From Candidatus Zambryskibacteria bacterium RIFCSPHIGHO2_01_FULL_43_25 (GTDB lineage Bacteria; Patescibacteriota; Minisyncoccia; Phycocordibacterales; Zambryskibacteraceae): a stretch of 64,000 bases of DNA. A program made the position numbers and the translations under genes. Under the pieces are notes generated by a model. That model was not told the origin of the DNA. It saw only the letters and a program-made list of their open reading frames with translations, and ran no database searches. This document shows, piece after piece, positions 1 through 64,000 of the stretch (the stretch's first letter is position 1; the number at the start of each line of letters is the position of its first letter). The stretch spans positions 2,445 through 66,444 of the forward strand of contig MHVD01000015.1 in NCBI GenBank assembly GCA_001823695.1, written 5' to 3'.

Positions 1-860
1 AAATCGTCCCAGCTCATCTCTTTTCGTCCTTCTGGCACAACACTGGTAATCAGCAGTTCGCCGTTCTCCAAACGAGCGTCTTTCACATTAACTCTTATTT
101 TTTTGCCTGACCCTTTGGGGTGTTCAGTGTAGAAGAAAGCCCCCGACCTCTCCGACAGAGCCATAATCTTGCGGATGTTATCAGCTGGATTATCTTTTAG
201 ATTAAGAAGTCCGTCTGCCGTGGTAAGTTTGCTGGTGAAAGTCGCCCTTGAATGATCTTGCGGCTGTGCTTGTATTTTCCCGGAAACCCAGTCGGGCAAA
301 ACACTGCTTAAAAGTTTGCCGCCTTCTTCGGCCAGAATCTCTTCAAGCTTGCTTAATTTTATCGGCCAGTCGTTAATATTGACCTTTTTTATTGCGACTG
401 TCGGTCCGTGGTCAAGCTCCTCGTCTATTTGCATTATCGTAACACCGGTTTCGTTTTCGGTAAGGATGGCCGATTGAATAGGGGACGGACCGCGAAGTTT
501 CGGCAGAAGAGAAGGGTGCACATTAAGGGTCTTTGCTTTTGGAATATCAAAAACATCTCTAGGAATCAGCTTTGCGTAAGCGGCTACGATGAAAACATCC
601 CAACCGCCTTTGGGCGTGTATTTTTTAAGCTCAATTTTGAAGGCATCATCCTTTAGGGTTTTCGGCTGAAGCACCGGAATTTGCCTGTTTTGCGCCCAAA
701 CTTTCGTGGCAGGAGGCGTGATTGTATGCTTTCGGCCCACCGGTTTGTCAGGCGCGGCAATCACAAGGTCGGGGGAAAAGCCGTTTTTCTCCAAAGTGGA
801 TAAGATATTTGCCGAGAACTGCGGTGTGCCGAAAAAGGCAAAGTGGATTTTTTTAGACAT
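1..860 (-). CDS. fmt: methionyl-tRNA formyltransferase, 3' end truncated by window edge
   Basis: Reverse-strand translation from ATG at 860 reads MSKKIHFAFFGTPQFS...NVHPSLLPKLRGPSPIQSAIL, the Fmt formyltransferase core motif; ATG overlaps def stop (ATGTCTAA). Confidence 0.85.
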   Translation of the reverse strand, partial: MSKKIHFAFFGTPQFSANILSTLEKNGFSPDLVIAAPDKPVGRKHTITPPATKVWAQNRQIPVLQPKTLKDDAFKIELKKYTPKGGWDVFIVAAYAKLIPRDVFDIPKAKTLNVHPSLLPKLRGPSPIQSAILTENETGVTIMQIDEELDHGPTVAIKKVNINDWPIKLSKLEEILAEEGGKLLSSVLPDWVSGKIQAQPQDHSRATFTSKLTTADGLLNLKDNPADNIRKIMALSERSGAFFYTEHPKGSGKKIRVNVKDARLENGELLITSVVPEGRKEMSWDD

Positions 861-1386
861 GTCTTTGGTGAAGTTTTTCCGGCGGGATGTCTTCTACCTC
901 TATAGCAGAATCGAGAAACAATATTCCCTCAAGGTGGTCAGTCTCGTGCTGGAAAATTTGCGCCATCAGCCCCGACGCGCCCTTTGTGAAAAAGTTGCCT
1001 TCCTCATCGTAGGCCCCAAGTACAACTTTCTTTGACCTTCGCACCTTGCCGTAAAGCCAGCGCGCCGAGAGGCAACCTTCTTCCATAAGCATTTTTTCGC
1101 GGGAACGCTTGGTGATCTTTGGATTTATAAAGACTGTATCCGGGTAGGGAACCTTTCCCTTCATTTCGCCTCTAATAATATTCATAACTCGGCCGGAGAT
1201 GACGAATATTCTCAAAAGCTCTCCAATCTGCGGGGCGGCAATAGCCACGCCGTCCTCTTGAGAGTCCAGCGCTTCTTTCATATCCGCGACAATTTTCCTG
1301 ATTTTTGTCCCCTTTATATCTTTGAGCGAAACCTCTTTTGATTTCTGGCGAAGAATCTTATCTTCCTTTTGGAATATCTCTACCAT
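853..1386 (-). CDS. def: peptide deformylase
   Basis: Motifs GVAIAAPQIG, EGCLS and QHETDHLEG are the three PDF signature motifs; classic def-fmt arrangement. Confidence 0.9.
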   Translation of the reverse strand: MVEIFQKEDKILRQKSKEVSLKDIKGTKIRKIVADMKEALDSQEDGVAIAAPQIGELLRIFVISGRVMNIIRGEMKGKVPYPDTVFINPKITKRSREKMLMEEGCLSARWLYGKVRRSKKVVLGAYDEEGNFFTKGASGLMAQIFQHETDHLEGILFLDSAIEVEDIPPEKLHQRHV

Positions 1387-1434
1387 ACCTCTAAATTATC
1401 ACAGCCGAGAATTAAGTTCAAAAATCCCGCATCT

Positions 1435-3327
1435 TTACAGCAAACTTTCCGGGTCCACCTTGACATTGAAATATGGCGGCAGAGCCTTGATTTTGTCCGA
1501 TAAGCCATGGTTTGGCCAGTCGTCAGGGGCAACCCTCAGAAGCATATTTTTGGAGAAATTGCCTTTCGGGCTCGGCAGAAGACTTTCAAAAATACGCGGT
1601 TCATATTCGGCAAATATCTTTTGCAGTTTTTCCATCTCTTTTTCTACGGCGAGTTTCCTGCCTTCCGCCGTGACTTTGATGAAAACTGAAAATGGGGGAT
1701 ACAGAAACTTTTTCCGTTCTTCTATTTCCTCCCGATAAAAATCAATCAAGTTGCCTCTCAATACAAAATCAAAAATCTTAGCATCCGCATTTCTAGTCTG
1801 TATCAAAAATTTCTTCTGTGAAAGTGAGCGCATTTTGACTAAAAGATAGAGAACTCTTTCATTTATTCTGAAGTCGGGAACGGAAAGCAGTGAGTCAATG
1901 GAAGCTACGGCACAAGCGCCCAATTTGCTGGACAGGAAATTCAGAGCCATCTCCGTGCCGATTAGGACGCTTCCCGGAGTTTCTTCAAAGCGCGAAATAA
2001 GTTCAACTGCTTTCTTTGGAGTGCTCACTCTTTCCTTATCCATCGAAAATGTCGGAATTTTTGGAAAAAGCTTCTTCAGCTCTTGTTCAACAAGCTCAAT
2101 GCCGATGCCCAGAGTCGTCAGTTTCCAGCTCTTGCAATTGACGCATCGCTCGGCGGCCCCGCGCCTCTCCCCGCAGCGGTTGCATTGGAAGAAATTTTCC
2201 TTGTCTCCCTTGCCGCTATAGAGCACGACCGGAGAGCTGCACCTATTGCACAAAACAACCTTGCCGCAATCTCCGCAGACGGTTGTCGGCGATAGGCCCT
2301 TTCTGGCGGAGAAGATAAACAAATGACTGTTGGTTTCTCTCGTTTCTCCAATGAGTGTTTCAAGTTCCGGACTTATGACTCTGAAATCCGAGCTGAATTT
2401 TCCCCGTTCGGTTTTCATGTCAATAATCATTCCTCTGGCCGGCGACAAGGGGCGGAACTTAAGCGGAGAAAACTCCACAAACTCCTCCTTGTCTTTTCTC
2501 CAGATTGTTTCTGCGGAGAGCATTATGTCGCCGGCAATGAAACGGGCGCCGGACAGTCTTGCAAACTTTTCGACGAATCTCCGCAGGTCAATGAAAGGTC
2601 TTGACTGCGTTCTAAAGTTGCGGGAATTTTCCCTGTCTAGAACGATTACTCGGACGTCACTTCGGCAGAGACAGAGGAATGAGGCAGTGGCGATTATAAG
2701 CAAGGGGTGGTCTTCATTCTCCAAAAGCGAGATTGATTCGCGGAACTCTCTCTTGCCCAATTCGCTGTGAAAAACCGCCGTGTATTTTTCTATACCCTTT
2801 GTAAGCAGGTCTCTCGTTCTTCTGATATCCTCAATTGTCGGTGCGCAGAAAAACACAGACGACCTTCGGGCAAACTCTTCTCTGATTAGACTTCTGTAGT
2901 TGGCGAACCGTTCTTCATCATCGGCTTGAATGAGCAGTTTCTCGTGACTGTTTGATCTCGGCGAAAATTGCCCTGTTCTGATTTTTGCCGCATTGTCTCG
3001 GATTATCTTCGGCAGAAGGGTATTTAGGGTCGCGCCGAGCGGGGTGGCAAACCACTCGGAAGTTTCCTGCGCCGCGAACATAAAAGTTTGTGACAAGAAG
3101 TTTTCAGTTTTTACTCCCCCGATTTTCTTTAAAGAGAAATCGGATTTTCGGATTTTGGTGCGGGCTGCCACCACCCCTTCGCTTTCAATGACTAGGGCGA
3201 GAGAGCTTTTTCTTCTTAAGGGCACTGAAACTAAAGCGCCCGCCGGTATGGAATCGGGTCCAAAATAGGTAAGAATTTCCTTTGAGACGCCTCTAGTTAT
3301 GGGTATAACCTTATAAATCTTCATCAA
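1435..3327 (-). CDS. priA: primosomal protein N' (PriA)-like, with degenerate Walker A/B
   Basis: 630 aa; C-terminal Cys4 zinc-finger cluster (CGDCG...CNRC...CNRCG...CVNCK) and helicase-core segment align to PriA. The GxGKT position reads EERFANYRS and DEEH reads DREN. Confidence 0.65.
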   Translation of the reverse strand: MMKIYKVIPITRGVSKEILTYFGPDSIPAGALVSVPLRRKSSLALVIESEGVVAARTKIRKSDFSLKKIGGVKTENFLSQTFMFAAQETSEWFATPLGATLNTLLPKIIRDNAAKIRTGQFSPRSNSHEKLLIQADDEERFANYRSLIREEFARRSSVFFCAPTIEDIRRTRDLLTKGIEKYTAVFHSELGKREFRESISLLENEDHPLLIIATASFLCLCRSDVRVIVLDRENSRNFRTQSRPFIDLRRFVEKFARLSGARFIAGDIMLSAETIWRKDKEEFVEFSPLKFRPLSPARGMIIDMKTERGKFSSDFRVISPELETLIGETRETNSHLFIFSARKGLSPTTVCGDCGKVVLCNRCSSPVVLYSGKGDKENFFQCNRCGERRGAAERCVNCKSWKLTTLGIGIELVEQELKKLFPKIPTFSMDKERVSTPKKAVELISRFEETPGSVLIGTEMALNFLSSKLGACAVASIDSLLSVPDFRINERVLYLLVKMRSLSQKKFLIQTRNADAKIFDFVLRGNLIDFYREEIEERKKFLYPPFSVFIKVTAEGRKLAVEKEMEKLQKIFAEYEPRIFESLLPSPKGNFSKNMLLRVAPDDWPNHGLSDKIKALPPYFNVKVDPESLL

Positions 3328-3397
3328 TCAAATACTAACCTCTGGCGGCCTTTTTGCACAAATTATTGCGGGAACGGAAAGTTTGTCGAAATAGAAG

Positions 3398-4174
3398 CTA
3401 CAAGTTGGCCTTTAATAAGGAGCCATTTTGGAGGATGAAGAAAGTTGCCCCATCTTCGGTGTAAAATCTGGTCTCCCCGTTTGTTCTTAAAATCGGTTGG
3501 AAATTTTGCGTACCGGCTCTGTTTATCTCTATGGCATAAACTCCTTCGCTATTTGCAAAAACCAAAACGTCTTCACGGTTCTTAAAGAAGGATAATGAGT
3601 AAATATTTGAAGCGGAGTCCAAAACCACAATACGTGAATCGCACTCGCCGCTGTCACAGAAGTAATATGGGGTTTCTGTCTTCTCTCCCGCCCATTCCGC
3701 AAAGATTGTATTCTTATCAACCCAAACTTTGAAATTGCTGTCACTCGATACAAGCGCGTTGCCCTCCCCAGCTAAGATGCCATTGTTTATCTGCGATAAA
3801 ATTTCTGAATAGTTCTCATCGTCGGACAATACTTCCTCCTGCTTCACAATCTTAGGCAGACTCCAGCTTGAGAGAGTTACGGCCGCGCTATTTTTTATGT
3901 CAATATTTTTTACCCAAGGCCAAAAACCGTCTTTTGCCACAATGAGAGAATAATTCTTTGACCTGAGATTTCTTGCTGTAAAAGTCTGGCTGTCAACCGA
4001 GGTGGTGGTTTTCTCCTTATTTTCAAAAAAGACTCTTGAGCCGGCTTCGGATATGTGAAGCTCTATAGAACCCTTGCCGCCTGATCCAGTTTTTAGCACA
4101 ACCAAAACAGCGGCTATTATCAAAACCGCGACAAGACCTCCAACCGCCCAAGCAGGTCTATTTTCTCTAGTCAT
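3398..4174 (-). CDS. hypothetical membrane-anchored protein
   Basis: 258-aa ORF with one N-terminal TM helix (WAVGGLVAVLIIAAVLVVL); no recognisable motif. Confidence 0.4.
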   Translation of the reverse strand: MTRENRPAWAVGGLVAVLIIAAVLVVLKTGSGGKGSIELHISEAGSRVFFENKEKTTTSVDSQTFTARNLRSKNYSLIVAKDGFWPWVKNIDIKNSAAVTLSSWSLPKIVKQEEVLSDDENYSEILSQINNGILAGEGNALVSSDSNFKVWVDKNTIFAEWAGEKTETPYYFCDSGECDSRIVVLDSASNIYSLSFFKNREDVLVFANSEGVYAIEINRAGTQNFQPILRTNGETRFYTEDGATFFILQNGSLLKANL

Positions 4175-4268
4175 ACGCTCACTAATATTACTTGAATCTG
4201 ATAAAAAAACAAATTTGGGGTCTTCTTGTTTTTTGACGCCAAAATATATAAGCTAGAGCTACTTTACA

Positions 4269-5288
4269 TTGTTTATGGCTCTATTTTCAAAAAAACTCGG
4301 CATTGACTTGGGCACAACCAGTGTTTTGGTCTTTTTGCCGGGCAAGGGGATAGTCCTCAATGAGCCGTCGGTTGTAGCCGTCTCCGAAGAGGATAATAGG
4401 ATTCTAGCCATAGGGTCTGAGGCCAAAGATATGATAGGCAAGACGCCGGAAAACATTATGGCCTACCGACCGATGAAAGACGGAGTTATCGCGGATTACA
4501 AGACTACCGAAGCGATGCTTCGCTATTACATAGGAAAATCTCTTGGCAAATGGAACATCATCAGGCCGGATGTGCTCATTTCCGTTCCCGCGGGAGTTAC
4601 TTCTACTGAACGCAGGGCTGTAATAGAGGCGGCTGTGAAGGCCGGCGCCAGAAACGCCTATGTCGTCAAAGAGCCGATACTTGCGGCAATCGGCGCCGGT
4701 ATTCCGATCCATGAACCGGTGGGATATATGATCGTGGATATCGGCGGGGGCACGACAGATGTCGCGGTTATATCACTCGGCGGTATTGTCGCTTCCACTT
4801 CGGTCAAGTGCGCCGGCAACAGAATTGACGCAGCCATAGCCGATTATATAAAGAAGACTTTTAACTTAGCCATAGGTGATAAAACCGCGGAAGATATAAA
4901 AATTCAGATCGGTTCAGCAATTCCGATGGACGAGGAGCTCTCCATGGCTATCAAAGGCAGAGATTATGTTTTGGGCTTGCCTCGGTCGGTTGAAATCAAG
5001 ACAAACGAGATTGTTAAAGCTATCGGCAGGGAATTGCGGGAAATGATAAAGGCCATAAAGGATGTGTTGCAAGAGACTCCTCCGGAACTGTCCTCGGATA
5101 TAATTGATCGCGGGATTATAATGACCGGCGGTTCGTCGCAGTTGCGCAATATGCCGGAGCTGGTTTTCAGAAGAACTGGCGTAAAGGCGACTTTGGCCAA
5201 AGACCCGATATATTGTGTTGTTCGAGGCACGGGTATCGCATTGGACCATCTTGATACTTACAAAAAAAGCATTATTGCCAAGAGGTAA
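4269..5288 (+). CDS. mreB: rod-shape protein MreB (paralog 1)
   Basis: Actin-fold motifs GIDLGTTS, EPSVVA, VDIGGGTTD; full-length MreB. Confidence 0.85.
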   Translation: MFMALFSKKLGIDLGTTSVLVFLPGKGIVLNEPSVVAVSEEDNRILAIGSEAKDMIGKTPENIMAYRPMKDGVIADYKTTEAMLRYYIGKSLGKWNIIRPDVLISVPAGVTSTERRAVIEAAVKAGARNAYVVKEPILAAIGAGIPIHEPVGYMIVDIGGGTTDVAVISLGGIVASTSVKCAGNRIDAAIADYIKKTFNLAIGDKTAEDIKIQIGSAIPMDEELSMAIKGRDYVLGLPRSVEIKTNEIVKAIGRELREMIKAIKDVLQETPPELSSDIIDRGIIMTGGSSQLRNMPELVFRRTGVKATLAKDPIYCVVRGTGIALDHLDTYKKSIIAKR

Positions 5289-5350
5289 CCCCCGGGGGCA
5301 GGGTTCAAACAGATAGCCCCCAATGCGCCCCACACGGGCGGACAAATAGA

Positions 5351-6013
5351 ATGGAGAGCATAAAAAAAGCCCTAAGAGAAAATTCCCTGCACCATGCCTA
5401 TATGATTTCGGGTAAGAGCGAGCATATCGTACCTTTGATTTTCTCCTGTCTTGAAGAGTCGGGTTTCAAAATTTCCGGCAATCCTGACATCTGGCATGTT
5501 GATTTTGACAACTTTGGGATAGAGGAAAGCCGGATTCTCAAAGAATTGAGTGTCAGAAAGTCCATAGGGGATAAAAAGTTTTTAATACTTTCAATATCGT
5601 CAATCTCTTCCGAAGCGCAGAACGCGCTTCTCAAACTCTTTGAAGATCCGACTCCGGGAACGCACTTTTTTGTCGTGGCTTCCAGCCCGAGTATTTTTAT
5701 CCCGACCTTATTGTCAAGATTTTTTGTTGTAGAAATTGCCGTTCCAGAGGGCGAGGAGGGCGAGACTGGCCTGAACCCCAAAAAATTTTTGAAAGCAAAC
5801 GTACCGGAGAGACTTGAAATGATAGAGAGTATAATTACCGACAAAGATAAAGAGAGCGCAATTAATTTCCTCAATTCTCTGGAAGGAGAGCTTTCCTCGG
5901 ACATTGCCAGCAACATGTTTCAAATAGAGGAGATACTCTCCGCCAAAAGAGAGCTAAAAAGCCGCGCGCCTTCCGTGAAAATGCTTCTTGAACACGTGGC
6001 TTGCGTCATGTAG
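5351..6013 (+). CDS. holB: DNA polymerase III delta'-like subunit
   Basis: HAYMISGKS (degenerate P-loop), NALLKLFEDP and TLLSRF resemble clamp-loader delta' boxes. Confidence 0.5.
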   Translation: MESIKKALRENSLHHAYMISGKSEHIVPLIFSCLEESGFKISGNPDIWHVDFDNFGIEESRILKELSVRKSIGDKKFLILSISSISSEAQNALLKLFEDPTPGTHFFVVASSPSIFIPTLLSRFFVVEIAVPEGEEGETGLNPKKFLKANVPERLEMIESIITDKDKESAINFLNSLEGELSSDIASNMFQIEEILSAKRELKSRAPSVKMLLEHVACVM

Positions 6014-6082
6014 CTTTTGATGTGCAACTTGTAACGTGCAAGTTTTTACTTTTTTTAATCAATGCTACAATAACCTCTGTAA

Positions 6083-6111
6083 GTTACAGGTTACAAGTTA
6101 TATGTTATAAG
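6083..6111 (+). promoter_or_regulatory. putative sigma70 promoter GTTACA-17-TATAAG, 7 nt before ATG (leaderless candidate)
   Basis: Hexamers read directly; ATG at 6119 starts 7 nt after the -10. Confidence 0.3.
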
Positions 6112-6118
6112 ATTAAAA

Positions 6119-6610
6119 ATGGTTCTAGCCACACACGCATTTGCAGGAGGAATATTAGCGGCCGCTATAACGGCGAATCCGGCCGTCGCCTTTGGAATCG
6201 GAGTCATAAGTCATTTTTTGCTTGATGCTATTCCTCATTGGGACTATTTTGACAAGCTGAAGTCTGCGCGGGTCAATAATGATAATTATCTGGATAATGA
6301 CATGGTCGTTGGCAAGTATTTTTTGCACGACCTGTCAATTATTGCGCTAGATTGTCTTATCGGAGTTGTCGCTCTCGCTGTGATTATCCTGTTCAGAACC
6401 CATCTTTTCTGGCCCGCACTGCTCGGAATGATAGGCGGAATTTTGCCGGATTTATTCCATTTTCTATACTACAAAATTCGCCGTGAGCCATTCACCTCAA
6501 TAGAGAAATTTCATCATTTTATTCATGCCAAGGACAGAGGTGTCGCGAGCATCCCCGGCATTGCTTTTCAATTTGCGATTTTGGTCGTCATTGCTCTGGC
6601 GGTTATGTAA
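6119..6610 (+). CDS. membrane-bound metal-dependent hydrolase (YdjM/DUF457-like)
   Basis: 163 aa, multi-TM, His/Asp pattern HFLLDAIPHWDY typical of DUF457. Confidence 0.4.
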   Translation: MVLATHAFAGGILAAAITANPAVAFGIGVISHFLLDAIPHWDYFDKLKSARVNNDNYLDNDMVVGKYFLHDLSIIALDCLIGVVALAVIILFRTHLFWPALLGMIGGILPDLFHFLYYKIRREPFTSIEKFHHFIHAKDRGVASIPGIAFQFAILVVIALAVM

Positions 6611-6640
6611 TTGATAATCTTTCCTTGTCTGATAGAATAT

Positions 6641-6770
6641 CCCGTAGTAGAAAATGACATAGTGAATAATCACAGGAAAATAGACAAAACAATGGACAAA
6701 AAGTCGATATTACCAAAAGCATCAATAAGACAACCTACTCCAAAAGAGTAATGTCATTTTTCACTACGGG
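6641..6770 (+). repeat. inverted-repeat element (family a): CCCGTAGTAGAAAATGACAT ... ATGTCATTTTTCACTACGGG abutting frr ATG
   Basis: 20-bp arms are near-perfect reverse complements; second copy at 41647-41766. Confidence 0.6.
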
Positions 6771-7325
6771 ATGACGTATAATTTTTCTCCATTAAAACAG
6801 AAAATCTCCGAGACCGAAGAATGGCTCCGGAAGGAATTTTCAACAATCAGAACCGGCCGAGCAACACCGGTTATTCTGGATGCGGTCAGAGTTGACTCTT
6901 ACGGTTCCAAAATGCCTATAAACCAGATTGGCAGTATCAGCGTGGAAGATCCGAAAACTCTGCGAATTGTCCCTTGGGATATGACGCAGATAAAACCGAT
7001 TGAAAAAGCTGTCGTTGAAGCCAACCTTGGACTCTCCGTGAATGTTGACGACAAGGGCTTGAGGGTGATTTTCCCCGAGCTGACAAGCGAACGCAGACAA
7101 TCTTTGGTAAAGGTTACAAAGCAAAAACTGGAAGAAGCTCGCATCGCCCTGCGGATAGAGAGGGAGAGGGTATGGGACGAAATACAAAATCAAGAAAAGA
7201 AAGGCGATATGGGCGAAGACGACAAGTTCCGTCTCAAGAATGATATGCAAAAAATAATTGACGAGGCGAATAAAAGACTTGAAGATTTCGGCGACAAGAA
7301 GGAGAAGGATATTTTAGAATCATAA
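6771..7325 (+). CDS. frr: ribosome recycling factor
   Basis: 184 aa; TIRTGRATP...DKGLRVIFPELTSERRQSL matches RRF. Confidence 0.9.
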   Translation: MTYNFSPLKQKISETEEWLRKEFSTIRTGRATPVILDAVRVDSYGSKMPINQIGSISVEDPKTLRIVPWDMTQIKPIEKAVVEANLGLSVNVDDKGLRVIFPELTSERRQSLVKVTKQKLEEARIALRIERERVWDEIQNQEKKGDMGEDDKFRLKNDMQKIIDEANKRLEDFGDKKEKDILES

Positions 7326-7360
7326 CGATTTGCCGACTGGCAAAGAGTATATGATTCTTA

Positions 7361-7460
7361 AACCCAGCACTTACTGATAAGCAAATGATAATAGACAAAG
7401 CGGTAAATTTACAAGAAAAAAACATTGATTTTAAGGACTTTACCGATAAGTGCTGGGTGG
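7361..7460 (+). repeat. inverted-repeat element (family b): CCCAGCACTTA ... TAAGTGCTGGG upstream of rseP
   Basis: 11-14-bp arms; second copy 21879-21986 upstream of mraZ. Confidence 0.45.
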
Positions 7461-7497
7461 TGATTTTTATAGTCACTCTGTTCTTTAACAATCTGCC

Positions 7498-8589
7498 ATG
7501 AGCATAATCCTTTTCATAATTTTACTTGCTGTCCTCATCTTGGTTCATGAACTAGGGCATTTTTTGGCTGCAAAGTGGGGCGGGGTCCGTGTTGATGAAT
7601 TCGGCATTGGCTTTCCTCCGCGAATTTGGGGGAGGAAAAAAGGCGAGACAACCTATTCTGTTAATGCCATACCTTTCGGCGGTTTTGTAAAAATATTTGG
7701 AGAAAATCCGGATGAAGAATCAATTTCCGGAGAGGGAAGTAGCCGAAGCATAGTAAATCGGCCGAAATATATTCAGGCGATAATTCTTGCCGCCGGAGTT
7801 TTATTCAATGTCATATTTGCCTGGATTTTGATTTCAATCGGGTTTATGAGCGGACTCCCGACGCCAGTCTCTTACGGTGGGAGTGTGCCTGTTGAGAATC
7901 CAAGGTTAGTTATTGTGGCTATCGCGCCAAATTCTCCAGCGGAAAAAGCACTCCTTCGTCCGGGAGACTCAATTACTGAAGTCAGAACTAAGAAGTTTCT
8001 CTTAAACGAGCTTAGCCCCGAAGGCGTCTCGGTTTTTATTGAGGCTCACAGTGATGAAACGATAGAGATGGCTTACAGCAGGGGCAACTTCTCTGATGAA
8101 GTCGCAATGATTCCGGAAGATGGCATAGTCGCTGGAAAAAAGGCAATAGGCATATCTATGGATATGATTGGCACTTTAAGTTTGCCTCTTCACTTGGCTC
8201 TCTGGGAAGGCGGCAAGACAACAGTCGGCCTGATCTCTGCGATTACCGTTGGGCTTGCTGATTTTATCGGCCAGAGTCTAAGTGGGAAGGGGAGTCTGGA
8301 TCAGATTACCGGCCCCGTGGGGATTGTCGGTCTTGTCGGAAATGTGACGGAGCTCGGATTTATTTATCTTTTGTCTCTGGCGGCTTTCATATCTATCAAT
8401 CTTGCTGTTGTCAATCTACTTCCTTTCCCGGCTCTTGACGGCGGACGCTTGATTTTTCTGGTGATTGAGACGGTCAAAGGAAGCCGTATAAATTCCAAAA
8501 TCGCCAATGGCCTGAACGCTGTCGGTTTCGTGCTCTTGATTATATTCATGATCGTAGTGACGGTGAATGATATTTTGAAAATTTTGTAG
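7498..8589 (+). CDS. rseP: site-2 protease RseP (zinc metalloprotease with PDZ)
   Basis: HELGHF zinc motif at N-terminus, multi-TM, C-terminal LDGG motif. Confidence 0.85.
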   Translation: MSIILFIILLAVLILVHELGHFLAAKWGGVRVDEFGIGFPPRIWGRKKGETTYSVNAIPFGGFVKIFGENPDEESISGEGSSRSIVNRPKYIQAIILAAGVLFNVIFAWILISIGFMSGLPTPVSYGGSVPVENPRLVIVAIAPNSPAEKALLRPGDSITEVRTKKFLLNELSPEGVSVFIEAHSDETIEMAYSRGNFSDEVAMIPEDGIVAGKKAIGISMDMIGTLSLPLHLALWEGGKTTVGLISAITVGLADFIGQSLSGKGSLDQITGPVGIVGLVGNVTELGFIYLLSLAAFISINLAVVNLLPFPALDGGRLIFLVIETVKGSRINSKIANGLNAVGFVLLIIFMIVVTVNDILKIL

Positions 8590-8602
8590 TTTGTTTTGCG
8601 GA

Positions 8603-8706
8603 CTATTTATACCAATGAGGAAAATGGGAAGATTATGAAAATTGGAAAAAATAAGGAAATTTCGGAACTTTCCTATACTAGTATTTTGCAAAACACTAGT
8701 ATAGGA
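8603..8706. repeat. composite repeat unit: half of palindrome d + conserved 47-bp linker + 36-bp palindrome c (TCCTATACTAGTATTTTGCAAAACACTAGTATAGGA)
   Basis: Same unit in inverse orientation at 58826-58955 (~90% identical). Confidence 0.6.
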
Positions 8707-8836
8707 AATACAAAAGGAGCCCCGCACCCGTGACCGCTCCAATGAATCCGCCGAGACCCACGACGAGACCCCAGCCGAAACCTCCTTTCGTCTCTTGGTT
8801 TTTCTTCTTGAGCCACTGCCAGACATATCTGAACAT
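8696..8836 (-). CDS. 46-aa Gly-zipper hydrophobic peptide (GC-rich small gene)
   Basis: Manual translation MFRYVWQWLKKKNQETKGGFGWGLVVGLGGFIGAVTGAGLLLYFLY; ~60% GC; AAGGA 10 nt upstream; stop lies inside palindrome c. Confidence 0.3.
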   Translation of the reverse strand: MFRYVWQWLKKKNQETKGGFGWGLVVGLGGFIGAVTGAGLLLYFLY

Positions 8837-8923
8837 AGCATCCGTCCTTGTTGAAGTTAATAAACTGTTTTCCGATGGTATTATAACAATATGTTGTTAA
8901 TAAGTCAAGAACATCACCCATAG

Positions 8924-8964
8924 CACCCACTTGGCGGTTTAACCGCCAAGTGGGTGTGTTTATT
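8924..8964 (+). terminator. intrinsic-terminator-like hairpin CACCCACTTGGCGG-TTTAA-CCGCCAAGTGGGTG + T-rich tail
   Basis: 14-bp perfect stem followed by TGTTTATT. Confidence 0.45.
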
Positions 8965-9070
8965 GCGGTATAAAAGGAACAACTTGTGCGAATTGTCCGG
9001 CGGGGAGGCGATATGCTGATTTACAGCCCGACAAATTGCTTAGAGGGTTTTTTTCTTGTAGTATCTTCTT

Positions 9071-10321
9071 ATGCTGCAATCAAAACTTTTCTCAAAAACC
9101 CGCCGAGAATCGCCCAAAGACGATGTCTCAAAGAACGCTTCAATTCTTATCCGCGCCGGCTTTATAAACAAAGAAATGGCGGGGGTTTACTCATTCCTGC
9201 CTTTAGGACTTCGCACCCTTAACAAGATAATTCAAATAATCCGCGAAGAGATGGACGCGCTCGGCGGACAAGAACTTCTTATGTCCGCGCTTCAGGAGAA
9301 AGAAACGTGGGAAGCAAGCGATCGCTGGGACGACGATGTTGTGGATGTTTGGTTCAAAACGAAATTAAAAAACAATACAGAAATCGGTCTAGCGACAACT
9401 CACGAAGAACCACTGACGAAACTTCTAACCGAACACATTCACTCCTACAGAGACTTGCCGACGCTTGTTTATCAATTCCAAACCAAATTCAGAAATGAAC
9501 TCCGCGCCAAGGGAGGTCTCTTGCGAACGCGCGAATTTATAATGAAAGATCTCTATAGTTTCTGCAGAGACAAAGAAGAGCATGGGAAAGTGTACGAATC
9601 TTTGAAGAAGGCCTATGTGAAGATATTTGAAAGAGTCGGTCTCGGAGACATCACTTATCTGACCTTTGCTTCTGGGGGCAGTTTTAGTCCTTATTCGCAC
9701 GAATTTCAGACTGTCACGCTTGCCGGAGAAGACAATATTTATGTAGACGAAGGCAAAAGAATCGCCGTCAACGCAGAAGTGCTCAAAGATGAAGTTCTGT
9801 CCGATCTTGGTTTAAAAAAGGAGGATTTAATCCCCAAAAAGGCAATAGAAGTCGGCAACATTTTCACGCTTGGCACCAGATTTTCGGAAGCCTTAGGTCT
9901 CGTGTATGCTGACGAGGCCGGAGTGAAAAAACCCGTATTTATGGGCAGTTACGGCATTGGTCCGGCGCGCCTTATGGGCACAATAATTGAGGCGCTTGGC
10001 TCCGACAATGAAATGATCTGGCCGGAGAACGTTGCTCCATTTAGAGTTCATTTGATAAATCTTGGCAATGACAAAAACGCCAAAGAGCAGACGTTGAAAA
10101 TTTACAAAACCCTGACTGATAAAGGCGTAGAAGTTCTCTGCGATGACAGAGACGGAGCGACTGCCGGAGAAAAATTTGGAGATGCCGACCTTATCGGCAT
10201 ACCGTTGAGGGTGGTTGTAAGCGAGAAGTCTATATCTTCCGGGGGGGTGGAATTTGTTGATAGACGGGACGGCAAGGTCTCCATAATATCGGCCAAAGAA
10301 GCTGTAGAAAAATTGAAATAA
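9071..10321 (+). CDS. proS: prolyl-tRNA synthetase (short form without editing domain)
   Basis: 416 aa class II aaRS with ProRS N-terminal signature. Confidence 0.9.
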   Translation: MLQSKLFSKTRRESPKDDVSKNASILIRAGFINKEMAGVYSFLPLGLRTLNKIIQIIREEMDALGGQELLMSALQEKETWEASDRWDDDVVDVWFKTKLKNNTEIGLATTHEEPLTKLLTEHIHSYRDLPTLVYQFQTKFRNELRAKGGLLRTREFIMKDLYSFCRDKEEHGKVYESLKKAYVKIFERVGLGDITYLTFASGGSFSPYSHEFQTVTLAGEDNIYVDEGKRIAVNAEVLKDEVLSDLGLKKEDLIPKKAIEVGNIFTLGTRFSEALGLVYADEAGVKKPVFMGSYGIGPARLMGTIIEALGSDNEMIWPENVAPFRVHLINLGNDKNAKEQTLKIYKTLTDKGVEVLCDDRDGATAGEKFGDADLIGIPLRVVVSEKSISSGGVEFVDRRDGKVSIISAKEAVEKLK

Positions 10322-11398
10322 TTGATGAATAAGTTTGAATGGAAAAAAGGAGGGCAATTGAAAAGGTTGCTCTCCAATGATATCGGTATTGATTTGGGTA
10401 CTGCCAATACTCTGGTTTATGTTCGCGGCAGGGGGGTGGTGATAAACGAACCGTCGGTGGTTGCCGTAAACCAAAAGACTGGCAGGGTTGTTGCCGTTGG
10501 CGCCGAAGCCAAACAGATGCTCGGACGAACTCCCCAGCATATTACCGCCGTTAAACCGCTGGTTGACGGAGTCATTTCTGACTTTGAGGTTACCGAAGAG
10601 ATGATAACTTATCTTCTGAACAGGGCCCAGCACGACATCAAGAAACTTTTTGGCCCGCGGGTTGTCGTCGGAGTGCCTTCGGGCATTACCAACGTGGAAA
10701 TAAGAGCGGTCCGCGACGCCACGAGAAACGCCGGCGCCGGCGAGGTGCATATTGTGGAAGAGCCGATGGCCGCGGCCATCGGCATTAGACTGCCGGTCAG
10801 AGACCCGGTCGGCTCAATGGTTATAGACGTTGGAGGAGGAACATCGGACATTGCTGTAATTTCTTTGGGAGGAATTGTTCGTTCAAAAAATCTGCGGATT
10901 GCTGGTGATCGGCTAGATAATGACATCATTTCCTACATTCGCAGTGAGTTTAAAATCTTAATAGGAGAAAAGACGGCAGAAAATATAAAAATTGCTATCG
11001 GCAATATGCTGCATGGAGGTTCGCCACTTGAAGCATCTGTCAAGGGTAGGGACTTGGTTACCGGCCTTCCCCGCGAAGTCATCATTACTGATTCTGACGT
11101 TAGAGAGGCAATCTCCCAGTCAATCTCCAATCTGATTGAATCAACCCGGGAAGTTCTTGAAACCACTCCGCCCGAACTTCTCTCTGACATAATGAACAGG
11201 GGCATTTTCATCTCCGGCGGCGGGGCTCTCATACCGGGTTTGGCCGAACTAATTGCCGAAGAAGTCAAAATTCCGGTCCATATAGCTCCGGACCCACTAA
11301 CTTCCGTCGCCCGCGGGGCGGGTATAATTCTTGAGGATATTGAGGGCTTTAGAGAAGTATTGATAGAGCATGACGACGAACTACCGCATAAAAAGTAA
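10322..11398 (+). CDS. mreB: rod-shape protein MreB (paralog 2)
   Basis: GIDLGTANT, EPSVVA, VIDVGGGTSD; followed by mreC-mreD-mrdA. Confidence 0.85.
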   Translation: MMNKFEWKKGGQLKRLLSNDIGIDLGTANTLVYVRGRGVVINEPSVVAVNQKTGRVVAVGAEAKQMLGRTPQHITAVKPLVDGVISDFEVTEEMITYLLNRAQHDIKKLFGPRVVVGVPSGITNVEIRAVRDATRNAGAGEVHIVEEPMAAAIGIRLPVRDPVGSMVIDVGGGTSDIAVISLGGIVRSKNLRIAGDRLDNDIISYIRSEFKILIGEKTAENIKIAIGNMLHGGSPLEASVKGRDLVTGLPREVIITDSDVREAISQSISNLIESTREVLETTPPELLSDIMNRGIFISGGGALIPGLAELIAEEVKIPVHIAPDPLTSVARGAGIILEDIEGFREVLIEHDDELPHKK

Positions 11399-12179
11399 GA
11401 AGAAAATTCGCGACAACAAACCGCTTCTAACCTTGATTGTCTCCGTTGTTTTCATCTTTCTAGTTTTTGTTTTGCAGAATAATTTTCCCCAATTGAGCTT
11501 TAGAATTTTCGAATCAAGCGCTTCAACTCTCTGGGGTTTCTCTGATAAACTGGCTTCAATAAGTGAAGATTTAAGGACAACGATTTGGGACAAGCAAAAG
11601 CTTGAAGAAGAGAATCAAGCTCTAATACGGCAGATTGACGAGCTTCGCGGCAATTTGGCGGAGCTTTCAATTTTGAGAGAAGAAAATTTTTATCTGAAAG
11701 AAATGTGGGGGAGGAGGGAGACTTTCCAGTCTCGGCTTGCCAGAGTGCTCTCCGGTCCCGGTAATTCTCTCTACGATTTTCTAGTTATTGATTTGGGCCG
11801 AGAAGAGGGAGCGGTGGAAGGACAGAGAGTTTTTTCTTCCGGCGGATTTGTCATTGGCAACGTGTCGGAGGTTTTCGGCAAGACTTCCAAAGTCATCCTT
11901 TTTTCTAGTCCGGGAACAATTACGGACGCTTCGCTTGAACGCTCCGGCATAGCCCTATCTCTCAAAGGCAAAGGCGCCGGCAATTTCTCCGTCCTTGTGC
12001 CGAAACAGGAAGAGGTTGCGGAAGGAGATCTCGTTGTATTGCCCGGGCTCTCAAGCAAACCAATGGCCCTGGTCTACGGCATTGACACCAGCGAAACTGA
12101 TTCCTTCAAGGAACTACTGCTTTCCCTGCCGGTAAATATCTTTGAACTCAAATGGGTGGAAGTGGAATATGAACAATAA
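11370..12179 (+). CDS. mreC: rod-shape protein MreC
   Basis: N-terminal TM, coiled coil and beta-rich C-terminus; position after mreB. Confidence 0.65.
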   Translation: MTTNYRIKSKKKIRDNKPLLTLIVSVVFIFLVFVLQNNFPQLSFRIFESSASTLWGFSDKLASISEDLRTTIWDKQKLEEENQALIRQIDELRGNLAELSILREENFYLKEMWGRRETFQSRLARVLSGPGNSLYDFLVIDLGREEGAVEGQRVFSSGGFVIGNVSEVFGKTSKVILFSSPGTITDASLERSGIALSLKGKGAGNFSVLVPKQEEVAEGDLVVLPGLSSKPMALVYGIDTSETDSFKELLLSLPVNIFELKWVEVEYEQ

Positions 12180-12435
12180 AAAAACATATATCAGAATTGT
12201 TGTTGATTTGTTTCTATTCCTATCAATTTTTCTGTTTCCTTGGTGGTTTGCCAGCGCTCTGGCTATAGTGGCGCTCGCCTATTTCAGCTCTTTTTATGAA
12301 ATTCTCTTCTTTGGCTTTTTTGTCGGCGTATTTTCGGGATACGGGCCGAATGCTCCGATTTATTGTTCAATCGCCGCCATCCTGGCCCTTTGTCTTGCGA
12401 CAGTCATGAAGCAAAGACTGATATTTTCCAAATAG
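12142..12435 (+). CDS. mreD: rod-shape protein MreD (small polytopic membrane protein)
   Basis: 97-aa hydrophobic ORF between mreC and mrdA. Confidence 0.5.
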   Translation: MNSNGWKWNMNNKKTYIRIVVDLFLFLSIFLFPWWFASALAIVALAYFSSFYEILFFGFFVGVFSGYGPNAPIYCSIAAILALCLATVMKQRLIFSK

Positions 12436-12445
12436 TCCCGACGAT

Positions 12446-12473
12446 TTGTCGGTTCTACCCGCAACTGTATAAT
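12446..12473 (+). promoter_or_regulatory. internal promoter TTGTCG-16-TATAAT, 6 nt before ATG of mrdA (leaderless candidate)
   Basis: Hexamers read directly in mreD-mrdA spacer. Confidence 0.4.
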
Positions 12474-12479
12474 GTGCCT

Positions 12480-14180
12480 ATGTTCCAGCGCATCTCGCGT
12501 CTGTTAAAAAAAGGGGTCATAAAGAGAGAAGGGGAAATTTACCCTGATGAGATTTTTATTGATTCGGAGAACCTTCCAGAATTTGATGTTGACCACTTTG
12601 AAGGGCGTCTGGAACAGCCTGTTGGCAAAAAAGTTTTTGCGTTTATTGCGATTTTTTTCGCACTAGTCGGTGTTTTGTTTGCCGGAAAAATCTGGATGCT
12701 ACAAATCAGAGAAGGCCGGGCTTACGAGGAAATGAGCGCAAATAACCACCTCAAGCATACGATTATATTTGCCGACCGGGGAATTATTTATGATCGCAAC
12801 AAAAAAGAGCTTGCCTGGAATATTGTTGACGCGGCCGGCGGCAATTTCTCCCTGCGGCGCTACGCGCCGCAGAGTGGCCTCGCCCACATACTCGGCTATG
12901 TATCATATCCGTCAAAAGACAAGTACGGCTTCTACTATGATGAGAATTTTACCGGCAAGGACGGAGTTGAATCCTATTACAACGAAACGCTGGCCGGCGA
13001 AAACGGCCTTAAGATTACCGAGACCGACGTAATGGGAAACGTGCAGTCGGAGAGCGTGCTGCGTCCGCCCCGCGACGGCAACAATATCTACCTTTCTGTG
13101 GATTCACGAATTTCGGAAAAATTGTATGATTTCATAAAAAGCACAGCGGCCGAATACGATTTTGCCGGCGGCGCGGGAATCATTCTTGACGTAAAAACCG
13201 GCGAGGTTCTGTCTCTGGTCAGTTTTCCCGAATTCAGCTCGGGAGTTATAACTGACGGCGAGGATAAGGACGCTATTAGGGAGCTTCTTGCCAATTCCGA
13301 TAAGCCGTTTTTGAACCGGGCTATCGGCGGGCTCTATACTCCCGGCTCAATCGTCAAGCCTTTCATCGCAGTCGGGGCGCTTGAAGAAGGAATAATAGAT
13401 CCGAAAAAACAGATTCTATCTACCGGACAAATTGAAGTTCCGAATCCTTACAACCCGGAGCAAAAAAGCGTTTTCAAAGACTGGAAGGCGCACGGCTGGG
13501 TAGATATGAGGCAAGCTATTGCCGTTTCTTCCAATGTTTATTTTTTCTCAATCGGCGGAGGATATGAAAACCAAAAGGGCCTAGGGATTACGAAAATCGC
13601 CGAATATCTGGAAAAATTTGGTCTGGGAAACGACACCGGCATTGACCTCAATGGCGAACAGGACGGACTTGTGCCGACGCCTGAATGGAAAAAGAACACC
13701 TTCAACGACGACCTCTGGCGCTTGGGCGATACTTACAACACTTCAATCGGGCAATACGGTTTTCAGGTTACGGCCCTGCAGATGGCGCGCACGGTCGCTT
13801 CTCTGGCTAACGGCGGGACCCTTGTTACCCCGACCGTCTTGCTTCGGGTTTCGGACAAAAAGGGGAAAGAGCTTGGGTTTAATCCGGACAATCTGAAAGT
13901 AGCCAGAGAGGGGATGAGATTGTCTGTAACGGATGGCATTGCCAGCAGTCTTGCGATACCGGGACTTTCTGTCGCGGCAAAAACTGGAACTGCGGAACTG
14001 GGCGTTACGAAAGAGAGGGTTAATTCTTGGGTTACCGGATTTTTCCCTTATGAGAACCCTAGGTTTTCTTTTGCAGTGGTAATGGAGAAAGGTCCCAGAA
14101 GCAACACGATTGGCGCCACGTATGTAATGCGTCAGCTTTTGGACTGGATGAATGTGAATACGCTGGAGTATGCGAGGTAG
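12480..14180 (+). CDS. mrdA: penicillin-binding protein 2 (elongation transpeptidase)
   Basis: PBP dimerisation + transpeptidase domains; start placed at MFQRIS (ATG 12480) rather than the overlapping upstream ORF start. Confidence 0.8.
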   Translation: MFQRISRLLKKGVIKREGEIYPDEIFIDSENLPEFDVDHFEGRLEQPVGKKVFAFIAIFFALVGVLFAGKIWMLQIREGRAYEEMSANNHLKHTIIFADRGIIYDRNKKELAWNIVDAAGGNFSLRRYAPQSGLAHILGYVSYPSKDKYGFYYDENFTGKDGVESYYNETLAGENGLKITETDVMGNVQSESVLRPPRDGNNIYLSVDSRISEKLYDFIKSTAAEYDFAGGAGIILDVKTGEVLSLVSFPEFSSGVITDGEDKDAIRELLANSDKPFLNRAIGGLYTPGSIVKPFIAVGALEEGIIDPKKQILSTGQIEVPNPYNPEQKSVFKDWKAHGWVDMRQAIAVSSNVYFFSIGGGYENQKGLGITKIAEYLEKFGLGNDTGIDLNGEQDGLVPTPEWKKNTFNDDLWRLGDTYNTSIGQYGFQVTALQMARTVASLANGGTLVTPTVLLRVSDKKGKELGFNPDNLKVAREGMRLSVTDGIASSLAIPGLSVAAKTGTAELGVTKERVNSWVTGFFPYENPRFSFAVVMEKGPRSNTIGATYVMRQLLDWMNVNTLEYAR

Positions 14181-14335
14181 CGTAAGACGTAAAACTTGTA
14201 GCGTAAAACATAAAGCGCAAATCTTGTGCGAATTCATACGTTACTTTTGCGCGACCGCGTAAAAATAACGTATGGGACAAAAAATTAAAAACAAAAAAAA
14301 GCCCCTCGTTCGTCAGGTGACAAACGAAGGACTCG

Positions 14336-14368
14336 CCCCTCACACGCCCTTGCGAGCGTGTGAGGGGG
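14336..14368 (-). terminator. hairpin CCCCTCACACGC...GCGTGTGAGGGG with downstream T-run (on - strand) after GC-rich gene
   Basis: 12-bp perfect stem; A-run 14293-14300 on + strand. Confidence 0.45.
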
Positions 14369-14382
14369 TGCGGGTTTGCTAC

Positions 14383-14976
14383 TTACTTCACGCTCGGCCC
14401 GCTGGAGGCGGAGCGAGGGCGAACGAGACGAGCAAGGCGAAGCCAATCGTGCGCGAGCCAGCGCCAGAGCAGGAGCCACGAGCGACCGCCCCAGGACAGG
14501 TACGGGACGTGCCGGTCGCCAGCCGCGTGGACGACAACGGTGCCGGAGAGCGGGATGTACGTCCCCGTCGGCAGGCCGAAGCCCTCATTGCGATACTTTG
14601 CAATGAAGGCCAGGCCATGGCGCAGGCCGAGGTCAGCCCGTGCGCTGGCCGCCCGAGACAACATCTCGTCGCTTGAGATGCTGTCTCGGCTGTTCTCGAG
14701 GAGCTCGATGAACTCGAGCTCCAGTGTGCCGACGGGTCCGACTGCGTCCTTCTCGACGCGGTCGATCCAATCCGGGAACTGGAGCTCTTCGGTCCCCGTC
14801 ACGGTGATGACAGGAATGAAGATCTCGCGAACTGCCCGAGCGAGCGCGGCATCGAACTTCGCACGCAACTCGCTCGGCCCGTCAATCAGGACCTGCGCGA
14901 GATGAGGAACGATTTCGTCCGGCGCGGGAAGGGCGCGGACGATCGAGGCCACTAGCTCGTTGAATTGCCGGGACAT
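14383..14976 (-). CDS. hypothetical protein, 197 aa, ~62% GC (foreign-looking cassette)
   Basis: Long ORF in GC-rich island; GGAGG 6 nt before ATG; protein-like composition, no recognised motif. Confidence 0.45.
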   Translation of the reverse strand: MSRQFNELVASIVRALPAPDEIVPHLAQVLIDGPSELRAKFDAALARAVREIFIPVITVTGTEELQFPDWIDRVEKDAVGPVGTLELEFIELLENSRDSISSDEMLSRAASARADLGLRHGLAFIAKYRNEGFGLPTGTYIPLSGTVVVHAAGDRHVPYLSWGGRSWLLLWRWLAHDWLRLARLVRPRSASSGPSVK

Positions 14977-15323
14977 ACTAACCTCCGTTCCGTGCGGCCA
15001 ACCCCTTACTCAAGCACCATGCTTGAGCCGAGAGCTTACCGCGTTGGTACAGCCCTCCATCTTTTATCCACAAAGTAAAAATAAAAAAATGGAGTACTTC
15101 AATCAAAAGATAAAAAGTGGGGGGCTGTACCAACAAGCTTGTCCGCTTAAGTTACGAAGCAGGTTTTTCAAGTAGCATATAAAGAACTTCTTCATGTATA
15201 TTATATCATACTTCGTATCTAAAAGTCAATGGGTTTTTTGCACAATTTTACTATCCTATTTTGTTGCCATTATTAGCCGTTTTTTTGCCCCCCACCTTTT
15301 GTCAGGAGACAAAAGGTGGGGGA

Positions 15324-15351
15324 TTGACTTCTACCCCCTTTCCTATACAAT
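15324..15351 (+). promoter_or_regulatory. sigma70 promoter TTGACT-16-TACAAT for greA (12-nt leader)
   Basis: Read directly; preceded by 13-bp-stem hairpin 15288-15322. Confidence 0.5.
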
Positions 15352-15363
15352 TTACCCCCACCT

Positions 15364-15828
15364 ATGCCTCAAGAAGAATTTCTTACTCAAGAAAAATACA
15401 ATGAGTTCAAGGAGGAACTTGAGAATCTCAAAACCACAAGACGCAAGGAAGTGGCGGAACAATTGGAGTACGCAAAATCCCTTGGCGACCTTTCTGAAAA
15501 CGCCGAATATCACGAAGCCCGTGATACGCAGGCAAGCGTGGAAGACAGAATTGCCCGCATTGAACATCTGCTCAAACACGCCACGATTGTTTCCTCAAGG
15601 GGGAGCAGTGTCGTTGTCGTGGGCTCGGTTATAACAATCCGCAGGGTAAAGGACAGAGAAGAGAGCACCTTTACCGTTGTCGGAACTGAAGAAGCGGATA
15701 TGGGTGTCGGCAAAATTTCTATGAAGTCGCCTCTGGGTTCGGCCGCTCTGGGTAAGAAAAAGGGCGAGACATTCTCTTTTGCCACTCCAGGTGGTAAAAT
15801 AACCTGTGAGATAATTGCAATAAAATAA
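15364..15828 (+). CDS. greA: transcription elongation factor GreA
   Basis: 154 aa; SLGDLSENAEYHEARD GreA signature. Confidence 0.9.
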   Translation: MPQEEFLTQEKYNEFKEELENLKTTRRKEVAEQLEYAKSLGDLSENAEYHEARDTQASVEDRIARIEHLLKHATIVSSRGSSVVVVGSVITIRRVKDREESTFTVVGTEEADMGVGKISMKSPLGSAALGKKKGETFSFATPGGKITCEIIAIK

Positions 15829-15867
15829 CAAAGCTTCAAGCTAAAAGCTTCAAGCTTAAAGCTTCTC

Positions 15868-17379
15868 ATGGCTTTAGACGACATAAGAAATACCAGATTA
15901 GGAAAATTAAAAATCTTACAAGATAAGGGGATTGACCCCTATCCGGCTACTGTCAGGCGGGACAAGGAAATTGCCGAAGTGGTAGGGAGTTTCTCCAAAC
16001 TCTCTAAGTCCAAGAAAAATCTGCACCTAGTCGGCAGAGTGATGTCGCTTCGCCCACAGGGCGGGCTTGTGTTTTTCCATTTTGACGACGGCACTGGGCG
16101 GCTTCAGGGGATGCTAAAGAAAGGCGAGAAGGTGTCGGACGAGGACTTCTCGCTGTTTGTCGATACGGTTGATGTTGGTGATTTTGTGGAAGTCAAAGGT
16201 GCCCTGTTTCTGACCAAAAAGAAAGAGAAAACCGTTCAAGTTTCAAACTGGCGGATGATTTGCAAAAGTCTTCGTCCGCTTCCGGAGAAGTGGCACGGGC
16301 TTCAGGATATTGAAGAGCGTTTTCGCCGCCGATATCTGGATACGCTGATGAACGAGGAAGTCAGGAATCGCTTTCTTCTGCGTGTTCGGATGATGGGAGA
16401 GATTCGTAATTTTTATAATTCAAAGGGTTTTATTGAAGTGGAATTGCCAGAGCTTCAGCCGCTTGCTGGTGGGGCAACAGCCAGGCCCTTCGTCACTCAC
16501 CACAACACGCTTGATACCGATTTTTATCTTCCGGTGGCGCAGGAGCTTTATCTCAAGGAGCTTCTGGCCGGCGGCTTCACACGGGTTTATGAAATGGGCA
16601 GACGATTCCGCAATGAAGGAGTAGATACAATGCACAATCCCGAGTTCACGATGCTTGAGTCAAACGAAGCGTATGTTGATGCGGAAGACCAGAGGAAGTT
16701 TATTGAAGAGCTTTTCAAATATGTGGTCAAAAAGCTTTTTGGCAAGATGAAAGTGGTTTACAGCGGCAATACCATAGACTTTGGCAAGAAATTTGCAGTT
16801 GTAACGTATTTTGACCTGCTAAGAAGGAACGCTCTCATACCGAATCCAGAAAGCATAAACAGGGAAGAAGTGGCCATCAGAGCCCATCAGCTGGCAGTAC
16901 CGGTTTTGGATGACGATTCTCTTCCGAAGATACTGGACAATATATACAAGAAGACCGCACGGCCGAAACTGATCCAACCGACATTTATAATTGACTATCC
17001 AGTGACCTTTAACCCGTTTGCGAAACGCAAGGGTGATAATCCGTCGCTCATAGATCGTTTCCAGCTTGTTGTGGGCGGAATTGAACTGGTGAATGCGTTT
17101 TCTGAATTGAATAACTCTCTTGACCAAAAAGAAAGATATCTGGAAGAAGACAAGAAGGGGGAGGCGGGAGAGGCGGAAATTTCTCCAAGTGATAAGGAAT
17201 ATCTGGAGGCGATGGAGTATGGTATGCCGCCAAACGGTGGAATCGGAATCGGTATTGACCGGCTGGCAATGATCTTGACCGATACTCAAAATATAAAAGA
17301 AGTTATACTTTTCCCAACACTGCGTCCTCGGCCGAAAGAAGAGAAGAAGGAAGAAGGGGGAGAAGAAGGGAAAGAGTAG
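15868..17379 (+). CDS. lysS: lysyl-tRNA synthetase (class II) with K/E-rich C-terminal tail
   Basis: OB-fold N-domain plus class II motifs (FRNEG, GGIGIGIDR). Confidence 0.9.
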   Translation: MALDDIRNTRLGKLKILQDKGIDPYPATVRRDKEIAEVVGSFSKLSKSKKNLHLVGRVMSLRPQGGLVFFHFDDGTGRLQGMLKKGEKVSDEDFSLFVDTVDVGDFVEVKGALFLTKKKEKTVQVSNWRMICKSLRPLPEKWHGLQDIEERFRRRYLDTLMNEEVRNRFLLRVRMMGEIRNFYNSKGFIEVELPELQPLAGGATARPFVTHHNTLDTDFYLPVAQELYLKELLAGGFTRVYEMGRRFRNEGVDTMHNPEFTMLESNEAYVDAEDQRKFIEELFKYVVKKLFGKMKVVYSGNTIDFGKKFAVVTYFDLLRRNALIPNPESINREEVAIRAHQLAVPVLDDDSLPKILDNIYKKTARPKLIQPTFIIDYPVTFNPFAKRKGDNPSLIDRFQLVVGGIELVNAFSELNNSLDQKERYLEEDKKGEAGEAEISPSDKEYLEAMEYGMPPNGGIGIGIDRLAMILTDTQNIKEVILFPTLRPRPKEEKKEEGGEEGKE

Positions 17380-17473
17380 GAGATAAGAAAGAACAGAAAT
17401 TAAACCCAGTTTTTTGTTCTTTTAGCTTCCTTTGTTCTTTTAGCCTCCTTCGATTTATTTTTCAACTCCATTT

Positions 17474-17513
17474 TCATTATACCCCTTATTCGGGCGAATA
17501 AGGGGTATAATGA
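17474..17513 (+). promoter_or_regulatory. 40-bp palindrome (18-bp perfect arms) embedding TATAAT: candidate ArsR operator/promoter
   Basis: TCATTATACCCCTTATTC-GGGC-GAATAAGGGGTATAATGA, 40 bp upstream of arsR ATG. Confidence 0.5.
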
Positions 17514-17553
17514 AAGATGTGGTGGGGCGCGGTGAGTGTGATGATAAAAGCAG

Positions 17554-17835
17554 ATGAAAGAAACTGAAAAAATATTAAAGGCGTTAGCCAACAGAAGAAG
17601 ACTGGTAATGATTCAATATTTAAGAAAAGAAAAAGAGGCGGCCGTAGGAGGTGTCGCTAATCATTTGAAATTATCTTTCAAGGCAACTTCAAGACATCTA
17701 AATGTTCTATATTCAGCTGGGATTGTGGATAGGGAACAGAGAAATGTGGAAGTGTGGTATAGACTGTCGCCGACCTTACACCCAATCGCGAAATTTATCT
17801 CTAATTCGCTTGCCTACCTGCGCAGGCAGGAATAG
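17554..17835 (+). CDS. arsR: ArsR/SmtB-family HTH repressor (paralog 1)
   Basis: 93 aa; winged-helix segment SFKATSRHLNVLYSAGIV. Confidence 0.75.
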   Translation: MKETEKILKALANRRRLVMIQYLRKEKEAAVGGVANHLKLSFKATSRHLNVLYSAGIVDREQRNVEVWYRLSPTLHPIAKFISNSLAYLRRQE

Positions 17836-17886
17836 GAGAATAGAAGTTTGGGGGTGATGCCAAACTATTGGACCATTACTGGGGGG

Positions 17887-17914
17887 TTGACAAATCCTGT
17901 GTATTTGCTATAAT
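17887..17914 (+). promoter_or_regulatory. consensus sigma70 promoter TTGACA-16-TATAAT
   Basis: Perfect hexamers read directly upstream of the GC-rich phosphatase gene. Confidence 0.6.
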
Positions 17915-17932
17915 TGATACGGAGTTGTTCGT

Positions 17933-18412
17933 TTGCAGTTATCCTGCCCAAATTGGCAAAACGCGGGAGACAAGATGTTTCGGATTCTCGCAGTTTGCAA
18001 GGGGAATCGGTCTCGCAGTCCCATGTTTGAAGCTCTGCTTCAGCTGGCACTGCAGGAGAACGGCAGGACCGACGTGGTCGTGGAAAGTGCGGGAACAATC
18101 CAAGAAGCGGCAAATCATCCGGCCGAAGAGGGCGCACTAGTTGCCGCCAAGCGGGTTGGTCTCGATCTGAGCGGCCACGTCAGTCGCTGGGTTGGCGATC
18201 TCAATCTCAGGGACTTCCATATCATCTACTGCATGGAGCCCTCGGTGAGAGACGTCGTCCGAGAGTTCAATCTGCCTCCGACGGTCCGGATCATTCTGGT
18301 AAACGAGGAGCAGGGAGGAATCCCCAATCCCTACCAGAAGGGGCAGGAAGCATACGATGAGTCGCTGGAGGTCATCAGGTCTGTGGTCGGGAAAATCGTC
18401 CGCGATCTGTAA
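17933..18412 (+). CDS. low-molecular-weight phosphotyrosine phosphatase / ArsC-type arsenate reductase (57% GC)
   Basis: P-loop VCKGNRSRS (CX5R); likely true start MFRILAV at 17975; GGGAGA SD. Confidence 0.65.
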   Translation: MQLSCPNWQNAGDKMFRILAVCKGNRSRSPMFEALLQLALQENGRTDVVVESAGTIQEAANHPAEEGALVAAKRVGLDLSGHVSRWVGDLNLRDFHIIYCMEPSVRDVVREFNLPPTVRIILVNEEQGGIPNPYQKGQEAYDESLEVIRSVVGKIVRDL

Positions 18413-18431
18413 CCTTTCCACGAGTCGTTCA

Positions 18432-18468
18432 GGGAGCGGTCACAATGTGTGCCCGCTCCTTTTGTTTA
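18432..18468. terminator. bidirectional intrinsic terminator GGGAGCGG...CCGCTCC + TTTTGTTT
   Basis: Between convergent genes. Confidence 0.55.
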
Positions 18469-19566
18469 AGAAATTATTCTTACCACTCCATTTTCAGCAT
18501 CCACCTCTACCTTGTTACCGTCTTTTAATATTTCTGTTGCGTTGCCAGTTCCGACGATGCAGGGGATGTTTAATTCTCTGCTCACTATTGCAGCGTGAGA
18601 TAGAAGCCCGCCCTGGTCAGTAATTATTGCTCCGGCCTTCTTGCAAGCCGGCATAAGTTCCGGGGAGGTCGTCTCTGCTACAAGAATGTCTCCGTCATCC
18701 ATTTCATCAAATAATCTTGTTAATATACTAAAATCGGAATAGTAATCTGTGGAGATTACTTTTATTTTTCCTATTGCTTTACCTTTGTTAGCAACCACAC
18801 CCACTATCTCACGTTTCTCTTTCTTAGATTCCTTAATAAATCTAGACACAATTTTCTTAGCGTCTTCTCCCTCAATGTAAGTCATCGCTCCATCTTGTGC
18901 ATACTGGACAAATACCTGTGCGCGGGCGTTGAGTAACTTCTCGGGAACCGCCTCACCGTCAAAAAGTCTTGGCACTTCCTCAACTCTGTACATTTTGAGC
19001 TGTTCAATCGGAACAGAAAATTGTTTGGATATTAAAGTAATCAGTTGGTCAGCATAACCTCCGCTAAAAATCAGCTGATTCAAGTATTGTCGGCCAGCAC
19101 CTTTGATTTCTTCAAAGATTTCAATATTATGAGTGAGCTCTTTTGATGGATTGTGCTCCAATTTCATATATACCCTGTCTGTATAGAAAAATTCAGTTTT
19201 TGAATAGAAGCTAAACATCTCGGAAATAAGGGTAAAAGATTTGACCGCCTCTTCTCTGGTCAGTTGACTCTTTTTGAGCAAAACTTCAAAAAAAATTGTA
19301 GACCGGTCTTTATACTCCTGAAAATCTTTTACGTATTGAGTGAAGAACTTTTCACTACTAAGTAAGGTCAAACCGTCTTGCAGTGTCTTTTCAATGACCT
19401 TTCTTGGCAGATAGCTTGTCCATATTCCGTTTACTCCCATTAGTAAACAGTCAAGGTTTTTATAATGTCCTCCGAAGACATCGGATAAAAGGTACACGAG
19501 GCCTCCTTTTAAGCGGAATAAACGTTGATAATCTTCTGATTTTATATGTGGGAATCCGGCAGTCAT
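18466..19566 (-). CDS. PEP-utilizing-enzyme mobile (His swivel) domain protein with ~270-aa unknown N-domain
   Basis: C-terminal TDQGGLLSHAAIVSRELNIPCIVG matches the swivel phospho-His motif. Confidence 0.65.
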   Translation of the reverse strand: MTAGFPHIKSEDYQRLFRLKGGLVYLLSDVFGGHYKNLDCLLMGVNGIWTSYLPRKVIEKTLQDGLTLLSSEKFFTQYVKDFQEYKDRSTIFFEVLLKKSQLTREEAVKSFTLISEMFSFYSKTEFFYTDRVYMKLEHNPSKELTHNIEIFEEIKGAGRQYLNQLIFSGGYADQLITLISKQFSVPIEQLKMYRVEEVPRLFDGEAVPEKLLNARAQVFVQYAQDGAMTYIEGEDAKKIVSRFIKESKKEKREIVGVVANKGKAIGKIKVISTDYYSDFSILTRLFDEMDDGDILVAETTSPELMPACKKAGAIITDQGGLLSHAAIVSRELNIPCIVGTGNATEILKDGNKVEVDAENGVVRIIS

Positions 19567-19853
19567 GATCTTTTCAGTATTTTTACAACCCCAACATTAG
19601 CATCTACCTCGACTAGGTCGCCATCTTTTAAGACTTGTGTAGCAACCTTGGTGCCAATAATACAAGGTTTATGAAGTTCTCTACTAATTATCGCGGCATG
19701 GCACAAAACACCCCCTTCGTCGGTAATAATAGCTGACACATTTTTAAGTCTCGGTGTAAATTCTGGTGTTGTTTGGGGAGCTACCAAAACTGAATTAACG
19801 GGAATGTTTTGCAAATCTTTTTTTAATAAAACCACCTTTACTATCCCGGTCAC
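19563..19853 (-). CDS. standalone PEP-utilizing-enzyme mobile domain (96 aa)
   Basis: TDEGGVLCHAAIISRELHKPCIIG; start/stop overlap (ATGA) with downstream gene. Confidence 0.6.
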   Translation of the reverse strand: MTGIVKVVLLKKDLQNIPVNSVLVAPQTTPEFTPRLKNVSAIITDEGGVLCHAAIISRELHKPCIIGTKVATQVLKDGDLVEVDANVGVVKILKRS

Positions 19854-19936
19854 TTTTCCTTTATATGCGATATCTCCCTTAATTTCTTTGCTCCCATTTT
19901 TCTCTTGAGTTTGTGGAATTATCCTACGGTACTTAT

Positions 19937-21604
19937 TTAATGCGTTACTGTCAGAGTAAATAATTTGCCTGTTATATATTGTGCAAAGAAGATAATATTT
20001 TGACCTTTTTTTATTTCATTCCAATCAAAATTACCTCCGGACCCCATCAGTTTAATGATTTCGTCTGGCGTTAAAAAATAAAGGAGCCTCTTTTTCACAG
20101 AGAAAGTTTTTGCCAGGTAATTAAACAAATGGGGTAAATATTCCTCGTCAAAAAACAGAAAAGGATTGTGATTTCTGACCTTATTTAGTAGCTTTTCGTT
20201 TTCTTTTAAAAGATTCCGGTATAGAGTATTTTCAATGGCTTTGTCTAAATTAAATACAAAAAGATGATAAGACCAATACCTCAAGTAAAACTTATTAAAT
20301 TTTTTAAATTGATTTATAACCCATTGTTGTGATTTTTTGTCTAGATCGGTATTGATAAAACTTTGTGTCAACTTTATTCGTTGATCAATAATCTTTTTAA
20401 AATTTTTCAAAATACTGACTAATTTACCTTTTTTAACATACTTAATTATTTGATCTTTTACCCGTTGATCATCTTCAAAACTCTTATAACCCTTAAGGAA
20501 AGATTTCTCTGAAAAATAAAACAAACCTTTACTTTTAAACTCAAAAGTAGATTTATAAATACCAGTTTGGACTAAAAATGGATAATATATCGCGGTCAGG
20601 GACATGTCTCTTGATATATGGTTTATATATTGCTGATGAGGTTTTTTGACCTTATCTAATTTATCTAATGTAGTGATCGGTCTGCTTTGGGTAATATAAA
20701 ATTTCCCATTTTCATAAGCCCATTCAATATCGCAAGGAAATCCGTAATGGTTTTCTATTTTTACAATCAGATCAGCCAATTCAAGTATTTGACTTTCCTT
20801 TAAAACTTGAGAAGACGCTTGCGGTTTATAGATTTCTTTCCACTCATTTTCTCCGCTTCTCGATTTATACAGACCTCTCTTTTGAGTATTTACCGTTGTA
20901 TCAATTATTTTTCTTGGTTCCTTTTCAACAACATAAGAATCAGGAGTTATAGCTCCAGATACGATAGCTTCTCCAAGCCCAAAGCCAGCTTCGATAATGA
21001 GTTGATTTCTATCTTCTGTAATCGGATGGACTGAAAATGCTACCCCCGATACTTCCGACTGAACCATCTTCTGCACTACAACAGCTACAGAAATATCCGT
21101 GCCGTGAAGTTCTTTCTCAAAGCGATAAAAGATTGCCCTCGGAGTAAAGAGAGAAGACCAGCATTTCTTAACTTTATCGAGCAAGTCATCTTCCGTGGTG
21201 TTCAAATAGCTCTCAAGTTGACCCGCCCAAGCGTGCTCTGTTCCGTCTTCGGCCGTAGCAGAGGATCGGACAGCGACAAATTCTGTTTTAAGGAATTCGA
21301 ACTCTTTTTTAATCTCGTTACAGATATCAGATAGAATCTTCTGTTTTTCTATAAGTCCTCGTATTTTTTCTGAAGCTCTCTCAACAGTGTGAATTGCTTT
21401 ATGATCGACTGTCTTTAGAATTGCATCAATCTCCTGGGTTAAATCAGTCTCGTGGAGAAAGTGGTCAAAGGTGGCTGAGAGGATTACAAAACCATTGGGA
21501 ACAGGAATTCCGACCCGTGTCATTTCACCCAAAGAGGCACCCTTGCCGCCTGCCTTGTCGGCGTCTTTTTTAGTCAGCTTACTAAAAGGAGAGGTATATT
21601 TCAT
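19937..21604 (-). CDS. PEP synthase / pyruvate phosphate dikinase N-terminal ATP-grasp domain protein with C-terminal extension
   Basis: N-terminal ~330 aa match PPDK_N nucleotide-binding domain (KAGGKGASLGEM..., VAVRSSATAEDG); no swivel or TIM-barrel domain in same ORF. Confidence 0.7.
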   Translation of the reverse strand: MKYTSPFSKLTKKDADKAGGKGASLGEMTRVGIPVPNGFVILSATFDHFLHETDLTQEIDAILKTVDHKAIHTVERASEKIRGLIEKQKILSDICNEIKKEFEFLKTEFVAVRSSATAEDGTEHAWAGQLESYLNTTEDDLLDKVKKCWSSLFTPRAIFYRFEKELHGTDISVAVVVQKMVQSEVSGVAFSVHPITEDRNQLIIEAGFGLGEAIVSGAITPDSYVVEKEPRKIIDTTVNTQKRGLYKSRSGENEWKEIYKPQASSQVLKESQILELADLIVKIENHYGFPCDIEWAYENGKFYITQSRPITTLDKLDKVKKPHQQYINHISRDMSLTAIYYPFLVQTGIYKSTFEFKSKGLFYFSEKSFLKGYKSFEDDQRVKDQIIKYVKKGKLVSILKNFKKIIDQRIKLTQSFINTDLDKKSQQWVINQFKKFNKFYLRYWSYHLFVFNLDKAIENTLYRNLLKENEKLLNKVRNHNPFLFFDEEYLPHLFNYLAKTFSVKKRLLYFLTPDEIIKLMGSGGNFDWNEIKKGQNIIFFAQYITGKLFTLTVTH

Positions 21605-21662
21605 TGTCTTAATTTAGCATTTTTACACCTTTTTACAATTTTGGATTAGTAAGGTGCTAGAT

Positions 21663-21701
21663 CCCGTCGAAGTCTTCGGACTTCGGCGGGGTTTTGTTTT
21701 T
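21663..21701 (+). terminator. orphan terminator-like hairpin CCCGTCGAAGTC-TTCG-GACTTCGGCGGG + TTTTGTTTTT
   Basis: No + strand gene upstream; lies in divergent intergenic region. Confidence 0.3.
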
Positions 21702-21802
21702 CTGGCGACGACGATTTTTTGGTATTTTTTGATGGATTTATCTTGGCTAGGTTTAAGGAGATTTGAAACTTTTGCACACCTGTGGATAACAGGGTATAGG
21801 AG

Positions 21803-21846
21803 GTGGGAATAAGTGTTATATACTATTAGTCAAGTGGGAAGAAGTG
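21803..21846 (+). promoter_or_regulatory. direct repeats GTGGGAATAAGTG / GTGGGAAGAAGTG upstream of mraZ (candidate MraZ boxes)
   Basis: Two 13-nt repeats 31 bp apart. Confidence 0.3.
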
Positions 21847-21878
21847 GTAAAAAACAAACGAGCATAACGAGTATTGTT

Positions 21879-21986
21879 TTTACCACCCAGCACTTATTTT
21901 CCACACCAAACTTTGCATGAGGTTTGCTGCCATACCTGCAAAGTCGCGACTATTTTAAAAAATTGTAAGTGCTGGGTGGAGATTTT
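21879..21986 (+). repeat. inverted-repeat element (family b): CCACCCAGCACTTA ... TAAGTGCTGGGTGG
   Basis: 14-bp perfect arms; paralog of 7361-7460. Confidence 0.45.
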
Positions 21987-22019
21987 CTAAGTTTGCTTCA
22001 CTCACTAAGAAAATCACCC

Positions 22020-22454
22020 ATGTTTATAGGCGAGTATACACATACAGTAGACGAGAAGAAGCGCATCTCTCTGCCGTCGAAGTTCCGCAAGGAACTCGGC
22101 AAAAAAATCGTTGTTACCCACGGGTTGGACAACTGTTTGCTTGTTTATTCGCTTAGGTCGTGGGGCGAGATTGCTCAAAAGCTTGGTTCTCTTCCCATGG
22201 GGCAACGCGATACCAGAGGCTTCGGCCGGTTCATGCTTGCCGGCGCAGTGGAGATGGACGTGGATTCAATTGGTCGAATTTTGGTTCCGGAATTCTTGCG
22301 TGATTACGCTGACTTAAAAACCAAAGTGGTATTTGCCGGTGTCTATGACCGCATTGAAATTTGGAACGACAGGCAGTGGGTCCTGTATAAGAAGCGAATC
22401 GAGAAGGATGCCGATGGCATGGCGGAGAAATTGGGCGAAATCGGCGTGTTTTAA
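22020..22454 (+). CDS. mraZ: transcriptional regulator MraZ
   Basis: MFIGEYTHTVDEKKRISLPSKFR signature; first gene of dcw cluster. Confidence 0.85.
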   Translation: MFIGEYTHTVDEKKRISLPSKFRKELGKKIVVTHGLDNCLLVYSLRSWGEIAQKLGSLPMGQRDTRGFGRFMLAGAVEMDVDSIGRILVPEFLRDYADLKTKVVFAGVYDRIEIWNDRQWVLYKKRIEKDADGMAEKLGEIGVF

Positions 22455-22476
22455 ACCCCAATTTCCAACAAGTTCC

Positions 22477-23397
22477 ATGAGCCATATCCCAGTTCTTTTA
22501 AATGAAGCAACAGAGGGCTTGGAGATTGCTGCTGGCGACGTGTTCGTTGATGCCACACTCGGCGCGGGCGGACACACTGAAGAAGTGTGCCGACTGTTCG
22601 GCCGAAGCGTCCGACTGATAGCGGTTGACCGAGACCAAGGCGCAATTGAGAGAAGTAGAAAAAGACTTGCCCAGTATCCTTGCGACGTAGTTTACGTAAA
22701 CGACAATTTCAGGAATTTCTCGACGATACTGAACGACTTGTCTATGCCGGCGGTGGACAAAGTTTTGTTTGACCTCGGCTTCTCATCCGACCAACTGGTG
22801 CCGCCGGAAGAATTGGAGGACGAAGAGGGGAGGGGGTTTTCTTTTCAAAGGGACGAACCGCTTCTCATGACTTACGAAAGAGATCCGTCTGCCAGTTCTC
22901 TCACCGCGAAGGAAATAGTCAACGAATGGCCGGAAGAGAAATTGGCAGAGCTTCTGCGGGAGCTGGGGGAAGAGAAGTTTGCAAACCGAATTGCCGGAGC
23001 GATAGTTCTCCGCCGCAAGGAAAGAAACATAGAGACAAGCGGAGATCTGGCAAATGTTGTGAAGCAGGCAGTCCCGCCGAATTATGAAAGAGGCAGAATC
23101 CACCCGGCTACCAGAACTTTCCAAGCATTGCGGATCGCTGTCAATGGCGAACTTACTGCTCTCTCCGAAGCCCTGAAGGCCGCATGGAAGAGACTAAACC
23201 CGCAAGGCAGAATCGCAGTCATCAGCTTTAACAGTCTGGAAGACAGAATAGTCAAACGATATTTTAAAGAATTGAGCACACAGGGCGGGGAACTGATTGT
23301 AAAGAAGCCGATTACGGCAAGTGGCGACGAAATCAAGGCAAACCCTCGCGCCAGAAGCGCAAAGTTGCGAATTATTAAAAAAGAGAAATTTTCATGA
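22477..23397 (+). CDS. rsmH: 16S rRNA m4C1402 methyltransferase RsmH (MraW)
   Basis: HIPVLL...DATLGAGGH SAM-binding signature; start placed at MSHIPVLL. Confidence 0.85.
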   Translation: MSHIPVLLNEATEGLEIAAGDVFVDATLGAGGHTEEVCRLFGRSVRLIAVDRDQGAIERSRKRLAQYPCDVVYVNDNFRNFSTILNDLSMPAVDKVLFDLGFSSDQLVPPEELEDEEGRGFSFQRDEPLLMTYERDPSASSLTAKEIVNEWPEEKLAELLRELGEEKFANRIAGAIVLRRKERNIETSGDLANVVKQAVPPNYERGRIHPATRTFQALRIAVNGELTALSEALKAAWKRLNPQGRIAVISFNSLEDRIVKRYFKELSTQGGELIVKKPITASGDEIKANPRARSAKLRIIKKEKFS

Positions 23398-23714
23398 GAG
23401 TAAATACTGCGGTACTTAAAGATACGAGAGTAATATTTTGGGGCATCGCCTGCCTTACTGCCGGCCTTGCGGTTTTTTATATCTTGGGCATCAACCAAAC
23501 AGTGAGAAATGTCGCTGAACGGCAGATTCTTGAGACTGAACTGTCCTCCATTTCAAACAAAATAGCAGAGTTGGAATTTTCATACATTGCGCTAAAAAAT
23601 AATATAACAATTAATACGGCTTTTGAGCTCGGCTTTGAACAGGTTAAAGAAGTTGTCTATGTCTCAAGGAAGCCAGCCGTTGCCTTCGCTTCAACTTTTC
23701 CTCAAACTCCATAG
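23394..23714 (+). CDS. ftsL: cell division protein FtsL-like
   Basis: 106 aa, one TM + coiled coil, between rsmH and ftsI. Confidence 0.5.
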   Translation: MRVNTAVLKDTRVIFWGIACLTAGLAVFYILGINQTVRNVAERQILETELSSISNKIAELEFSYIALKNNITINTAFELGFEQVKEVVYVSRKPAVAFASTFPQTP

Positions 23715-23720
23715 CAACAA

Positions 23721-23943
23721 TACTGTATAATTTCTAACGGGATGAATCCCGTAAGAAATAGGAAATACTCCCTAGAAAGAAATTAAAACGGGGATTAAAG
23801 TTAATTATTTAAAAAAAGCCAAAATATTGGTTGCGATGCATAAGTATTTCCGTAATTAAACGGTTTCCGTTGTGCTAACACAACGAGTAAGGGTGATATG
23901 AACGGAGTTTTACAAGATAAACTGCATAATTTCTAACGGGATG
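23721..23943 (+). repeat. start-codon-abutting element (family g) copy 1
   Basis: 5' end ...ATGAATCCCGTAAGAAATAGGAAAT, 3' end TTTACAAGATAAACTGCATAATTTCTAACGGG fused to ftsI ATG. Confidence 0.65.
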
Positions 23944-25653
23944 AAACAACAGTCAGTACGGAGAATCCGAATAATTTCCACTGGCATCTTTTTGTTTGCT
24001 ATGGTGCTTGTCAGCAGACTCTATTTTCTTCAAATAGTTTCGGGGGATGAACTTGCCGGCAGGGCCGACAGGCAGTACGTCCAGTCAAGCTACGATTACT
24101 TCAACCGCGGCTCCGTTTTTCTTACCAGCAAAACCGGTGAAAAGGTCTCTGCGGCAACGTTAAAGACCGGCTTCATCGTGGCGCTAAATCCGAAACTGAT
24201 TGAAGACCCGGAGATGTTGTATAACACGCTTTTACCTTTGATTTCAATTGAAAACAGGGAGGCCTTTCTTGAGAAAGCGGAAAAGTCTGACGATACGTAC
24301 GAACAAATAGCTCAAAAAATTCCAAAAGAAATTGCTGACGAGATTTCAGCTCTAAAAATACCCGGAGTTTCCATATATAAACAAAGATGGAGATATTATC
24401 CCGGCAACACTCTGGCGGCGCACACATTGGGCTTTATTGCATACAAGGAGGACGAATTGGCCGGAAGGTACGGCCTTGAGAGATATTATGAAGATACGCT
24501 GAATCGCAACAACGACTCGGTGTTTGTTAATTTCTTCGCAGAAATTTTTTCCAATGTTGAAAGCGGGGTGTCCGACGAAAAAAAATTGGAAGGAGACATC
24601 GTAACGAGCATTGAGCCGACAGTCGAGGCCTTTCTTGAGGAGGAGCTTCGTAAAATAAACGAGAAGTGGTCGTCCCAATATTCGGGAGGCATCATTATCA
24701 ATCCGATGAATGGCGAAATTTACGCGATGGCCATTAATCCAACCTTTGACCCAAACAGCATCGGAAGCGCCAAAAATTCCGATATCTTCAAGAATCATCT
24801 CGTTGAGAGCGTGTATGAGATGGGCTCTATCATAAAACCTCTAACCATTGCCGCCGGTCTGGACGCGGGAGCCATAACCGCCAAGTCCACATACTTTGAC
24901 GCCGGCTTTCTGACTCTCAACAACAAAACAATATCAAACTACGACGGTAGGGGGAGGGGACTGGTTTCTATGCAGGAGGTGCTCAATCAATCCCTCAACA
25001 CCGGCGCCGCCTTTGCAGTCAGCGCCATGGGCAAGGGGACTTTTGCCAAATATATGTTTGATTTCGGAGTGGCTGAAGAGACCGGCATTGACCTGCCGAA
25101 CGAGACTCACGGTCTTGTAGAGAACCTGAAAAGTCCACGCGATATTGAATACGCTACTGCTTCCTATGGCCAGGGTATGGCGCTCACCCCGATAGAAACC
25201 GTTCGCGCCATGGCGGCGCTTGGTAATGGCGGGATGCTCGTGAATCCCCACATTGTAACGAAAATAGATTACTCAATCGGCGGAGGCAAGAAAATTGTGC
25301 CCAATCCAAGTAAACAAGTTCTTACCAAAGAAACCTCCGAAGAGATTACCAGAATGTTGGTTCATGTGGTTGATAACGCGCTTCTCAACGGCCAAGCGAA
25401 AATTCCCAATTACAGCGTGGCGGCAAAAACGGGTACAGCCCAAGTTGCCAATCCCGAAGGCGGAGGATACTATACGGATGTGTTCCTTCACTCATTTTTC
25501 GGTTATTTTCCGGCTTATAATCCGCAATTCCTGGTGTTTCTGTACACTTTTGACCCCAAAGAGGTGAAATATGCTTCGGAAACGCTCACTGTCTCTTTCC
25601 TTGATATAACCAAATTTTTAATAAATTATTATGAAATACCGCCCGACCGTTAA
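23941..25653 (+). CDS. ftsI: peptidoglycan D,D-transpeptidase FtsI (PBP3-like)
   Basis: SIIKP (SxxK) transpeptidase motif; dcw position. Confidence 0.85.
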   Translation: MKQQSVRRIRIISTGIFLFAMVLVSRLYFLQIVSGDELAGRADRQYVQSSYDYFNRGSVFLTSKTGEKVSAATLKTGFIVALNPKLIEDPEMLYNTLLPLISIENREAFLEKAEKSDDTYEQIAQKIPKEIADEISALKIPGVSIYKQRWRYYPGNTLAAHTLGFIAYKEDELAGRYGLERYYEDTLNRNNDSVFVNFFAEIFSNVESGVSDEKKLEGDIVTSIEPTVEAFLEEELRKINEKWSSQYSGGIIINPMNGEIYAMAINPTFDPNSIGSAKNSDIFKNHLVESVYEMGSIIKPLTIAAGLDAGAITAKSTYFDAGFLTLNNKTISNYDGRGRGLVSMQEVLNQSLNTGAAFAVSAMGKGTFAKYMFDFGVAEETGIDLPNETHGLVENLKSPRDIEYATASYGQGMALTPIETVRAMAALGNGGMLVNPHIVTKIDYSIGGGKKIVPNPSKQVLTKETSEEITRMLVHVVDNALLNGQAKIPNYSVAAKTGTAQVANPEGGGYYTDVFLHSFFGYFPAYNPQFLVFLYTFDPKEVKYASETLTVSFLDITKFLINYYEIPPDR

Positions 25654-25692
25654 TCGTATAACATGTAACTTATAACACAAAACTTACAAAAC

Positions 25693-25911
25693 CAATTTCT
25701 TACGGAATGAATCCCGTTAGAAATAGGAAATGCCAATAAACAAAAATTAGATATAAACAAGTCATGACTTTACTCGAAAAAGAAGCGGGGATAAGAAACT
25801 GGAGCTCAGGCATTTCCGTTGAAGAAAATGACTTTAGCCGTATTAATATAAGATGTATCGGTATGTCCAAATTGGCTTTACAAAATTAACTCATGGATTT
25901 CTTACGGGATG
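25693..25911 (+). repeat. start-codon-abutting element (family g) copy 2
   Basis: Same terminal sequences as copy 1, variable interior; 3' end fused to murF ATG. Confidence 0.65.
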
Positions 25912-27210
25912 AAGCAAATTTTTAAGAAAATAATAGTTGCCGTGCTGACTTGGGAGGCGCGTCTTGTGTTGGCAAAATATAAGCCGAAAATTGTTGCTGT
26001 CACGGGAAGCGTCGGCAAGACGGGAAGCAAGGACGCCATATATTGTGTTTTGTCCAAATTCTTTTTTGTCCGTAAGAGTGAAAAAAGCTTCAACAGCGAA
26101 ATCGGAGTACCGCTGGCCATCCTAGGTTTACCAAATGCATGGAGCAATCCACTCCTGTGGCTGACGAATCTATCGGAAGGGCTCATACTTATTTTGTTTA
26201 AAGCTAGATACCCGCAATGGCTTGTTCTTGAAGTTGGTGCGGACAGACCGGGAGATATTGCTGGAATTGCAAGGTGGCTTCGGCCGGACATTGTGGCCGT
26301 AACGAGGCTAGGCAAGACCCCAGTCCACATTGAATTTTTTGAATCAGCGGAGGAGCTCTTCAAAGAGAAGCGTTCTCTTATAAAATATCTTAAACCGGAA
26401 GGGTCGCTGGTTCTCAATTATGATGATGAGGATGTGCGCAAATTTTCCGAAAACTTCTCCGGAAATATAAAGTACTTCGGCCTAGAAACGCAGGCGGATA
26501 TCTTTGGTTCATATTATGAAATTAATTACAAAGAAAAATCAGGAATAAAAATTCCTGCCGGATTTTCATACAAGGCGGATGCAAGTGGTTTGGTAAAAAC
26601 CGTATCGGTGAATGGCTGCATAGGAAGGCAGTATATGTACGCTACTCTTTGTGCGTTGGCTGTAGGGCTTGCTCTTAAGCTTGACCTGCATGAAATGACG
26701 CAGGCATTAAGCGAGTTTGATCCGCCTCGGGGCAGAATGAACCTGATTTCCGGAATAAGAGATAGTCTTGTCATTGACGATTCGTACAATTCTTCGCCCG
26801 TAGCTCTTATGGAAGCGCTGGAGAGTCTAAAGTTTATTAAATCCTCCGGCAGGAAAATTGCGGTTCTGGGAGATATGCTTGAACTCGGGACCCATACGGT
26901 TGATGCCCACAGAGAGGCGGGAGAAAAGGCGGGGCAATTCTGCGATATTCTTGCTACGGTTGGATTGCGGGCGCAGAATATCGCGATGGGCGCAATTGAA
27001 GCTGGGATGAAAGACAAAAATATATTTCAATACGAGAATTCGCGCGAAGCCGGAAAGAAACTGAAATCCAAAATCGCCGAGGGTGATATTGTTTTAATAA
27101 AAGGTTCGCAGGGTGTCAGGATGGAGAGAGTGGTTGAGGCGGTGATGGCGCATCCTGAAAATAAGGAGAAAATCTTGGTGAGACAGGATGAGGAGTGGAA
27201 AAACAGATAA
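25909..27210 (+). CDS. murF: UDP-MurNAc-tripeptide--D-Ala-D-Ala ligase MurF
   Basis: Mur ligase P-loop VTGSVGKTGSK; dcw position. Confidence 0.8.
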   Translation: MKQIFKKIIVAVLTWEARLVLAKYKPKIVAVTGSVGKTGSKDAIYCVLSKFFFVRKSEKSFNSEIGVPLAILGLPNAWSNPLLWLTNLSEGLILILFKARYPQWLVLEVGADRPGDIAGIARWLRPDIVAVTRLGKTPVHIEFFESAEELFKEKRSLIKYLKPEGSLVLNYDDEDVRKFSENFSGNIKYFGLETQADIFGSYYEINYKEKSGIKIPAGFSYKADASGLVKTVSVNGCIGRQYMYATLCALAVGLALKLDLHEMTQALSEFDPPRGRMNLISGIRDSLVIDDSYNSSPVALMEALESLKFIKSSGRKIAVLGDMLELGTHTVDAHREAGEKAGQFCDILATVGLRAQNIAMGAIEAGMKDKNIFQYENSREAGKKLKSKIAEGDIVLIKGSQGVRMERVVEAVMAHPENKEKILVRQDEEWKNR

Positions 27211-27253
27211 ATTTATAATTGACTTAATTAATCTAATTTCTAAATAGGATAAT

Positions 27254-27520
27254 ATGGAAAATAAAAATCTAAATGATGATAATGATTTAGTTGATAGGAA
27301 TGCAAAGAGGATGAAAGAATCTTCTAGTAAGAATCTTTCTGTAAAAAAACACCAGAGCCAAGTTCACTTGGCTTTTATTGGGGCAGTTGGTATCGTTTTG
27401 GGTGTATTTGTGGATAGTATCTTAAAACTTACAAATAACCTGTCTACTTGGGTGGTTATCGTAATCGGACTAATTTTGATGATTGCAACTGGACTATTGC
27501 TACAGAATTTGAGCAGGTAG
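27254..27520 (+). CDS. small membrane protein (88 aa)
   Basis: Two C-terminal TM helices; no motif. Confidence 0.3.
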   Translation: MENKNLNDDNDLVDRNAKRMKESSSKNLSVKKHQSQVHLAFIGAVGIVLGVFVDSILKLTNNLSTWVVIVIGLILMIATGLLLQNLSR

Positions 27521-27525
27521 AAGAG

Positions 27526-27560
27526 GGGAATTAAGAATCTGGAATAAGGAATAAAAAAAC
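27526..27560 (+). repeat. stop-codon-adjacent GGAATAAGGAAT-type tandem repeat (family f)
   Basis: GGGGAATTAAGAATCTGGAATAAGGAATAAAAAAAC. Confidence 0.4.
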
Positions 27561-27599
27561 ACCCCCCAACGTCCCATTAATACGGGAGTCGGGGGGTGT
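27551..27599 (-). terminator. intrinsic terminator ACACCCCCC...GGGGGGTGT with T-run on - strand
   Basis: Shares TACGGGAGTCGGGG core with terminator at 43137-43188. Confidence 0.55.
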
Positions 27600-27612
27600 A
27601 ATGCTGGGAGGT

Positions 27613-28032
27613 TCAGGCTCTTTGCCCGCCGAGCAGGAAGATTGCCAGAAAGGCAGCCAACACGCCGACGATTTGCTTCAACGTGTACTCGCCATTCTGT
27701 ACCATGTGGTACACGACCGGCAGAGAGACCTGAACCATAATCATCATGACGAACAGCATACCAACCTGTTCCTTTGTTACCTTTGCTAGCATACTGTTGA
27801 AGGTCAAGAGCCCTGAAACTGCGACGACTCCCGCTGCCAGAGCGAATTCAATCCTTGCTGTATGCAAAGTCTGGAATCCGCTAGTGACAGCAAAGGGAAT
27901 GATCACAGTCAGGGCAACGCAGGACTGAACCAGGGAGGCAACATTCCCGTTCAGTCCGCTTCTGTTCATCAGTAGCGGCCAGAAGCCGAAAAAGATGCCT
28001 GCCAGAATTGTTCGCGAGTAGAGGTCGGTCAT
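27613..28032 (-). CDS. 4-TM EamA/SMR-like small transporter (52% GC)
   Basis: 139 aa, four predicted TM helices; AAGGA SD. Confidence 0.4.
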   Translation of the reverse strand: MTDLYSRTILAGIFFGFWPLLMNRSGLNGNVASLVQSCVALTVIIPFAVTSGFQTLHTARIEFALAAGVVAVSGLLTFNSMLAKVTKEQVGMLFVMMIMVQVSLPVVYHMVQNGEYTLKQIVGVLAAFLAIFLLGGQRA

Positions 28033-28293
28033 ATAGCCGTCCTTGCTTGAGGTTCGTTTTTCTGCTTACTATTATATCAAATTTACGGAAGTTGTCAAAT
28101 TTTCTAATGTGCGCTTTGTGACCCCACGGGCCTGCCTGCCGGCAGGCAGGGAATCGGCTAGCTGTATTTTTTTGCTGAAAAATCATCCAGCCCGCCCTCG
28201 CACCAGTGCTCCGGGCTTCGATTCTCTCCACCCAGAGATCATGACGGGTACAGAAAAAGGCCCCACACAAAATGGAACCTTTTTCTGTACCCA

Positions 28294-28365
28294 TGACCCT
28301 ACGGGGAATCGAACCCCGGTTCCAGCCTTGAGAAGGCTGTGTCCTAACCGCTAGACGATAGGGCC
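28294..28365 (-). tRNA. tRNA-Glu (anticodon CTC)
   Basis: Reverse complement GGCCCTATCGTCTAGCGGTTAGGACACAGCCTTCTCAAGGCTG...GGGGTTCGATTCCCCGTAGGGTCA folds as cloverleaf, closely resembles bacterial tRNA-Glu; no encoded CCA. Confidence 0.85.
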
Positions 28366-28432
28366 TTAAAACAGAACAAATATATCATTTTTACAAGAAA
28401 AATGTTAGATTTTTTGCTTTATTTAATTTGTT

Positions 28433-28462
28433 ATTCTAGTATTTTGCAAAACATTAGAATAG
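28433..28462. repeat. degenerate copy of palindrome c (TATTCTAGTATTTTGCAAAACATTAGAATA)
   Basis: Shares CTAGTATTTTGCAAAAC core with copies at 8671 and 58826. Confidence 0.4.
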
Positions 28463-28877
28463 ATAAGTTTGTGTTTTTATATACAGTTTGTTAGCATAAC
28501 ATAACTCCGGCACGGCGATTTGCCCCGCAATCTAAGTACCGAGCTGGGGTTGTCTGGTCGCGGGGAAGTGTCCAGACTTGTGTGGCTATGGTTAGCCTTA
28601 TCGACCATTGAGTTGGTATCGGTGCATTACCATAAGCCATCAACCCTTCCGCGAGGAAGGCGTATATTACCCTCAACGCTGTATAAGTGTTTGAGGGTAA
28701 CTTGTTTTTATACTTTCACCCTTGCCGCTCCCTGTCTTTTTTTCCACGACTCAAACTATTCTACTATTCGCGCGAATTAGAGATATGTTTAGGTTTTGTA
28801 ATAATTTGGTTTTTTTATTTTACACCTAACATTTATAATGTTATTATTTTCTCGGAAACCTGAACCTTGGAGGGTGT

Positions 28878-29213
28878 ATGGCAAGGAAAAAGAAGACTCA
28901 GCCACCCAAGTACTACGTGGAACCGATCCCGCTTGAGGGGTCCCCAGTCAATTCGTGGCTCGCCGAGAGGTTGGATGCGGAAAAGGACACCTTGAGTGCG
29001 TACGACGCTCAGGGGATCCATCACAACGTCTGGGTATGCGACCTCGAGACCATGAGACTTCTCAAGTTCATCGCCGAGAGCCGTGCGAGGGAGGGCTGGT
29101 CGTACGAGGTCTTCAACATGATGGATGACGGCCGCCTAAAGAAGATCAGGGGTGAGTATCGAGTCAAACAACCTCGCAGGGGAGTCTTCTTCCCGGCACC
29201 GACGCACTCCTGA
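28878..29213 (+). CDS. hypothetical protein, 111 aa, ~57% GC cassette
   Basis: GGAGGG SD 5 nt upstream; own terminator 29232-29271. Confidence 0.4.
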   Translation: MARKKKTQPPKYYVEPIPLEGSPVNSWLAERLDAEKDTLSAYDAQGIHHNVWVCDLETMRLLKFIAESRAREGWSYEVFNMMDDGRLKKIRGEYRVKQPRRGVFFPAPTHS

Positions 29214-29231
29214 CATCGCAAGCCACTTCAA

Positions 29232-29271
29232 ACCGCCCCCGCACATTGCGTGCGTGGGGCGGCTTTGTTTT
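29232..29271 (+). terminator. intrinsic terminator CCGCCCCCGCAC...GTGCGTGGGGCGG + TTTGTTTT
   Basis: GC stem followed by T-run. Confidence 0.5.
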
Positions 29272-29278
29272 ACTGACT

Positions 29279-29318
29279 ATTCTATTTGATATTTTGCGCA
29301 AAATATCAAATAGAATAC
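29279..29318. repeat. 40-bp perfect palindrome (family e): TATTCTATTTGATATTTTGCGCAAAATATCAAATAGAATA
   Basis: Second copy at 31669-31698. Confidence 0.5.
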
Positions 29319-29335
29319 AGTTTTACTTATGTATA

Positions 29336-29365
29336 TTGAGCTTATTATAAGTTTCAGGTTATAAT
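29336..29365 (+). promoter_or_regulatory. promoter TTGAGC-18-TATAAT with ATG 7 nt downstream (leaderless candidate)
   Basis: Read directly upstream of ogt-like gene. Confidence 0.4.
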
Positions 29366-29372
29366 TAATCTC

Positions 29373-29624
29373 ATGACCAAATTTTCTGAAAAAGTTTACA
29401 GTGTGGTATCAAAAATCCCAAAAGGGAAGACCCTAACGTACAAACAGGTTGCCCGTCTTGCCGGCAGGCCGAAAGCTTATAGAGCAGTAGGCAATATTTT
29501 AAATAAAAATACCAGCTCCAAAATTCCATGCCACAGAGTTATTCGTTCTGACGGCAAGATTGGAGGATACAGATGGGGAAGCCAGAAGAAAAAAGAAATA
29601 CTCAAAAAAGAAAAAGTTATATAG
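29373..29624 (+). CDS. O6-alkylguanine-DNA alkyltransferase C-terminal domain protein (Ogt-like, 83 aa)
   Basis: Active-site motif IPCHRVI and helix-turn-helix YKQVARLAG. Confidence 0.65.
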   Translation: MTKFSEKVYSVVSKIPKGKTLTYKQVARLAGRPKAYRAVGNILNKNTSSKIPCHRVIRSDGKIGGYRWGSQKKKEILKKEKVI

Positions 29625-29685
29625 CTTTTAACTCCTCATTTATCTTCTATATTTGTTGTTTTCTAATACTCAACCAACTATTTTC

Positions 29686-29955
29686 CTATTCGATCGAATT
29701 AGAGATGTGTTTGACGATGGGGTGAGTATTATTCGATGGGGAATACCACATCTGGAGACTTTTCTGTTCTCGGTCAACAATTCCAGCAGAATATAAAACT
29801 CCCAAATGTTTGGAAGTTGCTGTAAACGATAGTTTGATAGTATCAGCAATATCTCCAACCATTACCTTCTTTTTCTTTTTTAGGATTTTAATGATCTGAA
29901 GCCTCCTTCTGTTGGCCAGAGCTTTTAATATCTTTTCAGCTTCTTTTTCTATCAT
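29686..29955 (-). CDS. arsR: ArsR/SmtB-family HTH repressor (paralog 2)
   Basis: 89 aa, ~60% identical to paralog 1. Confidence 0.7.
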   Translation of the reverse strand: MIEKEAEKILKALANRRRLQIIKILKKKKKVMVGDIADTIKLSFTATSKHLGVLYSAGIVDREQKSLQMWYSPSNNTHPIVKHISNSIE

Positions 29956-29961
29956 ACAATC

Positions 29962-30001
29962 ATAATAAACTATTTTCTAATTCGTACAAATTAGAAAATA
30001 G
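29962..30001 (-). promoter_or_regulatory. leaderless-type promoter TTTGTA-17-TATTAT overlapped by 32-bp palindrome CTATTTTCTAATT-CGTACA-AATTAGAAAATAG (candidate ArsR2 operator)
   Basis: 13-bp perfect arms; -10 lies 6 nt before ATG. Confidence 0.5.
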
Positions 30002-30065
30002 TGTATATGTTAGCTATGACTAGTTGCCGAACCAGCATTAGTGATTGTTTTTTAAGGCAACCAGT

Positions 30066-30323
30066 TTACATCCTAGACTTTACAAGTGTGGACAGTTCAT
30101 TTATGTGGGCTTCTTTGTCTGCGGTCATTTTTTGCCAGAAGGCGAGCACTTCTGCGTCTCCCTCGGCGTCTTTGAGATATTCGTCTTTTATGCGCCAGAG
30201 ACTTCTGTTTTCAACTGTAAGCTGAAGCAGGAGGTTGTATAAATTATTTTTGAGCATTTTGCAAAAGCTAGCTAATAATGATTGATTATATAACAAATCT
30301 CGTGCGAGATATTGGTTCCGCAT
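30066..30323 (-). CDS. hypothetical helical protein (85 aa)
   Basis: ORF only. Confidence 0.25.
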   Translation of the reverse strand: MRNQYLARDLLYNQSLLASFCKMLKNNLYNLLLQLTVENRSLWRIKDEYLKDAEGDAEVLAFWQKMTADKEAHINELSTLVKSRM

Positions 30324-30389
30324 GATGTGGGGCCGGTTTCTAATGGGGCGATGAAAGCATCAAAAAAAGCGAAAAGTCTCAAAAACCCA

Positions 30390-30427
30390 TTGGTATAATA
30401 AATAACGATCGTTATTTATTATACCAA
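30390..30427. repeat. 38-bp perfect palindrome (family d): TTGGTATAATAAATAACGATCGTTATTTATTATACCAA
   Basis: Identical copies at 35049-35084 and 58917-58954; each arm contains extended -10-like TGGTATAAT. Confidence 0.55.
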
Positions 30428-30502
30428 TCCGGAAATTCAAAAAAAGTGATGGCAAGAGGGAGAGTGAATTGGGGAAAATCAATGAAATCTTACAACGGGA
30501 CA

Positions 30503-30540
30503 AATGAAAAAGCGGGGCCGAGTTTGCTCATCGGCCCCGC
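30503..30540 (-). terminator. intrinsic terminator GCGGGGCCGAGTTTGCTCATCGGCCCCGC + T-run (- strand)
   Basis: Read directly downstream of GC-rich gene. Confidence 0.55.
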
Positions 30541-30560
30541 TATGGGGAGTGAATGACGAG

Positions 30561-30926
30561 TCAGTCCCCAACGCGTTTGTCGTATCTGATCGTACGGTCG
30601 AAGGCATCATCTTCATTTACATCCTCGACCAGTTGACGGACTCTTTCCGTCTGCTGGTCTGGTCTCGATGCCTTCCTGCCGGACCGTTGAGGCCTGGGCG
30701 ACCTCCGCACCTGACTTATTGGTGGGTCGGTGGCCTTCTGCCCAGCGGTCATAATGCGCCTCTTGAACTCCTTGAGGCTTTCCTTGGGGCCCCTGTACAT
30801 CTCGTAGTACTCGTTCCAGGCCCTGTACCCGGCGGTTTGGTAGTCACCCTCCCGCTTGATCTCAAGGACTCTCCTATCGATCGCGGAACGGATTTCAACC
30901 TCGGCCATACCCTTGATGTTGGCCAT
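30561..30926 (-). CDS. hypothetical protein, 121 aa, ~60% GC cassette
   Basis: GGGAGAGG SD; own terminator. Confidence 0.4.
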   Translation of the reverse strand: MANIKGMAEVEIRSAIDRRVLEIKREGDYQTAGYRAWNEYYEMYRGPKESLKEFKRRIMTAGQKATDPPISQVRRSPRPQRSGRKASRPDQQTERVRQLVEDVNEDDAFDRTIRYDKRVGD

Positions 30927-31144
30927 TGTTCCTCTCCCGTGAACAATGTGAGACGACGTACGCCTTCTAATGTTTATTGTAGCATATTAGATATTAAAAG
31001 TCAATATAAAGTGTGGAAAAATTAGAAATATAGCTCTACGTAAGGGTTTTTTACAGGTAAAAAATTTTCGCATAGCTTATCCAGCCAAAACTAAAAACAT
31101 TCTCATATTCTTAAGAATATGAGAATGTTTTATTTCTGAATTTA

Positions 31145-31591
31145 TTAAAACAATGAATCAACGATATCTTTGATATCTTTGCCATCAGCTTTGCCTTTAA
31201 GCTCTTTGGCGATTGCACCCATAAGCATTCCTATTTTTGAAGGGTCTGTTATACCGAGTTCGTTTTTCTTCTTTTGGGCGATTGGTAATATTTCATCTTT
31301 GGACATCATTTTTGGGGCGTATTCTTCAAGGATTGCCAATTCCTTCTTTTCTTCATCTACCAAATCCTGACGGCCGCCTTTCTCAAACTGTTCAATTGAA
31401 TCTTTGTGCTGTTTTATACTGCGCATAATGACGGCAACTGCTTCGTCATCAGCGAGCTTCTCTGTTGGCTTCCTTCGTTTGGCGACAAGTTCGTTTGTAA
31501 ATGCTGCCAGAAGACCTCGCAGGGTATTGAGCCGGACTGTATCGCGGGCTTTCATAACCGCGGCTATTTCTTGTTGGATTTTGTCGTGCAT
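31145..31591 (-). CDS. yqeY: GatB/YqeY-domain protein
   Basis: LRGLLAAFTNEL ... DPSKIGMLMGAIAKELKGKADG YqeY signature; start at MHDKIQ. Confidence 0.75.
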   Translation of the reverse strand: MHDKIQQEIAAVMKARDTVRLNTLRGLLAAFTNELVAKRRKPTEKLADDEAVAVIMRSIKQHKDSIEQFEKGGRQDLVDEEKKELAILEEYAPKMMSKDEILPIAQKKKNELGITDPSKIGMLMGAIAKELKGKADGKDIKDIVDSLF

Positions 31592-31668
31592 GATAATTTC
31601 ATTATAACTAATAACAAACAACCTACAACTTACAACAAAAAACAAAAGACGAAAAACTAAACATTATT

Positions 31669-31698
31669 ATATTTGATATTTTGCGCAAAATATCAAAT
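31669..31698. repeat. palindrome family e copy 2 (TATTTGATATTTTGCGCAAAATATCAAATA)
   Basis: Identical 30-bp core to 29279-29318. Confidence 0.45.
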
Positions 31699-31757
31699 AG
31701 ATAAGGTAAAAAATAAACGAAGTTTAGTTAACTATGCAAAGCCGGACTTTGCATAAA

Positions 31758-31946
31758 CTAAAATTCTCCCAATAAGGTATAAGCTACAACCATAGCCAGT
31801 AATACTAAAATCCCCGCTAACTCTGGTTTAATACCAATTCTGAACGTTTCTTTACCCTGCATATTACAAAGAATTAAAACAAAAATGTGCCATATACCAA
31901 CTAAACTAAAAAATATAACGGTATTTTGTAGAACGTGGCTAATCAT
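31758..31946 (-). CDS. small hydrophobic protein (62 aa)
   Basis: 2 TM helices; start overlaps upstream stop (ATGA). Confidence 0.3.
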   Translation of the reverse strand: MISHVLQNTVIFFSLVGIWHIFVLILCNMQGKETFRIGIKPELAGILVLLAMVVAYTLLGEF

Positions 31947-32089
31947 TTATCTAACTTTCTAAGTATCTCTATCTGCTTAGCTAATATAACCGCCAATATA
32001 AAAACTATAAACCATTGTGATGTTTCTTGAATATAGAGAAAGCCAAGAATCACTACAACCGCAAACCAAGCTATTGGATATTTATTCAT
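31943..32089 (-). CDS. small hydrophobic protein (48 aa)
   Basis: Manual translation MNKYPIAWFAVVVILGFLYIQETSQWFIVFILAVILAKQIEILRKLDK. Confidence 0.3.
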   Translation of the reverse strand: MNKYPIAWFAVVVILGFLYIQETSQWFIVFILAVILAKQIEILRKLDK

Positions 32090-32101
32090 AATTAAATTAT
32101 A

Positions 32102-32674
32102 TCACTCTTCATCAATAACAAACTGGTACTCATAATTCAAGCGGGTATCAGTTGAGGAAGTATTTTCTCTAGGAACAATATTTATAAGAGTTACTCTAAA
32201 GTTTTTTCTATAGATATCTATAACACGCGAGTTATTGGGAGAGGTCTGGTAGAAAGTAAACAAGTCCTTTTCCTTAGGTTCTAATTGGTATGAATATGCA
32301 GAACCACTACTCTGTGGAGCCATTTCATCTGGCAATTGAGAAAAAGCCATATTTCTAACTAAAGTTATTTGATGGGCAGGGTCAGGATTTTCAAAGGTCT
32401 TAAATGGTCTTAATGTCCCACCTCCCAACTGAATAACATTTGTTTCCTGCGGATATCCTCTTAGAAATATACTTGCTGTAAAGTCAGAGGTTAAAGGTTT
32501 TCCAAGAGGATTATCAACCCAGCCAAAACGGACAAAGACACCATAAATTGCAGCAAAAAAAAGCAATGCAATACCTATTCCCCGCAAGGCTTTTAGTAGG
32601 GCAAAATACCATTTACCCAACTTTAAGTCCTTTATTATACCACCAAGTGTTTTTTCAGGGTCAAATTCACCCAT
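32102..32674 (-). CDS. hypothetical membrane-anchored protein (190 aa)
   Basis: One TM near N-terminus; no motif. Confidence 0.35.
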   Translation of the reverse strand: MGEFDPEKTLGGIIKDLKLGKWYFALLKALRGIGIALLFFAAIYGVFVRFGWVDNPLGKPLTSDFTASIFLRGYPQETNVIQLGGGTLRPFKTFENPDPAHQITLVRNMAFSQLPDEMAPQSSGSAYSYQLEPKEKDLFTFYQTSPNNSRVIDIYRKNFRVTLINIVPRENTSSTDTRLNYEYQFVIDEE

Positions 32675-32804
32675 AAGGAGTAGTAACCCTACTATAATAG
32701 CAAAAAAATAAACTACTTATTACAGTGGTATAAGTACAAAAAAATAAAAGCTAAGTAGCCAACAAGCTAGAAAGCTTATAAGCTAGTCTGTTATAATAGA
32801 CCAA

Positions 32805-33884
32805 ATGCAGACGATTCTCATTGTTCTAATAGTTTTTTTGGTCCTTCTTTCGGGGGCGCTTTTTTGGTTACTTTTTCGCGGACACAGAAAAGAGAATGGG
32901 CAAGATGGGATGGTGCTTCTACAGAACCAATTTAACGACCTTATACGAACCATAGACAGCAAACTGGGCGAATCACGCAAGGAAATGAGCGAGGCCGTTA
33001 AACACCAATTTAGCGAATCCCAGCGGCTCATAAGAGAGATAAATGAGGAAGTTAGCAAGAATCTTCTTGAGGTTGCCAAAGAACAGACCAAAGCAAATGA
33101 AGCCACGCGTCAGTTTGTGACAATTGCGGAACAATTGGCGAATTTGGAAAAGGTTTTGAAGCATCAGAAACAAAGAGGGAATCTGGGCGAGGCATCGCTC
33201 AAGCTCATTCTTGAAAATATACTGCCGCCAACTTCTTTCAAAATGCAGTATGAGTTTCCCGGCGGCGATGTCGTGGACGCGGTGATTATCACAAAAGACG
33301 GATTTATACCGATAGATGCCAAATTCTCGCTGGATAATTATCAGCGGGTTACGCAGGCAGTTGATGAAAATCAGAGGGAAGAGCTAGAAAAAGAATTCAG
33401 GAACGATTTGAAAAAGAGGATTGACGAAACCTCCAAGTATGTGCGGCCCAGCGACGGCACATTGCCATTTGCCTTTATGTATATTCCAGCGGAGGCGATC
33501 TACTACGACCTGCTTATAAACGAAGTTGGGGCGGTGAAAGTGAATACCCGCAACCTGATTGACTACGCTTACAATGAAAGGAAAGTGATTATCGTGTCGC
33601 CGACAACTTTCGCGGCGTATCTGCAATCAGTTTTGTATGGATTTAGAGCGTTCAAGATTGAAGAGAGCGCAAAGGACATAATGAAGCGGGTAGGGGAACT
33701 GGGCAGGCATCTCAAAGCGCACGATGACTATATGGGCAAACTAGGCAGTTCAATATCAACAACTGTAAACCATTACAATGCCGCTTATAAAGAGCTTGGA
33801 AAGATAGACAAGGATGTGGTTCGCATCACGGGAGAATCTCCGGGGATAGAGCCAGTAGTGCTGGATAGGCCTAGCACGGAATAA
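32805..33884 (+). CDS. rmuC: DNA recombination protein RmuC
   Basis: N-terminal TM + coiled coil + RmuC C-domain. Confidence 0.8.
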   Translation: MQTILIVLIVFLVLLSGALFWLLFRGHRKENGQDGMVLLQNQFNDLIRTIDSKLGESRKEMSEAVKHQFSESQRLIREINEEVSKNLLEVAKEQTKANEATRQFVTIAEQLANLEKVLKHQKQRGNLGEASLKLILENILPPTSFKMQYEFPGGDVVDAVIITKDGFIPIDAKFSLDNYQRVTQAVDENQREELEKEFRNDLKKRIDETSKYVRPSDGTLPFAFMYIPAEAIYYDLLINEVGAVKVNTRNLIDYAYNERKVIIVSPTTFAAYLQSVLYGFRAFKIEESAKDIMKRVGELGRHLKAHDDYMGKLGSSISTTVNHYNAAYKELGKIDKDVVRITGESPGIEPVVLDRPSTE

Positions 33885-33906
33885 AGAATCAGGAATAAAG
33901 AATACA
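33877..33906 (+). repeat. stop-codon-overlapping tandem repeat GGAATAAAGAAT x2 (family f)
   Basis: rmuC TAA lies within first repeat unit. Confidence 0.45.
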
Positions 33907-33993
33907 AAAAGAGAAGCAATCTTAATTGACAACATACTAACAAACTTAAGTTTGTTAGTATGTTGTATTTGTGATGTAGTTATATAAAAAGAA

Positions 33994-34019
33994 ACCCGCC
34001 TCTCTAGTCGGAGGCGGGT
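33994..34019 (-). terminator. hairpin ACCCGCCTC...GAGGCGGGT + T-run (- strand)
   Basis: Immediately after small GC-rich ORF. Confidence 0.4.
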
Positions 34020-34129
34020 CAGCTCCGATTTCTTTTCTCCGGCTTGAACCTGATGGCTACAACGATGGCAACAACAGCAACAGCTGCGGTGCCGCAGATG
34101 ACGAGAATGGACACTGTGTCGGCGGACAT
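34019..34129 (-). CDS. 36-aa single-TM peptide (GC-rich)
   Basis: Manual translation MSADTVSILVICGTAAVAVVAIVVAIRFKPEKRNRS; AAGGTG SD. Confidence 0.3.
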   Translation of the reverse strand: MSADTVSILVICGTAAVAVVAIVVAIRFKPEKRNRS

Positions 34130-34283
34130 CGTTCACCTTGTTGTTGTGAGTGGGTTCTATGTTTCCAAAAGTATAATAGCATACTAAATATATATTTGTC
34201 AAATCTAAAACATGATCTCATAAAATACAGCTTTCACACTTGCTTTAGTAAGTATTATCCAGTAATATATTGCCTCGTATGGT

Positions 34284-34426
34284 CCCGTAAGAAACCCTGC
34301 CTGTGCAGGCAGGCGCGGTCACGGTTTCAGTTGGAACTGAATAATAGGCATGTCTTATAAGGGGTATAATATTTACAAATATAATTTTTAGCAGGGTGCG
34401 GCTGACCGCGACCTGTTTCTAACGGG
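34284..34426 (+). repeat. start-codon-abutting element (family g), short copy upstream of rplU
   Basis: TCCCGTAAGAAAC ... GACCTGTTTCTAACGGG fused to ATG. Confidence 0.5.
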
Positions 34427-34837
34427 ATGGCAGATAAAAAAGAAACTATCAAAAAAGCTACAAGTGCTCCTAAAAAGAGCTCGGCTAAAGTTGTGGCAAA
34501 AGAAAAACCTGCGACCAAGGGTGGGAAGGTGGAATCGGCTGTTATATTTACAGGAGGCAAGCAATATATCGTTTCGTCAGGAGACAGATTGAAGATTGAA
34601 AAGATAAAAGGGGATTATAAAGAGGGCGACAAGGTGAAGTTTGATAAAGTATTACTTACCGTAAATGGCGGTAAAGCGACACTGGGCAACCCCTTTATTT
34701 CCGGCGCGTCAGTTTCGGCGACAATTTCAAAGATAGGAAAAGCCAAGAAGGTTACGGTTATAAAATATAAACAAAAAAGCCGATATTTCAAAAAGCGAGG
34801 ACACAGGCAGCCATTTTTTGAAGTTGTGATTGACTAG
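34427..34837 (+). CDS. rplU: 50S ribosomal protein L21 with Lys-rich N-extension
   Basis: Core YIVSSGDRLKIEKI...VKFDKVLL matches L21. Confidence 0.85.
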   Translation: MADKKETIKKATSAPKKSSAKVVAKEKPATKGGKVESAVIFTGGKQYIVSSGDRLKIEKIKGDYKEGDKVKFDKVLLTVNGGKATLGNPFISGASVSATISKIGKAKKVTVIKYKQKSRYFKKRGHRQPFFEVVID

Positions 34838-34872
34838 CGTTAAAGAACTAATTTTGATTTGGGGAAAATTGG

Positions 34873-34914
34873 AATCATCACATATTTTTGCTATAGCAAA
34901 AATATGTGATGATT
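34873..34914. repeat. 42-bp perfect palindrome AATCATCACATATTTTTGCTA|TAGCAAAAATATGTGATGATT
   Basis: Single copy between convergent rplU and recR. Confidence 0.45.
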
Positions 34915-35048
34915 TTCCTAACTAGGAAATTTCGCATTAGGGCATCCTATCCAAGGGCGACATCGTTTAATTGTATTAGCCGCCAAGAGGGTGAAGAGGA
35001 GCTTATTGTGTAACTGCGGAAAATCCCCAGTCTCCAATAAATTGTTAA

Positions 35049-35084
35049 TGGTATAATAAATAACGATCGTTATTTATTATACCA
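35049..35084. repeat. palindrome family d copy 2
   Basis: Identical to 30390-30427 core. Confidence 0.55.
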
Positions 35085-35136
35085 ATTAGAAAAACGTCAA
35101 AATTTAAGGAAACGTCAAGATTCTGTTATTAAGAAA

Positions 35137-35760
35137 TCAATGCCTGTTTTTAAGGGCGTTCTCCAGGGTGTCCGGGTCAGAATATTCAAGTTCGGTGCCG
35201 GTGGAAAGCCCCCGGCCGAGAGTTGAGAGGGTAATTTTGTGCTTTTTAGCTATCGGCGCAAGCAATCCCTGCAAGTATCTCGCGGTATTGTCTCCTTCGG
35301 CGTTTACATTCATTGCAAGAATTATTTCTTTCAATCCGCTTTCTCCGACGGTATGTTTTTCAATCACTTTTTTTAACTCACTTTCCCGGATTTTCTTATT
35401 TGGCTCCTTTTCCAAAATGGGCACAGTTCCGCCGAGCACAAAGTAAAATCCCTTAAAAAGACCGGTTTTTTCCACACTTTCAAAGTCAATATCTCGGGCG
35501 ACAATCATCAGAATTCCTCTGTCCCGATTTTTATCTCGGCATATTGGGCATGTGGGGGAGTTTCCTTTCTCTTTCGTAAAAAAACGGAAACAGGTATCGC
35601 AGGAAATAATATCAGAGCCGAGCTCGGTAAGGGTTTTAACAAGTTCGCCTCTAAGACCGGAATTGCGCGATATTAAAAAGTAAACAAGGCGCCTGGCCTG
35701 TCTTGGGCCGATACCGGGAAATTCCGAAAATAATTTGGCTAGTCTTTCTATACTGTTCAT
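35137..35760 (-). CDS. recR: recombination protein RecR
   Basis: HhH, C4 zinc finger (CDTC...CPIC), Toprim. Confidence 0.85.
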   Translation of the reverse strand: MNSIERLAKLFSEFPGIGPRQARRLVYFLISRNSGLRGELVKTLTELGSDIISCDTCFRFFTKEKGNSPTCPICRDKNRDRGILMIVARDIDFESVEKTGLFKGFYFVLGGTVPILEKEPNKKIRESELKKVIEKHTVGESGLKEIILAMNVNAEGDNTARYLQGLLAPIAKKHKITLSTLGRGLSTGTELEYSDPDTLENALKNRH

Positions 35761-35761
35761 C

Positions 35762-36073
35762 TCATCTTTTCTTCTCCCATCTGTCCTTGTCCCTGCCGTA
35801 ACACTTATCCATGACTTTTTTAAAACTATCATCCAGGTCTACCTTATGTGAATTCGCCAGACAAATGATGGTAAAAATTATATCGCCCATTTCATCAGCC
35901 ATTTCTTTCTTGTCTTCAGAAGATTTTTTCTTCTTTGGACCGTAAATGTGATTTAATTCTCTAGCTAATTCGCCAACCTCTTCTGTTAATCTGGCTAAAA
36001 TTTCTAACGGCTTAAAATACTCAACTTTGTATTGTTTTACCCAATCATCTACTTGTTTCTGTAAATTGTTCAT
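35762..36073 (-). CDS. MazG-like nucleotide pyrophosphohydrolase
   Basis: EEVGELAREL...EMADEMGDIIF MazG EExxE motifs. Confidence 0.6.
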   Translation of the reverse strand: MNNLQKQVDDWVKQYKVEYFKPLEILARLTEEVGELARELNHIYGPKKKKSSEDKKEMADEMGDIIFTIICLANSHKVDLDDSFKKVMDKCYGRDKDRWEKKR

Positions 36074-36125
36074 TTTTTATGTTTTGTGTTTGAAAGAAAA
36101 GCTAATCAGCTGATTAGCTAGAAAG

Positions 36126-37514
36126 CTATAATGTCTCAAACTCCTGTTCGGCTCCGCCGAAGTCGGATTTCTCAACACTTTGGAATGTCACCTTTTTATC
36201 ATTGAAGAAAAGGGTAACTTTGCCAGTCTCGCCGTTTCTGTGCTTTTCAATCAATATTTCCGCAATATTTGTTTTTTCCGATTCTTCTTTGTACCTGTCT
36301 TCTCTATGTATAAACATAACGACATCAGCGTCTTGTTCAATAGAACCGGAGTCTCTCAAGTCCGAAAGGCGGGGCCTGCCGCCGCGGCTCTCTATTGCGC
36401 GGGAAAGCTGGGAGAGCGCCAGCACAGGGATATCGAGCTCTCTTGCCAAGTTTTTAAGAGAACGGGATATCTCCGTAACTTGCTGAACCAAAGTGTCTTG
36501 GTTGCGCGATTGGGTGGGGAGCATCAGCTGAAGATAATCTACAACCACCAGCCCCAGCCCTTTCTCGCTTTTGAGCCGGCGAGCAACGGAACGCATCTTG
36601 AGAATATTATTTCCGGGCTGGTCATCTATGAAAATCGGCGCTTGAGAGAGCTTGTCCAGCGACTGCCGGATAGCGGCAAACTCATCTTCTCTGGTGAGTT
36701 TTCCTGTACGCAATTTCCAAGCATCCACGTTTGACTGAGCGGCAAGCATTCTGTCCACAAGCTGTTGGGAGCTCATTTCCAGAGAGAATATTGCCACGGG
36801 AGTGTTATGATTTACAGCAGTTTGCCTGATGATATCTAAGGCCAGCGAAGTCTTTCCCATTGAAGGTCTGGACGCCAGAATTATTAAATCGGATTTTTGA
36901 AAACCGGAAAGCTTACTGTCAAGCTCGGGGAAACCGGTGGGAATGCCCCGAAGACCGCTTTTCGCGTTGTGGAGCCGGTCCAGTCTCTCCCAGGCCTCTG
37001 CCAGTTCATCTTTCAATTCTCTGACGGAAAAAACGCTTCCGCTTGAAGTGACGTCGTAGATTTTTTTCTCGGCTTTATCCAAAACTTCTTCCAGATCGTG
37101 GGCTTCCTCAAAACCCAAAGCGCCGATATATTCGGAAGCTTCAATAAGGCGACGCATCATGTGCTTTTTCTGCACTATTTCCGCATAGTGCTTCAAGTTT
37201 GAGGAAGTCGGCACCATATGGACAACCTCCGTAAGGTAGCTTCCTCCGCCGATTTGCTCCAAAAGGCCTTTTTCTTTCAGACGCTGGGAGAGAGAAAGGA
37301 AATCTATCGGATTGTGTTTGGCGAAGAGCTCAAGCATCGTTTCAAAGATGATGCCGTTTTTTTCCGAATAAAAAGATTTCGGCGAGGCAAGGTCGATTAT
37401 CTCGTAGAGGCCGTCGGGGCGAAGCATTATTGACCCCAGAAGAGCCATTTCTGCTTCAATGCTTTGCGGAGGTATTCGTAATTTTTCTTTGGAGACTCCC
37501 GCCATCGTGCACAC
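36126..37514 (-). CDS. dnaB: replicative DNA helicase DnaB
   Basis: Walker A SRPSMGKTSLALD, RecA-fold C-domain, N-terminal DnaB domain. Confidence 0.9.
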   Translation of the reverse strand: MCTMAGVSKEKLRIPPQSIEAEMALLGSIMLRPDGLYEIIDLASPKSFYSEKNGIIFETMLELFAKHNPIDFLSLSQRLKEKGLLEQIGGGSYLTEVVHMVPTSSNLKHYAEIVQKKHMMRRLIEASEYIGALGFEEAHDLEEVLDKAEKKIYDVTSSGSVFSVRELKDELAEAWERLDRLHNAKSGLRGIPTGFPELDSKLSGFQKSDLIILASRPSMGKTSLALDIIRQTAVNHNTPVAIFSLEMSSQQLVDRMLAAQSNVDAWKLRTGKLTREDEFAAIRQSLDKLSQAPIFIDDQPGNNILKMRSVARRLKSEKGLGLVVVDYLQLMLPTQSRNQDTLVQQVTEISRSLKNLARELDIPVLALSQLSRAIESRGGRPRLSDLRDSGSIEQDADVVMFIHREDRYKEESEKTNIAEILIEKHRNGETGKVTLFFNDKKVTFQSVEKSDFGGAEQEFETL

Positions 37515-37584
37515 ATATTATCACAGGGCAGGGAAGCGCGACAAAGGCTGTTTTACTGCACAAGCTGTGGGGAAGGTGGGGACA

Positions 37585-37634
37585 AATAAGAATTAGGAAT
37601 AAGGAATTAAGAATGACCTGTTTCTAACGGGATG
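37585..37634 (+). repeat. family f tandem repeat fused to a solo family g 3' end (GACCTGTTTCTAACGGGATGAA) with no downstream gene
   Basis: ATG followed by stop after 4 codons. Confidence 0.45.
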
Positions 37635-37729
37635 AAAACAAATTAGCTTTTAAGTGCTTGCCCATTCAAGTTTTACGAAGCAAAAATTGTTTGGGTCAGC
37701 TGTCAGCTATCAGTCCGTCAGTTGACGGA

Positions 37730-39121
37730 TTAAACCAAGCTAGAGAGTTTTTTGAATACAAGGGCGCCCTCAGGAGTGTCGGAGACCATATAGCCGCGAC
37801 TTTCAATTTCTTCACGCAAACTGTCAGAAATTTTCCAATCTTTTACATCACGAGCTCTCTTTCTCTCTTCAATCAGGGCGGTGGTTTCAGAGTCGATGCT
37901 GCTTACTTCCTTTGCTAACCTCTCTATTGAAAGTCCTGTCAGAGAATCTATTGCCACAATTGTCGCGGCGGCATCGGCAGTCGGTTCTTTTTCTATCAGA
38001 TGATGCAATCTTGCCAAGGCGTAGGCGGTGTTAAAATCGTTCTGGAAGTCTCCCAAAATATCGTTAATTATGTCTTGTTTTATCTTTCCGCCGCTGTATC
38101 TGGCGACAAAGTGCACAAGCGATTCAAATGCAATCTGTGTCCCTTCCACAGCCTTGAAAGTAAAATTAGCCGGTGTTCGGTAGTGAGAAGTCAAAAGCCA
38201 GTAACGGTACGAAAGCGGATGAATCTCTCTTTTCATCAGATCGGTGACTCGCATAAAATTTCCTTCGGACTTTGCCATTTTCTTGCTCTCAACAGTGATG
38301 AAGGCGTTGTGAAGCCAGTAATTTACGAATGTCTTGCCGGTGGCGCATTCCGACTGGGCTATCTCGTTGTTGTGATGTACCGGAATATGGTCAATGCCGC
38401 CAGTGTGAATATCAAAAGTCTCTCCGAGATACTTTATTGACATAGCGGAGCACTCAATGTGCCAGCCGGGGAAGCCGATACCCCAAGGCGAATCCCATTC
38501 CTGCTGTCTTTTTTCGCTAGTGTCGGGTGAAAATTTCCAAAGGGCAAAGTCCGCCGGGTTCTTTTTTTCGGGATTGGCTTCCACTCGCGCGCCCTCTCTC
38601 TGACCTTCTATGTCAATTGACCCCAACTTCCCGTATTGCTTGAACTTTGAGGTGTCAAAGTAAACTCCGTCAGAAATTTTGTATGTAAAGCCCCCTTGCT
38701 CCAGTTTCTTTATAAGCTCAATCTGCTCGTCTATATGCTCCGTCGCTCTGGGAAATTTCGTTCCGGCAGTTTCTATATTCAGTCTCTCCAAATCCTGAAA
38801 GAACGCATCGCTGTAATGCCGGATTATATCTTCGGCGCTTTTTCCTTCTCTTTGCGCCCCTTCTTCAATTTTGTCCTGCCCCAAGTCGCCGTTGCCGGTC
38901 AAGTGGCCAACGTCGGTGATGTTCATTACCTGGTTGACTTTGTATCCGGAATTTTCAAAAGTTCGGCGGATTATATCGGCAAAAACAAACGATCTCATAT
39001 TGCCGATATGAGCATAGTCGTAGACCGTAGGTCCACAGTGGTACATTGAAACCTCGCCTTGTTTTAACGGCGCAAATTCTTCTTTTTTTCCTGATAGGGT
39101 ATTGTAAAGGTGGATAATCAT
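37730..39121 (-). CDS. cysS: cysteinyl-tRNA synthetase
   Basis: HCGPTVYD (HIGH-type) and KMAKSEGN (KMSKS). Confidence 0.9.
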   Translation of the reverse strand: MIIHLYNTLSGKKEEFAPLKQGEVSMYHCGPTVYDYAHIGNMRSFVFADIIRRTFENSGYKVNQVMNITDVGHLTGNGDLGQDKIEEGAQREGKSAEDIIRHYSDAFFQDLERLNIETAGTKFPRATEHIDEQIELIKKLEQGGFTYKISDGVYFDTSKFKQYGKLGSIDIEGQREGARVEANPEKKNPADFALWKFSPDTSEKRQQEWDSPWGIGFPGWHIECSAMSIKYLGETFDIHTGGIDHIPVHHNNEIAQSECATGKTFVNYWLHNAFITVESKKMAKSEGNFMRVTDLMKREIHPLSYRYWLLTSHYRTPANFTFKAVEGTQIAFESLVHFVARYSGGKIKQDIINDILGDFQNDFNTAYALARLHHLIEKEPTADAAATIVAIDSLTGLSIERLAKEVSSIDSETTALIEERKRARDVKDWKISDSLREEIESRGYMVSDTPEGALVFKKLSSLV

Positions 39122-39127
39122 AAAGTT

Positions 39128-39218
39128 AGGAATAAAGAATTGAGAATAAAGAATTATGAATAGAAATTAATTGGCTGAGTTTGGGTTGTTCATTATTCCT
39201 AATTCCTTGTTCATAATT
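39128..39218. repeat. family f repeats in inverted arrangement (AGGAATAAAGAATTGAGAATAAAGAATTATGAA ... TTCATTATTCCTAATTCC)
   Basis: Forms long dyad between cysS start and corA end. Confidence 0.45.
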
Positions 39219-39239
39219 CCGCGACAAGCCGATACGGCG

Positions 39240-40154
39240 TTACAACCACCTTTTTGATTTGAAAAAGATTAACATCAGAGCTACCGCTCCGGCCATTATA
39301 GCCATAACTATCCAGAAATCTAAAGGTCGTCCGACTATCGGTAGATAAACGGTATTCATCCCGAATATTGACGCGATAAGAGAAAGGGGAAAAGTCGCAA
39401 AGGCCATTATTGTGAGTACTTTCATTGTTTCGTTTTGCTTTGTCGAAAGAAGGGAATTGTTGGTCTCTCTCAACTCTGTAACCGATTCAAGACTGTTGTT
39501 TATCATATGCTGAATTTTGAAATACTCTTGAAAGGCCGCTCTAGCCAGCACAGAGAACTGGTCTCCGAACATGCTTTTGCCGTATACGTCCAGAGATTCC
39601 AGCACTTCTCTATGGAAATCGGTTATCTTTTTGAAATTAAGCAAGACTCGACTGATGTGCGAGAGGGAAATAACCATCTCTCTTTCTTTGCCTATAAAGA
39701 TTTCCTCTTCCACCTTCGCTACCCAGTCTTCGGTAAAGGCCAGCTCATCCGAGAGGGCCTTGTACATTTCGTTTACCATTGCGAAAAACATTACCGATGA
39801 GGCGCCGGCGCTCTCGCCCTTGTCCAAGACGGAACTCACCTCGACCATCTTTTTGAATTTCTCAAGAGCGTCTATAGTGTCGTACCTTGCCGTGATGACG
39901 AAATTTCGCCCTACCAAAAAATCAACTTCTTGTTTTGTGCTTTCCGAGTGGCTGTGCTTAAAGACCGGAAATTGCAAAATTATGTATAAAAAATCTTTGT
40001 AAAAATCAATTCTTGACTTAACTGATGGGGAAGAGAGCTCATTTGCCGCTTCAGGGTTTATGCCGAATTCCTCCATTATGGACTTTATTTCTTCGGCTTC
40101 CGGATTTTGCAAATCAACCCAAACAGCGTCATTATAATTGTACCTGTTTATCAT
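39240..40154 (-). CDS. corA: magnesium transporter CorA
   Basis: GMN motif + 2 C-terminal TM. Confidence 0.8.
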   Translation of the reverse strand: MINRYNYNDAVWVDLQNPEAEEIKSIMEEFGINPEAANELSSPSVKSRIDFYKDFLYIILQFPVFKHSHSESTKQEVDFLVGRNFVITARYDTIDALEKFKKMVEVSSVLDKGESAGASSVMFFAMVNEMYKALSDELAFTEDWVAKVEEEIFIGKEREMVISLSHISRVLLNFKKITDFHREVLESLDVYGKSMFGDQFSVLARAAFQEYFKIQHMINNSLESVTELRETNNSLLSTKQNETMKVLTIMAFATFPLSLIASIFGMNTVYLPIVGRPLDFWIVMAIMAGAVALMLIFFKSKRWL

Positions 40155-40243
40155 TTGAGAAAATTATACCCCATTAGATAGGTTGTATAAAGGAAGATTC
40201 CAGCGGGCATTTAACTTTTTTACCAATCAGGACAAGCCCCGAC

Positions 40244-41554
40244 TTGTACGGATGTTTCCTGATGTGGCAGTGTAAAAAGTTTGTTATACTATTCCCATTC
40301 CGCAAATTTATGACACGATTTGTAAAATACGTCAGAGAAAATTTACACGTCGCCCTTGCCGTTGTATTTGTTATTCTGGTCACTTTTTTCATCGGCCTGC
40401 GATATGGTGAATCAAGAATTCCCCAGTCAGTTCTGGTATCTGCGCTTGATAATAAGGAGGCAAACAAGCCGGGAGCCGTAGATTTCTCGCCGTTTTGGAA
40501 GGCCTGGAACATACTCAATGATAAGTATGTGCCGGCTACCACGACAGAGGAGATCACCGACCAAGACAAGGTCTGGGGCGCGATAAAGGGGTTGGCCGAC
40601 TCTCTGGGCGACCCATATACGACCTTTTTCCCTCCTGTTGAATCGGAAATATTTGAATCAGACGTCAGAGGCAACTTTGAGGGGGTGGGGATGGAAATCG
40701 GCTTGAGAGACGAAGTGCTCACCGTTATTGCTCCGCTTAGGGGTACTCCGGCGTATGAAGCTGGTATAAAAGCCGGCGATAAAATTATAAAAATAGGAGA
40801 CAAATCCACACTAAATATCAGCGCCGACGAAGCGATAACTTACATTCGGGGAAAAAGAGGAACGCCGGTAACTTTCACCATTTTGCGAAATGGTTCCGAC
40901 GACCCGATAGAGATAACGGTTATCCGCGATATTATAGACATTCCGACGATAGAGAGGGAGCTTTTGCCCAACGGAGTGTTTGTAATTGAACTCTATAATT
41001 TCTCTTCAGTTTCTCCCAATCTATTCAGACAAGCGCTTCGGGAATTTATTGTATCAGGAAGCGACAAACTGCTGCTTGATCTTCGGGGCAACCCAGGAGG
41101 GTATCTGGAAGCGTCAATAGACATGGCTAGCTGGTTTCTTCCTCCTGGCAGGGTGATTGTAAAGGAAGATTTTGGAGCTGCCGGCGAGGGAACAATATAC
41201 AGAAGCAAGGGTTATGACATCTTTAATGAGAATTTGAAATTTGTCATTTTGATTGACGGCGGTTCTGCTTCGGCTTCGGAGATTTTGGCCGGGGCGCTGA
41301 AAGAATACGGCGTGGCGAAACTCGTGGGTTCAAGAACTTTCGGCAAGGGGTCGGTGCAGGAGTTGATTGATATAACTTCCGACACTTCGCTTAAGGTGAC
41401 TATAGCCCAATGGCTGACTCCCAATGGGGTATCAATATCGGACGGCGGTTTGACTCCGGATGTAGAGGTGGCCGTGACGAAAGAAGATATTGACCGCGGG
41501 CGCGACGCTCAACTGGAGAAGGCCATAGAAGTGTTGCTTTCTTGGGGGAAATAG
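40244..41554 (+). CDS. ctpA: carboxy-terminal processing protease (S41, PDZ)
   Basis: RGNPGGY and GSASASEI catalytic Ser motifs; start may be at 40310. Confidence 0.8.
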   Translation: MYGCFLMWQCKKFVILFPFRKFMTRFVKYVRENLHVALAVVFVILVTFFIGLRYGESRIPQSVLVSALDNKEANKPGAVDFSPFWKAWNILNDKYVPATTTEEITDQDKVWGAIKGLADSLGDPYTTFFPPVESEIFESDVRGNFEGVGMEIGLRDEVLTVIAPLRGTPAYEAGIKAGDKIIKIGDKSTLNISADEAITYIRGKRGTPVTFTILRNGSDDPIEITVIRDIIDIPTIERELLPNGVFVIELYNFSSVSPNLFRQALREFIVSGSDKLLLDLRGNPGGYLEASIDMASWFLPPGRVIVKEDFGAAGEGTIYRSKGYDIFNENLKFVILIDGGSASASEILAGALKEYGVAKLVGSRTFGKGSVQELIDITSDTSLKVTIAQWLTPNGVSISDGGLTPDVEVAVTKEDIDRGRDAQLEKAIEVLLSWGK

Positions 41555-41595
41555 GTAGTATGGTTGTCTGTAGTTTGAATATAAGTCCCGTTAGA

Positions 41596-41766
41596 AACTG
41601 CGGGGAACGAATCGGGATAACATGAAAATGATAAATCCTGTAGTAGAAAATGACATTGTAGAAACTAGGAAAAGGGAGATACTTTAAAAAATAATGGAGG
41701 CAAATTTATCAATTATAATTACAAGACAAATTACTCGTAAGGAGTAATGTCATTTTTCACTACAGG
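41596..41766 (+). repeat. hybrid element: family g 5' arm (TCCCGTTAGAAAC) + family a arms (CCTGTAGTAGAAAATGACAT ... ATGTCATTTTTCACTACAGG) abutting rplI ATG
   Basis: Read directly. Confidence 0.55.
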
Positions 41767-42213
41767 ATGAAAGTCATACTCTTAAAAGATATTGCCAAAA
41801 TCGGCCATAAATACGAAGTGAAAAATGTCGCCGAAGGGTATGCGCAGAACTTTCTTTTTCCAAGAGGATTGGCAAAGATGGCTACTAGTTCCGCAATAAA
41901 TGAGTTGGAAGTTCTGAAAAGACAGCACGAGGAGGAAAGAAAGATAAGAGAGGATTTACTTTTGAAAAACTTAGGAGACGTAGAGTCGCTTATCATTGAA
42001 ACCGAAGAAAAAGCCAATGACCAAGGTCACTTATTTGCTGGTATTAATGCGCTGGAAATAGCAGAGATTATAAAAGAAAAAAGCAGACTGGATATTCCTG
42101 TTCAATGCATTGAGCTTGAAAAGCCGATAAAGGAAATCGGAGAACACAAAATTCCTCTGAAAATTCAGGACAAAAAAGCGGAGTTTACTTTAGTAGTAAA
42201 AGCAAAAGTATAG
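41767..42213 (+). CDS. rplI: 50S ribosomal protein L9
   Basis: MKVILLKDI...NFLFPRGLA L9 N-domain. Confidence 0.85.
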   Translation: MKVILLKDIAKIGHKYEVKNVAEGYAQNFLFPRGLAKMATSSAINELEVLKRQHEEERKIREDLLLKNLGDVESLIIETEEKANDQGHLFAGINALEIAEIIKEKSRLDIPVQCIELEKPIKEIGEHKIPLKIQDKKAEFTLVVKAKV

Positions 42214-42247
42214 TTTTTACGTCAGGGTGTTGAGAAATGCCGAGAAG

Positions 42248-42520
42248 TTAGTTTACGTGTACTACTTTTTTGGTAACGAATTTGTTGTCAAAGTGAGTCT
42301 TTCTTTTTTCCGTAATTGCGACGACTCCGTCTTTGAGAGAAAACAGCGTGTGGTCTCTGCCGATTGATACATTTCGGCCGGGCAGAATCTTGGTTCCTCT
42401 TTGGCGCACCAAAATAGAGCCGACGCGGGCCAGAGAGCCGGGCGGCAGTTTTATACCAAGGTATTTAGGATTTGAATCTCGGCCGTTTTTTGTTGAACCG
42501 GCGGCCTTTTTATGTGCCAT
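42248..42520 (-). CDS. rpmA: 50S ribosomal protein L27
   Basis: [17 protein letters not shown]27 signature. Confidence 0.9.
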
Positions 42521-42596
42521 GTTTGTTTTTTACTTAAAACTTGAAGCTTATAGCAATAAACTACAGGATTATATACAATAAGCTCGTATACAAGTT

Positions 42597-43070
42597 ATGA
42601 GTATAGATAATAAGGAGAACGGAGTCAAGGACCAGAGAGACCCTCTTGAAGAGGAGTTTGTGCTTGTCGGCAAAGATGACAAAAGAGTGGAAAAAAGACG
42701 CGTCTTTGCCATGTTCACGGTGATTCTTCTTCTCGTGGCCTTCGGCTCATTCGGATTGGGCCGCCTGTCTTCCTACCAAGACCAGAAAGCGCCGACCACA
42801 ATACGGATGTCCGACCAGTCTGTGCCGATGCAGAACTCCGTACTCGGCGCATCTTCCGGTAGCAGCTTGGTAACTGAAGAGACAGAACCCGCCAATACCG
42901 GAGCGGGGGGCGGGGCAGTGGTAGCCTCAAAAAATAGCGACAAATATCATTATCCTTGGTGCTCTGGCGCAAAAAACATATCCGAAGCCAACAAAATAAC
43001 ATTCTCCTCCATTGAAGAGGCAAAAAAGGCCGGTTACAAACCCGCATCAAACTGTAAGGGGCTTAAATAA
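42597..43070 (+). CDS. membrane-anchored protein with C-terminal Cys/His-rich Ada-Zn-binding-like motif
   Basis: YHYPWCSGAKNISEANKITFSSIEEAKKAGYKPASNC resembles Ada-type metal-binding pattern; assignment tentative. Confidence 0.35.
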   Translation: MSIDNKENGVKDQRDPLEEEFVLVGKDDKRVEKRRVFAMFTVILLLVAFGSFGLGRLSSYQDQKAPTTIRMSDQSVPMQNSVLGASSGSSLVTEETEPANTGAGGGAVVASKNSDKYHYPWCSGAKNISEANKITFSSIEEAKKAGYKPASNCKGLK

Positions 43071-43110
43071 ATTTCTAATTACTAATTTCTAATTGACCTA
43101 AAGCAACCAC

Positions 43111-43142
43111 GGGGAATAAAGAATTACGAATTAAGAATGAAG
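43111..43142. repeat. family f tandem repeat (GGGGAATAAAGAATTACGAATTAAGAATGAAG)
   Basis: Adjacent to terminator of GC-rich gene. Confidence 0.4.
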
Positions 43143-43188
43143 AAACCCCGACCCCCGCTCCGTCAGTTGACGGATACGGGAGTCGGGG
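43137..43188 (-). terminator. intrinsic terminator CCCCGAC...TCCGTCAGTTGACGGA...GTCGGGG + T-run (- strand)
   Basis: Contains TCCGTCAGTTGACGGA core also at 37714 and 58785. Confidence 0.55.
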
Positions 43189-43271
43189 TTCGGGGTACGC
43201 ATATTACTCCGAGGGGAGAAATGAGAAGCCCCCGACACTTCGGTGTCGGGGGCAAGGTTGTTGTGGACCGA

Positions 43272-43643
43272 TCAGAGGAACACAGCCCGCTCGAACTGAC
43301 TCAGAGCTGGACGGGGGACTCGTTCGTCGTTCACGAGATGTACCCAGAGGTCGTACCATTCCTTGTGGTACTCCATCCATCCGAATCCGGAATCTCGCAC
43401 CGTCTGATGAGCGCCGAAGCCCTCACTCTGAACATGACGGAGCGTATCACGGAGCTGTCTGACTGGGGTCACTTTCTCCTCGACCCACCTCTCGAAGAGT
43501 TCGGGGTACGCCAGCCAGAGATCCCAAACCCCGAACCCGAAGAGTGCGAGTTTGTGAATCACGTATCTCGGGTTGCTCTCCGAGAAGAGCTCCTCATCGA
43601 GCTGATGCTCTCGCAGAGCATTCCTGATCGACTGGTAGGACAT
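43272..43643 (-). CDS. hypothetical Trp-rich protein, 123 aa, ~57% GC cassette
   Basis: AGGAGGG SD 3 nt before ATG; own terminator. Confidence 0.4.
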   Translation of the reverse strand: MSYQSIRNALREHQLDEELFSESNPRYVIHKLALFGFGVWDLWLAYPELFERWVEEKVTPVRQLRDTLRHVQSEGFGAHQTVRDSGFGWMEYHKEWYDLWVHLVNDERVPRPALSQFERAVFL

Positions 43644-43860
43644 GATCCCTCCTGGAGTGTGCGGTTAGACCGCACCCCTCTCAAGCGAGAGACCATTCAC
43701 TTCTCGAGTGCGGTAGTTGTCTTTCGAGACCGCTTAGCTACTTAGCATTGTTGCCTCCAATATTGAGGTTCAAGGGTCTTTGTATATACTACTATAACTA
43801 CAACAATATGTCAAATCAAATGAAAGTCTACATGTTTTCGCAAAAAATAGCAAATTCATA

Positions 43861-43889
43861 TTGAAACATAGCCTAATTTAATGTAAAAT
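43861..43889 (+). promoter_or_regulatory. promoter TTGAAA-17-TAAAAT for ABC transporter operon
   Basis: Read directly. Confidence 0.4.
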
Positions 43890-43907
43890 TCCGCTGTATT
43901 TCTTTTT

Positions 43908-45200
43908 ATGTCAGCGGTGTCTGCGATTAAAAAGCGAACAGCAAAACTAATAACCACTCTATCAGTGGGCTTTTTCTTGGCAATAAGGCAAGTCAGAAGG
44001 TCAAGCAAAGCCACGACGATTCTCATTATTTCGGTAATGGCGCTGACCTTTCTCAATTTGGTGGTTATAAGGGGGGTCTTAGTCGGTCTTATAGAGGGCG
44101 TTACCCAGGTTTATGATGAGTATTACAGCGGCGATATTTTCGTGAGCAATCTCTCCAAGAAAGAATATATTGAAGACAGTCCGTCTGTTATCTCAAAAAT
44201 TGAAAATTTGCCGTGGGTTACGTCATATACCGCCAGATACATAGAGTCAGGTTTGATTGAGGCCGATTACAAAACCAGAGTTGATTTGACCGAAGACACA
44301 AACAATGCGGCCGGAGCCATTGCCGGAATAAACCCTCTCAAAGAAAATGAGACGACCAACCTGTCGGACAAAGTTGTTGAGGGAGAATTTCTCGGGCCGA
44401 ACGATACCGACTACATAATGCTCGGTTCAAGTTTGCTTAAGAAATATGTACCCGTTGATTCAGCCAGCTTTTCTTTCCTTGAAAATGTGGAGCCGGGGAC
44501 GAAAGTCAGGGTGACAGTCGGCGGCAACACTAAGGAAATGACCGTAAAAGGCATAATAAGAAGCAAGGCGGACGAGGTTGACTTCAGGGCTTACATACTG
44601 GACTCCGTAATGAGAGGCCTTATCGGCAGGACTGATTACAATGTGGATGAAATAGCCGTGAAGATTACTCCAAAGACAGATCCCTATCTAGTCAAAAACG
44701 CTCTTTTGGGGAGCGGAGTAGGAGAAGTGGCTCGTGTTCAGACAGCCGCAGAAGGCCTGCCGAAATTTGTTATAGACATAAAAAACACTTTCGGACTTCT
44801 GGGCAATGTCGTCGGCTCTATCGGCTTAGTTGTCGCTACCATCACGATATTTATTGTTATATTTATCAACGCCATAACCCGCAGAAAGTACATCGGCATA
44901 TTGAAAGGAATCGGTATAGACAAGAGAGCGATAGAGTTTTCGTACGTCCTGATTTCAATCTTCTATGCGGCTGTCGGTATAGCGGTTGGACTTTTGGTGT
45001 TGTACGGATTTCTTGTCCCGTATATCAATGTTCATCCAATCCAGTTTCCCTTTAGCGACGGCATACTGGTGGCTGAAATACCGAACACTGCTCTGCGGGC
45101 GGTTATACTCTTGGTCGTGACGCTTATAGCCGGTTATATACCGGCGCGCATAGTTGTGAAGCAAAACACCCTGGACGCGATCTTGGGCAAGACAAAATAA
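43908..45200 (+). CDS. ABC transporter permease, MacB/FtsX-like
   Basis: TM1 + extracytoplasmic domain + 3 C-terminal TM. Confidence 0.75.
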   Translation: MSAVSAIKKRTAKLITTLSVGFFLAIRQVRRSSKATTILIISVMALTFLNLVVIRGVLVGLIEGVTQVYDEYYSGDIFVSNLSKKEYIEDSPSVISKIENLPWVTSYTARYIESGLIEADYKTRVDLTEDTNNAAGAIAGINPLKENETTNLSDKVVEGEFLGPNDTDYIMLGSSLLKKYVPVDSASFSFLENVEPGTKVRVTVGGNTKEMTVKGIIRSKADEVDFRAYILDSVMRGLIGRTDYNVDEIAVKITPKTDPYLVKNALLGSGVGEVARVQTAAEGLPKFVIDIKNTFGLLGNVVGSIGLVVATITIFIVIFINAITRRKYIGILKGIGIDKRAIEFSYVLISIFYAAVGIAVGLLVLYGFLVPYINVHPIQFPFSDGILVAEIPNTALRAVILLVVTLIAGYIPARIVVKQNTLDAILGKTK

Positions 45201-45216
45201 ATAATTTTTTAACGGG

Positions 45217-45897
45217 ATGGATATCGTTATTGCAAAAAAAATAAGAAAATCTTTTCATGATGGTGAGAAAGAACTTGCTGTTTTGAAAGGGCTTGACCTT
45301 TCTGTCAAAAGGGGAGAATTCTTATCAATAACCGGCCGATCCGGTTCGGGTAAGAGCACCCTTCTTTATCAGCTGGGACTTCTTGACAGTCCGAACTCGG
45401 GAGAAATTTATATTGATGGCATTGAGATTACTTCGCTCTCCAACGACGAGAGAACAATGATGCGGCTTGGAGAGCTGGGGTACATTTTCCAAGATTATGC
45501 TCTGGTGCCGGAGTTGTCAGCTCTCGAAAACGTTTTGGTCCCGCTTCTGATGCAGGGCCTGAGCGCGGACAAAGCCAGGGAAAAAGCCAAACTTTCTCTT
45601 GAGAAAATAGGCCTCAGCGATCGGTTTGACCACTTGCCGAACCAGCTTTCCGGAGGGGAACAGCAGAGAGTTGCCATTGCCCGAGCGGTAGCTCATGACC
45701 CGAAGATTATCTTTGCCGACGAGCCGACAGCCAACCTGGACAGCGAAACGGCGGATGTAGTTCTCCAAAATTTTCTTGACCTCAACCGAGAAGGGCAGAC
45801 GATAATAATGGTGACTCACGAGCCTGAGTATGCGTCCTTAACTCATCGCATCGTCCAGCTTTCGGATGGCGTTATTGCTTCAGAAGTAGTAAATTAA
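45217..45897 (+). CDS. ABC transporter ATP-binding protein (MacB/LolD-type)
   Basis: Walker A GRSGSGKST, signature LSGGEQQRVAIARA, Walker B IIFADE. Confidence 0.85.
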   Translation: MDIVIAKKIRKSFHDGEKELAVLKGLDLSVKRGEFLSITGRSGSGKSTLLYQLGLLDSPNSGEIYIDGIEITSLSNDERTMMRLGELGYIFQDYALVPELSALENVLVPLLMQGLSADKAREKAKLSLEKIGLSDRFDHLPNQLSGGEQQRVAIARAVAHDPKIIFADEPTANLDSETADVVLQNFLDLNREGQTIIMVTHEPEYASLTHRIVQLSDGVIASEVVN

Positions 45898-45903
45898 AGA
45901 AAA

Positions 45904-46106
45904 AATGAATCCCGTAAGAAATAGGAAATGTAACATATATGAAAATAAAAAAGCAAACAATTTATATACTCGAAAAAGGAGATGCGGCTGGTTGTGGGAC
46001 ATAAACATTTCCGTAGTTAAATAGTTGGTAGGTATATTAATATTGAGCAAATAAGAAAAATTCATTTAAATTTTACAAGACAAACTAAATAATTTCTAAC
46101 GGGATG
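45904..46106 (+). repeat. start-codon-abutting element (family g) copy 3
   Basis: Flanked by ATGAA on both sides; removal plus one ATGAA restores a 16-bp spacer between ATPase stop and hlyD ATG. Confidence 0.65.
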
Positions 46107-47624
46107 AAAGAAAAAATAAAAAAAGTTACTGAAAACATAAAAAGACACAAGATTATTTCTGCTGTTGCGCTTATGGTCATAATTGCAGTTATCGCGGGAA
46201 TTGCCGGCAGGAGCGGAAATGGCAAGGAATACGTTACTGTTGATAGTGGAGAAGTGGTTGTCGAAGTAGCTGTTACAGGCAAGGTGAAGGCCCTCCGCGA
46301 CGTATCGCTGTCTTTCGAAAAGGCCGGTAGAATCGCTTACGCGCCATTTTCAATCGGGGACGCGGTAAGCGCGAGCCAAGTTTTAGCTTCTTTGGACAAG
46401 TCTCAAGCGAACGCTGACTTGCTGAAGGCTCGCGCCGCGCTTCAAGTTGAGGAGGTTGCACTTACAAAACTCAAGCAAAGCGCTCCAAATGACTACAATG
46501 ACGCCAAAGCGAATCTCGTCGCCTCCATTGAGGATGCTTATGTGAAAACTGACGATGCCGTGAGAAACAACGCCGATCAATTTTTTAAGAATCCAAGAAC
46601 GAGCGCTAATTACCTTGAATTTTCTTTTATCGACGGAGGCACTATTTATAATTTCCCGATTGATACGGATTTGAAGATAAAGATTAATAACGAAAGGTAC
46701 GCTTTGGAACTGTCGCTGAATAAATGGCAGGCGGGCCTGCTGTCCGTAAATTCGGCGCCTTTACTTGATTCGTTTGTCGCCGAAGCTGAGTCCGTTCTCA
46801 AGCAAGCAAACATTTTCTTAAACGACCTAGCGCTGGCCGCCAATTCCATTGTCCCGTCAGAATTCCAGTATGAGGCGACTATCAGCGGGTATAAGACGAC
46901 TATAACAGGGGCAAGAAGCGGGGTGGGGGGTGCTCTCGCAAGCTTGATCGCTGCAAAGCAGAGTTGGAATGCCGCACCTCAGATTATAACTGGAGGACAG
47001 GGCGGCTATGATGACGTCTTGTCGCAAGAGGCGAAAGTAGCCCAAGCAGAGGCCACAGTTAAAGCCGCAGAAGTTGATTTGTTGAAAACTGAAATTCGTT
47101 CTCCCATAGACGGGGTATTGTCAGTGCAAAATGGCGAAGTCGGTGAAATAGCCACAGTCAATACGCCAATTGTAGGCATAATTTCGGACAAACAATTTGA
47201 AATTGAAGCTGATGTCTCAGAGGTTAATGTGGGTAAAATTGGCATTGGAAATGAAGTCAGTATTACCTTTGACGCTTTCTTGGGCCAAGTATTTACGGGA
47301 GAAGTTTTCAGCATAGAACCTTCTGAAACGATTGTTGACGGGGTGGTTAATTTTAAAACTAAAATTCGCATACCAGAGAATTCTGTTGGGCTCAAGAACG
47401 GCTTGACGGCAAATTTGAAAATAAAATCGGCTTCCAAGACGGACGTTCTAAGAATCCCCCAGTACGCGCTAAAAAAAAGAGACGATGTTTTGATTGCGCG
47501 AGTGCAAACCAGCGATGGTGTTGAAGAAAGAGTGGTTTCAACCGGACTTATCGGTTCAAACGGATTTGTTGAAATAGTGAGCGGCTTAAACGGGGGAGAG
47601 AGGGTGCTGATTAGCAGTGAATAA
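46104..47624 (+). CDS. HlyD-family periplasmic adaptor-like protein (YknX/MacA-like)
   Basis: N-terminal TM, long coiled coil, C-terminal beta-barrel. Confidence 0.6.
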   Translation: MKEKIKKVTENIKRHKIISAVALMVIIAVIAGIAGRSGNGKEYVTVDSGEVVVEVAVTGKVKALRDVSLSFEKAGRIAYAPFSIGDAVSASQVLASLDKSQANADLLKARAALQVEEVALTKLKQSAPNDYNDAKANLVASIEDAYVKTDDAVRNNADQFFKNPRTSANYLEFSFIDGGTIYNFPIDTDLKIKINNERYALELSLNKWQAGLLSVNSAPLLDSFVAEAESVLKQANIFLNDLALAANSIVPSEFQYEATISGYKTTITGARSGVGGALASLIAAKQSWNAAPQIITGGQGGYDDVLSQEAKVAQAEATVKAAEVDLLKTEIRSPIDGVLSVQNGEVGEIATVNTPIVGIISDKQFEIEADVSEVNVGKIGIGNEVSITFDAFLGQVFTGEVFSIEPSETIVDGVVNFKTKIRIPENSVGLKNGLTANLKIKSASKTDVLRIPQYALKKRDDVLIARVQTSDGVEERVVSTGLIGSNGFVEIVSGLNGGERVLISSE

Positions 47625-47655
47625 AGAATCAGGAATTAGGAATTAAGAATTTAAA
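47618..47655 (+). repeat. stop-codon-overlapping tandem repeat (family f)
   Basis: GTGAATAAAGAATCAGGAATTAGGAATTAAGAAT; hlyD TAA inside first unit. Confidence 0.45.
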
Positions 47656-47734
47656 AGAAAAACCCGTTAGAGGTCGGAAGACATAACGGGGAGCAGTTTG
47701 GCTGGGTCTGCTCAGCCCTTGTTACTGTCGCTTA

Positions 47735-48148
47735 CTAGCGAGAGCGCTTCATTTGCAACCCCCTGTCCTTGAGGGCCGCGTTCTCGAGCGCGAGTTCAGC
47801 ATACATACGCTTGAGTCTTGTGTTCTGGTTTTCCAGATCCCGCAACCGCTCTTGGTCTTGCATCGCGGACCCGCCCAACATCTCGATGAACAACTTGCTC
47901 TCGGATATACCAAGCGCCCTAGCAATCAGGTGGACTTGGGGAACCGTGAGATGCGCGCGCCCCTTCTCGACACGATGCAGGTGCGCAACCGAGACTCCTC
48001 TCTTCGCGGGATCAACTTTCTTGGTTGCACCCCAGAGAGCACGCAGGGAGAACCTCCGCTCCGTGCGATTGTTGCGCAAGGCGATCGCCTCGGCAGACAA
48101 AGACACAGAACCCCTCTCGGGATTTGCGTCTGCAACTACGGATGACAT
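47735..48148 (-). CDS. XRE-family HTH transcriptional regulator with C-terminal coiled coil (58% GC)
   Basis: HTH LTVPQVHLIARALGISESKLF; GGAG SD. Confidence 0.6.
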   Translation of the reverse strand: MSSVVADANPERGSVSLSAEAIALRNNRTERRFSLRALWGATKKVDPAKRGVSVAHLHRVEKGRAHLTVPQVHLIARALGISESKLFIEMLGGSAMQDQERLRDLENQNTRLKRMYAELALENAALKDRGLQMKRSR

Positions 48149-48201
48149 GGGGTTTTCTCCGCGTGGAGGTGGGGGGTGAAAGAAACGTCTATCCGTTACT
48201 A

Positions 48202-48229
48202 ATTATATCAAGTTGTTAAATCTTGTCAA
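48202..48229 (-). promoter_or_regulatory. consensus sigma70 promoter TTGACA-16-TATAAT (- strand)
   Basis: Perfect hexamers on reverse strand. Confidence 0.55.
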
Positions 48230-48230
48230 G

Positions 48231-48258
48231 TTGCAAAAAAACTAAAAACTGTTAAAAT
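48231..48258 (+). promoter_or_regulatory. divergent promoter TTGCAA-16-TAAAAT (+ strand)
   Basis: Back-to-back with XRE promoter; leads into structured region ending at terminator 48656-48692. Confidence 0.35.
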
Positions 48259-48655
48259 ATACACGTAGTTCTTTAAGAGCGAAATCAGCCCCAAAGACCC
48301 TGCGGTGCAGTGTCGGGGTAAAAAACACCCTCTCTTTTCTTTGGATTTGGAAAAGCCCAAAGGGAAGAGAGGGGCAGTCATGATTAATGGCAACCGTGCC
48401 TTGTCCGGCACGAGCAAGCTTCTCTCAACAATTCAATCTTATGAGGATTAGAAGCGTTGTGGGATTGGGGCTTGCCATAATTATGGCGAAGTTTCTAGTC
48501 CCGAGAATTTTTTCGGGATTTGAGAACACCCTCGTGTTGTTCTTTGATCTCGCGCAAACCATACTTACTCGCGGGAACAATTCCGCGACAAGTATTGGCA
48601 GTTTCTTGCCCTCTCCGTAGGCAGAAGAGCCTTTCGGGCGGGGCAGGGAAGAGAA

Positions 48656-48692
48656 AACCGGCAGCTGACTTCACAGCTTGTCCGGTTTTTTG
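48656..48692 (+). terminator. intrinsic terminator AACCGGCAGCTG...AGCTTGTCCGGTT + TTTTTT
   Basis: Read directly. Confidence 0.5.
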
Positions 48693-48788
48693 CTGAAAAT
48701 TGACAAAAGCGTTAAAAAACGGATTAAAATTATAGCCAAAATATAGCTACAGATATAGTTATTTTAGACTTTTTTGTTACGAAAAAGA

Positions 48789-48817
48789 TTGACAAATAAA
48801 CTAAAACATGCTAAGAT
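48789..48817 (+). promoter_or_regulatory. promoter TTGACA-17-TAAGAT followed by hairpin TCCAGG-TTAGAA-CCTGGA-TTTTT
   Basis: Read directly. Confidence 0.45.
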
Positions 48818-48915
48818 AGATATGTCCAGGTTAGAACCTGGATTTTTCTTTTTACGGAGACGACAGAATTATCCATTAAGCAAAATCTATTATAAATCTC
48901 GCGACAGTTGGTTTA

Positions 48916-49344
48916 TTGGCCGTCATTTCTGGATTCAGTACTTTGAACATATCCGCAAGTGTTGATGGGGCAGTTGCTCCGGAGACAATCGTGGAGAATA
49001 TGGTGGAGAAGGTAGATGAACGCCCGTTCACTACCGAAGAGCAGGTGAAGAAGTACTTCCGAGACATTCCTGTCTTGGTTGATATCGCTCAATGTGAATC
49101 TCGTTTCAGACATACAGGAAAGAGCGGCAGTATTATCCGCGGCGAGATAAATCCATACGATATCGGCGTCATGCAAATAAACGAGTGGTATCACGGCAAG
49201 ACTGCGAAAAAACTGGGATACGACCTATACTCCATAGAAGGTAATATGGCCTACGCTAGGTATCTATATGAGAAAGAAGGCTCCAGGCCGTGGAATTCAT
49301 CCTCACATTGCTGGGACGATTATAAGGAATTGGCCCGTAAATAA
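48916..49344 (+). CDS. SLT-domain lytic transglycosylase-like protein
   Basis: AQCESRF and GVMQIN motifs; TTG start, no clear signal peptide. Confidence 0.45.
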   Translation: MAVISGFSTLNISASVDGAVAPETIVENMVEKVDERPFTTEEQVKKYFRDIPVLVDIAQCESRFRHTGKSGSIIRGEINPYDIGVMQINEWYHGKTAKKLGYDLYSIEGNMAYARYLYEKEGSRPWNSSSHCWDDYKELARK

Positions 49345-49388
49345 AGATGTCCTCGGAGCAAAGTCCGAGGCGTTAAGGCGGCTAAAGC

Positions 49389-49425
49389 AAAAACCCCGAA
49401 GGGCGGAAGCTCCTCGGGGTTTTTG
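49389..49425. terminator. bidirectional terminator AAAACCCCGAAGG...CCTCGGGGTTTTT
   Basis: Between convergent genes, A/T runs both sides. Confidence 0.5.
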
Positions 49426-49433
49426 CGTTTCTG

Positions 49434-49907
49434 CTACGGCCGCTGTTTTAGCAGGAAAACGCTTGAAATAAATATTAGCGTGGTTGTTATTGCCGAGATC
49501 ATACAATAAGTGCAGATAGCTTCAATAAGGAAGATTTGGGCATATACAAGCCAAAGAGAAAATACAAAACCAAAACCGGAGATAGCCGCTATGGCCTGTT
49601 TGACGGCCATGTGCCTTTTCTCCAATATAAACAGGGAAGCGAGGAATAGAAACAAATAATAAACCGCTCCGACTAGCGCCATTGGAATGCCCAAGATGGT
49701 GCTGTACTTGCTCGTGGTGACAACATCACAACCCTCGGTTATAAAACACGGAGGAGTAATGCCGAGAATGCTGTTCGCGGAAAGATATAAGGAATCAACG
49801 AAGCCGATAAATGCAAGAATGATTATAAAAATAATTATTCTTTTCTGGACGGTTCCAAGCTCAATTGGCGTAATAGAAGAGGAATCCATATTCATATTAC
49901 TGTACAA
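49434..49907 (-). CDS. vitamin K epoxide reductase (VKOR)-family membrane protein
   Basis: Loop Cys pair (CFITEGCDV) and CTYC redox motif in TM. Confidence 0.65.
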   Translation of the reverse strand: MYSNMNMDSSSITPIELGTVQKRIIIFIIILAFIGFVDSLYLSANSILGITPPCFITEGCDVVTTSKYSTILGIPMALVGAVYYLFLFLASLFILEKRHMAVKQAIAAISGFGFVFSLWLVYAQIFLIEAICTYCMISAITTTLIFISSVFLLKQRP

Positions 49908-50556
49908 CTTCAGGAGTTATTTCTTTAGCAATCAAATCGACGAATTCCTGATAAGAGTTCGGGTTCGCTATCTTTTTGCCATTTACAAACATGGTCGGAG
50001 TTGAGTTTAGGTTAAGGCGCAGAGCTTCTTTGAGGTCGTTTGCGACTTTGTCCGCGGCTGCTTCTGATTTTAGGTCAGTTTTGTATTTTTCTATATCCAA
50101 GCCGATTGCTGAAGCATATTTGTCAAAGAAGGCAATATCGCGGCTTCCTGACCACTCCTCCTGATTGTCAAAGAGGGCATTGTGCATTTCCCAGAACTTT
50201 CCCTGAAGAGCGGCGGCTTCCGAAACTAGCGCGGAATTATTCGCGTTCGCGTGGATCTGTCGAAGAGGGAAATGACGATAAATTACTCTGACATCTGAAG
50301 GGAAGTCCTCTACCAGCTGACTTAATACAGGATAGTACGTTTGGCAAGCCGGACATTGAAAGTCACTCCACTCAACTATTGTTACTCTAGCATTCTCTCC
50401 GGCGCCTTTTATATGATCTTGTGGTGTAATTTCAATCTCGGATTTCTCTGCCCCATCTTCCGATAGGGAAGGGTTGGCTGGTTTTGATGCGAGCCACATT
50501 ACCCCGAAAGCGACGATGATGATTACCAACAGTCCTATTGTCCAACTTTTTTTCAT
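49897..50556 (-). CDS. DsbA-like thioredoxin-fold disulfide oxidoreductase
   Basis: CPAC active site; signal-anchor N-terminus. Confidence 0.7.
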   Translation of the reverse strand: MKKSWTIGLLVIIIVAFGVMWLASKPANPSLSEDGAEKSEIEITPQDHIKGAGENARVTIVEWSDFQCPACQTYYPVLSQLVEDFPSDVRVIYRHFPLRQIHANANNSALVSEAAALQGKFWEMHNALFDNQEEWSGSRDIAFFDKYASAIGLDIEKYKTDLKSEAAADKVANDLKEALRLNLNSTPTMFVNGKKIANPNSYQEFVDLIAKEITPEVVQ

Positions 50557-50752
50557 ATCAACAATTTAGAATTTGTAACTGCTTAATACTAATATAATTT
50601 TCCTAAGAATCAAGTAGCACTTCTTGGGGGAGGAGTATCTATTGATTAGGTCCCGCCTTGTATAATCGTGTCGCACAATATATCTTTTACGCGGGTTGCT
50701 TATACGACCTATATATAAAGGGCTTTAAATTGAAACAGTTCTCTCCCCTAGT

Positions 50753-51415
50753 TTATTTTTTTCCAACTCGCAGCGCTTTTCTATCTTTGCAGAATTTCTG
50801 GAATGTACCCCACCCCATTAGCTGTTGCCTATCATTAAGACTGGACTTTTTATTTTGCACTAATTGGTCCAATACGTTCTGCGACAGTTTCTCGTTCATT
50901 TGAAGAAAAATTACCGGATATTGTCCCATTGATTCGTTGTTGTATTTATGAAGCTTGCTGTTAAGGCATCCGGCCAGGTTTCTTCGGTCTGAAGGATAGA
51001 ATACGTCAACACAAAAACCTTTTCCAGTGTCGTAAACGAAAAAATCCGCCCTTGTTCTCTTGTCGTCGCTAAAAAAGTATTCACGGTGAACGAATTCCTT
51101 TCCGAAACGACCCTTAAGGTATTCATACACCGTTTTTTCAGTTTTATGGGCGCGTGTGTTGATTTTATGAGCGCGTTCCGAACTATGTTTTCCACTTCTA
51201 AAATCCGGTTGGGTTTCCAACCTCAGCTTCTTGCGAAGAGCCACAAGACCGCCAAACCTGCGTTCAATTGAACGAGCTGATGGCAGGTATGGATATTTGT
51301 CTACTTCCGGAGCTGTTGGGTATCTACCGTTTTGGTCAAAGAAATGTTTTAGGCCGGACATCAGCTCTTTTTCTGTCCACGGTTTTTGTTTTCCGAGTTT
51401 TTGCGCACGGAGCAT
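50753..51415 (-). CDS. putative homing endonuclease: N-terminal homing-endonuclease-associated repeat (HEAR) + C-terminal nuclease-like domain
   Basis: WTEKELMSGLKHFFDQNGRYPTAPEV...IERRFGGLVALRKKL fits HEAR consensus; C-terminal ADFFVYD...FCVDVFYP loosely PD-(D/E)xK-like. Confidence 0.45.
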   Translation of the reverse strand: MLRAQKLGKQKPWTEKELMSGLKHFFDQNGRYPTAPEVDKYPYLPSARSIERRFGGLVALRKKLRLETQPDFRSGKHSSERAHKINTRAHKTEKTVYEYLKGRFGKEFVHREYFFSDDKRTRADFFVYDTGKGFCVDVFYPSDRRNLAGCLNSKLHKYNNESMGQYPVIFLQMNEKLSQNVLDQLVQNKKSSLNDRQQLMGWGTFQKFCKDRKALRVGKK

Positions 51416-51452
51416 TACCTAATTATATATCTAGAGTCGTATAACACAACTG

Positions 51453-51560
51453 TTAATCCATGAGCTTTTCCCACCAGCTGAATGTAAGATGCAAAAACAG
51501 ATACATTGGAATGTATATCGGGGCCAATAGCAGGAATAGTATGATCTTTACAGCTTTCAT
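51453..51560 (-). CDS. 35-aa hydrophobic peptide
   Basis: MKAVKIILFLLLAPIYIPMYLFLHLTFSWWEKLMD; AAGGAGG SD 9 nt upstream. Confidence 0.25.
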   Translation of the reverse strand: MKAVKIILFLLLAPIYIPMYLFLHLTFSWWEKLMD

Positions 51561-51601
51561 TTAAAAAGGGCCTCCTTAGAGGCGTATTTTGCCGTATTAA
51601 G

Positions 51602-51907
51602 TTAACTGGCAGGTTGATTTGAGTCAACCCAGTCTTTGATAATGGTAGCTACCTTGACCATATTATCCCAGACTATATCTATAACCACCTCGTCCCAGAT
51701 ATAGTTAGCGACCCCGCTTATGTATCTGTCCCAGACGATAGTTATTGCTGTCTTGGCGTAGTTGAGTACATTCTGGACTGATGGAGATTTTATAAAATTA
51801 ATAACATTGAAATCAAAAAAATATCCCAGAACAGAAAGGCCTATAATCAGGGATATTATCGTGCCGATGAACCCTCTTCTGCTGTCTTTCCCGGAAATTT
51901 TTGTCAT
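51602..51907 (-). CDS. small membrane protein (101 aa)
   Basis: One TM; ORF only. Confidence 0.3.
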   Translation of the reverse strand: MTKISGKDSRRGFIGTIISLIIGLSVLGYFFDFNVINFIKSPSVQNVLNYAKTAITIVWDRYISGVANYIWDEVVIDIVWDNMVKVATIIKDWVDSNQPAS

Positions 51908-51922
51908 TGTATTAACATAATA

Positions 51923-53224
51923 TTATGGCAGAGGCGGCAAATATGCCAGAGGATCAAGATAGGCGCTGGAAGGAGCTACTGGGATTGCTACCTGCTTGCA
52001 AAATTTGCTTTGAGTGTATTTTTGGATTGTAACTCCTTGGGAAGCGTAGATAGAAAGATGCAGGTGTGGGCCGGTTGAATATCCAGCTCCCGGTGTTCCC
52101 GGCTGACCGCCGCTCCAGCCGATTACCTCTCCTCTAGAAACATTGTTTCCTGTTGAAACTTTTATTCCGGAGAGATGCGCGTACATGCTTGAAAGTCCAT
52201 TACCGTGCTTTATAAGAAGCCACCTGCCGTATGAATAACAGCCGCGCTGGTCGTCGGTATTTCCCATACCGACGACCACTCCGTCTGCCACACTCTTTAC
52301 AGGAGTACCCATGGAAGCTCTGAAGTCTATTCCGTTGTGGGTTCCGGAGACGTACAATCTTTTCGCTTCCACCGTTGCGCCAAATTTCTGAGTAAGGAAG
52401 ATATTGTCAAGCGGCCAGCTTAGCACTTCTCCGCTGTCGGGCAATTTGCTTTTGTCTATCTGAATTTGTAGTTGTGATTCAAATTCAAAAAGCTCGCTTT
52501 CAAATTTTTTCCCCAACTCTATATTTTTCTGCAGAAGCTCTTTGTATTCCGCTTCTTTGCTCTTTGTCTCTGAAAGCAGCGTGTTTTTTGCCTTCTTGTT
52601 TTGTTCAACCACAACTTTCTTGTCTGACAAATCTTCTTTGTAATATACTAGCTCCCCTTCCTTCTCTTCGTTGTTTGTCTTCTTTTCTTCAAGGTCTTTC
52701 TTCAGAGTCCTCAAGGAATCAATATTATGCCTAATGCTTGTCTGAAATCTCTTTAGAGTTTCGATAGTATCCCAAAAATCGTTTATATTTTTGTATTGAA
52801 GCATTGTTTCTAGTAGACTCTGCTTCTCGTCTTGTTCAAGATTGCGGATGGATTCCGCTATTGCTTCTTTGTCGTAGGAAATGCTCTTTTCGGTGTCGCC
52901 TATTTCAATCCCAAGTTTTTCTATTACAAGCTGGGTGTTGTTTATTTTTGTCTCCGTAACTTTTATATCGTTCTGAAGTTTTTTTCGGGTTGTATCCAGA
53001 GACTTGACTGCGTTCTCTAAAGTTTGGGCCTGTTTGTTGGTTTCGTCTATCTGGACTTCAAGCTTGCGGTTTTCTTCTTCCAGTTTTTCCTTTTCTTTTC
53101 TGGTCTCCTCTATTTTTCTCTCCAATTCCTCAATGCTTAGAGCTTGCGCGCCATTAACGCCAAAAAACAACCCGAAAGTTGCCAAAACGAGCAATATGAG
53201 GATGGATTGTATTAATTTCCGCAT
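51923..53224 (-). CDS. M23 peptidase with long coiled coil (EnvC-like)
   Basis: HNGIDF ... GPHLHLSIY M23 zinc motifs. Confidence 0.75.
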   Translation of the reverse strand: MRKLIQSILILLVLATFGLFFGVNGAQALSIEELERKIEETRKEKEKLEEENRKLEVQIDETNKQAQTLENAVKSLDTTRKKLQNDIKVTETKINNTQLVIEKLGIEIGDTEKSISYDKEAIAESIRNLEQDEKQSLLETMLQYKNINDFWDTIETLKRFQTSIRHNIDSLRTLKKDLEEKKTNNEEKEGELVYYKEDLSDKKVVVEQNKKAKNTLLSETKSKEAEYKELLQKNIELGKKFESELFEFESQLQIQIDKSKLPDSGEVLSWPLDNIFLTQKFGATVEAKRLYVSGTHNGIDFRASMGTPVKSVADGVVVGMGNTDDQRGCYSYGRWLLIKHGNGLSSMYAHLSGIKVSTGNNVSRGEVIGWSGGQPGTPGAGYSTGPHLHLSIYASQGVTIQKYTQSKFCKQVAIPVAPSSAYLDPLAYLPPLP

Positions 53225-53246
53225 TATTTTGTTTTTTCATCACGCC

Positions 53247-54605
53247 TTATTTTCTGCCGGTTTCTGCGTCTATCTTTCGGACAGCTTCTTTTATTCTCTC
53301 AGAAGTTTCTTTCTTGCCAAGTATCTGAGCCAAAACAAAGGGATCTGGTGATTTATCTTTTCCTGAAAGTGCTACCCTAAAAGGCCACAGAACTGCTCCT
53401 CTCCCCTCTTTTTCCGCATAGCTCCAGATAAATCCTTTCACTTTTTCTGCTGAAAGTTCTTTTTCATCCTGTTCTTGAAGTATTGCTCCAACCGTATTCA
53501 GATGACGGATTATGTCGCTCTTTTCTTGCTCTCCTTTGTAATTTAACACGGACGCGCCGTAAACGGGTTTTTCAAAAAAATAGTCTAAATCTCCGGAAGC
53601 CATAAGCTCGTCAACTTCTGACCATTTTGATATTCTTTCTGAAATTAACGGCTCAATTTTCCCGGCGAGGTCCTCCCCGCTTCCCCACTCTCTATCTTTT
53701 GATTTTTCTGACTGAATAATTTTTTCTATAATGATTTTCTTTCTTTCCTCTTCAGGCATTCTTTTTATATGTTCCTTGTTGACCCAGAGCAGCTTGTTCT
53801 CGTCGAATATAGCTCCTCCTTTTTGAATTCGCGATAAATCAAAAACTTCAACAAGTTCTTTCATAGAAAATATTTCCCTGTCGTCATCGGGATGCCAGCC
53901 AAGAAGCGCCAGGTAATTCACCATAGCTTCCGGCAAGAAACCCCTGTCTTTAAACTCGTTTATTGACACTGCCCCGTGCCTTTTGGACATTTTTGATCTG
54001 TCTTTGGCCAATATAAGCGGAATATGGCTGTACTTGGGCCGAGGCGCTCCTATGGCCTCCTGAATCAAAATCTGCCTTGGGGTGTTTGATATATGGTCTT
54101 CGCCGCGTATCACATGATTAATGTTCATTTCGAAGTCATCAACAACCACCGCAAAATGATACAGCGGTTCGTCCATTGATCTGGCTATGACAAAATCACC
54201 CAACTCTTCTGTGTTGAAACTGACTTGCCCGCGGACAGTATCTTCAAAAGAAATGTCTCTGTTTGGATTTCTAAATCTAATCACTTCATCTCTATTTCCA
54301 CCCTCTTCCTCTTTTGACAAATAAGCCTTGTTTTCGTCAATCAGCTTCTTCAGCCATTTTTTGTGCGAGTCTATTCTTTCTGACTGTCTGTAAAATTCGT
54401 CGTATTTTATTCCAAGCCAGTTGAAGCCGTCTATAATATTTTTCTCATATTCCGGTTTGTTTCTTTCCTTGTCGGTGTCTTCAATTCGTACGATAAAAAC
54501 CCCGCCCTCCTTTCTGGCAAACAAGAAATTAAACAACGCAGTTCGCGCAGTGCCTATATGCAGATTACCCGTCGGAGACGGGGCAATTCTTACTCGTGGC
54601 GTCAT
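53247..54605 (-). CDS. gltX: glutamyl-tRNA synthetase
   Basis: PSPTGNLHIGTART (HIGH) and KMSKRHG. Confidence 0.9.
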   Translation of the reverse strand: MTPRVRIAPSPTGNLHIGTARTALFNFLFARKEGGVFIVRIEDTDKERNKPEYEKNIIDGFNWLGIKYDEFYRQSERIDSHKKWLKKLIDENKAYLSKEEEGGNRDEVIRFRNPNRDISFEDTVRGQVSFNTEELGDFVIARSMDEPLYHFAVVVDDFEMNINHVIRGEDHISNTPRQILIQEAIGAPRPKYSHIPLILAKDRSKMSKRHGAVSINEFKDRGFLPEAMVNYLALLGWHPDDDREIFSMKELVEVFDLSRIQKGGAIFDENKLLWVNKEHIKRMPEEERKKIIIEKIIQSEKSKDREWGSGEDLAGKIEPLISERISKWSEVDELMASGDLDYFFEKPVYGASVLNYKGEQEKSDIIRHLNTVGAILQEQDEKELSAEKVKGFIWSYAEKEGRGAVLWPFRVALSGKDKSPDPFVLAQILGKKETSERIKEAVRKIDAETGRK

Positions 54606-54789
54606 TCTGTTAGAAGCAGGAAACGCACTTGCCGTTTCTGCCTGAAATTTTAAGAATATTAAACTTATTTTGACTGTACTGTTCCATCATTTACACATTA
54701 CCACACTTCAGTCCAGTATATAAATTTCCGTCTTTTTTTGATTGAATGATGTAAGTGTAATACATGGCTTCAGACATTTGTTATGGGAC

Positions 54790-55917
54790 TTATTGTTCGT
54801 GTTTTAGGGCGATTTTTAGTATTTCTTCGGCTATGAGAGTGGCCGCATCAGCTCTGACGAAATTTTTTGTTGACTCTTTCATTTTTTGATAAAGTTCCGG
54901 ATCGCTGGTTATTCTTTCAATTTCGGCAAACAAAATATTTCCGGACAGATTATTTTGCTCAATCACGGCTGCCGCTCCCGTTCTGGCATAGGCGAAGGCG
55001 TTTTTCGTCTGGTGGTCGCCGTTTGAGCTTGGTATTGGAATGATTATGCTTGGTATGCCCCACGATGCGATTTCAAATATGCTTGAACCGGCGCGCGAGA
55101 TGACTATTGTAGCCGCTCCGGCGGCTGATCGAAGCTCAAGATCGTTCAAAAACGGAAACGCCTTGTAGCGATTTTTGTTCGGATTATTTTGCAACACCAC
55201 TTCGACGGTTTTCTTGACTTCATCCAAATGATCTTTGCCGGTCTGGTGGATTATCTGATATTTCTCAACAAGCTTAGGCAGTGCTTCCATCATGACTTCA
55301 TTTATAGCGCTGGCTCCCAAAGAACCTCCCAAGATAAGCACTACGGGAATGTTCTTATCTAATCCGAAATACTCGTGGGCATTTGCGGAAAGCGTCTCTC
55401 TTATCTCTTTTCGTATCGGCTGGCCGGTAAAGGCAACCTTGTCCTTCGGGAAATATTTTGCCGCGTCCTGATAAGAGACAGCTATTCTTCTGGCGAATTT
55501 TGCCGCCCAGAGATTTGTCTTGCCCGGAACGGAATCCGACTCGTGAATAACTACGGGAATGCGGAGAATTCTTGCGGCGAAGAGCGCCGGGAAGCTGGCA
55601 TACCCGCCCTTGCCAAAAACCACATCGGGATATACCAAGAAAATTTCCCAAACCGATTTGATAATGCCCCAGCCGGTTTTGAACAAGTCAAAAAAGTTAA
55701 GGACCGAGAAGTATCTTCTGATTTTGCCGGCGTAGTTTTTCTTGAAAATCAGATTGTTGTCGTAGAGTATTCCCTGATTGTAGGGGCTGTGGGACATAAA
55801 ATACAGCTCAAAATCAACCATTCTGTTTTCTCCGGCAATCCGCTTTAGTTCCTGCGCTATTGCGACTATTGGGTAGAAATGACCTCCTGTTCCTCCTCCT
55901 GTAAGTAAAAATTTCAT
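54790..55917 (-). CDS. murG: UDP-GlcNAc:lipid I GlcNAc transferase MurG
   Basis: GGGTGGHFYP N-terminal G-loop. Confidence 0.85.
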   Translation of the reverse strand: MKFLLTGGGTGGHFYPIVAIAQELKRIAGENRMVDFELYFMSHSPYNQGILYDNNLIFKKNYAGKIRRYFSVLNFFDLFKTGWGIIKSVWEIFLVYPDVVFGKGGYASFPALFAARILRIPVVIHESDSVPGKTNLWAAKFARRIAVSYQDAAKYFPKDKVAFTGQPIRKEIRETLSANAHEYFGLDKNIPVVLILGGSLGASAINEVMMEALPKLVEKYQIIHQTGKDHLDEVKKTVEVVLQNNPNKNRYKAFPFLNDLELRSAAGAATIVISRAGSSIFEIASWGIPSIIIPIPSSNGDHQTKNAFAYARTGAAAVIEQNNLSGNILFAEIERITSDPELYQKMKESTKNFVRADAATLIAEEILKIALKHEQ

Positions 55918-56008
55918 ATTAAAGATAAATACTAAAATCGGGCCTTATCCCCGGGCTTTGTCATTGAGACTTGCGCTTATTATACCAAAAAACCCATATA
56001 GAACGACA

Positions 56009-57130
56009 CTAAGAGAGCTTTTGGTGTCTTGAGACGCTGAGTACAATGCCGGCCTCGGCAAGCGTAAAGAGCAGTGCCGTGCCGCCGTGACTGACAAAAG
56101 GCAGGGGCACTCCGGCCAGAGGCAGAACTCCCAGCATGGCCCCGATATTAACGAACGCCTGGGAAATAATCATAACCACGATGCCTACAGTCAGCAATCT
56201 GCCGAAAGTATCATCTGTTCTGGCCGCTATCCGCATGCCTTGGAAAGCGAAAGCCACAAAAGCGAAAATGAGCGCGACACTGCCTAAAAATCCGAATTCC
56301 TCCGCCGCTACAGCGAAAATTGAATCCCCTATCGGTTCCGGAAGAAAGTTGAATTTTTGGATACTTTGCCCGAATCCTCTGCCGGAAATTCCGCCGGATC
56401 CTATCGCGATATAGGACTGCTGTATCTGATAACTTGAACTCTGGCCGTTTTTTGCCGGTTCAAGAAAGGTCATTAGTCTCTGTTTTATGTAAGGCCTGAA
56501 CGAAGCCATAATCAAAAGCCCGATAATGGCTATAAGAAAAATGGACAATACGTGTTTCCACTTTCCTCCGCCAGTTAGAAACATTGCCAAACCGGATATT
56601 ATAATTACAGCGAATGTGTCGGTATCCGGCTGAGACAGGACCAGCAATCCGCATATTGTAAACAGCACAAGCAGAGGCAGAAGTCCGAATTTGAAAGTTC
56701 CTATTTTATCCTTAATGCCCGATATCCAAGCGGCCAGATAAATAATAAATGTGACTTTAAGCAATTCAGAAGGCTGGAATGAAAAGTCGCCCAGAATAAT
56801 CCAGCGTTTCGCGCCGGCGTGTTCAAACCCAAGCCCCGTGAAAACCAGAAGCATTACGACTATGCCGATGACAAAAAGAATCAGGGCATATTTCCGCCAG
56901 ACTCTGAAGTGGATTCTTGAAAGTATGATTAGCGCAACTGTGCCCAAAAACAGGCCGAAAAAAGTCTGAGAGAAAGCGACATCCGAATATTTGCCTCCGC
57001 TGCCGGCAAGCAAGCCGAGCGAAGCCGAATTGAAAATAAGAAAACCGATTACCGTCAACACGATAACCCAGAACAAGAAAGCTCTGTCTATTCGGGTCTT
57101 TCTCATAAAAAATCTAACCAATAAGCGCAA
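56009..57130 (-). CDS. ftsW: SEDS-family peptidoglycan glycosyltransferase FtsW/RodA
   Basis: ~10 TM, between mraY and murG. Confidence 0.8.
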   Translation of the reverse strand: MRLLVRFFMRKTRIDRAFLFWVIVLTVIGFLIFNSASLGLLAGSGGKYSDVAFSQTFFGLFLGTVALIILSRIHFRVWRKYALILFVIGIVVMLLVFTGLGFEHAGAKRWIILGDFSFQPSELLKVTFIIYLAAWISGIKDKIGTFKFGLLPLLVLFTICGLLVLSQPDTDTFAVIIISGLAMFLTGGGKWKHVLSIFLIAIIGLLIMASFRPYIKQRLMTFLEPAKNGQSSSYQIQQSYIAIGSGGISGRGFGQSIQKFNFLPEPIGDSIFAVAAEEFGFLGSVALIFAFVAFAFQGMRIAARTDDTFGRLLTVGIVVMIISQAFVNIGAMLGVLPLAGVPLPFVSHGGTALLFTLAEAGIVLSVSRHQKLS

Positions 57131-58190
57131 AAACTACTCCGACAATCGCCACCACAATACCCACTATCCAAAAGCGCATCGTTACTTTGTATGCCGGCCA
57201 GCCAATCGCTTCAAAATGATGGTGAATCGGCGCAACAAGAAAGACCTTCTTTCCGTGTCTTAATTTCTTTGAGGCCACCTGTATGACGACAGACGCCGTC
57301 GTCAAGAGAAGTGGCAGAGCTATTATAGGCAACACCATGATTCCGTACCCGCCCGCCAGCGAATCGGTCATAAACGCTACGACAGCCAGGGTGATAGTGA
57401 GCCCCATCATGCCCGTTTCCGACATGTAAAATCTGGCGGGCGGTATATTGAACCAGAGGAAAGCCAGAATAGCACCGACTACCATAAGGCAAAATGCCGC
57501 CAAATTTATCTGTTGCTGGTAAAAGGCAATTCCGGCATAGGCAGTGTACATCGTTGCAAAAATGCCTCCGGAAAGACCGTCTAGGCCGTCTATTATGCCT
57601 CCGGAATAGATAATAAGCGTCACAAGCGCGAAGAAAGGCACGAATAGCCAACCCAAATTCCAGTCAGAGATAATGCCCGGCGTTCCTATGGTTGATACGT
57701 CCAATTTAAAGAAAAACCACGCTCCCCAAAACAAACCTATTGCGCCTACAACCAGAAGACGTTTTTTCAGAGACAGTCCGCCCGCCTTGTTGTCTTTGCT
57801 CCCCTTCACCTCCATATAGTCATCAAGAAGACCAACCAGCGAACCGGCGATGAGGGTGAAAAGCGGAATCCAGGTCTGGCTCCTGCTTAGGAAATCCAGT
57901 TTCAGGGTGGTATCGGTGCTCAAAAACAAAGATATTACCCAGACAAGAAGAATTGTTATCAAAGACGACAGCCAGACTATCACTCCGCCCATCCTTGGAG
58001 TTCCGACTTCTTTTTGTTCGTGAAGCTTGTTGAAAATGGGAGTTTCGTTGCCGCTTAGGTCAACCTTGCCGGCTTTCTTTTTCCACATCTTTTTGCTATA
58101 GAGAAAATCAGAAATAGGCGGAGTGATCAAAACCCCGATGCAAAACGCCAGAACTGCGGGCAAAAATACTTTTACTATGTCAACAATCAT
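57114..58190 (-). CDS. mraY: phospho-MurNAc-pentapeptide translocase MraY
   Basis: 10-TM transferase with conserved DD and HHH motifs. Confidence 0.85.
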   Translation of the reverse strand: MIVDIVKVFLPAVLAFCIGVLITPPISDFLYSKKMWKKKAGKVDLSGNETPIFNKLHEQKEVGTPRMGGVIVWLSSLITILLVWVISLFLSTDTTLKLDFLSRSQTWIPLFTLIAGSLVGLLDDYMEVKGSKDNKAGGLSLKKRLLVVGAIGLFWGAWFFFKLDVSTIGTPGIISDWNLGWLFVPFFALVTLIIYSGGIIDGLDGLSGGIFATMYTAYAGIAFYQQQINLAAFCLMVVGAILAFLWFNIPPARFYMSETGMMGLTITLAVVAFMTDSLAGGYGIMVLPIIALPLLLTTASVVIQVASKKLRHGKKVFLVAPIHHHFEAIGWPAYKVTMRFWIVGIVVAIVGVVFALIG

Positions 58191-58465
58191 CGTTTTATTA
58201 TGTTTCTACATTTCACTTTGTCGTTCTCCAAACTTTTTGAAATTTTGTTAAAATCCGCTAGCGAATATAATATCAGAAAAAGCGTGACTTAGGCATTGGG
58301 CTCTAGGAACTAGGTTTTAGAATTGGCCCTTTAACTTGATTGACTTTTTGTTTGGTACAGCTTTTAGAGCACGAGACATCGTTCTTTAAAAGCTGTACCA
58401 ACGCTTACCCGTGAGTCCTCGGTATAGGGCCGAGAGAGGAAAGGTAAACATGCGAGGAGGATAAG

Positions 58466-58636
58466 ATGGGACACAGAATGGGGACAAACCAGGCGCTGGC
58501 GCTCGCAGGGGCTCTCACCCAGAAATTACCGGCCGACTTAGACCAGGATGTCGCGAAAGCGTGGATTACCAGTCCCGTCGCGATCACGGCTTTCCTCGAA
58601 GGCCTTCGTTCCTATCCAGTCGTCTTTCCGGACTGA
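58466..58636 (+). CDS. 56-aa hypothetical protein in 60% GC island
   Basis: GAGGAGG SD 6 nt before ATG. Confidence 0.3.
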   Translation: MGHRMGTNQALALAGALTQKLPADLDQDVAKAWITSPVAITAFLEGLRSYPVVFPD

Positions 58637-58678
58637 GTACGGGGAATACCCGAGGACACACCGTTCCACAACGGCAAG

Positions 58679-58870
58679 ATGGCGATCCACGAGTTCCTTG
58701 CAGACGACGAGCAGTATGTCGTCGGCGAGAAAATGTTCGCACGAGCCAAGATCAGACCGCGGCTTGGCTACCCCGACGACCACATCCGTCAGTTGACGGA
58801 GTGGTGTCGGGACTCTTTTTGTTTTCTCTATACTAGTGTTTTGCAAAACACTAGTATAGGAGAGTTCTGA
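58679..58870 (+). CDS. 63-aa hypothetical protein in GC island
   Basis: Ends at TCCGTCAGTTGACGGA hairpin; C-terminus runs into palindrome c so true stop uncertain. Confidence 0.2.
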   Translation: MAIHEFLADDEQYVVGEKMFARAKIRPRLGYPDDHIRQLTEWCRDSFCFLYTSVLQNTSIGEF

Positions 58871-58955
58871 AATTTCCTTATTTTTTCCAATTTCCATAAT
58901 CTTCCCATTTTCCTCATTGGTATAATAAATAACGATCGTTATTTATTATACCAAT
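58826..58955. repeat. composite repeat unit: palindrome c + 47-bp linker + palindrome d (inverse orientation of 8603-8706 unit)
   Basis: CTCTATACTAGTGTTTTGCAAAACACTAGTATAGGAGAG ... TTGGTATAATAAATAACGATCGTTATTTATTATACCAA. Confidence 0.6.
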
Positions 58956-59057
58956 GGGTTTTCATTTGAAAGAGGGTAGATTTTTCTTTTCAGGTTTTAG
59001 GTTTTAAGTTAAATGTTATAAGTTACATTTTTTGGTTGTGGTCACGCTCTTGCCAAG

Positions 59058-60062
59058 TTAGTTGTTCTTTAAGTAAGAGAGAGTCGCTTGGGAGAGAGTC
59101 ACCACATCGTCAAATCTTCCTTCATACGAAGAACCGAGAACAACGATTATGAATGGCCGTCCTATACTGGGGTCAAGAACAACAGCCAAATTGCCTCCGG
59201 CAATGTCCGTAAAGCCTGTTTTTGAGGCCAAAATCCCTGGTATCTTCCCTATCTGGGGGTTTGTGTTACTTGCCTGGTGCAGGATACTGCTTGCCGATTT
59301 GATAGTAATATTTTCGTTTTTGGTAGGAAGCACCAGTTCAGGATAGTTTTCCAAAGTGTATTCAAAAAGGCGCGCCACATCTCTAGCCGAGCCGTAAGCT
59401 CCGCCCATTTTGTCATTCAAATCAAGACCGCTTTCGTTGTAAAAAACCATTGAGGTTACACCCAAGTCCGTAGCTTTCTGGTTCATTAGTTTGATAAATT
59501 CATCATGACCAATTTCCTTGTCATTTGTTCCTGAAGCGACTCCGCCAGCGGCAACGGAAACTGCCGCTACTGCGTCATTTGATGATGTAAGAAGACTCAA
59601 ATTTATCAAATCTCCGATATTGAATTTTTCTCCAACCAAAATTCCCACATCGCCCTCCGCATCAAGAGAATTTTTATTGACTGTTATCACAGCGTGTTTC
59701 GGAAGTTGCTCTATTGCCGTTACGGCCGTCATTAGTTTAGCCAGAGAAGCCAAAGGCATAACCTTGTCCGAATCTTTCTCAAACACGGCCTTTTTTTCTT
59801 TTATATCCCAAACGAAAACCGCCCTAGCTTCTAGTGACAGACCTTGGAAAAAGTCTGTTTTGGGGGCCAGTGCCGCCGTTTTGTCATCCTTCCGTGCGGA
59901 CGAAAAGAGAAAAACCAAGACGATGATTCCTAGAATTACCGCCATGAAAATCCCGATATAGAGATTTTTTCTTTCAACTTTATTGAAAATCTTTTGCTGT
60001 ATTTGGTTGTTCTCCTCCATTCTCTTTGGCATCCGACTCCTCCTTTTTACTAAAATTTTCAA
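59058..60062 (-). CDS. D-alanyl-D-alanine carboxypeptidase (S11, PBP5-like)
   Basis: SLAKLMT (SxxK), SSND (SxN). Confidence 0.75.
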   Translation of the reverse strand: MKILVKRRSRMPKRMEENNQIQQKIFNKVERKNLYIGIFMAVILGIIVLVFLFSSARKDDKTAALAPKTDFFQGLSLEARAVFVWDIKEKKAVFEKDSDKVMPLASLAKLMTAVTAIEQLPKHAVITVNKNSLDAEGDVGILVGEKFNIGDLINLSLLTSSNDAVAAVSVAAGGVASGTNDKEIGHDEFIKLMNQKATDLGVTSMVFYNESGLDLNDKMGGAYGSARDVARLFEYTLENYPELVLPTKNENITIKSASSILHQASNTNPQIGKIPGILASKTGFTDIAGGNLAVVLDPSIGRPFIIVVLGSSYEGRFDDVVTLSQATLSYLKNN

Positions 60063-60564
60063 ATTCTTTCAAGACTGACTCGTATTCCGGCAGGTCTTTC
60101 AGCTTCTGAATTCCCAAAAGCGACAAGGTTTCAGTGGTCGGTTTGTACAGAAACCCTCTGCCCCCCTTGGACGATTCGTCTCTTTCAATAAGCCCCCTTA
60201 TCAGGAGCGACCTTACGGTAAAGTTTGAGTTTACTCCTCGTATGTACTCAATTTCTCTTCTGCTGGCTTCACCCTTGTAAAGGATAACAGCTAAGGTTTC
60301 AAGTCCGGCTTTGCCCAAATCTCTGGTCAATTCTTCCCTTCGTATATCTTCAATCAGAGCGCTAGCGTCTTTGGAAGTGCCCAGAGACGCTTCCTCGCCG
60401 TTTTGTATCAGTATCACTCCCCTGTTTGCAATCTCGTCTTGCAAGAGAAACACGGCTTCGGCCACCTCCTCTCGCGTAACAGCAAGCATTTTGGCAATTT
60501 CTCTGAAAGAAATCGGCTCGGCTTTGTAAAACAGGATTGCTTCTATTTTTGTTTTTAATTCCAT
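59980..60564 (-). CDS. scpB: segregation and condensation protein B
   Basis: Tandem winged-helix ScpB pattern; start at MELKTKIEAILF. Confidence 0.8.
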   Translation of the reverse strand: MELKTKIEAILFYKAEPISFREIAKMLAVTREEVAEAVFLLQDEIANRGVILIQNGEEASLGTSKDASALIEDIRREELTRDLGKAGLETLAVILYKGEASRREIEYIRGVNSNFTVRSLLIRGLIERDESSKGGRGFLYKPTTETLSLLGIQKLKDLPEYESVLKEFENFSKKEESDAKENGGEQPNTAKDFQ

Positions 60565-60633
60565 GATACGAATATTACGAATGAGATCGAATGATACCAA
60601 GATACAAACAATGTGAGCAGACAGTTAATAGGA

Positions 60634-61386
60634 TCAATAACTCGGCAGGCCGATGTTTTCGGTCTCTATTTCGATGTCCTCCGAAAAATTCTTTTGGGTC
60701 GCTTTGACTACGCCCCTTTTTATCAATTCTAAAATAGCAAGAAAGCCAACAATAATGTTTTCTTTTTGCTCTCTATTTATAGCATATTCGCCTTCCTTCT
60801 GGTTGGTGAGAGCGCGAAAGTTGAGTTTGAGGTTTTTCTGTATCCTCTCGGTCAGTTTCTCTATCATCTCCTCCAGAGAAATCATTTTCTTCACAACGGC
60901 CTTGGGAAGTTGTTCCTCTCTGGGCAAATTGTTTATGATTGCTCTGGCCGCTGAAAGCAGATTCAAAACGCTCAAATCAGAGGAGGGAGAAAAAACAATG
61001 GAAACATCTCGCCTCTCTTCCCTCTGGAAAATTACCGACTGACCGAATATTTCTCCAAGACCGATTGCTAGCGCCTTAAACCTTTTGTGAAGCAGAAGTC
61101 TTTTTTCCAGCTCTTCAATGCTTGCCTCCTCTTCCTCGGATAGGGCCAGAGTCGGCAGAAGAGACCTTGATTTTATGAGAAGAAGCGTTGAAGCGATGAG
61201 AATAAATTGGGCGGTTTCATCCATCGGGAAGTTCTCATTCTTTTCAATGTAGGCGATATAATCATCCGCCACTTGCGCCAATGAAATATCATTGATAAAA
61301 AGTTTTCGCCTTTCTATCAAGTCAAGCAATATGTGAAGCGGCCCCTCAAAAACCGGAGTTTTTACTTTAAATACTTCCTCATTCAT
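60634..61386 (-). CDS. scpA: segregation and condensation protein A
   Basis: FEGPLHILLDLIERRKL ScpA N-terminal signature. Confidence 0.75.
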   Translation of the reverse strand: MNEEVFKVKTPVFEGPLHILLDLIERRKLFINDISLAQVADDYIAYIEKNENFPMDETAQFILIASTLLLIKSRSLLPTLALSEEEEASIEELEKRLLLHKRFKALAIGLGEIFGQSVIFQREERRDVSIVFSPSSDLSVLNLLSAARAIINNLPREEQLPKAVVKKMISLEEMIEKLTERIQKNLKLNFRALTNQKEGEYAINREQKENIIVGFLAILELIKRGVVKATQKNFSEDIEIETENIGLPSY

Positions 61387-61411
61387 TCGATCAAATTCGT
61401 TAACATTCGCA

Positions 61412-62743
61412 TCATGGATTCAATCTTTTAACATCTCTCGGCAGATAAGTTGCCTCTCGAACATTCGGCAGATTAAGAATTTGCATTATGAATCTTCCCG
61501 GCCCCACGCCGGCTCCGCCATGAGGCGGACAGCCGTATCTGAAGAAGTTTATGTAATCTGTAAGCGGTTCAAGATTCATCTTTTTTTCTTTTGCCTGACG
61601 CTCCAAAATTTCAGGCCTATGCTCTCTTTGGGCAAGAGTTGTAACCTCCACGCCTCTGTACAAAAGGTCGGCCCTGCGTGAAAAATCCGATTTTTCATCA
61701 AGACGCATGTGATAAAAAGCGCTCTTTGACTTGTGATATTCGGTTATGAAGACGAACTCATGACCTTTTTCCTTTTCAACATACTCCGAAATAGCGCGCT
61801 CTTCCTCGGGAGACAGGTCGTATTCCCCGCCCGACTGAATAGCTTCAGTCATTCGGGCGGGTTCAGGGCTTTCAATCCCTCTTTTCTTCATTATTTTCTT
61901 GGCCTCGGCCATCGTTATGCGCGGGAAAGGTCTTTCAGGAATCTTAAGCTTCAGTTCCGGAAACTTGCTATTCAATGCTTTAAACCCTTCAACAATCATT
62001 CCCTCCTCGGCGTCCATAATGTCGTTGTGGTCTTCTATGTACGAAATCTCAAAATCCCAACCTGTAAATTCCGTCAGGTGCCTTGTGGTGAAAGAAAGCT
62101 CCGCTCGAAATACCGGACCGACCATAAATACCTTCTCAAACCCTGAAGCCATTGCCATTTGCTTGTAAAATTGCGGCGACTGGGCAAGATATGCTTTTTT
62201 GTCAAAATAATTTACTTCAAAAACGTCAGCTCCCGTTTCGCTCGGTGTGCTCATAAATGACGGCGAGTAGATTTGTATAAAATCGTTCTCATCCCAGTAT
62301 TTTCTCCAACCCTTTTCAAATTCAGTCCAGACTTTGAATACTTTCGCATGTTCCGGTTTTCTTAAATCTATCCAACGGTAATCAAAACGAATAGGCGCTT
62401 CAGTCTCTTCTCCGCCCTTTTGGTAAACAACCGGTATGGGAAGTTCGGGCGCTGCTTTAGACAAAATATTTATTTTTTTAACTTCAATTTCAACTCCTCC
62501 AGGGGCTTGTTTTTCCTCTTTTACTTTTCCCTCAATTTCAACTACTGACTCCAGAGACAAACTCTTTAACTCTTCAAATTGAGGATTTTTCTCATCTATA
62601 ACGCACTGTATAAGTCCCGTAATATCGCGCAGAATTATAAAGGCTATTTTGCTCTGCAGGCGCAGGGTTTGAACAAAACCTCTGACAAGTACATTCTGCC
62701 CTGTCTGCGCCTCAACATCTTTGATTTGGTTATATTTTTTCAT
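61412..62743 (-). CDS. aspS: aspartyl/asparaginyl-tRNA synthetase (class IIb, archaeal-type length)
   Basis: OB-fold N-domain + class II motifs (FRAE, GGAGVGPGR). Confidence 0.85.
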   Translation of the reverse strand: MKKYNQIKDVEAQTGQNVLVRGFVQTLRLQSKIAFIILRDITGLIQCVIDEKNPQFEELKSLSLESVVEIEGKVKEEKQAPGGVEIEVKKINILSKAAPELPIPVVYQKGGEETEAPIRFDYRWIDLRKPEHAKVFKVWTEFEKGWRKYWDENDFIQIYSPSFMSTPSETGADVFEVNYFDKKAYLAQSPQFYKQMAMASGFEKVFMVGPVFRAELSFTTRHLTEFTGWDFEISYIEDHNDIMDAEEGMIVEGFKALNSKFPELKLKIPERPFPRITMAEAKKIMKKRGIESPEPARMTEAIQSGGEYDLSPEEERAISEYVEKEKGHEFVFITEYHKSKSAFYHMRLDEKSDFSRRADLLYRGVEVTTLAQREHRPEILERQAKEKKMNLEPLTDYINFFRYGCPPHGGAGVGPGRFIMQILNLPNVREATYLPRDVKRLNP

Positions 62744-62803
62744 TGTTTATTGAATGAAAATATAATAGCAGAAAAAGCCCATTTTGGGCGGTTATTTTAC
62801 TAC

Positions 62804-62833
62804 TTGACTTTTGTATATGAAGTATGATATAAT
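62804..62833 (+). promoter_or_regulatory. promoter TTGACT-18-TATAAT
   Basis: Read directly upstream of GC-rich gene. Confidence 0.45.
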
Positions 62834-62883
62834 TTAAAAGGAAAACGTTACCGTCTCCCCACCCCCCAACTTAAGGAGCTGAG

Positions 62884-63315
62884 ATGCGAATCATGGCCAA
62901 GGGAATCGTCGCCATACCAATTCTTCTCCTCTCGGCGTTCGTTCTTATCTTGGTCGATGAGAACTTGTTACCGCCGATGTCGGTCTCCACGAAAGTGAAG
63001 ACAGTCGAGAAGCACTTTTTCGCTCTACCAAGCGAAAAAGTGGCAAAGGAGTGGCGAGCTGACGCACCCGTCACCCTCATACAGAGCGGATGGGCTGACG
63101 GAGACCGAATGATTCTCGGCGTGGATGACAGTAGGTTCGCGAAGTTCATCGGCAGTGGTATGGAGGTGAAGGTGGTTCGTATCGAATATGATCTACCGTT
63201 CACTCACATACTGCATCGTCGTACACCGAGCCTACTAGCTCGCAACACGCGAGCTGTAGTCACAACTGGCAGCGGGGACGAGGTGGTGGTCGAGGGGATC
63301 TTCCGCTGGAAGTAA
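62884..63315 (+). CDS. hypothetical membrane-anchored protein, 143 aa, ~55% GC cassette
   Basis: AAGGAG SD; N-terminal TM. Confidence 0.4.
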   Translation: MRIMAKGIVAIPILLLSAFVLILVDENLLPPMSVSTKVKTVEKHFFALPSEKVAKEWRADAPVTLIQSGWADGDRMILGVDDSRFAKFIGSGMEVKVVRIEYDLPFTHILHRRTPSLLARNTRAVVTTGSGDEVVVEGIFRWK

Positions 63316-63344
63316 TCTTAGACCACCAGGGATAGCGCCTGGCA

Positions 63345-63960
63345 CCTGAAAAATGGTGCCAGGTGTTTTTCTATACCAGGAAACCCCGCCCGAAGGCGGC
63401 GTCGTTAAAATATATTAGCCGCCGAGAGGGCGGGGATGAATGGAACCTTGCACGTCGCATACGAAGTATGCGACGCTATTCTCATGAGGATTCAGCACCT
63501 AAATCACTCAACCTACCAACATCAGTACCATGTGGTGTGGGGCACAAAATACAGAAGAAAAATACTAAAACCATATGTTCTCAAGGAACTCAAGAAAAGT
63601 CTCTACGAAACGTGCAAAAAATACCCGACGCTCTGGATCGAGAGCATGAATACGAACGAAGACCACGTCCACATACAGATAGAAATACCACCAAACATAA
63701 CTATTTCAGATGCCGTCGGGAAACTGAAAGGATTGAGCAGCCGCCACTTACGTTCAAAATTCAGATTTATCAGGGAAATCTACCTGGAAAAAGACGGCAT
63801 CTGGAGTGTCGGGTATTTCACCTCAACTGTGGGACTGAACGAGAGTCAGGTCAAGAAATACATAGAATGGCAGAGCAAGAAAGACAAACCACAAAGATCC
63901 CGTCTATTCTGAATCCTCATGCCAACAAAGGAAACCCCGCCCTTTAGGGCGGGGAGGAGG
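63345..63960 (+). mobile_element. IS200/IS605-family insertion sequence (tnpA only) with subterminal hairpins
   Basis: Left hairpins CCTGGCACC...GGTGCCAGG and CCCCGCCC...GGGCGGGG, right hairpin CCCCGCCC-TTTA-GGGCGGGG; GGAAACCCCGCCC repeated at both ends. Confidence 0.6.
63436..63912 (+). CDS. tnpA: IS200-like Y1 (HUH) transposase TnpA
   Basis: HVHIQIEIPP (HuH) and YQHQYHVVWGTKYRRKIL. Confidence 0.85.
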   Translation: MNGTLHVAYEVCDAILMRIQHLNHSTYQHQYHVVWGTKYRRKILKPYVLKELKKSLYETCKKYPTLWIESMNTNEDHVHIQIEIPPNITISDAVGKLKGLSSRHLRSKFRFIREIYLEKDGIWSVGYFTSTVGLNESQVKKYIEWQSKKDKPQRSRLF

Positions 63961-64000
63961 TCATTCATATCTCGATTCTTCTTAGATTAAAAAATAACTA

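Follow-up and report, generated by a model that had tools for sequence, protein, structure and literature searches.

MITEs that form RNA hairpins in the 5′ regions of genes are known, such as Correia, ERIC and RUP, as are palindromic elements that occupy "forbidden" sites, the Rickettsia palindromic elements (RPEs). Correia elements of Neisseria, ERIC/IRU of enterobacteria and RUP of pneumococcus measure about 100-150 bp, carry terminal inverted repeats of 20-26 bp around a sequence with no ORF, are flanked by a short target duplication, and occur in many copies with presence/absence polymorphism; co-transcribed as a hairpin, they are able to alter the expression of a neighbouring gene. The elements described here resemble them in all these respects, yet differ in that their target is the start codon (ATGRA), which is rebuilt, in that they keep one polarity and form arrays of mixed sub-families, and in that their interiors diverge far faster than their arms while the family spans many orders of a phylum. 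We know of no parent IS for them. RPEs, like the present elements, are small palindromic mobile elements tolerated at normally forbidden positions with the host gene remaining functional, but they insert in frame within coding sequence and are translated, whereas here the element lies outside the ORF and the first codon is regenerated.

We analysed a 64-kb stretch of DNA (the window), in which two such elements abut the start codons of frr and rplI. Our preferred reading, to which we give a probability of roughly 60%, is that they are non-autonomous, MITE-like foldback mobile DNA belonging to a superfamily found throughout the Patescibacteria, which targets start codons and whose interior and 3′ arm are co-opted as a leader.

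Element 1 precedes frr (ribosome recycling factor, 184 aa; Pfam RRF, PF01765), which occupies 6771-7325 on the plus strand. Inverted-repeat detection returned the plus-strand arm cores CCCGTAGTAGAAAATGACAT (6641-6660) and ATGTCATTTTTCACTACGGG (6751-6770), at the positions given by the earlier note, and the repeat extends to 22-nt arms, ATCCCGTAGTAGAAAATGACAT (6639-6660) and ATGTCATTTTTCACTACGGGAT (6751-6772), of the form ATCCCG…CGGGAT, 91% complementary and 90 nt apart. The last two bases of the extended 3′ arm are the A and T of the frr ATG at 6771, which thereby belong to the inverted repeat. The interior (6661-6750) is A-rich, has no long ORF and ends at its 3′ side in a small hairpin, TACTC (6736-6740), loop CAAAA and GAGTA (6746-6750). 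Read as sequence, 6751-6774 is a mini-ORF, ATG TCA TTT TTC ACT ACG GGA TGA (MSFFTTG*), which is preceded by AAAGAG and whose stop overlaps the frr start as ATGA. The RNA of element 1 is predicted to fold at -39.1 kcal/mol (z = -7.4 versus shuffles).

Element 2 lies before rplI (ribosomal protein L9, 148 aa; 41767-42213, plus strand; Pfam L9). Its arm cores were detected at 41637-41656 and 41747-41766, and the start of 41647 that had been reported for it should read 41637. The inverted repeat extends to 41635-41657 and 41746-41768, with the 22-nt arms ATCCTGTAGTAGAAAATGACAT (41635-41656) and ATGTCATTTTTCACTACAGGAT (41747-41768) enclosing an interior at 41657-41746; the 3′ arm overlaps the rplI ATG at 41767, the A and T of which form part of the repeat. 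The layout is that of element 1: a hairpin at the 3′ end of the interior (TACTC at 41732-41736, loop GTAAG, GAGTA at 41742-41746), a similar mini-ORF at 41747-41770 and a stable predicted RNA fold (-35.6 kcal/mol, z = -6.7 versus shuffles). The junction is atypical, the upstream ATGA being separated from the 5′ arm by TA. Further upstream, the 5′ arm of a second arm type, family g, which the earlier note had also seen, is indeed present, though as CCCGTTAGAAAC at 41587-41598 and not at 41596-41608, and a 46-nt mini family-g-like hairpin insert (TCCCGTTAGAAAC…ATCGGGAT; 41580-41625, plus strand) is absent from the orthologous site of a 77%-identical relative (L148).

Both window copies share the extended repeat ATCC(C/T)GTAG…CTAC(G/A)GGAT. 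Since no match to the arms occurred in 100 dinucleotide shuffles, the arms are not due to chance, and the near-identical inverted repeats abutting the two start codons, as first described, are borne out by both the arm and the shuffle tests. Within the 64-kb window this arm type (sub-family 2) is limited to the two copies before frr and rplI. Their interiors had been taken for unrelated, a view that has to be given up: they align at 58 of 96 columns (z = 4.5 versus shuffles) and are diverged homologues. Indeed, copies within one genome are 58-98% identical in their interiors, which are A-rich, variable and inherited together with the arms.

When one genome per species was scanned for exact matches to ATGTCATTTTYYACTACRGGAT, 54 stretches from about 26 assemblies were returned, and beyond the window some 54 copies with these arms are counted in about 24 Patescibacteria MAGs. 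As the sample was gathered with an exact 22-mer, it is biased to conserved arms, and the conservation of one arm, though not that of its partner, is partly so by construction. Nearly all matches fall within the Patescibacteria of the Parcubacteria/Paceibacteria type, namely Wolfebacteria, Nomurabacteria, Zambryskiibacteria, Vogelbacteria and "Paceibacterota". The recurrence and conservation of the arms, on which the earlier note had made its proposal depend, are thus observed, both in the 54 stretches (about 26 assemblies) and in the rplI copy conserved in a relative. Pairing of arms gave 56 distinct oriented elements, the two window copies included, with interiors of 73-130 nt. At least 14 copies were found in the Wolfebacteria MAG NORP133 and at least 8 in H52-bin030_1; roughly 15-30 copies per genome are seen or expected.

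Two minimal members of the superfamily were also noticed, one a hairpin of about 31 nt, TCTGTAGTAGAGTGAAACTTCACTATAGGAT, with a 5-nt loop (L032, about 2440-2545, minus strand) and the other a short element whose arms, GTAGTAGAAGTTGGCAT and ATGCCAACTTCACTAC, enclose an interior of 28 nt (L053, about 230-320). In a viral contig (L152, 528-794; IMG/VR UViG_3300033141_001491) the exact 22-nt arm ATCCTGTAGTAGAAAATGACAT stands in frame within an 88-aa phage ORF (…GGNPVVENDMGG…) and has no partner arm; the ORF looks beta-grasp-like, and the arm encodes NPVVEND, as does the upstream-ATG frame of canonical elements. With about 0.1 matches expected by a rough estimate, this phage arm is probably a chance occurrence, and neither of the matches in the viral-contig scan (this one and a chance match in a tail-like gene) is an element.

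The flanks of the copies carry the signature of insertion. Ends of the type ATCCCGTAGTAG…CTACTACGGGAT are typically flanked by a duplicated start codon, ATGN-ATCCCG…CGGG-ATGN, and the fourth base is the same on both flanks in all 32 solitary copies (25 A, 6 G, 1 T), where 20.7 matches are expected under independence and none of 100,000 permutations reached 32. In nearly all copies an A follows as the fifth base, and the target can therefore be written ATG-R-A. As the element itself ends in AT, the length of the duplication can be given only as 2-5 nt. Copies often form head-to-tail arrays separated by nothing but the duplicated bases (…CGGGAT-GA-ATCCCG…), including arrays in which sub-family 2 and family g are mixed and which therefore indicate that the two share their ends. 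Such arrays are the outcome that repeated insertion into a regenerated target would give.

Family g is itself well represented in the window, with four full copies and several solo or degenerate arms, all four full copies being on the plus strand. They stand before a PBP transpeptidase (23748-23940, with a partial 3′-arm duplicate and ATGA at 23730-23747), a Mur ligase (25713-25908), L21 (34284-34426, with ATGG on both sides) and a HlyD-type protein (45911-46103, with ATGA on both sides). Before the copy at the Mur ligase, 25695-25712 likewise holds a partial 3′-arm duplicate and ATGA. Family g and sub-family 2 have their termini, ATCCCGT…ACGGGAT, and their junction in common, and in arrays such as those of L007, L010 and L049 a sub-family-2 3′ arm is followed by GAATCCCGTTAGAGA; the kinship of the two, suspected from the resemblance of their arms, is thereby confirmed.

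Thirty downstream ORFs were tested against Pfam, and the products include DnaA, DnaN, TopA, SMC, FtsW (twice), PBP, GluRS (gltX), SSB, RpoD, TruB, L2, DnaJ, PilB and others, a functionally unrelated and mostly housekeeping set. Their Pfam domains begin at residues 1-5, and the ATG rebuilt at the arm is therefore the true start. It had been remarked that both sub-family-2 copies of the window sit before genes of the translation apparatus; in view of these 30 other copies, and of the PBP, Mur ligase, L21 and HlyD-type genes behind family g in the window, that association is a coincidence. In all 56 copies the interior is oriented the same way with respect to the gene, even in those variants in which the arm mismatches are swapped. 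A fixed polarity would not be expected of neutral selfish insertions.

The same observation bears on whether the arms could be recombination sites at which a promoter-bearing interior is flipped, as in invertons. Inverted repeats of 20-22 bp flanking 75-130 bp upstream of genes, and the swapped arm mismatch of some copies, would suit such a switch. An inverton, however, should be met with in both interior orientations, and only one occurred in the assemblies examined: it is common to the 56 copies and to all five assemblies in which the frr locus is free of gaps (a sixth is interrupted there by Ns). Moreover, the genes are essential housekeeping genes, and arrays and duplicated start codons are not inverton features, which leaves inversion a very improbable explanation indeed. 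A public scaffold of the same strain (L003) that looked like an empty frr site with a shorter spacer was rejected as such, as it has a run of Ns, a scaffold gap, inside the frr element (2881-2890); the repeat apparently breaks short-read assemblies.

Orthologous sites with and without the element could be compared for both genes. At frr, four syntenic relatives (Frr identity 81%, 78%, 76% and 73%) share the order MreB, holB, a hypothetical 163-aa ORF, frr and an M50 protease, and none has the element; more distant relatives lack it too, the empty sites ranging overall over 56-81% Frr identity. The empty spacer is 25-36 nt long and reads …TGnTA(G/A/C)AAT-N8-ATGGC…, with the -10 box 8 nt before the ATG, and element 1 occupies exactly the gap between this conserved -10 box and the frr ATG. 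In the window the strong ancestral promoter, TTGATA-16 nt-TAGAAT, whose -10 box is preceded by TG (6611-6638, plus strand; 10/12 consensus matches), ends at 6638 and abuts the element directly, and its -10 box is the one kept in the four element-free relatives. The junction is atypical. The N8-ATGG of the relatives is missing, 12 nt apparently having been replaced, and there is no canonical duplication; relative to the relatives the fourth base has changed from G to A, and the second codon is ACG where all four have GCN. The frr copy is a young and derived form of the element, and its insertion needs an extra deletion or a recombinational route.

At rplI, the site is filled in the 77% relative L148 and empty in 65% and 61% relatives, and rplI of a Nomurabacteria MAG bears an independent copy. 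The L148 copy is orthologous and identical to that of the window at 120 of 133 nt (90%), with 22/22 nt in the 3′ arm and 83/90 nt in the interior, but its 5′ arm has decayed; the rplI coding sequences are 71% identical and their third codon positions 39%. The 3′ arm and the interior are thus conserved far above the synonymous sites of rplI and must be under purifying selection, which is not the case for the helix as such. The rplI copy is, to judge from this comparison, an old and derived form that was probably co-opted as the 5′ leader of its gene. A conserved leader peptide (MNPVVEND… from the upstream ATG, or interior ORFs of 17-19 codons) was considered and rejected, as ORF lengths vary from 7 to 47 codons and a codon-by-codon reading of the window/L148 alignment finds mostly non-synonymous changes in these ORFs.

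Purifying selection on the interior and 3′ arm at rplI, together with the fixed polarity, would also be expected of a host cis-regulatory leader, a structured 5′ UTR acting as a translational operator, ribosome shunt or attenuator with a host factor in trans, and spread by duplication. Part of the start codon is tied up in the helix, rplI bears a copy in two distant lineages, and the arm sequence is strongly conserved across orders; such near-invariant arms could reflect a conserved host factor and not a transposase. Nonetheless, a gene-specific autoregulatory leader would be kept before the same gene in related lineages, whereas frr is without a copy in four close relatives, as are the orthologues of several other genes that bear the element, so that the regulation is not conserved gene by gene. 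The downstream genes have no common function, the duplicated ATGN with its matching fourth base and the tandem arrays are signatures of insertion, and the interiors of the copies compared have no conserved core to which a ligand or protein might bind. We therefore regard a host regulatory leader as unlikely.

The properties just described, namely duplication, arrays, polymorphism, family structure and the functional incoherence of the downstream genes, lead us to a MITE-like mobile element. In fact, what is found is what defines MITEs: 22-nt terminal inverted repeats bounding a short (<300 bp) sequence with no ORF (interiors of 73-130 nt), a flanking target duplication, ATGN (the window frr copy being without it), multiple dispersed and related copies per genome (at least 14 in NORP133, with interiors 58-98% identical) and insertion polymorphism at the orthologous frr and rplI sites. 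An exclusive location at start codons in a single polarity is unusual for a neutral MITE, and either strong targeting or strong selection would be required. No transposase or autonomous partner with these terminal repeats is present in the window. When termini up to 3.5 kb apart were paired in the fetched loci, mismatched pairs alone were obtained, with a motif that matches the termini of family g and not the sub-family-2 ends.

On the MITE-like reading, the element would integrate at the start codon of a gene, at ATG-R-A and in one polarity, duplicating 2 to 5 nt. Its right terminal repeat ends in …GGGAT, and with the duplicated G-N following it the start codon and the N-terminus would be rebuilt at the 3′ end of the insertion; repeated insertion into the duplicated target would yield the tandem arrays. 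Many of the targets would be genes with little or no leader, their -10 box lying 6 to 8 nt ahead of the ATG, and after insertion the gene would be read from its old promoter through the element. The interior and the 3′ arm would then become a 5′ leader and come under selection, a step to which the polarity and the conservation at rplI lead us, while the 5′ arm, needed only for mobility, would be free to decay. In sub-family 2, termination-reinitiation from the 7-codon mini-ORF ending in AUGA may be one way in which the internal AUG is translated. We infer DNA transposition as the means of spread from sequence, and the identity of the enzyme, the transcription starts and translation from the internal AUG likewise.

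In many copies a TATAAT-like box is found 6-12 nt ahead of the duplicated ATG. Many genes of the window likewise carry a TAnAAT box at 5-12 nt from their ATG, as does frr in the relatives, and few have a Shine-Dalgarno motif. This suggests that leaderless or very short-leader mRNAs are widespread in this organism, even though the enrichment of -10-box spacing at starts is only modest.

A leaderless context also invites the idea that the arm helix, 20-22 bp long in the transcript, serves as a punctuation mark at which the RNA is cut exactly 5′ of the AUG, by RNase III, RNase Y, trimming by RNase J or self-cleavage, to give a leaderless mRNA. Its removal from the RNA would then explain why the element is tolerated or even selected. 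The helix ends at, and takes in, the AU of the start codon in every copy, many targets have leaderless-gene geometry with the upstream duplicate ATGN as the original 5′-terminal AUG, and RNase III and RNase J are retained in CPR genomes (PMC12641178), which we count in its favour. However, in the orthologous rplI pair it is the 5′ arm that has decayed and the 3′ arm and interior that are conserved. At frr, where the promoter abuts element 1, transcription is predicted to start at about 6645-6647, inside the 5′ arm, and a full helix thus seems dispensable for expression; a transcript starting there should leave ACGGG-AUG unpaired. There is, moreover, no match to a ribozyme or other Rfam family, no invariant core in the interior and no bias of G·U over A·C, and cleavage of this kind seems to us rather improbable. 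A related and similarly doubtful idea is that of a mobile "start-codon cassette" for leaderless expression, in which the helix juxtaposes the original and the rebuilt AUG and either the RNA is cut 5′ of the AUG or ribosomes are shunted or reinitiate. Were it true, the elements would be more than selfish DNA, an insert of 130 nt at the first codon would be tolerable even in essential genes, and tRNA punctuation in mitochondria would be the analogue of the version with a cut.

Translational bypass, as in phage T4 gene 60 and the "byp" elements of Magnusiomyces mitochondria, resembles the present case in its mobile-looking insert, identical take-off and landing codons, hairpin and unchanged product. 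Bypass elements, however, lie inside the ORF and have a stop after the take-off codon, whereas here the insert stands before the ORF and it is the start codon that is repeated; the upstream ATG is followed by AAU, which is no stop codon. To account for the product, plain initiation at the downstream AUG is enough.

The structure of the arms was compared across the copies. In the helix, 98% of cells are paired and 10 of 19 pairs are invariant, with true compensatory changes that comprise GACAT/ATGTC to GGCAT/ATGCC and whole-block variants such as AATTTCAAAT/ATTTGAAATT and AAGTTGGCAT/ATGCCAACTT. The change from C-G to T-A that looks compensatory between the window copies was discarded as a general feature, given that about half of the copies pair CCCG with CAGG, with a C·A mismatch. 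The sub-family-2 arms are asymmetric, the 5′ arm reading …GTAGTAGAAAAT… and the 3′ arm …ATTTTTCACTAC…, and two neighbouring positions of the helix are therefore never Watson-Crick pairs (A·C + G·U) or, put otherwise, form two single-base bulges; in family g the helix has an A·A or T·T at its centre instead. Directly 5′ of the gene-proximal 3′ arm, a small hairpin, YRCTC-loop-GAGYR, is found in 38 of 47 distinct copies, with at least nine different, covarying stem sequences; stems of at least 5 bp occur in 60% of copies versus 21% at control positions. These small hairpins show no excess of G·U over A·C (13 versus 12) and hence give no sign of selection on the structure in the sense RNA in particular.

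Several candidate signals within the element were dismissed. A Shine-Dalgarno-like strand of the small hairpin (GAGY) is not a conserved feature, as the stems AAGC, GAAC, AAGT and GGTT keep the pairing and not the SD-like sequence; a terminator/antiterminator in which an interior AATGAC pairs with the 3′ arm has its motif in only 13 of 50 copies; and for an outward promoter in the 3′ arm with its start at the ATG there is no -10-like hexamer at the right distance. The -10-like hexamers of the interiors have no fixed position. The mini-ORF of the window copies has the consensus AUG UCA UUU UUC ACU ACR GGA UGA, with A(A/G)GAG before it and its end on the main AUGA. It is kept in most sub-family-2 copies and absent from the other arm variants and from family g, and termination-reinitiation is therefore at most an aid specific to the sub-family. 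Rfam 15 gave no match at gathering score in the window except one tRNA, and only chance-level hits in E-value mode.

Mobility itself might follow another route, with single-stranded DNA mobilised by an HUH/Y1 enzyme (REP/REPIN-RAYT or IS200/IS605-like) or with a site-specific recombinase acting at the palindromic junction. The sub-family-2 arms contain GTAG, the fixed non-Watson-Crick pair (A·C + G·T, or bulges) recalls the extrahelical bases that folded ssDNA substrates display, a subterminal hairpin lies some 22 nt from either end, and a 2-nt variable core (GA, GG or GT) is duplicated at both ends; for a recombinase, the junction …CTACGGGAT-GA-ATCCCGTAG… would present inverted half-sites around a 2-nt core. 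The likeness to REP/REPIN-RAYT systems also extends to hairpin doublets of about 100 nt, high copy number and no ORF. REPs, however, lie mostly at the 3′ ends of genes, extragenic and without duplication, with a 5′ GTAG beside a GC-rich palindrome, whereas the present elements stand at gene starts with a flanking duplication and AT-rich arms, and family g has GTAA or GTTA in place of GTAG. The subterminal hairpins vary in sequence between copies, unlike the ends of IS200/IS605. Integron attC sites also combine imperfect inverted repeats, unpaired at fixed positions, with variable interiors and a head-to-tail arrangement, yet the attC core sites (R′′/R′; RYYYAAC and GTTRRRY) are absent here, the ends being ATCCCGTAG and CTACGGGAT, and there are no cassette ORFs or integrase, the sites lying before syntenic housekeeping genes. 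Nor does the window show a gene for a RAYT, TnpA, integrase or serine recombinase. We consider this alternative mechanism of mobility quite improbable.

No description of such elements was found in Rfam or in the literature searched, and the targeting of start codons with rebuilding of the codon, in one polarity and phylum-wide, appears to be an undescribed habit. If the MITE-like reading is correct, a mobile element would have made its niche of the first codon of genes, where, splitting the start codon and building it anew, it could survive in the tiny, gene-dense genomes of the CPR. This would bear on the start of translation in the Patescibacteria (leaderless versus leadered mRNAs, reinitiation) and on the turnover of promoters and 5′ leaders in reduced genomes. 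It would also concern gene calling and assembly of CPR MAGs, in which the repeats would break scaffolds and create spurious upstream ATGs.

Other repeats of the window deserve mention. A solo family g arm, AATAATTTTTTAACGGG-ATG, stands at 45201-45219, directly before an ABC ATPase ORF at 45217, and a lone family g arm lies upstream of dnaB at 37620-37634. A degenerate family-g-like copy with arms TCCCATAACAAAT and GCTTCTAACAGA-ATG is found on the minus strand at 54606-54790, before a GluRS-like gene (ORF 53247-54605), the orthologue of which in Wolfebacteria NORP133 bears a sub-family-2 pair. Palindromes of two recurring types, TTTCCTATACTAGTATTTTGCAAA with its complement and TATTTGATATTTTGC/GCAAAATATCAAATA, occur at 8669-8708, 28432-28461 and 58828-58859, and also at 29278-29317 and 31670-31699. 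Finally, an intergenic palindrome of about 40 nt, (C)ATTGGTATAATAAATAACGAT/ATCGTTATTTATTATACCAAT(G), is present three times (30389-30428, 35042-35091 and 58915-58956), twice perfect and once 88% complementary; each copy has two facing TGGTATAAT extended -10 boxes, and a role as bidirectional promoter or operator is conceivable, as is membership of another repeat family.

What the first reader, a model, noticed from the sequence alone, without database searches (positions are those of the whole stretch)
18466..21604. Split three-gene PEP-synthase/rifampin-phosphotransferase-like module with two separate phospho-His swivel proteins
Gene 1 (19937-21604) has a PPDK_N ATP-grasp domain plus a ~220-aa helical extension. 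Gene 2 (19563-19853) is a swivel domain alone. Gene 3 (18466-19566) has a ~270-aa unknown domain plus a second swivel domain. Genes 2 and 3 are translationally coupled (ATGA). Known PEP synthases, PPDKs and rifampin phosphotransferases fuse ATP-grasp, substrate-binding and a single swivel domain in one polypeptide. A split form with a duplicated swivel module suggests a phosphotransfer relay to an unknown, possibly antibiotic-like, substrate. The locus is AT-rich and sits between two GC-rich cassette regions.
Basis: partly seen in the sequence, partly recalled or inferred. Interest (0 to 1): 0.6.

Follow-up and report, generated by a model that had tools for sequence, protein, structure and literature searches.

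The report
Broken two-module phosphate-transfer enzyme cassette
The three reading frames are really a two-gene enzyme, with one gene broken by a single missing A. It belongs to a large unstudied family in ultra-small bacteria and archaea, where one ATP-using domain appears to serve several phosphate-carrying modules and a small phosphatase-like gene sits alongside.

Summary
The ORFs and domains are as described: PPDK_N ATP-grasp, two PF00391 swivels, and an ATGA overlap. However, genes 1 and 2 are one gene. Gene 2's frame is open back to an A7 run (20006-20012) inside gene 1. One extra A restores a 680-aa protein that is colinear with intact relatives (69% identity). Seven independent assemblies carry the same A7.

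The native unit has two modules: ATP-grasp–X1–swivel, then X2–swivel (gene 3). X1 and X2 are homologous helical domains. The best structural matches are rifampin phosphotransferase (RPH), and there is no PEP/pyruvate TIM barrel.

Hundreds of Patescibacteria and DPANN homologues fuse all parts into 1000-1190-aa proteins, split them at other domain boundaries, or expand them into arrays. In 82 loci I counted 261 swivels against 48 ATP-grasp ORFs.

A divergent LMW-PTP-like gene (17975-18412, catalytic Asp replaced by Asn) is a conserved neighbour. It also flanks the paralogue in the same genome.

Most likely this is an RPH/HpeHI-type dikinase in which one ATP-grasp charges swivel histidines in cis and in trans. 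The substrate is unknown. I rate it a new variant of a known kind.

The parts
20630..21604 (-). ATP-grasp (PPDK_N) nucleotide-binding domain, residues 1-325 of gene 1
   Evidence: PF01326 at residues 17-324, E=5e-96. Aligns to RPH-Lm residues 7-341 with Lys22, Arg117 and Thr136 matched by K21, R113 and S132. In the covalent proxy P0004, the RPH ATP domain 5hv6 superposes with TM 0.92.
20006..20629 (-). X1 acceptor-type helical domain, first 208 residues (gene 1 residues 326-533), read in the gene 1 frame
   Evidence: My own X1 HMM hits this region. It is 73% identical to X1 of the intact relative P0002. The P0004 model shows the same secondary-structure pattern as X2.
20006..20012 (-). A7 homopolymer, the frameshift site (ATA AAA AAA GGT). 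A8, or a -1 slip, joins gene 1 to the gene 2 frame
   Evidence: The relative L001 reads GAA ATA TGC GAG AGA CGG AAA TAT TAT in frame. The window lacks one base. A7 is present in 7 independent assemblies.
19937..20005 (-). 22 out-of-frame codons plus the stop codon that end the annotated gene 1 ORF
   Evidence: This tail (GQNIIFFAQYITGKLFTLTVTH*) has no counterpart in P0002 or P0003. The -1 frame of the same DNA matches them.
19884..20006 (-). End of X1 and the linker, in the -1 frame (RSKYYLLCTIYNRQIIYSDSNALNKYRRIIPQTQEKNGSKE). Annotated partly as the gene 1 tail and partly as intergenic
   Evidence: Near-identical to P0002 and P0003 across the junction. Aligns colinearly with gene 3.
19566..19883 (-). 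Swivel phospho-His domain 1 (Sw1). The annotated gene 2 ORF (19563-19853) starts at a GTG inside its third strand. The catalytic His codon is 19698-19700
   Evidence: PF00391, E=7e-25. 82-87% identical to Sw1 of intact P0002 and P0003, so no decay is visible. Motif TDEGGVLCHAAIISRE.
19563..19566 (-). ATGA overlap of the module-1 stop and the gene 3 start (translational coupling)
   Evidence: The same overlap is found in the relative L090, where the first gene is intact.
18817..19566 (-). X2 acceptor-type domain (gene 3 residues 1-250). It has an alpha/beta subdomain plus a five-helix bundle, with invariant F17, Y35, K155 and near-invariant Y121-S-K-T-E-F-F-Y-T-D130, R159, N163, R215
   Evidence: AF2 model pLDDT 95.5. 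Foldseek top hits are RPH-Lm, with 281-414 aligned columns. Conservation. 319 representative proteins carry this domain.
18469..18810 (-). Swivel phospho-His domain 2 (Sw2). The catalytic His324 codon is 18595-18597
   Evidence: PF00391, E=6e-27. hhalign to RPH-Lm residues 699-866, probability 99.1. H324 is invariant in 89 sequences.
17975..18412 (+). Divergent LMW-PTP-like gene, convergent with gene 3 and 53 bp away. It is a conserved partner of the family. It has the CKGNRSRS P-loop, but IPNPY replaces DPY
   Evidence: PF01451, E=2e-17. Best PDB matches are YfkJ, Wzb and PtpA, with Asp replaced by Asn. In 82 loci, 16 of 17 LMWPc genes lie within 220 bp of a family gene and none lies in about 780 kb of remaining flank. 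It also adjoins the same-genome paralogue and the syntenic relative L092.
17887..17914 (+). Perfect sigma-70-type promoter consensus (TTGACA-16-TATAAT with upstream TG) in front of the LMW-PTP-like gene
   Evidence: This is a pattern match only.

Best explanation
The locus is a two-module member of a Patescibacteria/DPANN family of rifampin-phosphotransferase-like (RPH-like) 'small-molecule' dikinases, together with its conserved LMW-PTP-like partner.

Native state (shown by relatives):
- Gene A encodes ATP-grasp - X1 - swivel-His.
- Gene B (gene 3 here) encodes X2 - swivel-His and is translationally coupled to gene A through ATGA.
- In this Zambryskibacteria population, gene A has lost one A from an A8 run. 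It is therefore read as gene 1 (ATP-grasp - X1 plus a 22-residue junk tail) and an N-terminally clipped swivel ORF (gene 2).

Inferred mechanism, by homology with RPH, PpsAB and HpeHI:
1. The ATP-grasp binds ATP.
2. A swivel His attacks the beta-phosphate, the gamma-phosphate is hydrolysed, and His~P results.
3. The swivel returns to its own X domain and passes the phosphate to an acceptor. The acceptor sits in a pocket lined by the conserved K155/R159/N163 helix and the YSKTEFFYTD motif.

Gene 3 has no ATP-grasp, so it must be charged in trans by gene 1. After the frameshift, gene 1 plus gene 3 still make a complete two-component dikinase.

The LMW-PTP-like protein probably reverses or regulates the phosphorylation. 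The acceptor is unknown. A phenolic or aryl hydroxyl is the best guess.
For: Shown:
- Domain content.
- Gene 2's frame is open to the A7 run, and homology continues upstream of its start.
- Intact relatives P0002 and P0003 (690 and 715 aa, 68-69% identity, 100% coverage) read straight through the site.
- L090 has an intact first gene plus a gene 3 orthologue with the same ATGA overlap.
- A7 is reproduced in 7 assemblies from several samples and assemblers.
- Hundreds of 1000-1190-aa homologues carry PPDK_N plus two PF00391 domains and run continuously across both junctions.
- X1 and X2 are homologous and have the same secondary-structure pattern.
- Foldseek top hits for both models are RPH-Lm (E=1e-11 and 1e-35) and HpeI. 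PEPS and PPDK score lower, and no TIM-barrel family is hit.
- hhalign matches gene 3 residues 186-365 to RPH residues 699-866.
- Catalytic residues of the ATP-grasp and both swivel His motifs are intact.
- Sw1 is as conserved as in intact relatives.
- In 82 loci there are 261 swivels against 48 ATP-grasp ORFs. 185 swivel ORFs lack an ATP-grasp, and there is essentially at most one ATP-grasp per locus.
- ATP-grasp is 67% and the swivels 52-55% conserved, against 16-17% for X.
- The LMWPc neighbour association holds up.

Literature:
- Two-component dikinases PpsAB, CreHI and HpeHI work by trans-charging and phosphorylate phenolic OH groups (PMC12167813).
- RPH mechanism and key residues (PMC4844700).
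Against: - There is no biochemical or expression data.
- The N-terminal ~185 residues of X2 cannot be aligned to the rifampin-binding domain by sequence.
- The proposed K155/R159 = Arg666/Lys670 equivalence is a manual alignment. The Glu667 position is Asn or Gly, so it is not conserved.
- The frameshift may have inactivated module 1, or the whole operon.
- The LMW-PTP-like partner lacks the general-acid Asp, so it may not be a simple phosphatase.
- Loci were collected by similarity to gene 3, and many come from MAGs of uneven quality.
Confidence: 0.72

Rival explanations
1. This is a naturally split three-protein system: ATP-grasp protein, free swivel protein, and substrate-domain-plus-swivel protein. 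Phosphate is relayed from one swivel to the other.
For: Three ORFs are called in every annotation. A genuine three-gene form exists elsewhere: L092 has AG | X1-Sw | X2-Sw.
Against: The gene 1/gene 2 boundary lies inside a domain, at a homopolymer. It is bridged by one base and is absent from all relatives. The GTG start removes the first two strands of the swivel. Natural splits fall at domain boundaries. Every swivel has its own X domain.
Confidence: 0.04
2. The locus is a decaying pseudogene remnant. The frameshift marks loss of function, tolerated because the genome keeps an intact paralogue (P0006, 1042 aa).
For: The frameshift is fixed in the population. An intact paralogue with its own LMWPc sits in the same genome. 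Broken modules occur in other arrays, such as L084 and L013.
Against: There is only one lesion. All catalytic motifs are intact. Sw1 is 82-87% identical to intact relatives, as close as they are to each other. Gene 3 and the LMWPc gene are intact. Gene 1 plus gene 3 still equal a known working two-component layout.
Confidence: 0.15
3. The full-length 680-aa protein is still made, either by -1 ribosomal frameshifting on A_AAA_AAA_G or by transcriptional slippage on the A7 run. The break would then be regulatory.
For: A AAA AAA G is a classic slippery heptamer. A -1 shift gives exactly the homologue-like sequence ...EIKKRSKYYLLC....
Against: There is no downstream structure (MFE -3.9 kcal/mol, z=+1.4). 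The nearest upstream GGAGG is about 21 nt away, which is too far. The site is not conserved: relatives are in frame without an A run.
Confidence: 0.08
4. The frameshift is a sequencing or assembly error, and the real genome has A8.
For: Homopolymers are error-prone.
Against: A7 appears in 7 contigs from different samples, centres and assemblers. They are 100% identical over 3.3 kb, or differ at one other position. These are Illumina consensus assemblies.
Confidence: 0.03
5. It is a conventional PEP synthase/PPDK (gluconeogenesis), or a genuine rifampin-resistance RPH.
For: Database names say 'phosphoenolpyruvate synthase'. CPR resistome surveys count rph-like genes (PMC8651080).
Against: No PEP/pyruvate TIM-barrel domain is present in any ORF. 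All NCBIfam equivalog scores are far below their cut-offs. X is about 250 aa against 428 aa for the rifampin-binding domain, and only its last ~70 residues align.
Confidence: 0.03

Closest known systems
Rifampin phosphotransferase (RPH-Lm; PDB 5fbs, 5fbt, 5fbu, 5hv1)
   Same: Same order of ATP-grasp, helical acceptor domain and C-terminal swivel His. It is the best structural match for both models. The swivel plus the preceding ~70 residues align at 99% probability. The ATP-site residues are kept.
   Different: The acceptor domain is about 250 aa rather than 428 aa, and is unalignable by sequence over its first ~185 residues. The [acceptor + swivel] unit is duplicated, or multiplied, per ATP-grasp. 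Glu667 is not conserved. Nothing links it to rifamycins.
Two-component small-molecule dikinases PpsAB (phenylphosphate synthase), CreHI and HpeHI
   Same: An ATP-grasp on one polypeptide charges a swivel His on another polypeptide that also carries the acceptor site. Gene 1 plus gene 3 would work this way. HpeI (9goj) is a top structural hit. Layouts with a stand-alone ATP-grasp plus X-swivel genes are common in the family (L092).
   Different: Here the ATP-grasp protein also carries its own acceptor-plus-swivel module. One ATP-grasp accompanies 2 to more than 10 acceptor modules. The acceptor domains are shorter. PRK08296-type models match only the swivel region. The family is found in CPR and DPANN rather than in aromatic-degrading bacteria.
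PEP synthase / pyruvate phosphate dikinase
   Same: Homologous ATP-grasp and swivel domains, and the same His~P chemistry.
   Different: There is no PEP/pyruvate-binding TIM barrel, and the domain order differs.
PigC / RedH / HapC prodiginine-condensing enzymes
   Same: RPH-like three-domain architecture. NCBIfam hits cover the ATP-grasp and swivel parts.
   Different: Scores are far below the cut-offs. There is no biosynthetic cluster context. Those enzymes have a single module.
LMW protein-tyrosine phosphatases (YfkJ, Wzb, PtpA)
   Same: The neighbouring gene has the same fold family and the CX5R(S) P-loop.
   Different: The general-acid Asp of DPY is Asn in most array-linked copies. The partner is a dikinase rather than a BY-kinase. 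It lacks the ArsC Cys pair.

Membership tests
RPH-type dikinase (ATP-grasp + acceptor domain + swivel His) | N-terminal PPDK_N ATP-grasp with the ATP-positioning residues (RPH Lys22, Arg117, Thr136) | tested here: met
   PF01326, E=5e-96. K21, R113 and S132 align to these residues. TM 0.92 to 5hv6 in the P0004 model.
RPH-type dikinase (ATP-grasp + acceptor domain + swivel His) | C-terminal swivel domain with the GGxx(S/C)HAAI catalytic His within about 50 residues of the C-terminus | tested here: met
   Both swivels have it (gene 2 H52, gene 3 H324). H324 is invariant in 89 sequences.
RPH-type dikinase (ATP-grasp + acceptor domain + swivel His) | Central domain homologous to the rifampin-binding domain (residues 327-754; apex, arm 1, arm 2) | tested here: inconclusive
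   Foldseek alignments to RPH extend over 281-414 columns, beyond the swivel, and about 880 columns for P0004. By sequence, only RPH residues 699-754 align. X is about 250 aa, so at least one subdomain is missing.
RPH-type dikinase (ATP-grasp + acceptor domain + swivel His) | The Arg666-Glu667-Lys670 phosphate-transfer triad | tested here: inconclusive
   Invariant K155 and near-invariant R159 occupy the same helix, 31-33 residues before the aligned block. The Glu position is Asn or Gly. This is a manual alignment only.
RPH-type dikinase (ATP-grasp + acceptor domain + swivel His) | Phosphorylation of rifamycins with ATP giving AMP + Pi | not testable with these tools
   Needs an enzyme assay.
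PEP synthase / PPDK | PEP/pyruvate-binding TIM-barrel domain (PF02896) | tested here: not met
   No hit in any of the three ORFs, or in 8 homologues, at E<=1 or E<=0.01. PEPS and PPDK equivalog scores are far below their cut-offs.
Two-component dikinases (PpsAB / CreHI / HpeHI) | ATP-grasp and (acceptor domain + swivel) on separate polypeptides | tested here: met
   Gene 3 is X2-swivel without an ATP-grasp, and gene 1 carries the ATP-grasp. However, gene 1 natively carries its own module as well.
Two-component dikinases (PpsAB / CreHI / HpeHI) | Acceptor component of the PpsA/HpeH type (about 600 aa; PRK08296-like N-domain) | tested here: not met
   PRK08296 models match only gene 3 residues 244-366, that is the linker and swivel. 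Gene 3 is 366 aa.
LMW protein-tyrosine phosphatase (neighbouring gene 17975-18412) | CX5R(S/T) P-loop | tested here: met
   CKGNRSRS. PF01451, E=2e-17.
LMW protein-tyrosine phosphatase (neighbouring gene 17975-18412) | General-acid Asp in the DPY(Y) loop | tested here: not met
   IPNPY aligns with VPDPYY of YfkJ. Asn is also found in L014, L023, L029, L033, L060, L092 and L093.
LMW-PTP-type arsenate reductase (ArsC) | Downstream Cys pair (Cys82/Cys89 of pI258 ArsC) | tested here: not met
   No conserved Cys at those alignment positions. ArsC models score 21-22 bits against cut-offs of 157-174.
Programmed -1 ribosomal frameshift | Slippery heptamer plus a stimulatory element, conserved among relatives | tested here: not met
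   The heptamer A_AAA_AAA is present. There is no downstream structure, and relatives are in frame without an A run.

The most novel reading that the evidence does not exclude
Patescibacteria and DPANN archaea may share an undescribed, modular, ATP-driven phosphotransfer system. In it, a single highly conserved ATP-grasp 'charging station' loads many exchangeable [acceptor-pocket + phospho-His carrier] modules, up to 10 or more per locus, either as separate genes or as 2000-4300-aa polyproteins. A dedicated LMW-PTP-fold partner usually lacks the general-acid Asp. That partner might act on phospho-His, or as a phospho-Cys carrier like PTS EIIB-cellobiose, rather than as a plain phosphatase. Such a system could trap or activate a panel of scavenged host metabolites, working as a functional stand-in for a PTS or a salvage-kinase set in these minimal episymbionts. 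The window would hold a minimal two-module copy.
Probability: 0.2. Interest if true: 0.8.

Novelty: new variant of a known kind. Interest (0 to 1): 0.55.

Why it matters
For this window, three annotated genes collapse into a two-gene dikinase with one fresh frameshift. That removes the idea of a free swivel protein.

The family behind it is more interesting:
- It is abundant in two 'microbial dark matter' radiations that lack most biosynthesis, and databases name it only 'PEP synthase' or 'PEP-utilizing enzyme'.
- The PMC and bioRxiv full-text searches I ran found no description of its multi-module architecture or its phosphatase-like partner.
- One ATP-grasp serving many fast-diverging acceptor modules would be a new way to build a multi-substrate kinase.
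- The modules swap by recombination. Here the ATP-grasp and X1-swivel have different nearest relatives.
- The consistent LMW-PTP-like partner gives a concrete handle for biochemistry.
- Annotation pipelines and resistome surveys that count these genes as ppsA or rph are probably wrong.

Tried and rejected
- My first guess for the frameshift site, near 19950, was wrong. Comparison with P0002 and P0003 and with L001 DNA places it at the A7 run.
- Programmed frameshifting: no stimulatory RNA structure and no conservation.
- Arsenate reductase reading of the arsR-like + LMWPc pair: rejected on motifs and model scores. The ArsR-like gene is not a recurrent neighbour.
- Anti-phage defence: no PADLOC hit for the dikinase or the LMWPc.
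- RNA elements: no credible Rfam match in 17400-22100 and no tRNA.
- Sequence-profile extension of X2 into the rifampin-binding domain stops at RPH residue 698/699.
- Six literature searches found no prior description of the multi-swivel arrays.
- The AT-richness is not by itself proof of recent transfer. The same-genome paralogue shows the same pattern, with a 37% GC dikinase and a 52% GC LMWPc.


Full report
**Observation**

The three minus-strand ORFs exist at the stated coordinates. Gene 1 (21604-19937, 555 aa) carries PF01326 PPDK_N at residues 17-324 (E=5e-96). Gene 2 (19853-19563, 96 aa) and gene 3 (19566-18466, 366 aa) each carry one PF00391 swivel domain (E=7e-25 and 6e-27). No ORF hits the PEP/pyruvate TIM-barrel family, and all NCBIfam PEPS, PPDK, RPH and PigC equivalogs score far below their cut-offs. 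Genes 2 and 3 overlap by ATGA. The locus is AT-rich: gene 1 is 35% GC (its C-terminal part 28%), genes 2 and 3 are 39-40%, and the neighbouring housekeeping genes are 45-50%.

**Genes 1 and 2 are one gene**

- Gene 2's reading frame is open for 54 codons upstream of its GTG. It runs back to a TGA at 20018 and overlaps the last 26 codons of gene 1.
- BLASTP homology of that frame to gene 3 continues upstream of the GTG.
- The closest database relatives, P0002 (690 aa, 69% identity) and P0003 (715 aa, 68%), are single polypeptides with PPDK_N plus one swivel.
- Their sequence '...DWGEICERRKYYLLCKIYNREVIYSGNDAL...' matches the gene 1 frame up to '...DWNEIKK'. After that it matches the gene 2 frame, 'RSKYYLLCTIYNRQIIYSDSNAL...'.
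- At the DNA level the relative reads GAA ATA TGC GAG AGA CGG AAA TAT TAT. The window reads GAA ATA AAA AAA -GG TCA AAA TAT TAT, so one base is missing from a poly-A run at 20006-20012.
- Restoring it gives a 680-aa protein.
- My first placement of the shift, near 19950, was wrong.
- The A7 allele is present in seven contigs from different Rifle-aquifer samples, data centres and assemblers. Five are 100% identical over 3.3 kb, and the two shorter contigs differ at one base each. It is therefore a real feature of that population, not a one-off assembly error.
- A_AAA_AAA_G is a slippery heptamer, and a -1 slip would give exactly the homologue-like product. However, there is no downstream structure (z=+1.4) and the site is not conserved. 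I therefore treat it as a recent mutation rather than a programmed event.
- The swivel encoded by gene 2 is 82-87% identical to that of the intact relatives. They are 85% identical to each other, so no decay is visible.

**Architecture of the family**

- The C-terminal 365 residues of the repaired protein align colinearly with the 366 residues of gene 3 (35% identity over the last ~210 residues, E=8e-33).
- The AF2 model of P0004, a 1025-aa homologue that covalently contains all three window ORFs, has a mean pLDDT of 87.9. It shows the same secondary-structure pattern twice, each time followed by a swivel: strand, helix, hairpin, five long helices, hairpin, helix.
- The unit is therefore ATP-grasp + [X1-Sw1] + [X2-Sw2].
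- Most of the best 120 homologues are 1000-1190-aa Patescibacteria proteins with PPDK_N and two PF00391 domains. They include P0006, a 1042-aa paralogue in the same Zambryskibacteria genome.
- Gene 3 belongs to a large set of stand-alone ~360-aa 'PEP-utilizing enzyme' proteins.
- Its X2 domain alone finds 319 representatives among 1.84 billion 50%-identity clusters. They occur in ~360-aa, ~670-aa and 1000-1500-aa contexts.
- In L090, the 70%-identical gene 3 orthologue follows an intact, continuous ATP-grasp-X1-Sw1 gene with the same ATGA overlap. The coupled two-gene form is therefore the native state of this clade.
- In L092 (65% identity) the same cassette sits beside mraZ-rsmH-ftsL-ftsI, as it does in the window, but inverted. 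There it is split as AG (314 aa) | X1-Sw (338 aa) | X2-Sw (364 aa). Natural splits thus fall at domain boundaries, unlike the gene 1/gene 2 break.

**What kind of enzyme**

- The gene 3 model (pLDDT 95.5, pTM 0.90) and the P0004 model both find rifampin phosphotransferase RPH-Lm as their best PDB match (E=1e-11 and 1e-35).
- The RPH alignments run far beyond the swivel. HpeI, the ATP-grasp component of a two-component phenol dikinase, and the RPH ATP domain (TM 0.92) come next. PEPS and PPDK are weaker.
- hhalign matches gene 3 residues 186-365 to RPH-Lm residues 699-866 at 99.1% probability. The first ~185 residues of X2 do not align by sequence.
- X is about 250 aa, against 428 aa for the rifampin-binding domain (PMC4844700).
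- The ATP-site residues Lys22, Arg117 and Thr136 of RPH correspond to K21, R113 and S132.
- Both swivels keep the catalytic His.
- In X2 the invariant K155 and near-invariant R159 and N163 lie on the helix preceding the aligned block. That is where RPH has Arg666 and Lys670. This equivalence is my manual inference, and the Glu667 position is not conserved.
- A near-invariant motif, Y121-S-K-T-E-F-F-Y-T-D130, is a further active-site candidate.

**Wider pattern**

I scanned one genome per species with the gene 3 family and typed the results with my own domain HMMs.

- The family occurs across Patescibacteria and DPANN archaea and rarely elsewhere.
- It often forms tandem arrays of [X-Sw] modules. 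Up to about 10-12 genes occur in a row (L077, L084). Some are fused into proteins of 2000 to over 4300 aa (L045, L085, L035, L081).
- In 82 loci there are 261 swivel domains but only 48 ATP-grasp ORFs. 185 swivel ORFs have no ATP-grasp, and there is essentially at most one ATP-grasp per locus.
- Among 45 two-module proteins, mean pairwise identity is 67% for the ATP-grasp and 52-55% for the swivels, but only 16-17% for X1 and X2.
- X domains fall into many clusters in two size classes, about 250 aa and 340-400 aa.
- The window gene is itself a mosaic. Its ATP-grasp is closest to P0005, P0004 and P0006 (79-88%) and only 65-69% identical to P0002 and P0003. Its X1-Sw1 is closest to P0002 and P0003 (74-75%) and unrelated to X1 of P0005.
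- This fits a conserved charger and carrier pair combined with exchangeable, fast-diverging acceptor pockets.

**A conserved partner outside the reported coordinates**

- The most recurrent neighbour of these genes is an LMW-PTP-family protein (PF01451).
- As an internal control, 16 of 17 LMWPc hits in the 82 loci lie within 220 bp of a family gene. One lies 2.2 kb away, and none lies in the remaining ~780 kb of flank.
- In the window it is 17975-18412 (+), convergent with gene 3 and 53 bp away.
- The syntenic relative L092 has it in the same relation.
- The same-genome paralogue P0006 has its own copy 28 bp downstream (39% identical), next to a large serine recombinase.
- The best characterised matches are the tyrosine phosphatases YfkJ, Wzb and PtpA, not ArsC. 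The P-loop is intact, but the general-acid Asp of DPY is Asn in the window and in most array-linked copies.

**Mechanism**

Shown: the domain set, the intact catalytic motifs, the frameshift, the native two-gene operon, the structural kinship to RPH and HpeI, the excess of swivels over ATP-grasps, and the LMWPc linkage.

Inferred from the established RPH, PpsAB and HpeHI mechanism (PMC4844700, PMC12167813):
1. The ATP-grasp presents ATP.
2. A swivel His takes the beta-phosphate, with loss of the gamma-phosphate.
3. The swivel returns to its own X domain.
4. It phosphorylates a bound acceptor.

Gene 3 must be charged in trans by gene 1, as PpsA and HpeH are charged by PpsB and HpeI. After the frameshift, gene 1 plus gene 3 still form a complete two-component dikinase. 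Module 1 is probably lost unless slippage rescues it. The acceptor is unknown. Characterised two-component relatives phosphorylate phenolic hydroxyls, and LMW-PTPs hydrolyse aryl phosphates. A phenolic or aryl acceptor is therefore my best guess, at low confidence.

**Novelty**

RPH-like and two-component dikinases are known. What is new is the multiplication of [acceptor + swivel] modules per ATP-grasp, their restriction to CPR and DPANN, and the dedicated Asp-less LMW-PTP-like partner. Six full-text searches found no description of these features. One CPR resistome survey counts rph-like genes (PMC8651080). I classify the locus as a new variant of a known kind. The window copy is a minimal, freshly frameshifted instance.

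Noticed in passing
L045, L085, L035, L081, L047 (whole loci); L077, L084, L066, L067: There are giant polyproteins (2000 to over 4300 aa) with one ATP-grasp and up to about 11 swivel modules, and tandem runs of 7-12 separate X-swivel genes, in Patescibacteria and DPANN archaea.
   Followed up: partly
L093/L094 3452-4873 and 8072-8503 (same genome as the window, contig MHWE01000013.1): The intact 1042-aa paralogue P0006 is flanked by a large serine recombinase on one side and its own Asn-type LMWPc on the other. This suggests that the dikinase+LMWPc pair moves as a cassette.
   Followed up: partly
window 20630 boundary (gene 1 residues ~320-330): Mosaic ancestry. The ATP-grasp is nearest to P0005, P0004 and P0006 (79-88%), while X1-Sw1 is nearest to P0002 and P0003 (74-75%). 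GC drops from 40% to 28% at the same boundary.
   Followed up: partly
L024 13503-14330, L030 3783-4760, L054 8963-9817, L065 1097-1945; L035 16679-17581, L079 17230-18153, L073 12480-13337: Two further recurrent proteins of about 280-300 aa, with no significant Pfam match, are embedded inside the arrays.
   Followed up: no
L010 4303-5976 and 11042-11638: This array contains an HTH-fused X-swivel protein (557 aa) and a His_Phos_1 phosphatase gene.
   Followed up: no
window 21659-21694 (+): A strong 16-bp hairpin followed by a T-run lies in the gene 1/mraZ divergent intergenic region. No upstream plus-strand gene needs terminating there, and there is no Rfam match.
   Followed up: partly
window 14000-15000: This stretch is 58% GC, against a window mean of 44%. 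It has several long overlapping ORFs on both strands (e.g. 14383-14976 on the minus strand, 197 aa), none with a Pfam hit.
   Followed up: partly
window 17461-17524: A long hairpin lies between lysS and the arsR-like gene. It gives only sub-threshold chance matches to miRNA precursor models and is probably the lysS terminator.
   Followed up: no
L084 8540-8700; L013 2520-2620: Other arrays also contain modules broken by frameshifts or small deletions: an X1|Sw break in L084 and an AG|AG break in L013. The loci are therefore decay-prone or dynamic, or these MAG consensus sequences are imperfect.
   Followed up: partly
L044 (Akkermansia glycaniphila), L052 (Saprospiraceae): Single AG-X-Sw proteins (662-667 aa) with the gene-3-type X domain occur in a few non-CPR bacteria, including a cultured Akkermansia species. 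These could serve as an experimental entry point.
   Followed up: no

Follow-up and report, generated by a model that had tools for sequence, protein, structure and literature searches.

Small repeats that abut the start codons of genes in Patescibacteria probably form a family of non-autonomous, MITE-like transposons, with 13-bp terminal inverted repeats (TIRs), a subterminal hairpin and a 5-bp duplication that rebuilds the start codon. The TIRs TCCCGTTAGAAAT ... ATTTCTAACGGGA enclose an interior of about 45 to 200 nt with no conserved ORF, and a conserved hairpin (A-GGAAAT-loop-ATTTCC-GT) lies beside one end. Integration takes place at 5'-ATGRA-3' and duplicates 5 bp, in some cases 4 or 6. 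After insertion at a start codon, one ATGRA would stay behind the native promoter or the upstream cistron, and the other, flush with the 3' TIR, would still head an intact ORF, so that essential genes would tolerate the insertion. Insertions at non-start ATGRA sites would presumably be lost by selection.

We analysed a window of 64,000 nucleotides from a groundwater Candidatus Zambryskibacteria MAG. With element limits defined as TCCCGT...ACGGGA, it contains four complete copies of this family (family 1), three of 195-198 nt and one of 145 nt, together with five solo arms and two copies of a sister family 2. Copy 1 (23747-23941, + strand, 195 nt) stands before ftsI. It is built of the 5' TIR TCCCGTAAGAAAT, a hairpin P2 with the base AGGAAAT...ATTTCCGT and the 3' TIR ATTTCTAACGGGA; its final A is the A of the ftsI start codon. 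Copy 2 (25712-25909, + strand, 198 nt) lies between ftsI and murF, and copy 3 (45910-46104, + strand, 195 nt) between the stop codon of an ABC ATPase gene (TAA, 45895-45897) and a HlyD-like gene. The short copy (34283-34427, + strand, 145 nt), with arms TCCCGTAAGAAAC/GTTTCTAACGGGA, has a GC-rich interior without the AGGAAAT hairpin and adjoins the ATG of the long, 136-aa reading of rplU. Pfam recognises FtsI, MurF, a HlyD-like protein and L21 in the downstream genes. The ends and islands of the three long copies are invariant in an alignment whose mean column identity is 76%.

The direct duplications reported by the initial annotation are real. ATGAA is doubled around copy 1 (23742-23746 and 23941-23945), copy 2 (25707-25711 and 25909-25913) and copy 3 (45905-45909 and 46104-46108), and ATGG around the short copy before rplU. 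Equally real are the repeat arms that it placed before gene starts, which are far above chance in the window: the 5' arm 20-mer TCCCGTWAGAAATAGGAAAT has exact matches at 23747, 25712 and 45910 (0.02 expected), and the 3' arm with its ATG, ATAATTTCTAACGGGATG, at 23727, 23926 and 46089 (0.05 expected). The shorter ACGGGATG occurs eight times, on the + strand every time, and six of these run directly into an ORF (frr, ftsI, murF, rplU, ABC ATPase and hlyD-like). The occurrence at 23737 belongs to a solo arm, its ATG being the outer duplicate of copy 1; the one at 37627 has no ORF behind it.

Some details of the first description needed correction. Copies 1 and 2 are present, but each was assigned coordinates that also took in a separate solo 3' arm immediately before it (23730-23742 and 25695-25707, respectively). 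Removal of copy 3 leaves TAA, 7 nt and ATGAAAG, not the 16-bp spacer initially proposed. The arms are inverted repeats, as stated, and elsewhere normally perfect over 13 bp; a central mismatch, A.A or U.U, sets the window copies apart. It falls at arm position 7 in all four complete family-1 copies (23753/23935, 25718/25903, 34289/34421 and 45916/46098; A.A in three, U.U in one). This pair is T-A in almost every copy of other genomes, and the window thus holds two different substitutions at the same pair.

The start of rplU (window 34427-34837) is annotated in two ways: the NCBI version of L21 has 102 aa and begins 34 codons downstream, and the JGI/ENA version has 136 aa, counted from the element-abutting ATG. 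The true start is uncertain, since the Pfam L21 domain begins at residue 38. As to strand, the + strand carries all ten arm+ATG junctions of the window. Between about 47.7 kb and 62.7 kb, every gene lies on the - strand, none of them with an element; the convergent switch of gene orientation near 47.7 kb might mark a replication terminus.

The first of the solo arms, on the + strand like the others, is a 3' arm ATTTCTAACGGGA (13/13) at 23730-23742, just upstream of copy 1; its last A opens the outer ATGAA (23742-23746), and TGTATAAT overlaps its 5' side. A degenerate 3' arm ATTTCTTACGGAA (11/13) at 25695-25707 stands in the same way before copy 2, and the outer ATGAA (25707-25711) comes after it. 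Copies 1 and 2 therefore share the local structure arm-ATGAA-arm. The 3' arm GTTTCTAACGGGA (12/13) at 37620-37632 is followed by an ATG with no ORF behind it (ATGAAAACAAATTAG) and is flanked by two minus-strand genes. A degenerate 3' arm TTTTTTAACGGGA (11/13) at 45205-45217 adjoins the ATG of the ABC ATPase gene. The last is a family-1 5' arm, TCCCGTTAGAAAC (12/13), at 41586-41598, upstream of the rplI element of family 2. A tandem arm-ATGAA-arm junction is also seen in another genome (L027, 3489-3520), and a degenerate solo arm ATTTCTAAGGGAATG adjoins the ftsI start in a relative that is otherwise without the element (L100, 2468-2482). These two cases suggest repeated use of the same site.

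The copy before rplI, initially taken for a hybrid, is really a member of the second, related family. It occupies 41636-41767 (+ strand), with the TIRs TCCTGTAGTAGAAAATGACATT / AATGTCATTTTTCACTACAGGA, and its last A doubles as the first base of the rplI start codon. Its twin at 6640-6771 (+ strand), with the TIRs TCCCGTAGTAGAAAATGACAT / ATGTCATTTTTCACTACGGGA, ends on the A of the frr start codon in the same manner; TAGAAT stands directly upstream of it, without an outer ATG. The family-2 TIRs are 22 nt long, TCCYGTAGTAGAAAATGACAT / ATGTCATTTTTCACTACRGGA, and both copies carry the same two central arm mismatches (AG vs GA).

Several other repeats populate the window. A GAAT-rich repeat (GGAATAAGGAATTAAGAAT-like) is found at 27516-27563, 33867-33914, 37571-37618, 39125-39172, 43102-43149 and 47607-47654, in intergenic DNA and often just past gene ends; one of its copies borders directly on the solo arm at 37620. 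In the same sense, the repeat is similar to the unusual 16S 3' tail (GGAATAATTCAA) of an element-bearing genome, L006. A perfect 36-nt palindrome, TGGTATAATAAATAACGATCGTTATTTATTATACCA, occurs three times (30391-30435, 35049-35093 and 58918-58962); it comprises two back-to-back extended -10 boxes and may, by its sequence, be a divergent promoter or operator. Further palindromic families (CTATACTAGT..TTTGCAAAA..ACTAGTATAG) lie at 28431-31701, 8673 and 58828, and cluster around small HTH-type genes at 28-32 kb. Apart from repeats, a pyruvate phosphate dikinase/PEP synthase-like gene (18466-21604, - strand) apparently consists of three ORFs (PPDK_N of 555 aa, PEP-utilizers of 96 aa and 366 aa), which could reflect a frameshift or a genuinely split gene.

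Further copies were sought in related genomes, as the initial annotation had advised. A scan of species-representative genomes, in which an exact 20-mer of the 5' arm was required, gave 89 loci beyond the window, nearly all in Patescibacteria and with 1-6 per genome; by the nature of an exact-match scan, the apparent conservation of that end is partly an ascertainment effect. The hosts are Nomura-, Zambryski-, Taylor- and Wolfe-bacteria, other Paceibacterota and mislabelled 'Saccharibacteria' MAGs. In most of the 89 loci the partner arm ATTTCTAACGGGA follows 45-200 nt downstream, with length classes near 45, 77, 84, 105, 120 and 190 nt; in the longer classes, extra sequence has been inserted into the P2 loop or into the stretch from P2 to the far arm. 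The 13-bp TIRs normally form a perfect inverted repeat, and the arms pair in Watson-Crick fashion at 1009 of 1027 positions in 79 elements, where one arm is pre-matched by the scan and the other is the informative one. No phage carriage of the element appeared in IMG/VR (0 hits), and annotated plasmid insertion sequences showed chance similarity only (E at least 2).

Complete elements were counted with at most two arm mismatches in about 0.7 Mb of loci. Of the 88, 79 adjoin an ORF of 50 aa or more at its ATG, each with only one of its ends, and on the gene side the junction reads ACGGG|ATG without exception. Most of the others are minimal forms of 45-47 nt in ordinary intergenic DNA, limited to P1 (the pairing of arm to arm) and P2. 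These minimal forms (L020, L036, L041, L058, L081 and L082), two arms and the P2 hairpin only, are usually away from start codons and without the ATGRA duplication, and in several of them one arm contains a G.T pair (TAATGGGA); an origin as deletion derivatives or as footprints is possible. Clustering placed the genes next to elements in 54 unrelated groups out of 68; outside the window these genes include FtsH, GatC, MgsA, TrpRS, RecG and PAP2.

A sign of insertion is the outer pentanucleotide, which equals the gene's own ATGNN in 60 of the 79 elements. Among the 62 with an outer ATG, NN is identical to that of the gene in 60, and shuffling of partners gives a mean of 23.7 and a maximum of 36. 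Since NN covaries with the second codon of the gene, the repeat is a true target duplication and not part of the element. A few duplications are of 4 or 6 bp, and a few copies have none (L008, L031). The reconstructed target is ATGRA, with R at +4 in 95% and A at +5 in 90% of cases, against 64% and 41% at ordinary starts, for which 308 promoter-proximal starts of the same loci served as reference; ATGAA and ATGGA together make up 85% of targets and 34.5% of ordinary starts. The target is narrower than ordinary starts, and this indicates a sequence preference for ATGRA beyond merely striking gene starts.

Empty orthologous sites, also sought on earlier advice, are present in relatives, and orthologues without any element are readily found. 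The same gene can bear an element of differing class or orientation in different genomes, as for FtsH (four genomes) and MurF (the window and L017). In the ten closest FtsI loci (JGI metagenomes, 49-56% identity), ftsL and ftsI overlap as TAATG or are separated by short spacers, and the ftsI-murF spacers measure 5 to about 115 nt. None of the ten has a complete element at ftsL-ftsI or ftsI-murF, and nine have no arm at all at these junctions; the sole exception is L100, with its degenerate match ahead of ftsI. In the source population, the insertions are fixed and have one orientation: no empty sites were found, and every contig encoding an identical FtsI or HlyD has the element. This lack of polymorphism weighs against a mobile element, as do the varying length of the duplication beside a constant gene-side junction and the few copies that have no duplication. 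Dispersal, a covarying duplication, the preference for ATGRA and empty orthologous sites all fit the reading of a MITE-like element that targets start codons, one of the two that the initial annotation had offered.

A search of 765 kb of loci for TIR pairs spaced by 0.33-4 kb and bounded by a matching duplication revealed no autonomous copy, which also counts against the transposon reading; the only matching long-range TIR pairs join neighbouring small elements around ftsI. A 2-kb interval between arm-like sites in L041, considered as an autonomous element, was rejected, as it holds ordinary genes. No transposase or recombinase lies near the solo arms or is seen among the 25 Pfam families listed of 65 (72 window ORFs). 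The TIR may resemble piggyBac/IS1380 ends (CCC..TAGAAA). We infer that a transposase, DDE-type or other, acts in trans.

The elements are small and non-coding (45-198 nt), with TIRs, a target duplication, dispersed copies and empty orthologous sites; among the testable traits of a MITE, only a cognate transposase is without a match (765 kb of loci, the surroundings of the solo arms and 25 of the 65 window Pfam families). They share with bacterial MITEs the small size, lack of coding, TIRs, target-site duplication, dispersal and presence or absence between relatives, and bacterial MITEs are often co-transcribed with neighbouring genes (PMC10969869, PMC2229807). They differ in that their target is the start codon (ATGRA), rebuilt by duplication, in that about 90% adjoin an ORF start, and in their Patescibacteria hosts. 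A 2024 review of prokaryotic MITEs mentions neither start codons nor Patescibacteria, and full-text literature searches returned no such element and no MITE family in Patescibacteria.

By analogy, the element works most like the Correia elements (CREE/NEMIS) of Neisseria, which are MITE-like, 100-150 bp long and form an mRNA hairpin next to gene starts (PMC2649163). That hairpin alters the expression of the adjacent gene, partly via RNase III; the Correia elements have, in addition, 26-bp TIRs, a TA duplication, promoter creation, IHF binding and Neisseria hosts (PMC2649163). In contrast, the element described here has a 13-bp TIR, an ATGRA duplication and no internal promoter that we found; there is no sequence similarity, and Correia elements have no start-codon specificity. 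Identity with a Correia element is ruled out by the 13-bp TIR, the ATGRA duplication and the Patescibacteria hosts. The bcr1 repeat of the Bacillus cereus group is likewise small, with a mobility tied to a pentanucleotide (TTTAT), but its target and sequence are other and it has no tie to start codons (PMC6542083).

The long copies of the window lie inside the operons mraZ-rsmH-ftsL-ftsI-murF and ftsX-ABC-hlyD. The MIRUs of mycobacteria, which Supply et al. reportedly presented in 1997, are said to be intergenic intra-operon repeats whose ends overlap the flanking stop and start codons. Their small ORFs would keep translation coupled. Unlike the element here, to which their sequence is unrelated, MIRUs are direct repeats in tandem and have neither TIRs nor target duplications.

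All window copies are predicted to fold into a closing helix P1, from arm to arm, and an inner helix P2 (AGGAAAT/ATTTCC), with z-scores of -1.9 to -3.9; the internal pairing of CATTTCCGT with AGGAAATG, noticed early on, is P2 and is predicted in every fold. The P1 duplex is worth about -18 kcal/mol, or -14 in the window copies with their central A.A or U.U mismatch. These folds would suit a cis-acting RNA leader, whose arm helix regulates or couples downstream translation, with both AUGs side by side, and for which mobility only spreads the leader. So would the compensated arm variants AGAAGT/ACTTCT and AGAGAT/ATCTCT, which recur in several genomes, and the P2 upper stem, in which pairing is kept through 21 variants; perfect hairpins are, however, equally expected of DNA-level transposase binding sites. 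Conservation is limited to the arms and the P2 base, with a covariation term of -0.04, and the consensus structure of the ~120-nt class supports P1 and P2 only, the interior not aligning. Nor do arm mismatches in the gene sense prefer G.U (6, against 7 A.C); on this full tally, an RNA-strand signature in which all arm wobbles are G.U was dropped.

Orientation speaks on both sides of this reading. All copies of the window have one orientation, as first noted, but across genomes the hairpin end is gene-proximal in 53 elements and distal in 18, which a cis-acting leader does not readily accommodate. It is uniform inside each subfamily, for example 26/26 in the ~120-nt class, and such uniformity counts against random insertion: it needs directional insertion or selection on the transcript. 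Neither the uniform orientation nor the recurring compensated arms follow from a simple transposon; directional insertion through asymmetric ends could be the cause of both, as could transcript selection. The elements are kept ahead of essential genes, with recognisable promoters upstream, so that the transcript should include the element; yet the downstream genes are functionally unrelated and their orthologues fare well without it. The frame opened by the outer ATG always runs through the 5' arm and stops after 4-40 codons, 4-169 nt short of the true AUG; neither its length nor the gap is conserved, which again argues against a leader. A conserved leader peptide was also discarded, as only arm-encoded residues are common and lengths vary.

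Rfam has no match at the elements, whether over the window at gathering thresholds or in the window copies and six canonical short-form loci at permissive E-values, in agreement with the early remark that no described element was recognised. A riboswitch or other cis-regulatory RNA class is rejected on the two orientations, the 54 gene clusters, the unconserved interior, the absence of G.U bias and of any Rfam match. Taken as sequence patterns, the two orientations, conservation of the arms and the P2 base only, the lack of G.U bias and the lack of an Rfam match point to DNA-level constraints. The other early proposal, that of a mobile leader masking the initiation region, agrees with the anatomy, yet no RNA-specific signal was found for it (G.U 6 vs A.C 7, interior unconserved). 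On balance, a cis-acting RNA leader is a possible but rather unlikely account of the family.

Single-strand or site-specific recombination would offer another origin: an IS200/IS605-type PATE, an integron-attC-like or Xer-type site, or an invertible switch between the arms. A subterminal hairpin with a specific pentanucleotide target, strict orientation within subfamilies, arm-ATGAA-arm junctions (23730-23759; L027) that resemble a 13-5-13 recombination site, and the confinement of the ten window arm+ATG sites to one strand would all be in keeping with it. A true duplication that covaries with the second codon is, however, not made by IS200/IS605 elements, and no recombinase or Y1 transposase is nearby, either near the solo arms or among the window Pfam families listed (25 of 65). 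A PATE or a REP/RAYT element is accordingly dismissed on the perfect TIRs, the covarying duplication and the absence of Y1/RAYT among those 25 of 65 families; the window strand bias is the sole point in its favour.

The attC site has its R'' box (RYYYAAC) on the 5' side and R' (GTTRRRY) on the 3' side, with extrahelical bases, and lies 3' of cassettes. The arms GTTAGAA...TTCTAAC have the reverse polarity of these R''/R' boxes and the elements lie at gene 5' ends, which excludes an integron attC site. An invertible switch meets the absence of an internal promoter and a single orientation in all contigs of the population. An invertible promoter (inverton) is discarded on the same grounds, no internal promoter rising above shuffles and the promoters lying outside the element. 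We consider an origin by such recombination quite improbable.

The promoter context agrees with the MITE-like transposon. Outside the window, the frequency of TAnnnT hexamers is highest 6-8 nt ahead of the outer ATG (47 occurrences in 72 elements), and at empty orthologous sites the same promoter stands directly before a single ATG. The promoter ahead of the outer ATG, together with the empty sites, indicates that insertion usually strikes the five opening bases of a leaderless gene; given the -10 box before the outer ATG, such genes, once leaderless, probably acquire the element as a structured leader in their transcripts. In the window, where the long copies lie within operons, the start codon itself serves as the target. 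Inside the elements, neither promoter nor terminator signals exceed shuffles; a promoter in the 3' arm is excluded, as the hexamer 6-8 nt before the ATG is ATTTCT or NATTTC, not -10-like.

SD-like motifs are scarce in the window. An element-bearing Nomurabacteria genome (L006, 660-735) has a 16S rRNA 3' end ...GGAAGCTGGTCGTGGAATAATTCAATT, without the CCTCC anti-SD. The anti-SD motif is missing in about half of Parcubacteria (PMC9297842). Such a setting would also favour a bypass at the level of RNA or ribosome, either by cleavage at the 3' foot of the arm helix, giving a leaderless AUG-mRNA, or by a gene 60/'byp'-like hop between the identical ATGRA, as the host lineage appears reliant on leaderless, SD-free initiation (PMC9297842). 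A structured, untranslated gap bounded by identical 5-mers, the two AUGs at the same helix end (readable from the sequence) and the retention of RNase III in CPR (PMC12641178) would be consistent with this. Against it, Rfam shows neither a ribozyme nor an intron signature, the take-off codon is not followed by a stop or rare codon, the outer ATG is missing from some copies (the frr copy of family 2, L008 and L031), and the window copies are intra-operon, where there is no 5'-terminal AUG. Such a bypass is very unlikely.

Bypass elements, known from T4 gene 60 and from the mitochondrial 'byps', have matching codons around a structured untranslated stretch, and the byps are mobile. They lie inside ORFs, with take-off and landing of a peptidyl-tRNA. 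The matching 5-mers and structured gap of the element are a resemblance only.

It is likewise doubtful, and we hold it unlikely, that the element serves leaderless translation without SD as a portable relay of initiation. Ribosome entry would then stay at the outer ATGRA, as a 5'-terminal AUG or a re-initiation site, and the 13-bp arm helix, stacked on the adjacent hairpin, would set the rebuilt AUG beside it. Ribosomes might be handed over by unzipping through the uORF, by a shunt or hop from one of the identical 5-mers to the other, or through a cut at the helix foot that recreates a leaderless mRNA. If true, the relay would explain the strict orientation of subfamilies and the retention before essential genes across Paceibacteria.

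Under the MITE-like transposon that we favour, the element would be transcribed from the native promoter as a 5' leader or, in the window operons, as an intercistronic spacer. The 13-bp arm helix would mask the true AUG. In a working model, ribosomes from the outer ATG would translate the short uORF through the 5' arm and open P1, and the opened helix would permit initiation or re-initiation at the true AUG, in lineages often without an anti-SD. Our confidence in any particular translation mechanism is much lower than in the mobile element itself.

Altogether, an element, probably mobile, that inserts exactly at start codons (ATGRA) and rebuilds them is widespread in Patescibacteria and apparently undescribed; transposons that choose start codons and repair them are absent from the MITE reviews consulted. 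It would show a route by which mobile DNA enters compact, gene-dense genomes without killing essential genes. The elements confuse start-codon annotation, as for L21 (NCBI vs JGI/ENA), and are usable as strain and lineage markers for uncultured Patescibacteria. They would set a stable helix against the AUG of ftsI, murF, ftsH and trpS, in bacteria whose relatives often lack the anti-SD (PMC9297842), as does the element-bearing genome L006, and are thus a natural experiment on translation start in the Candidate Phyla Radiation, a group hardly studied experimentally.
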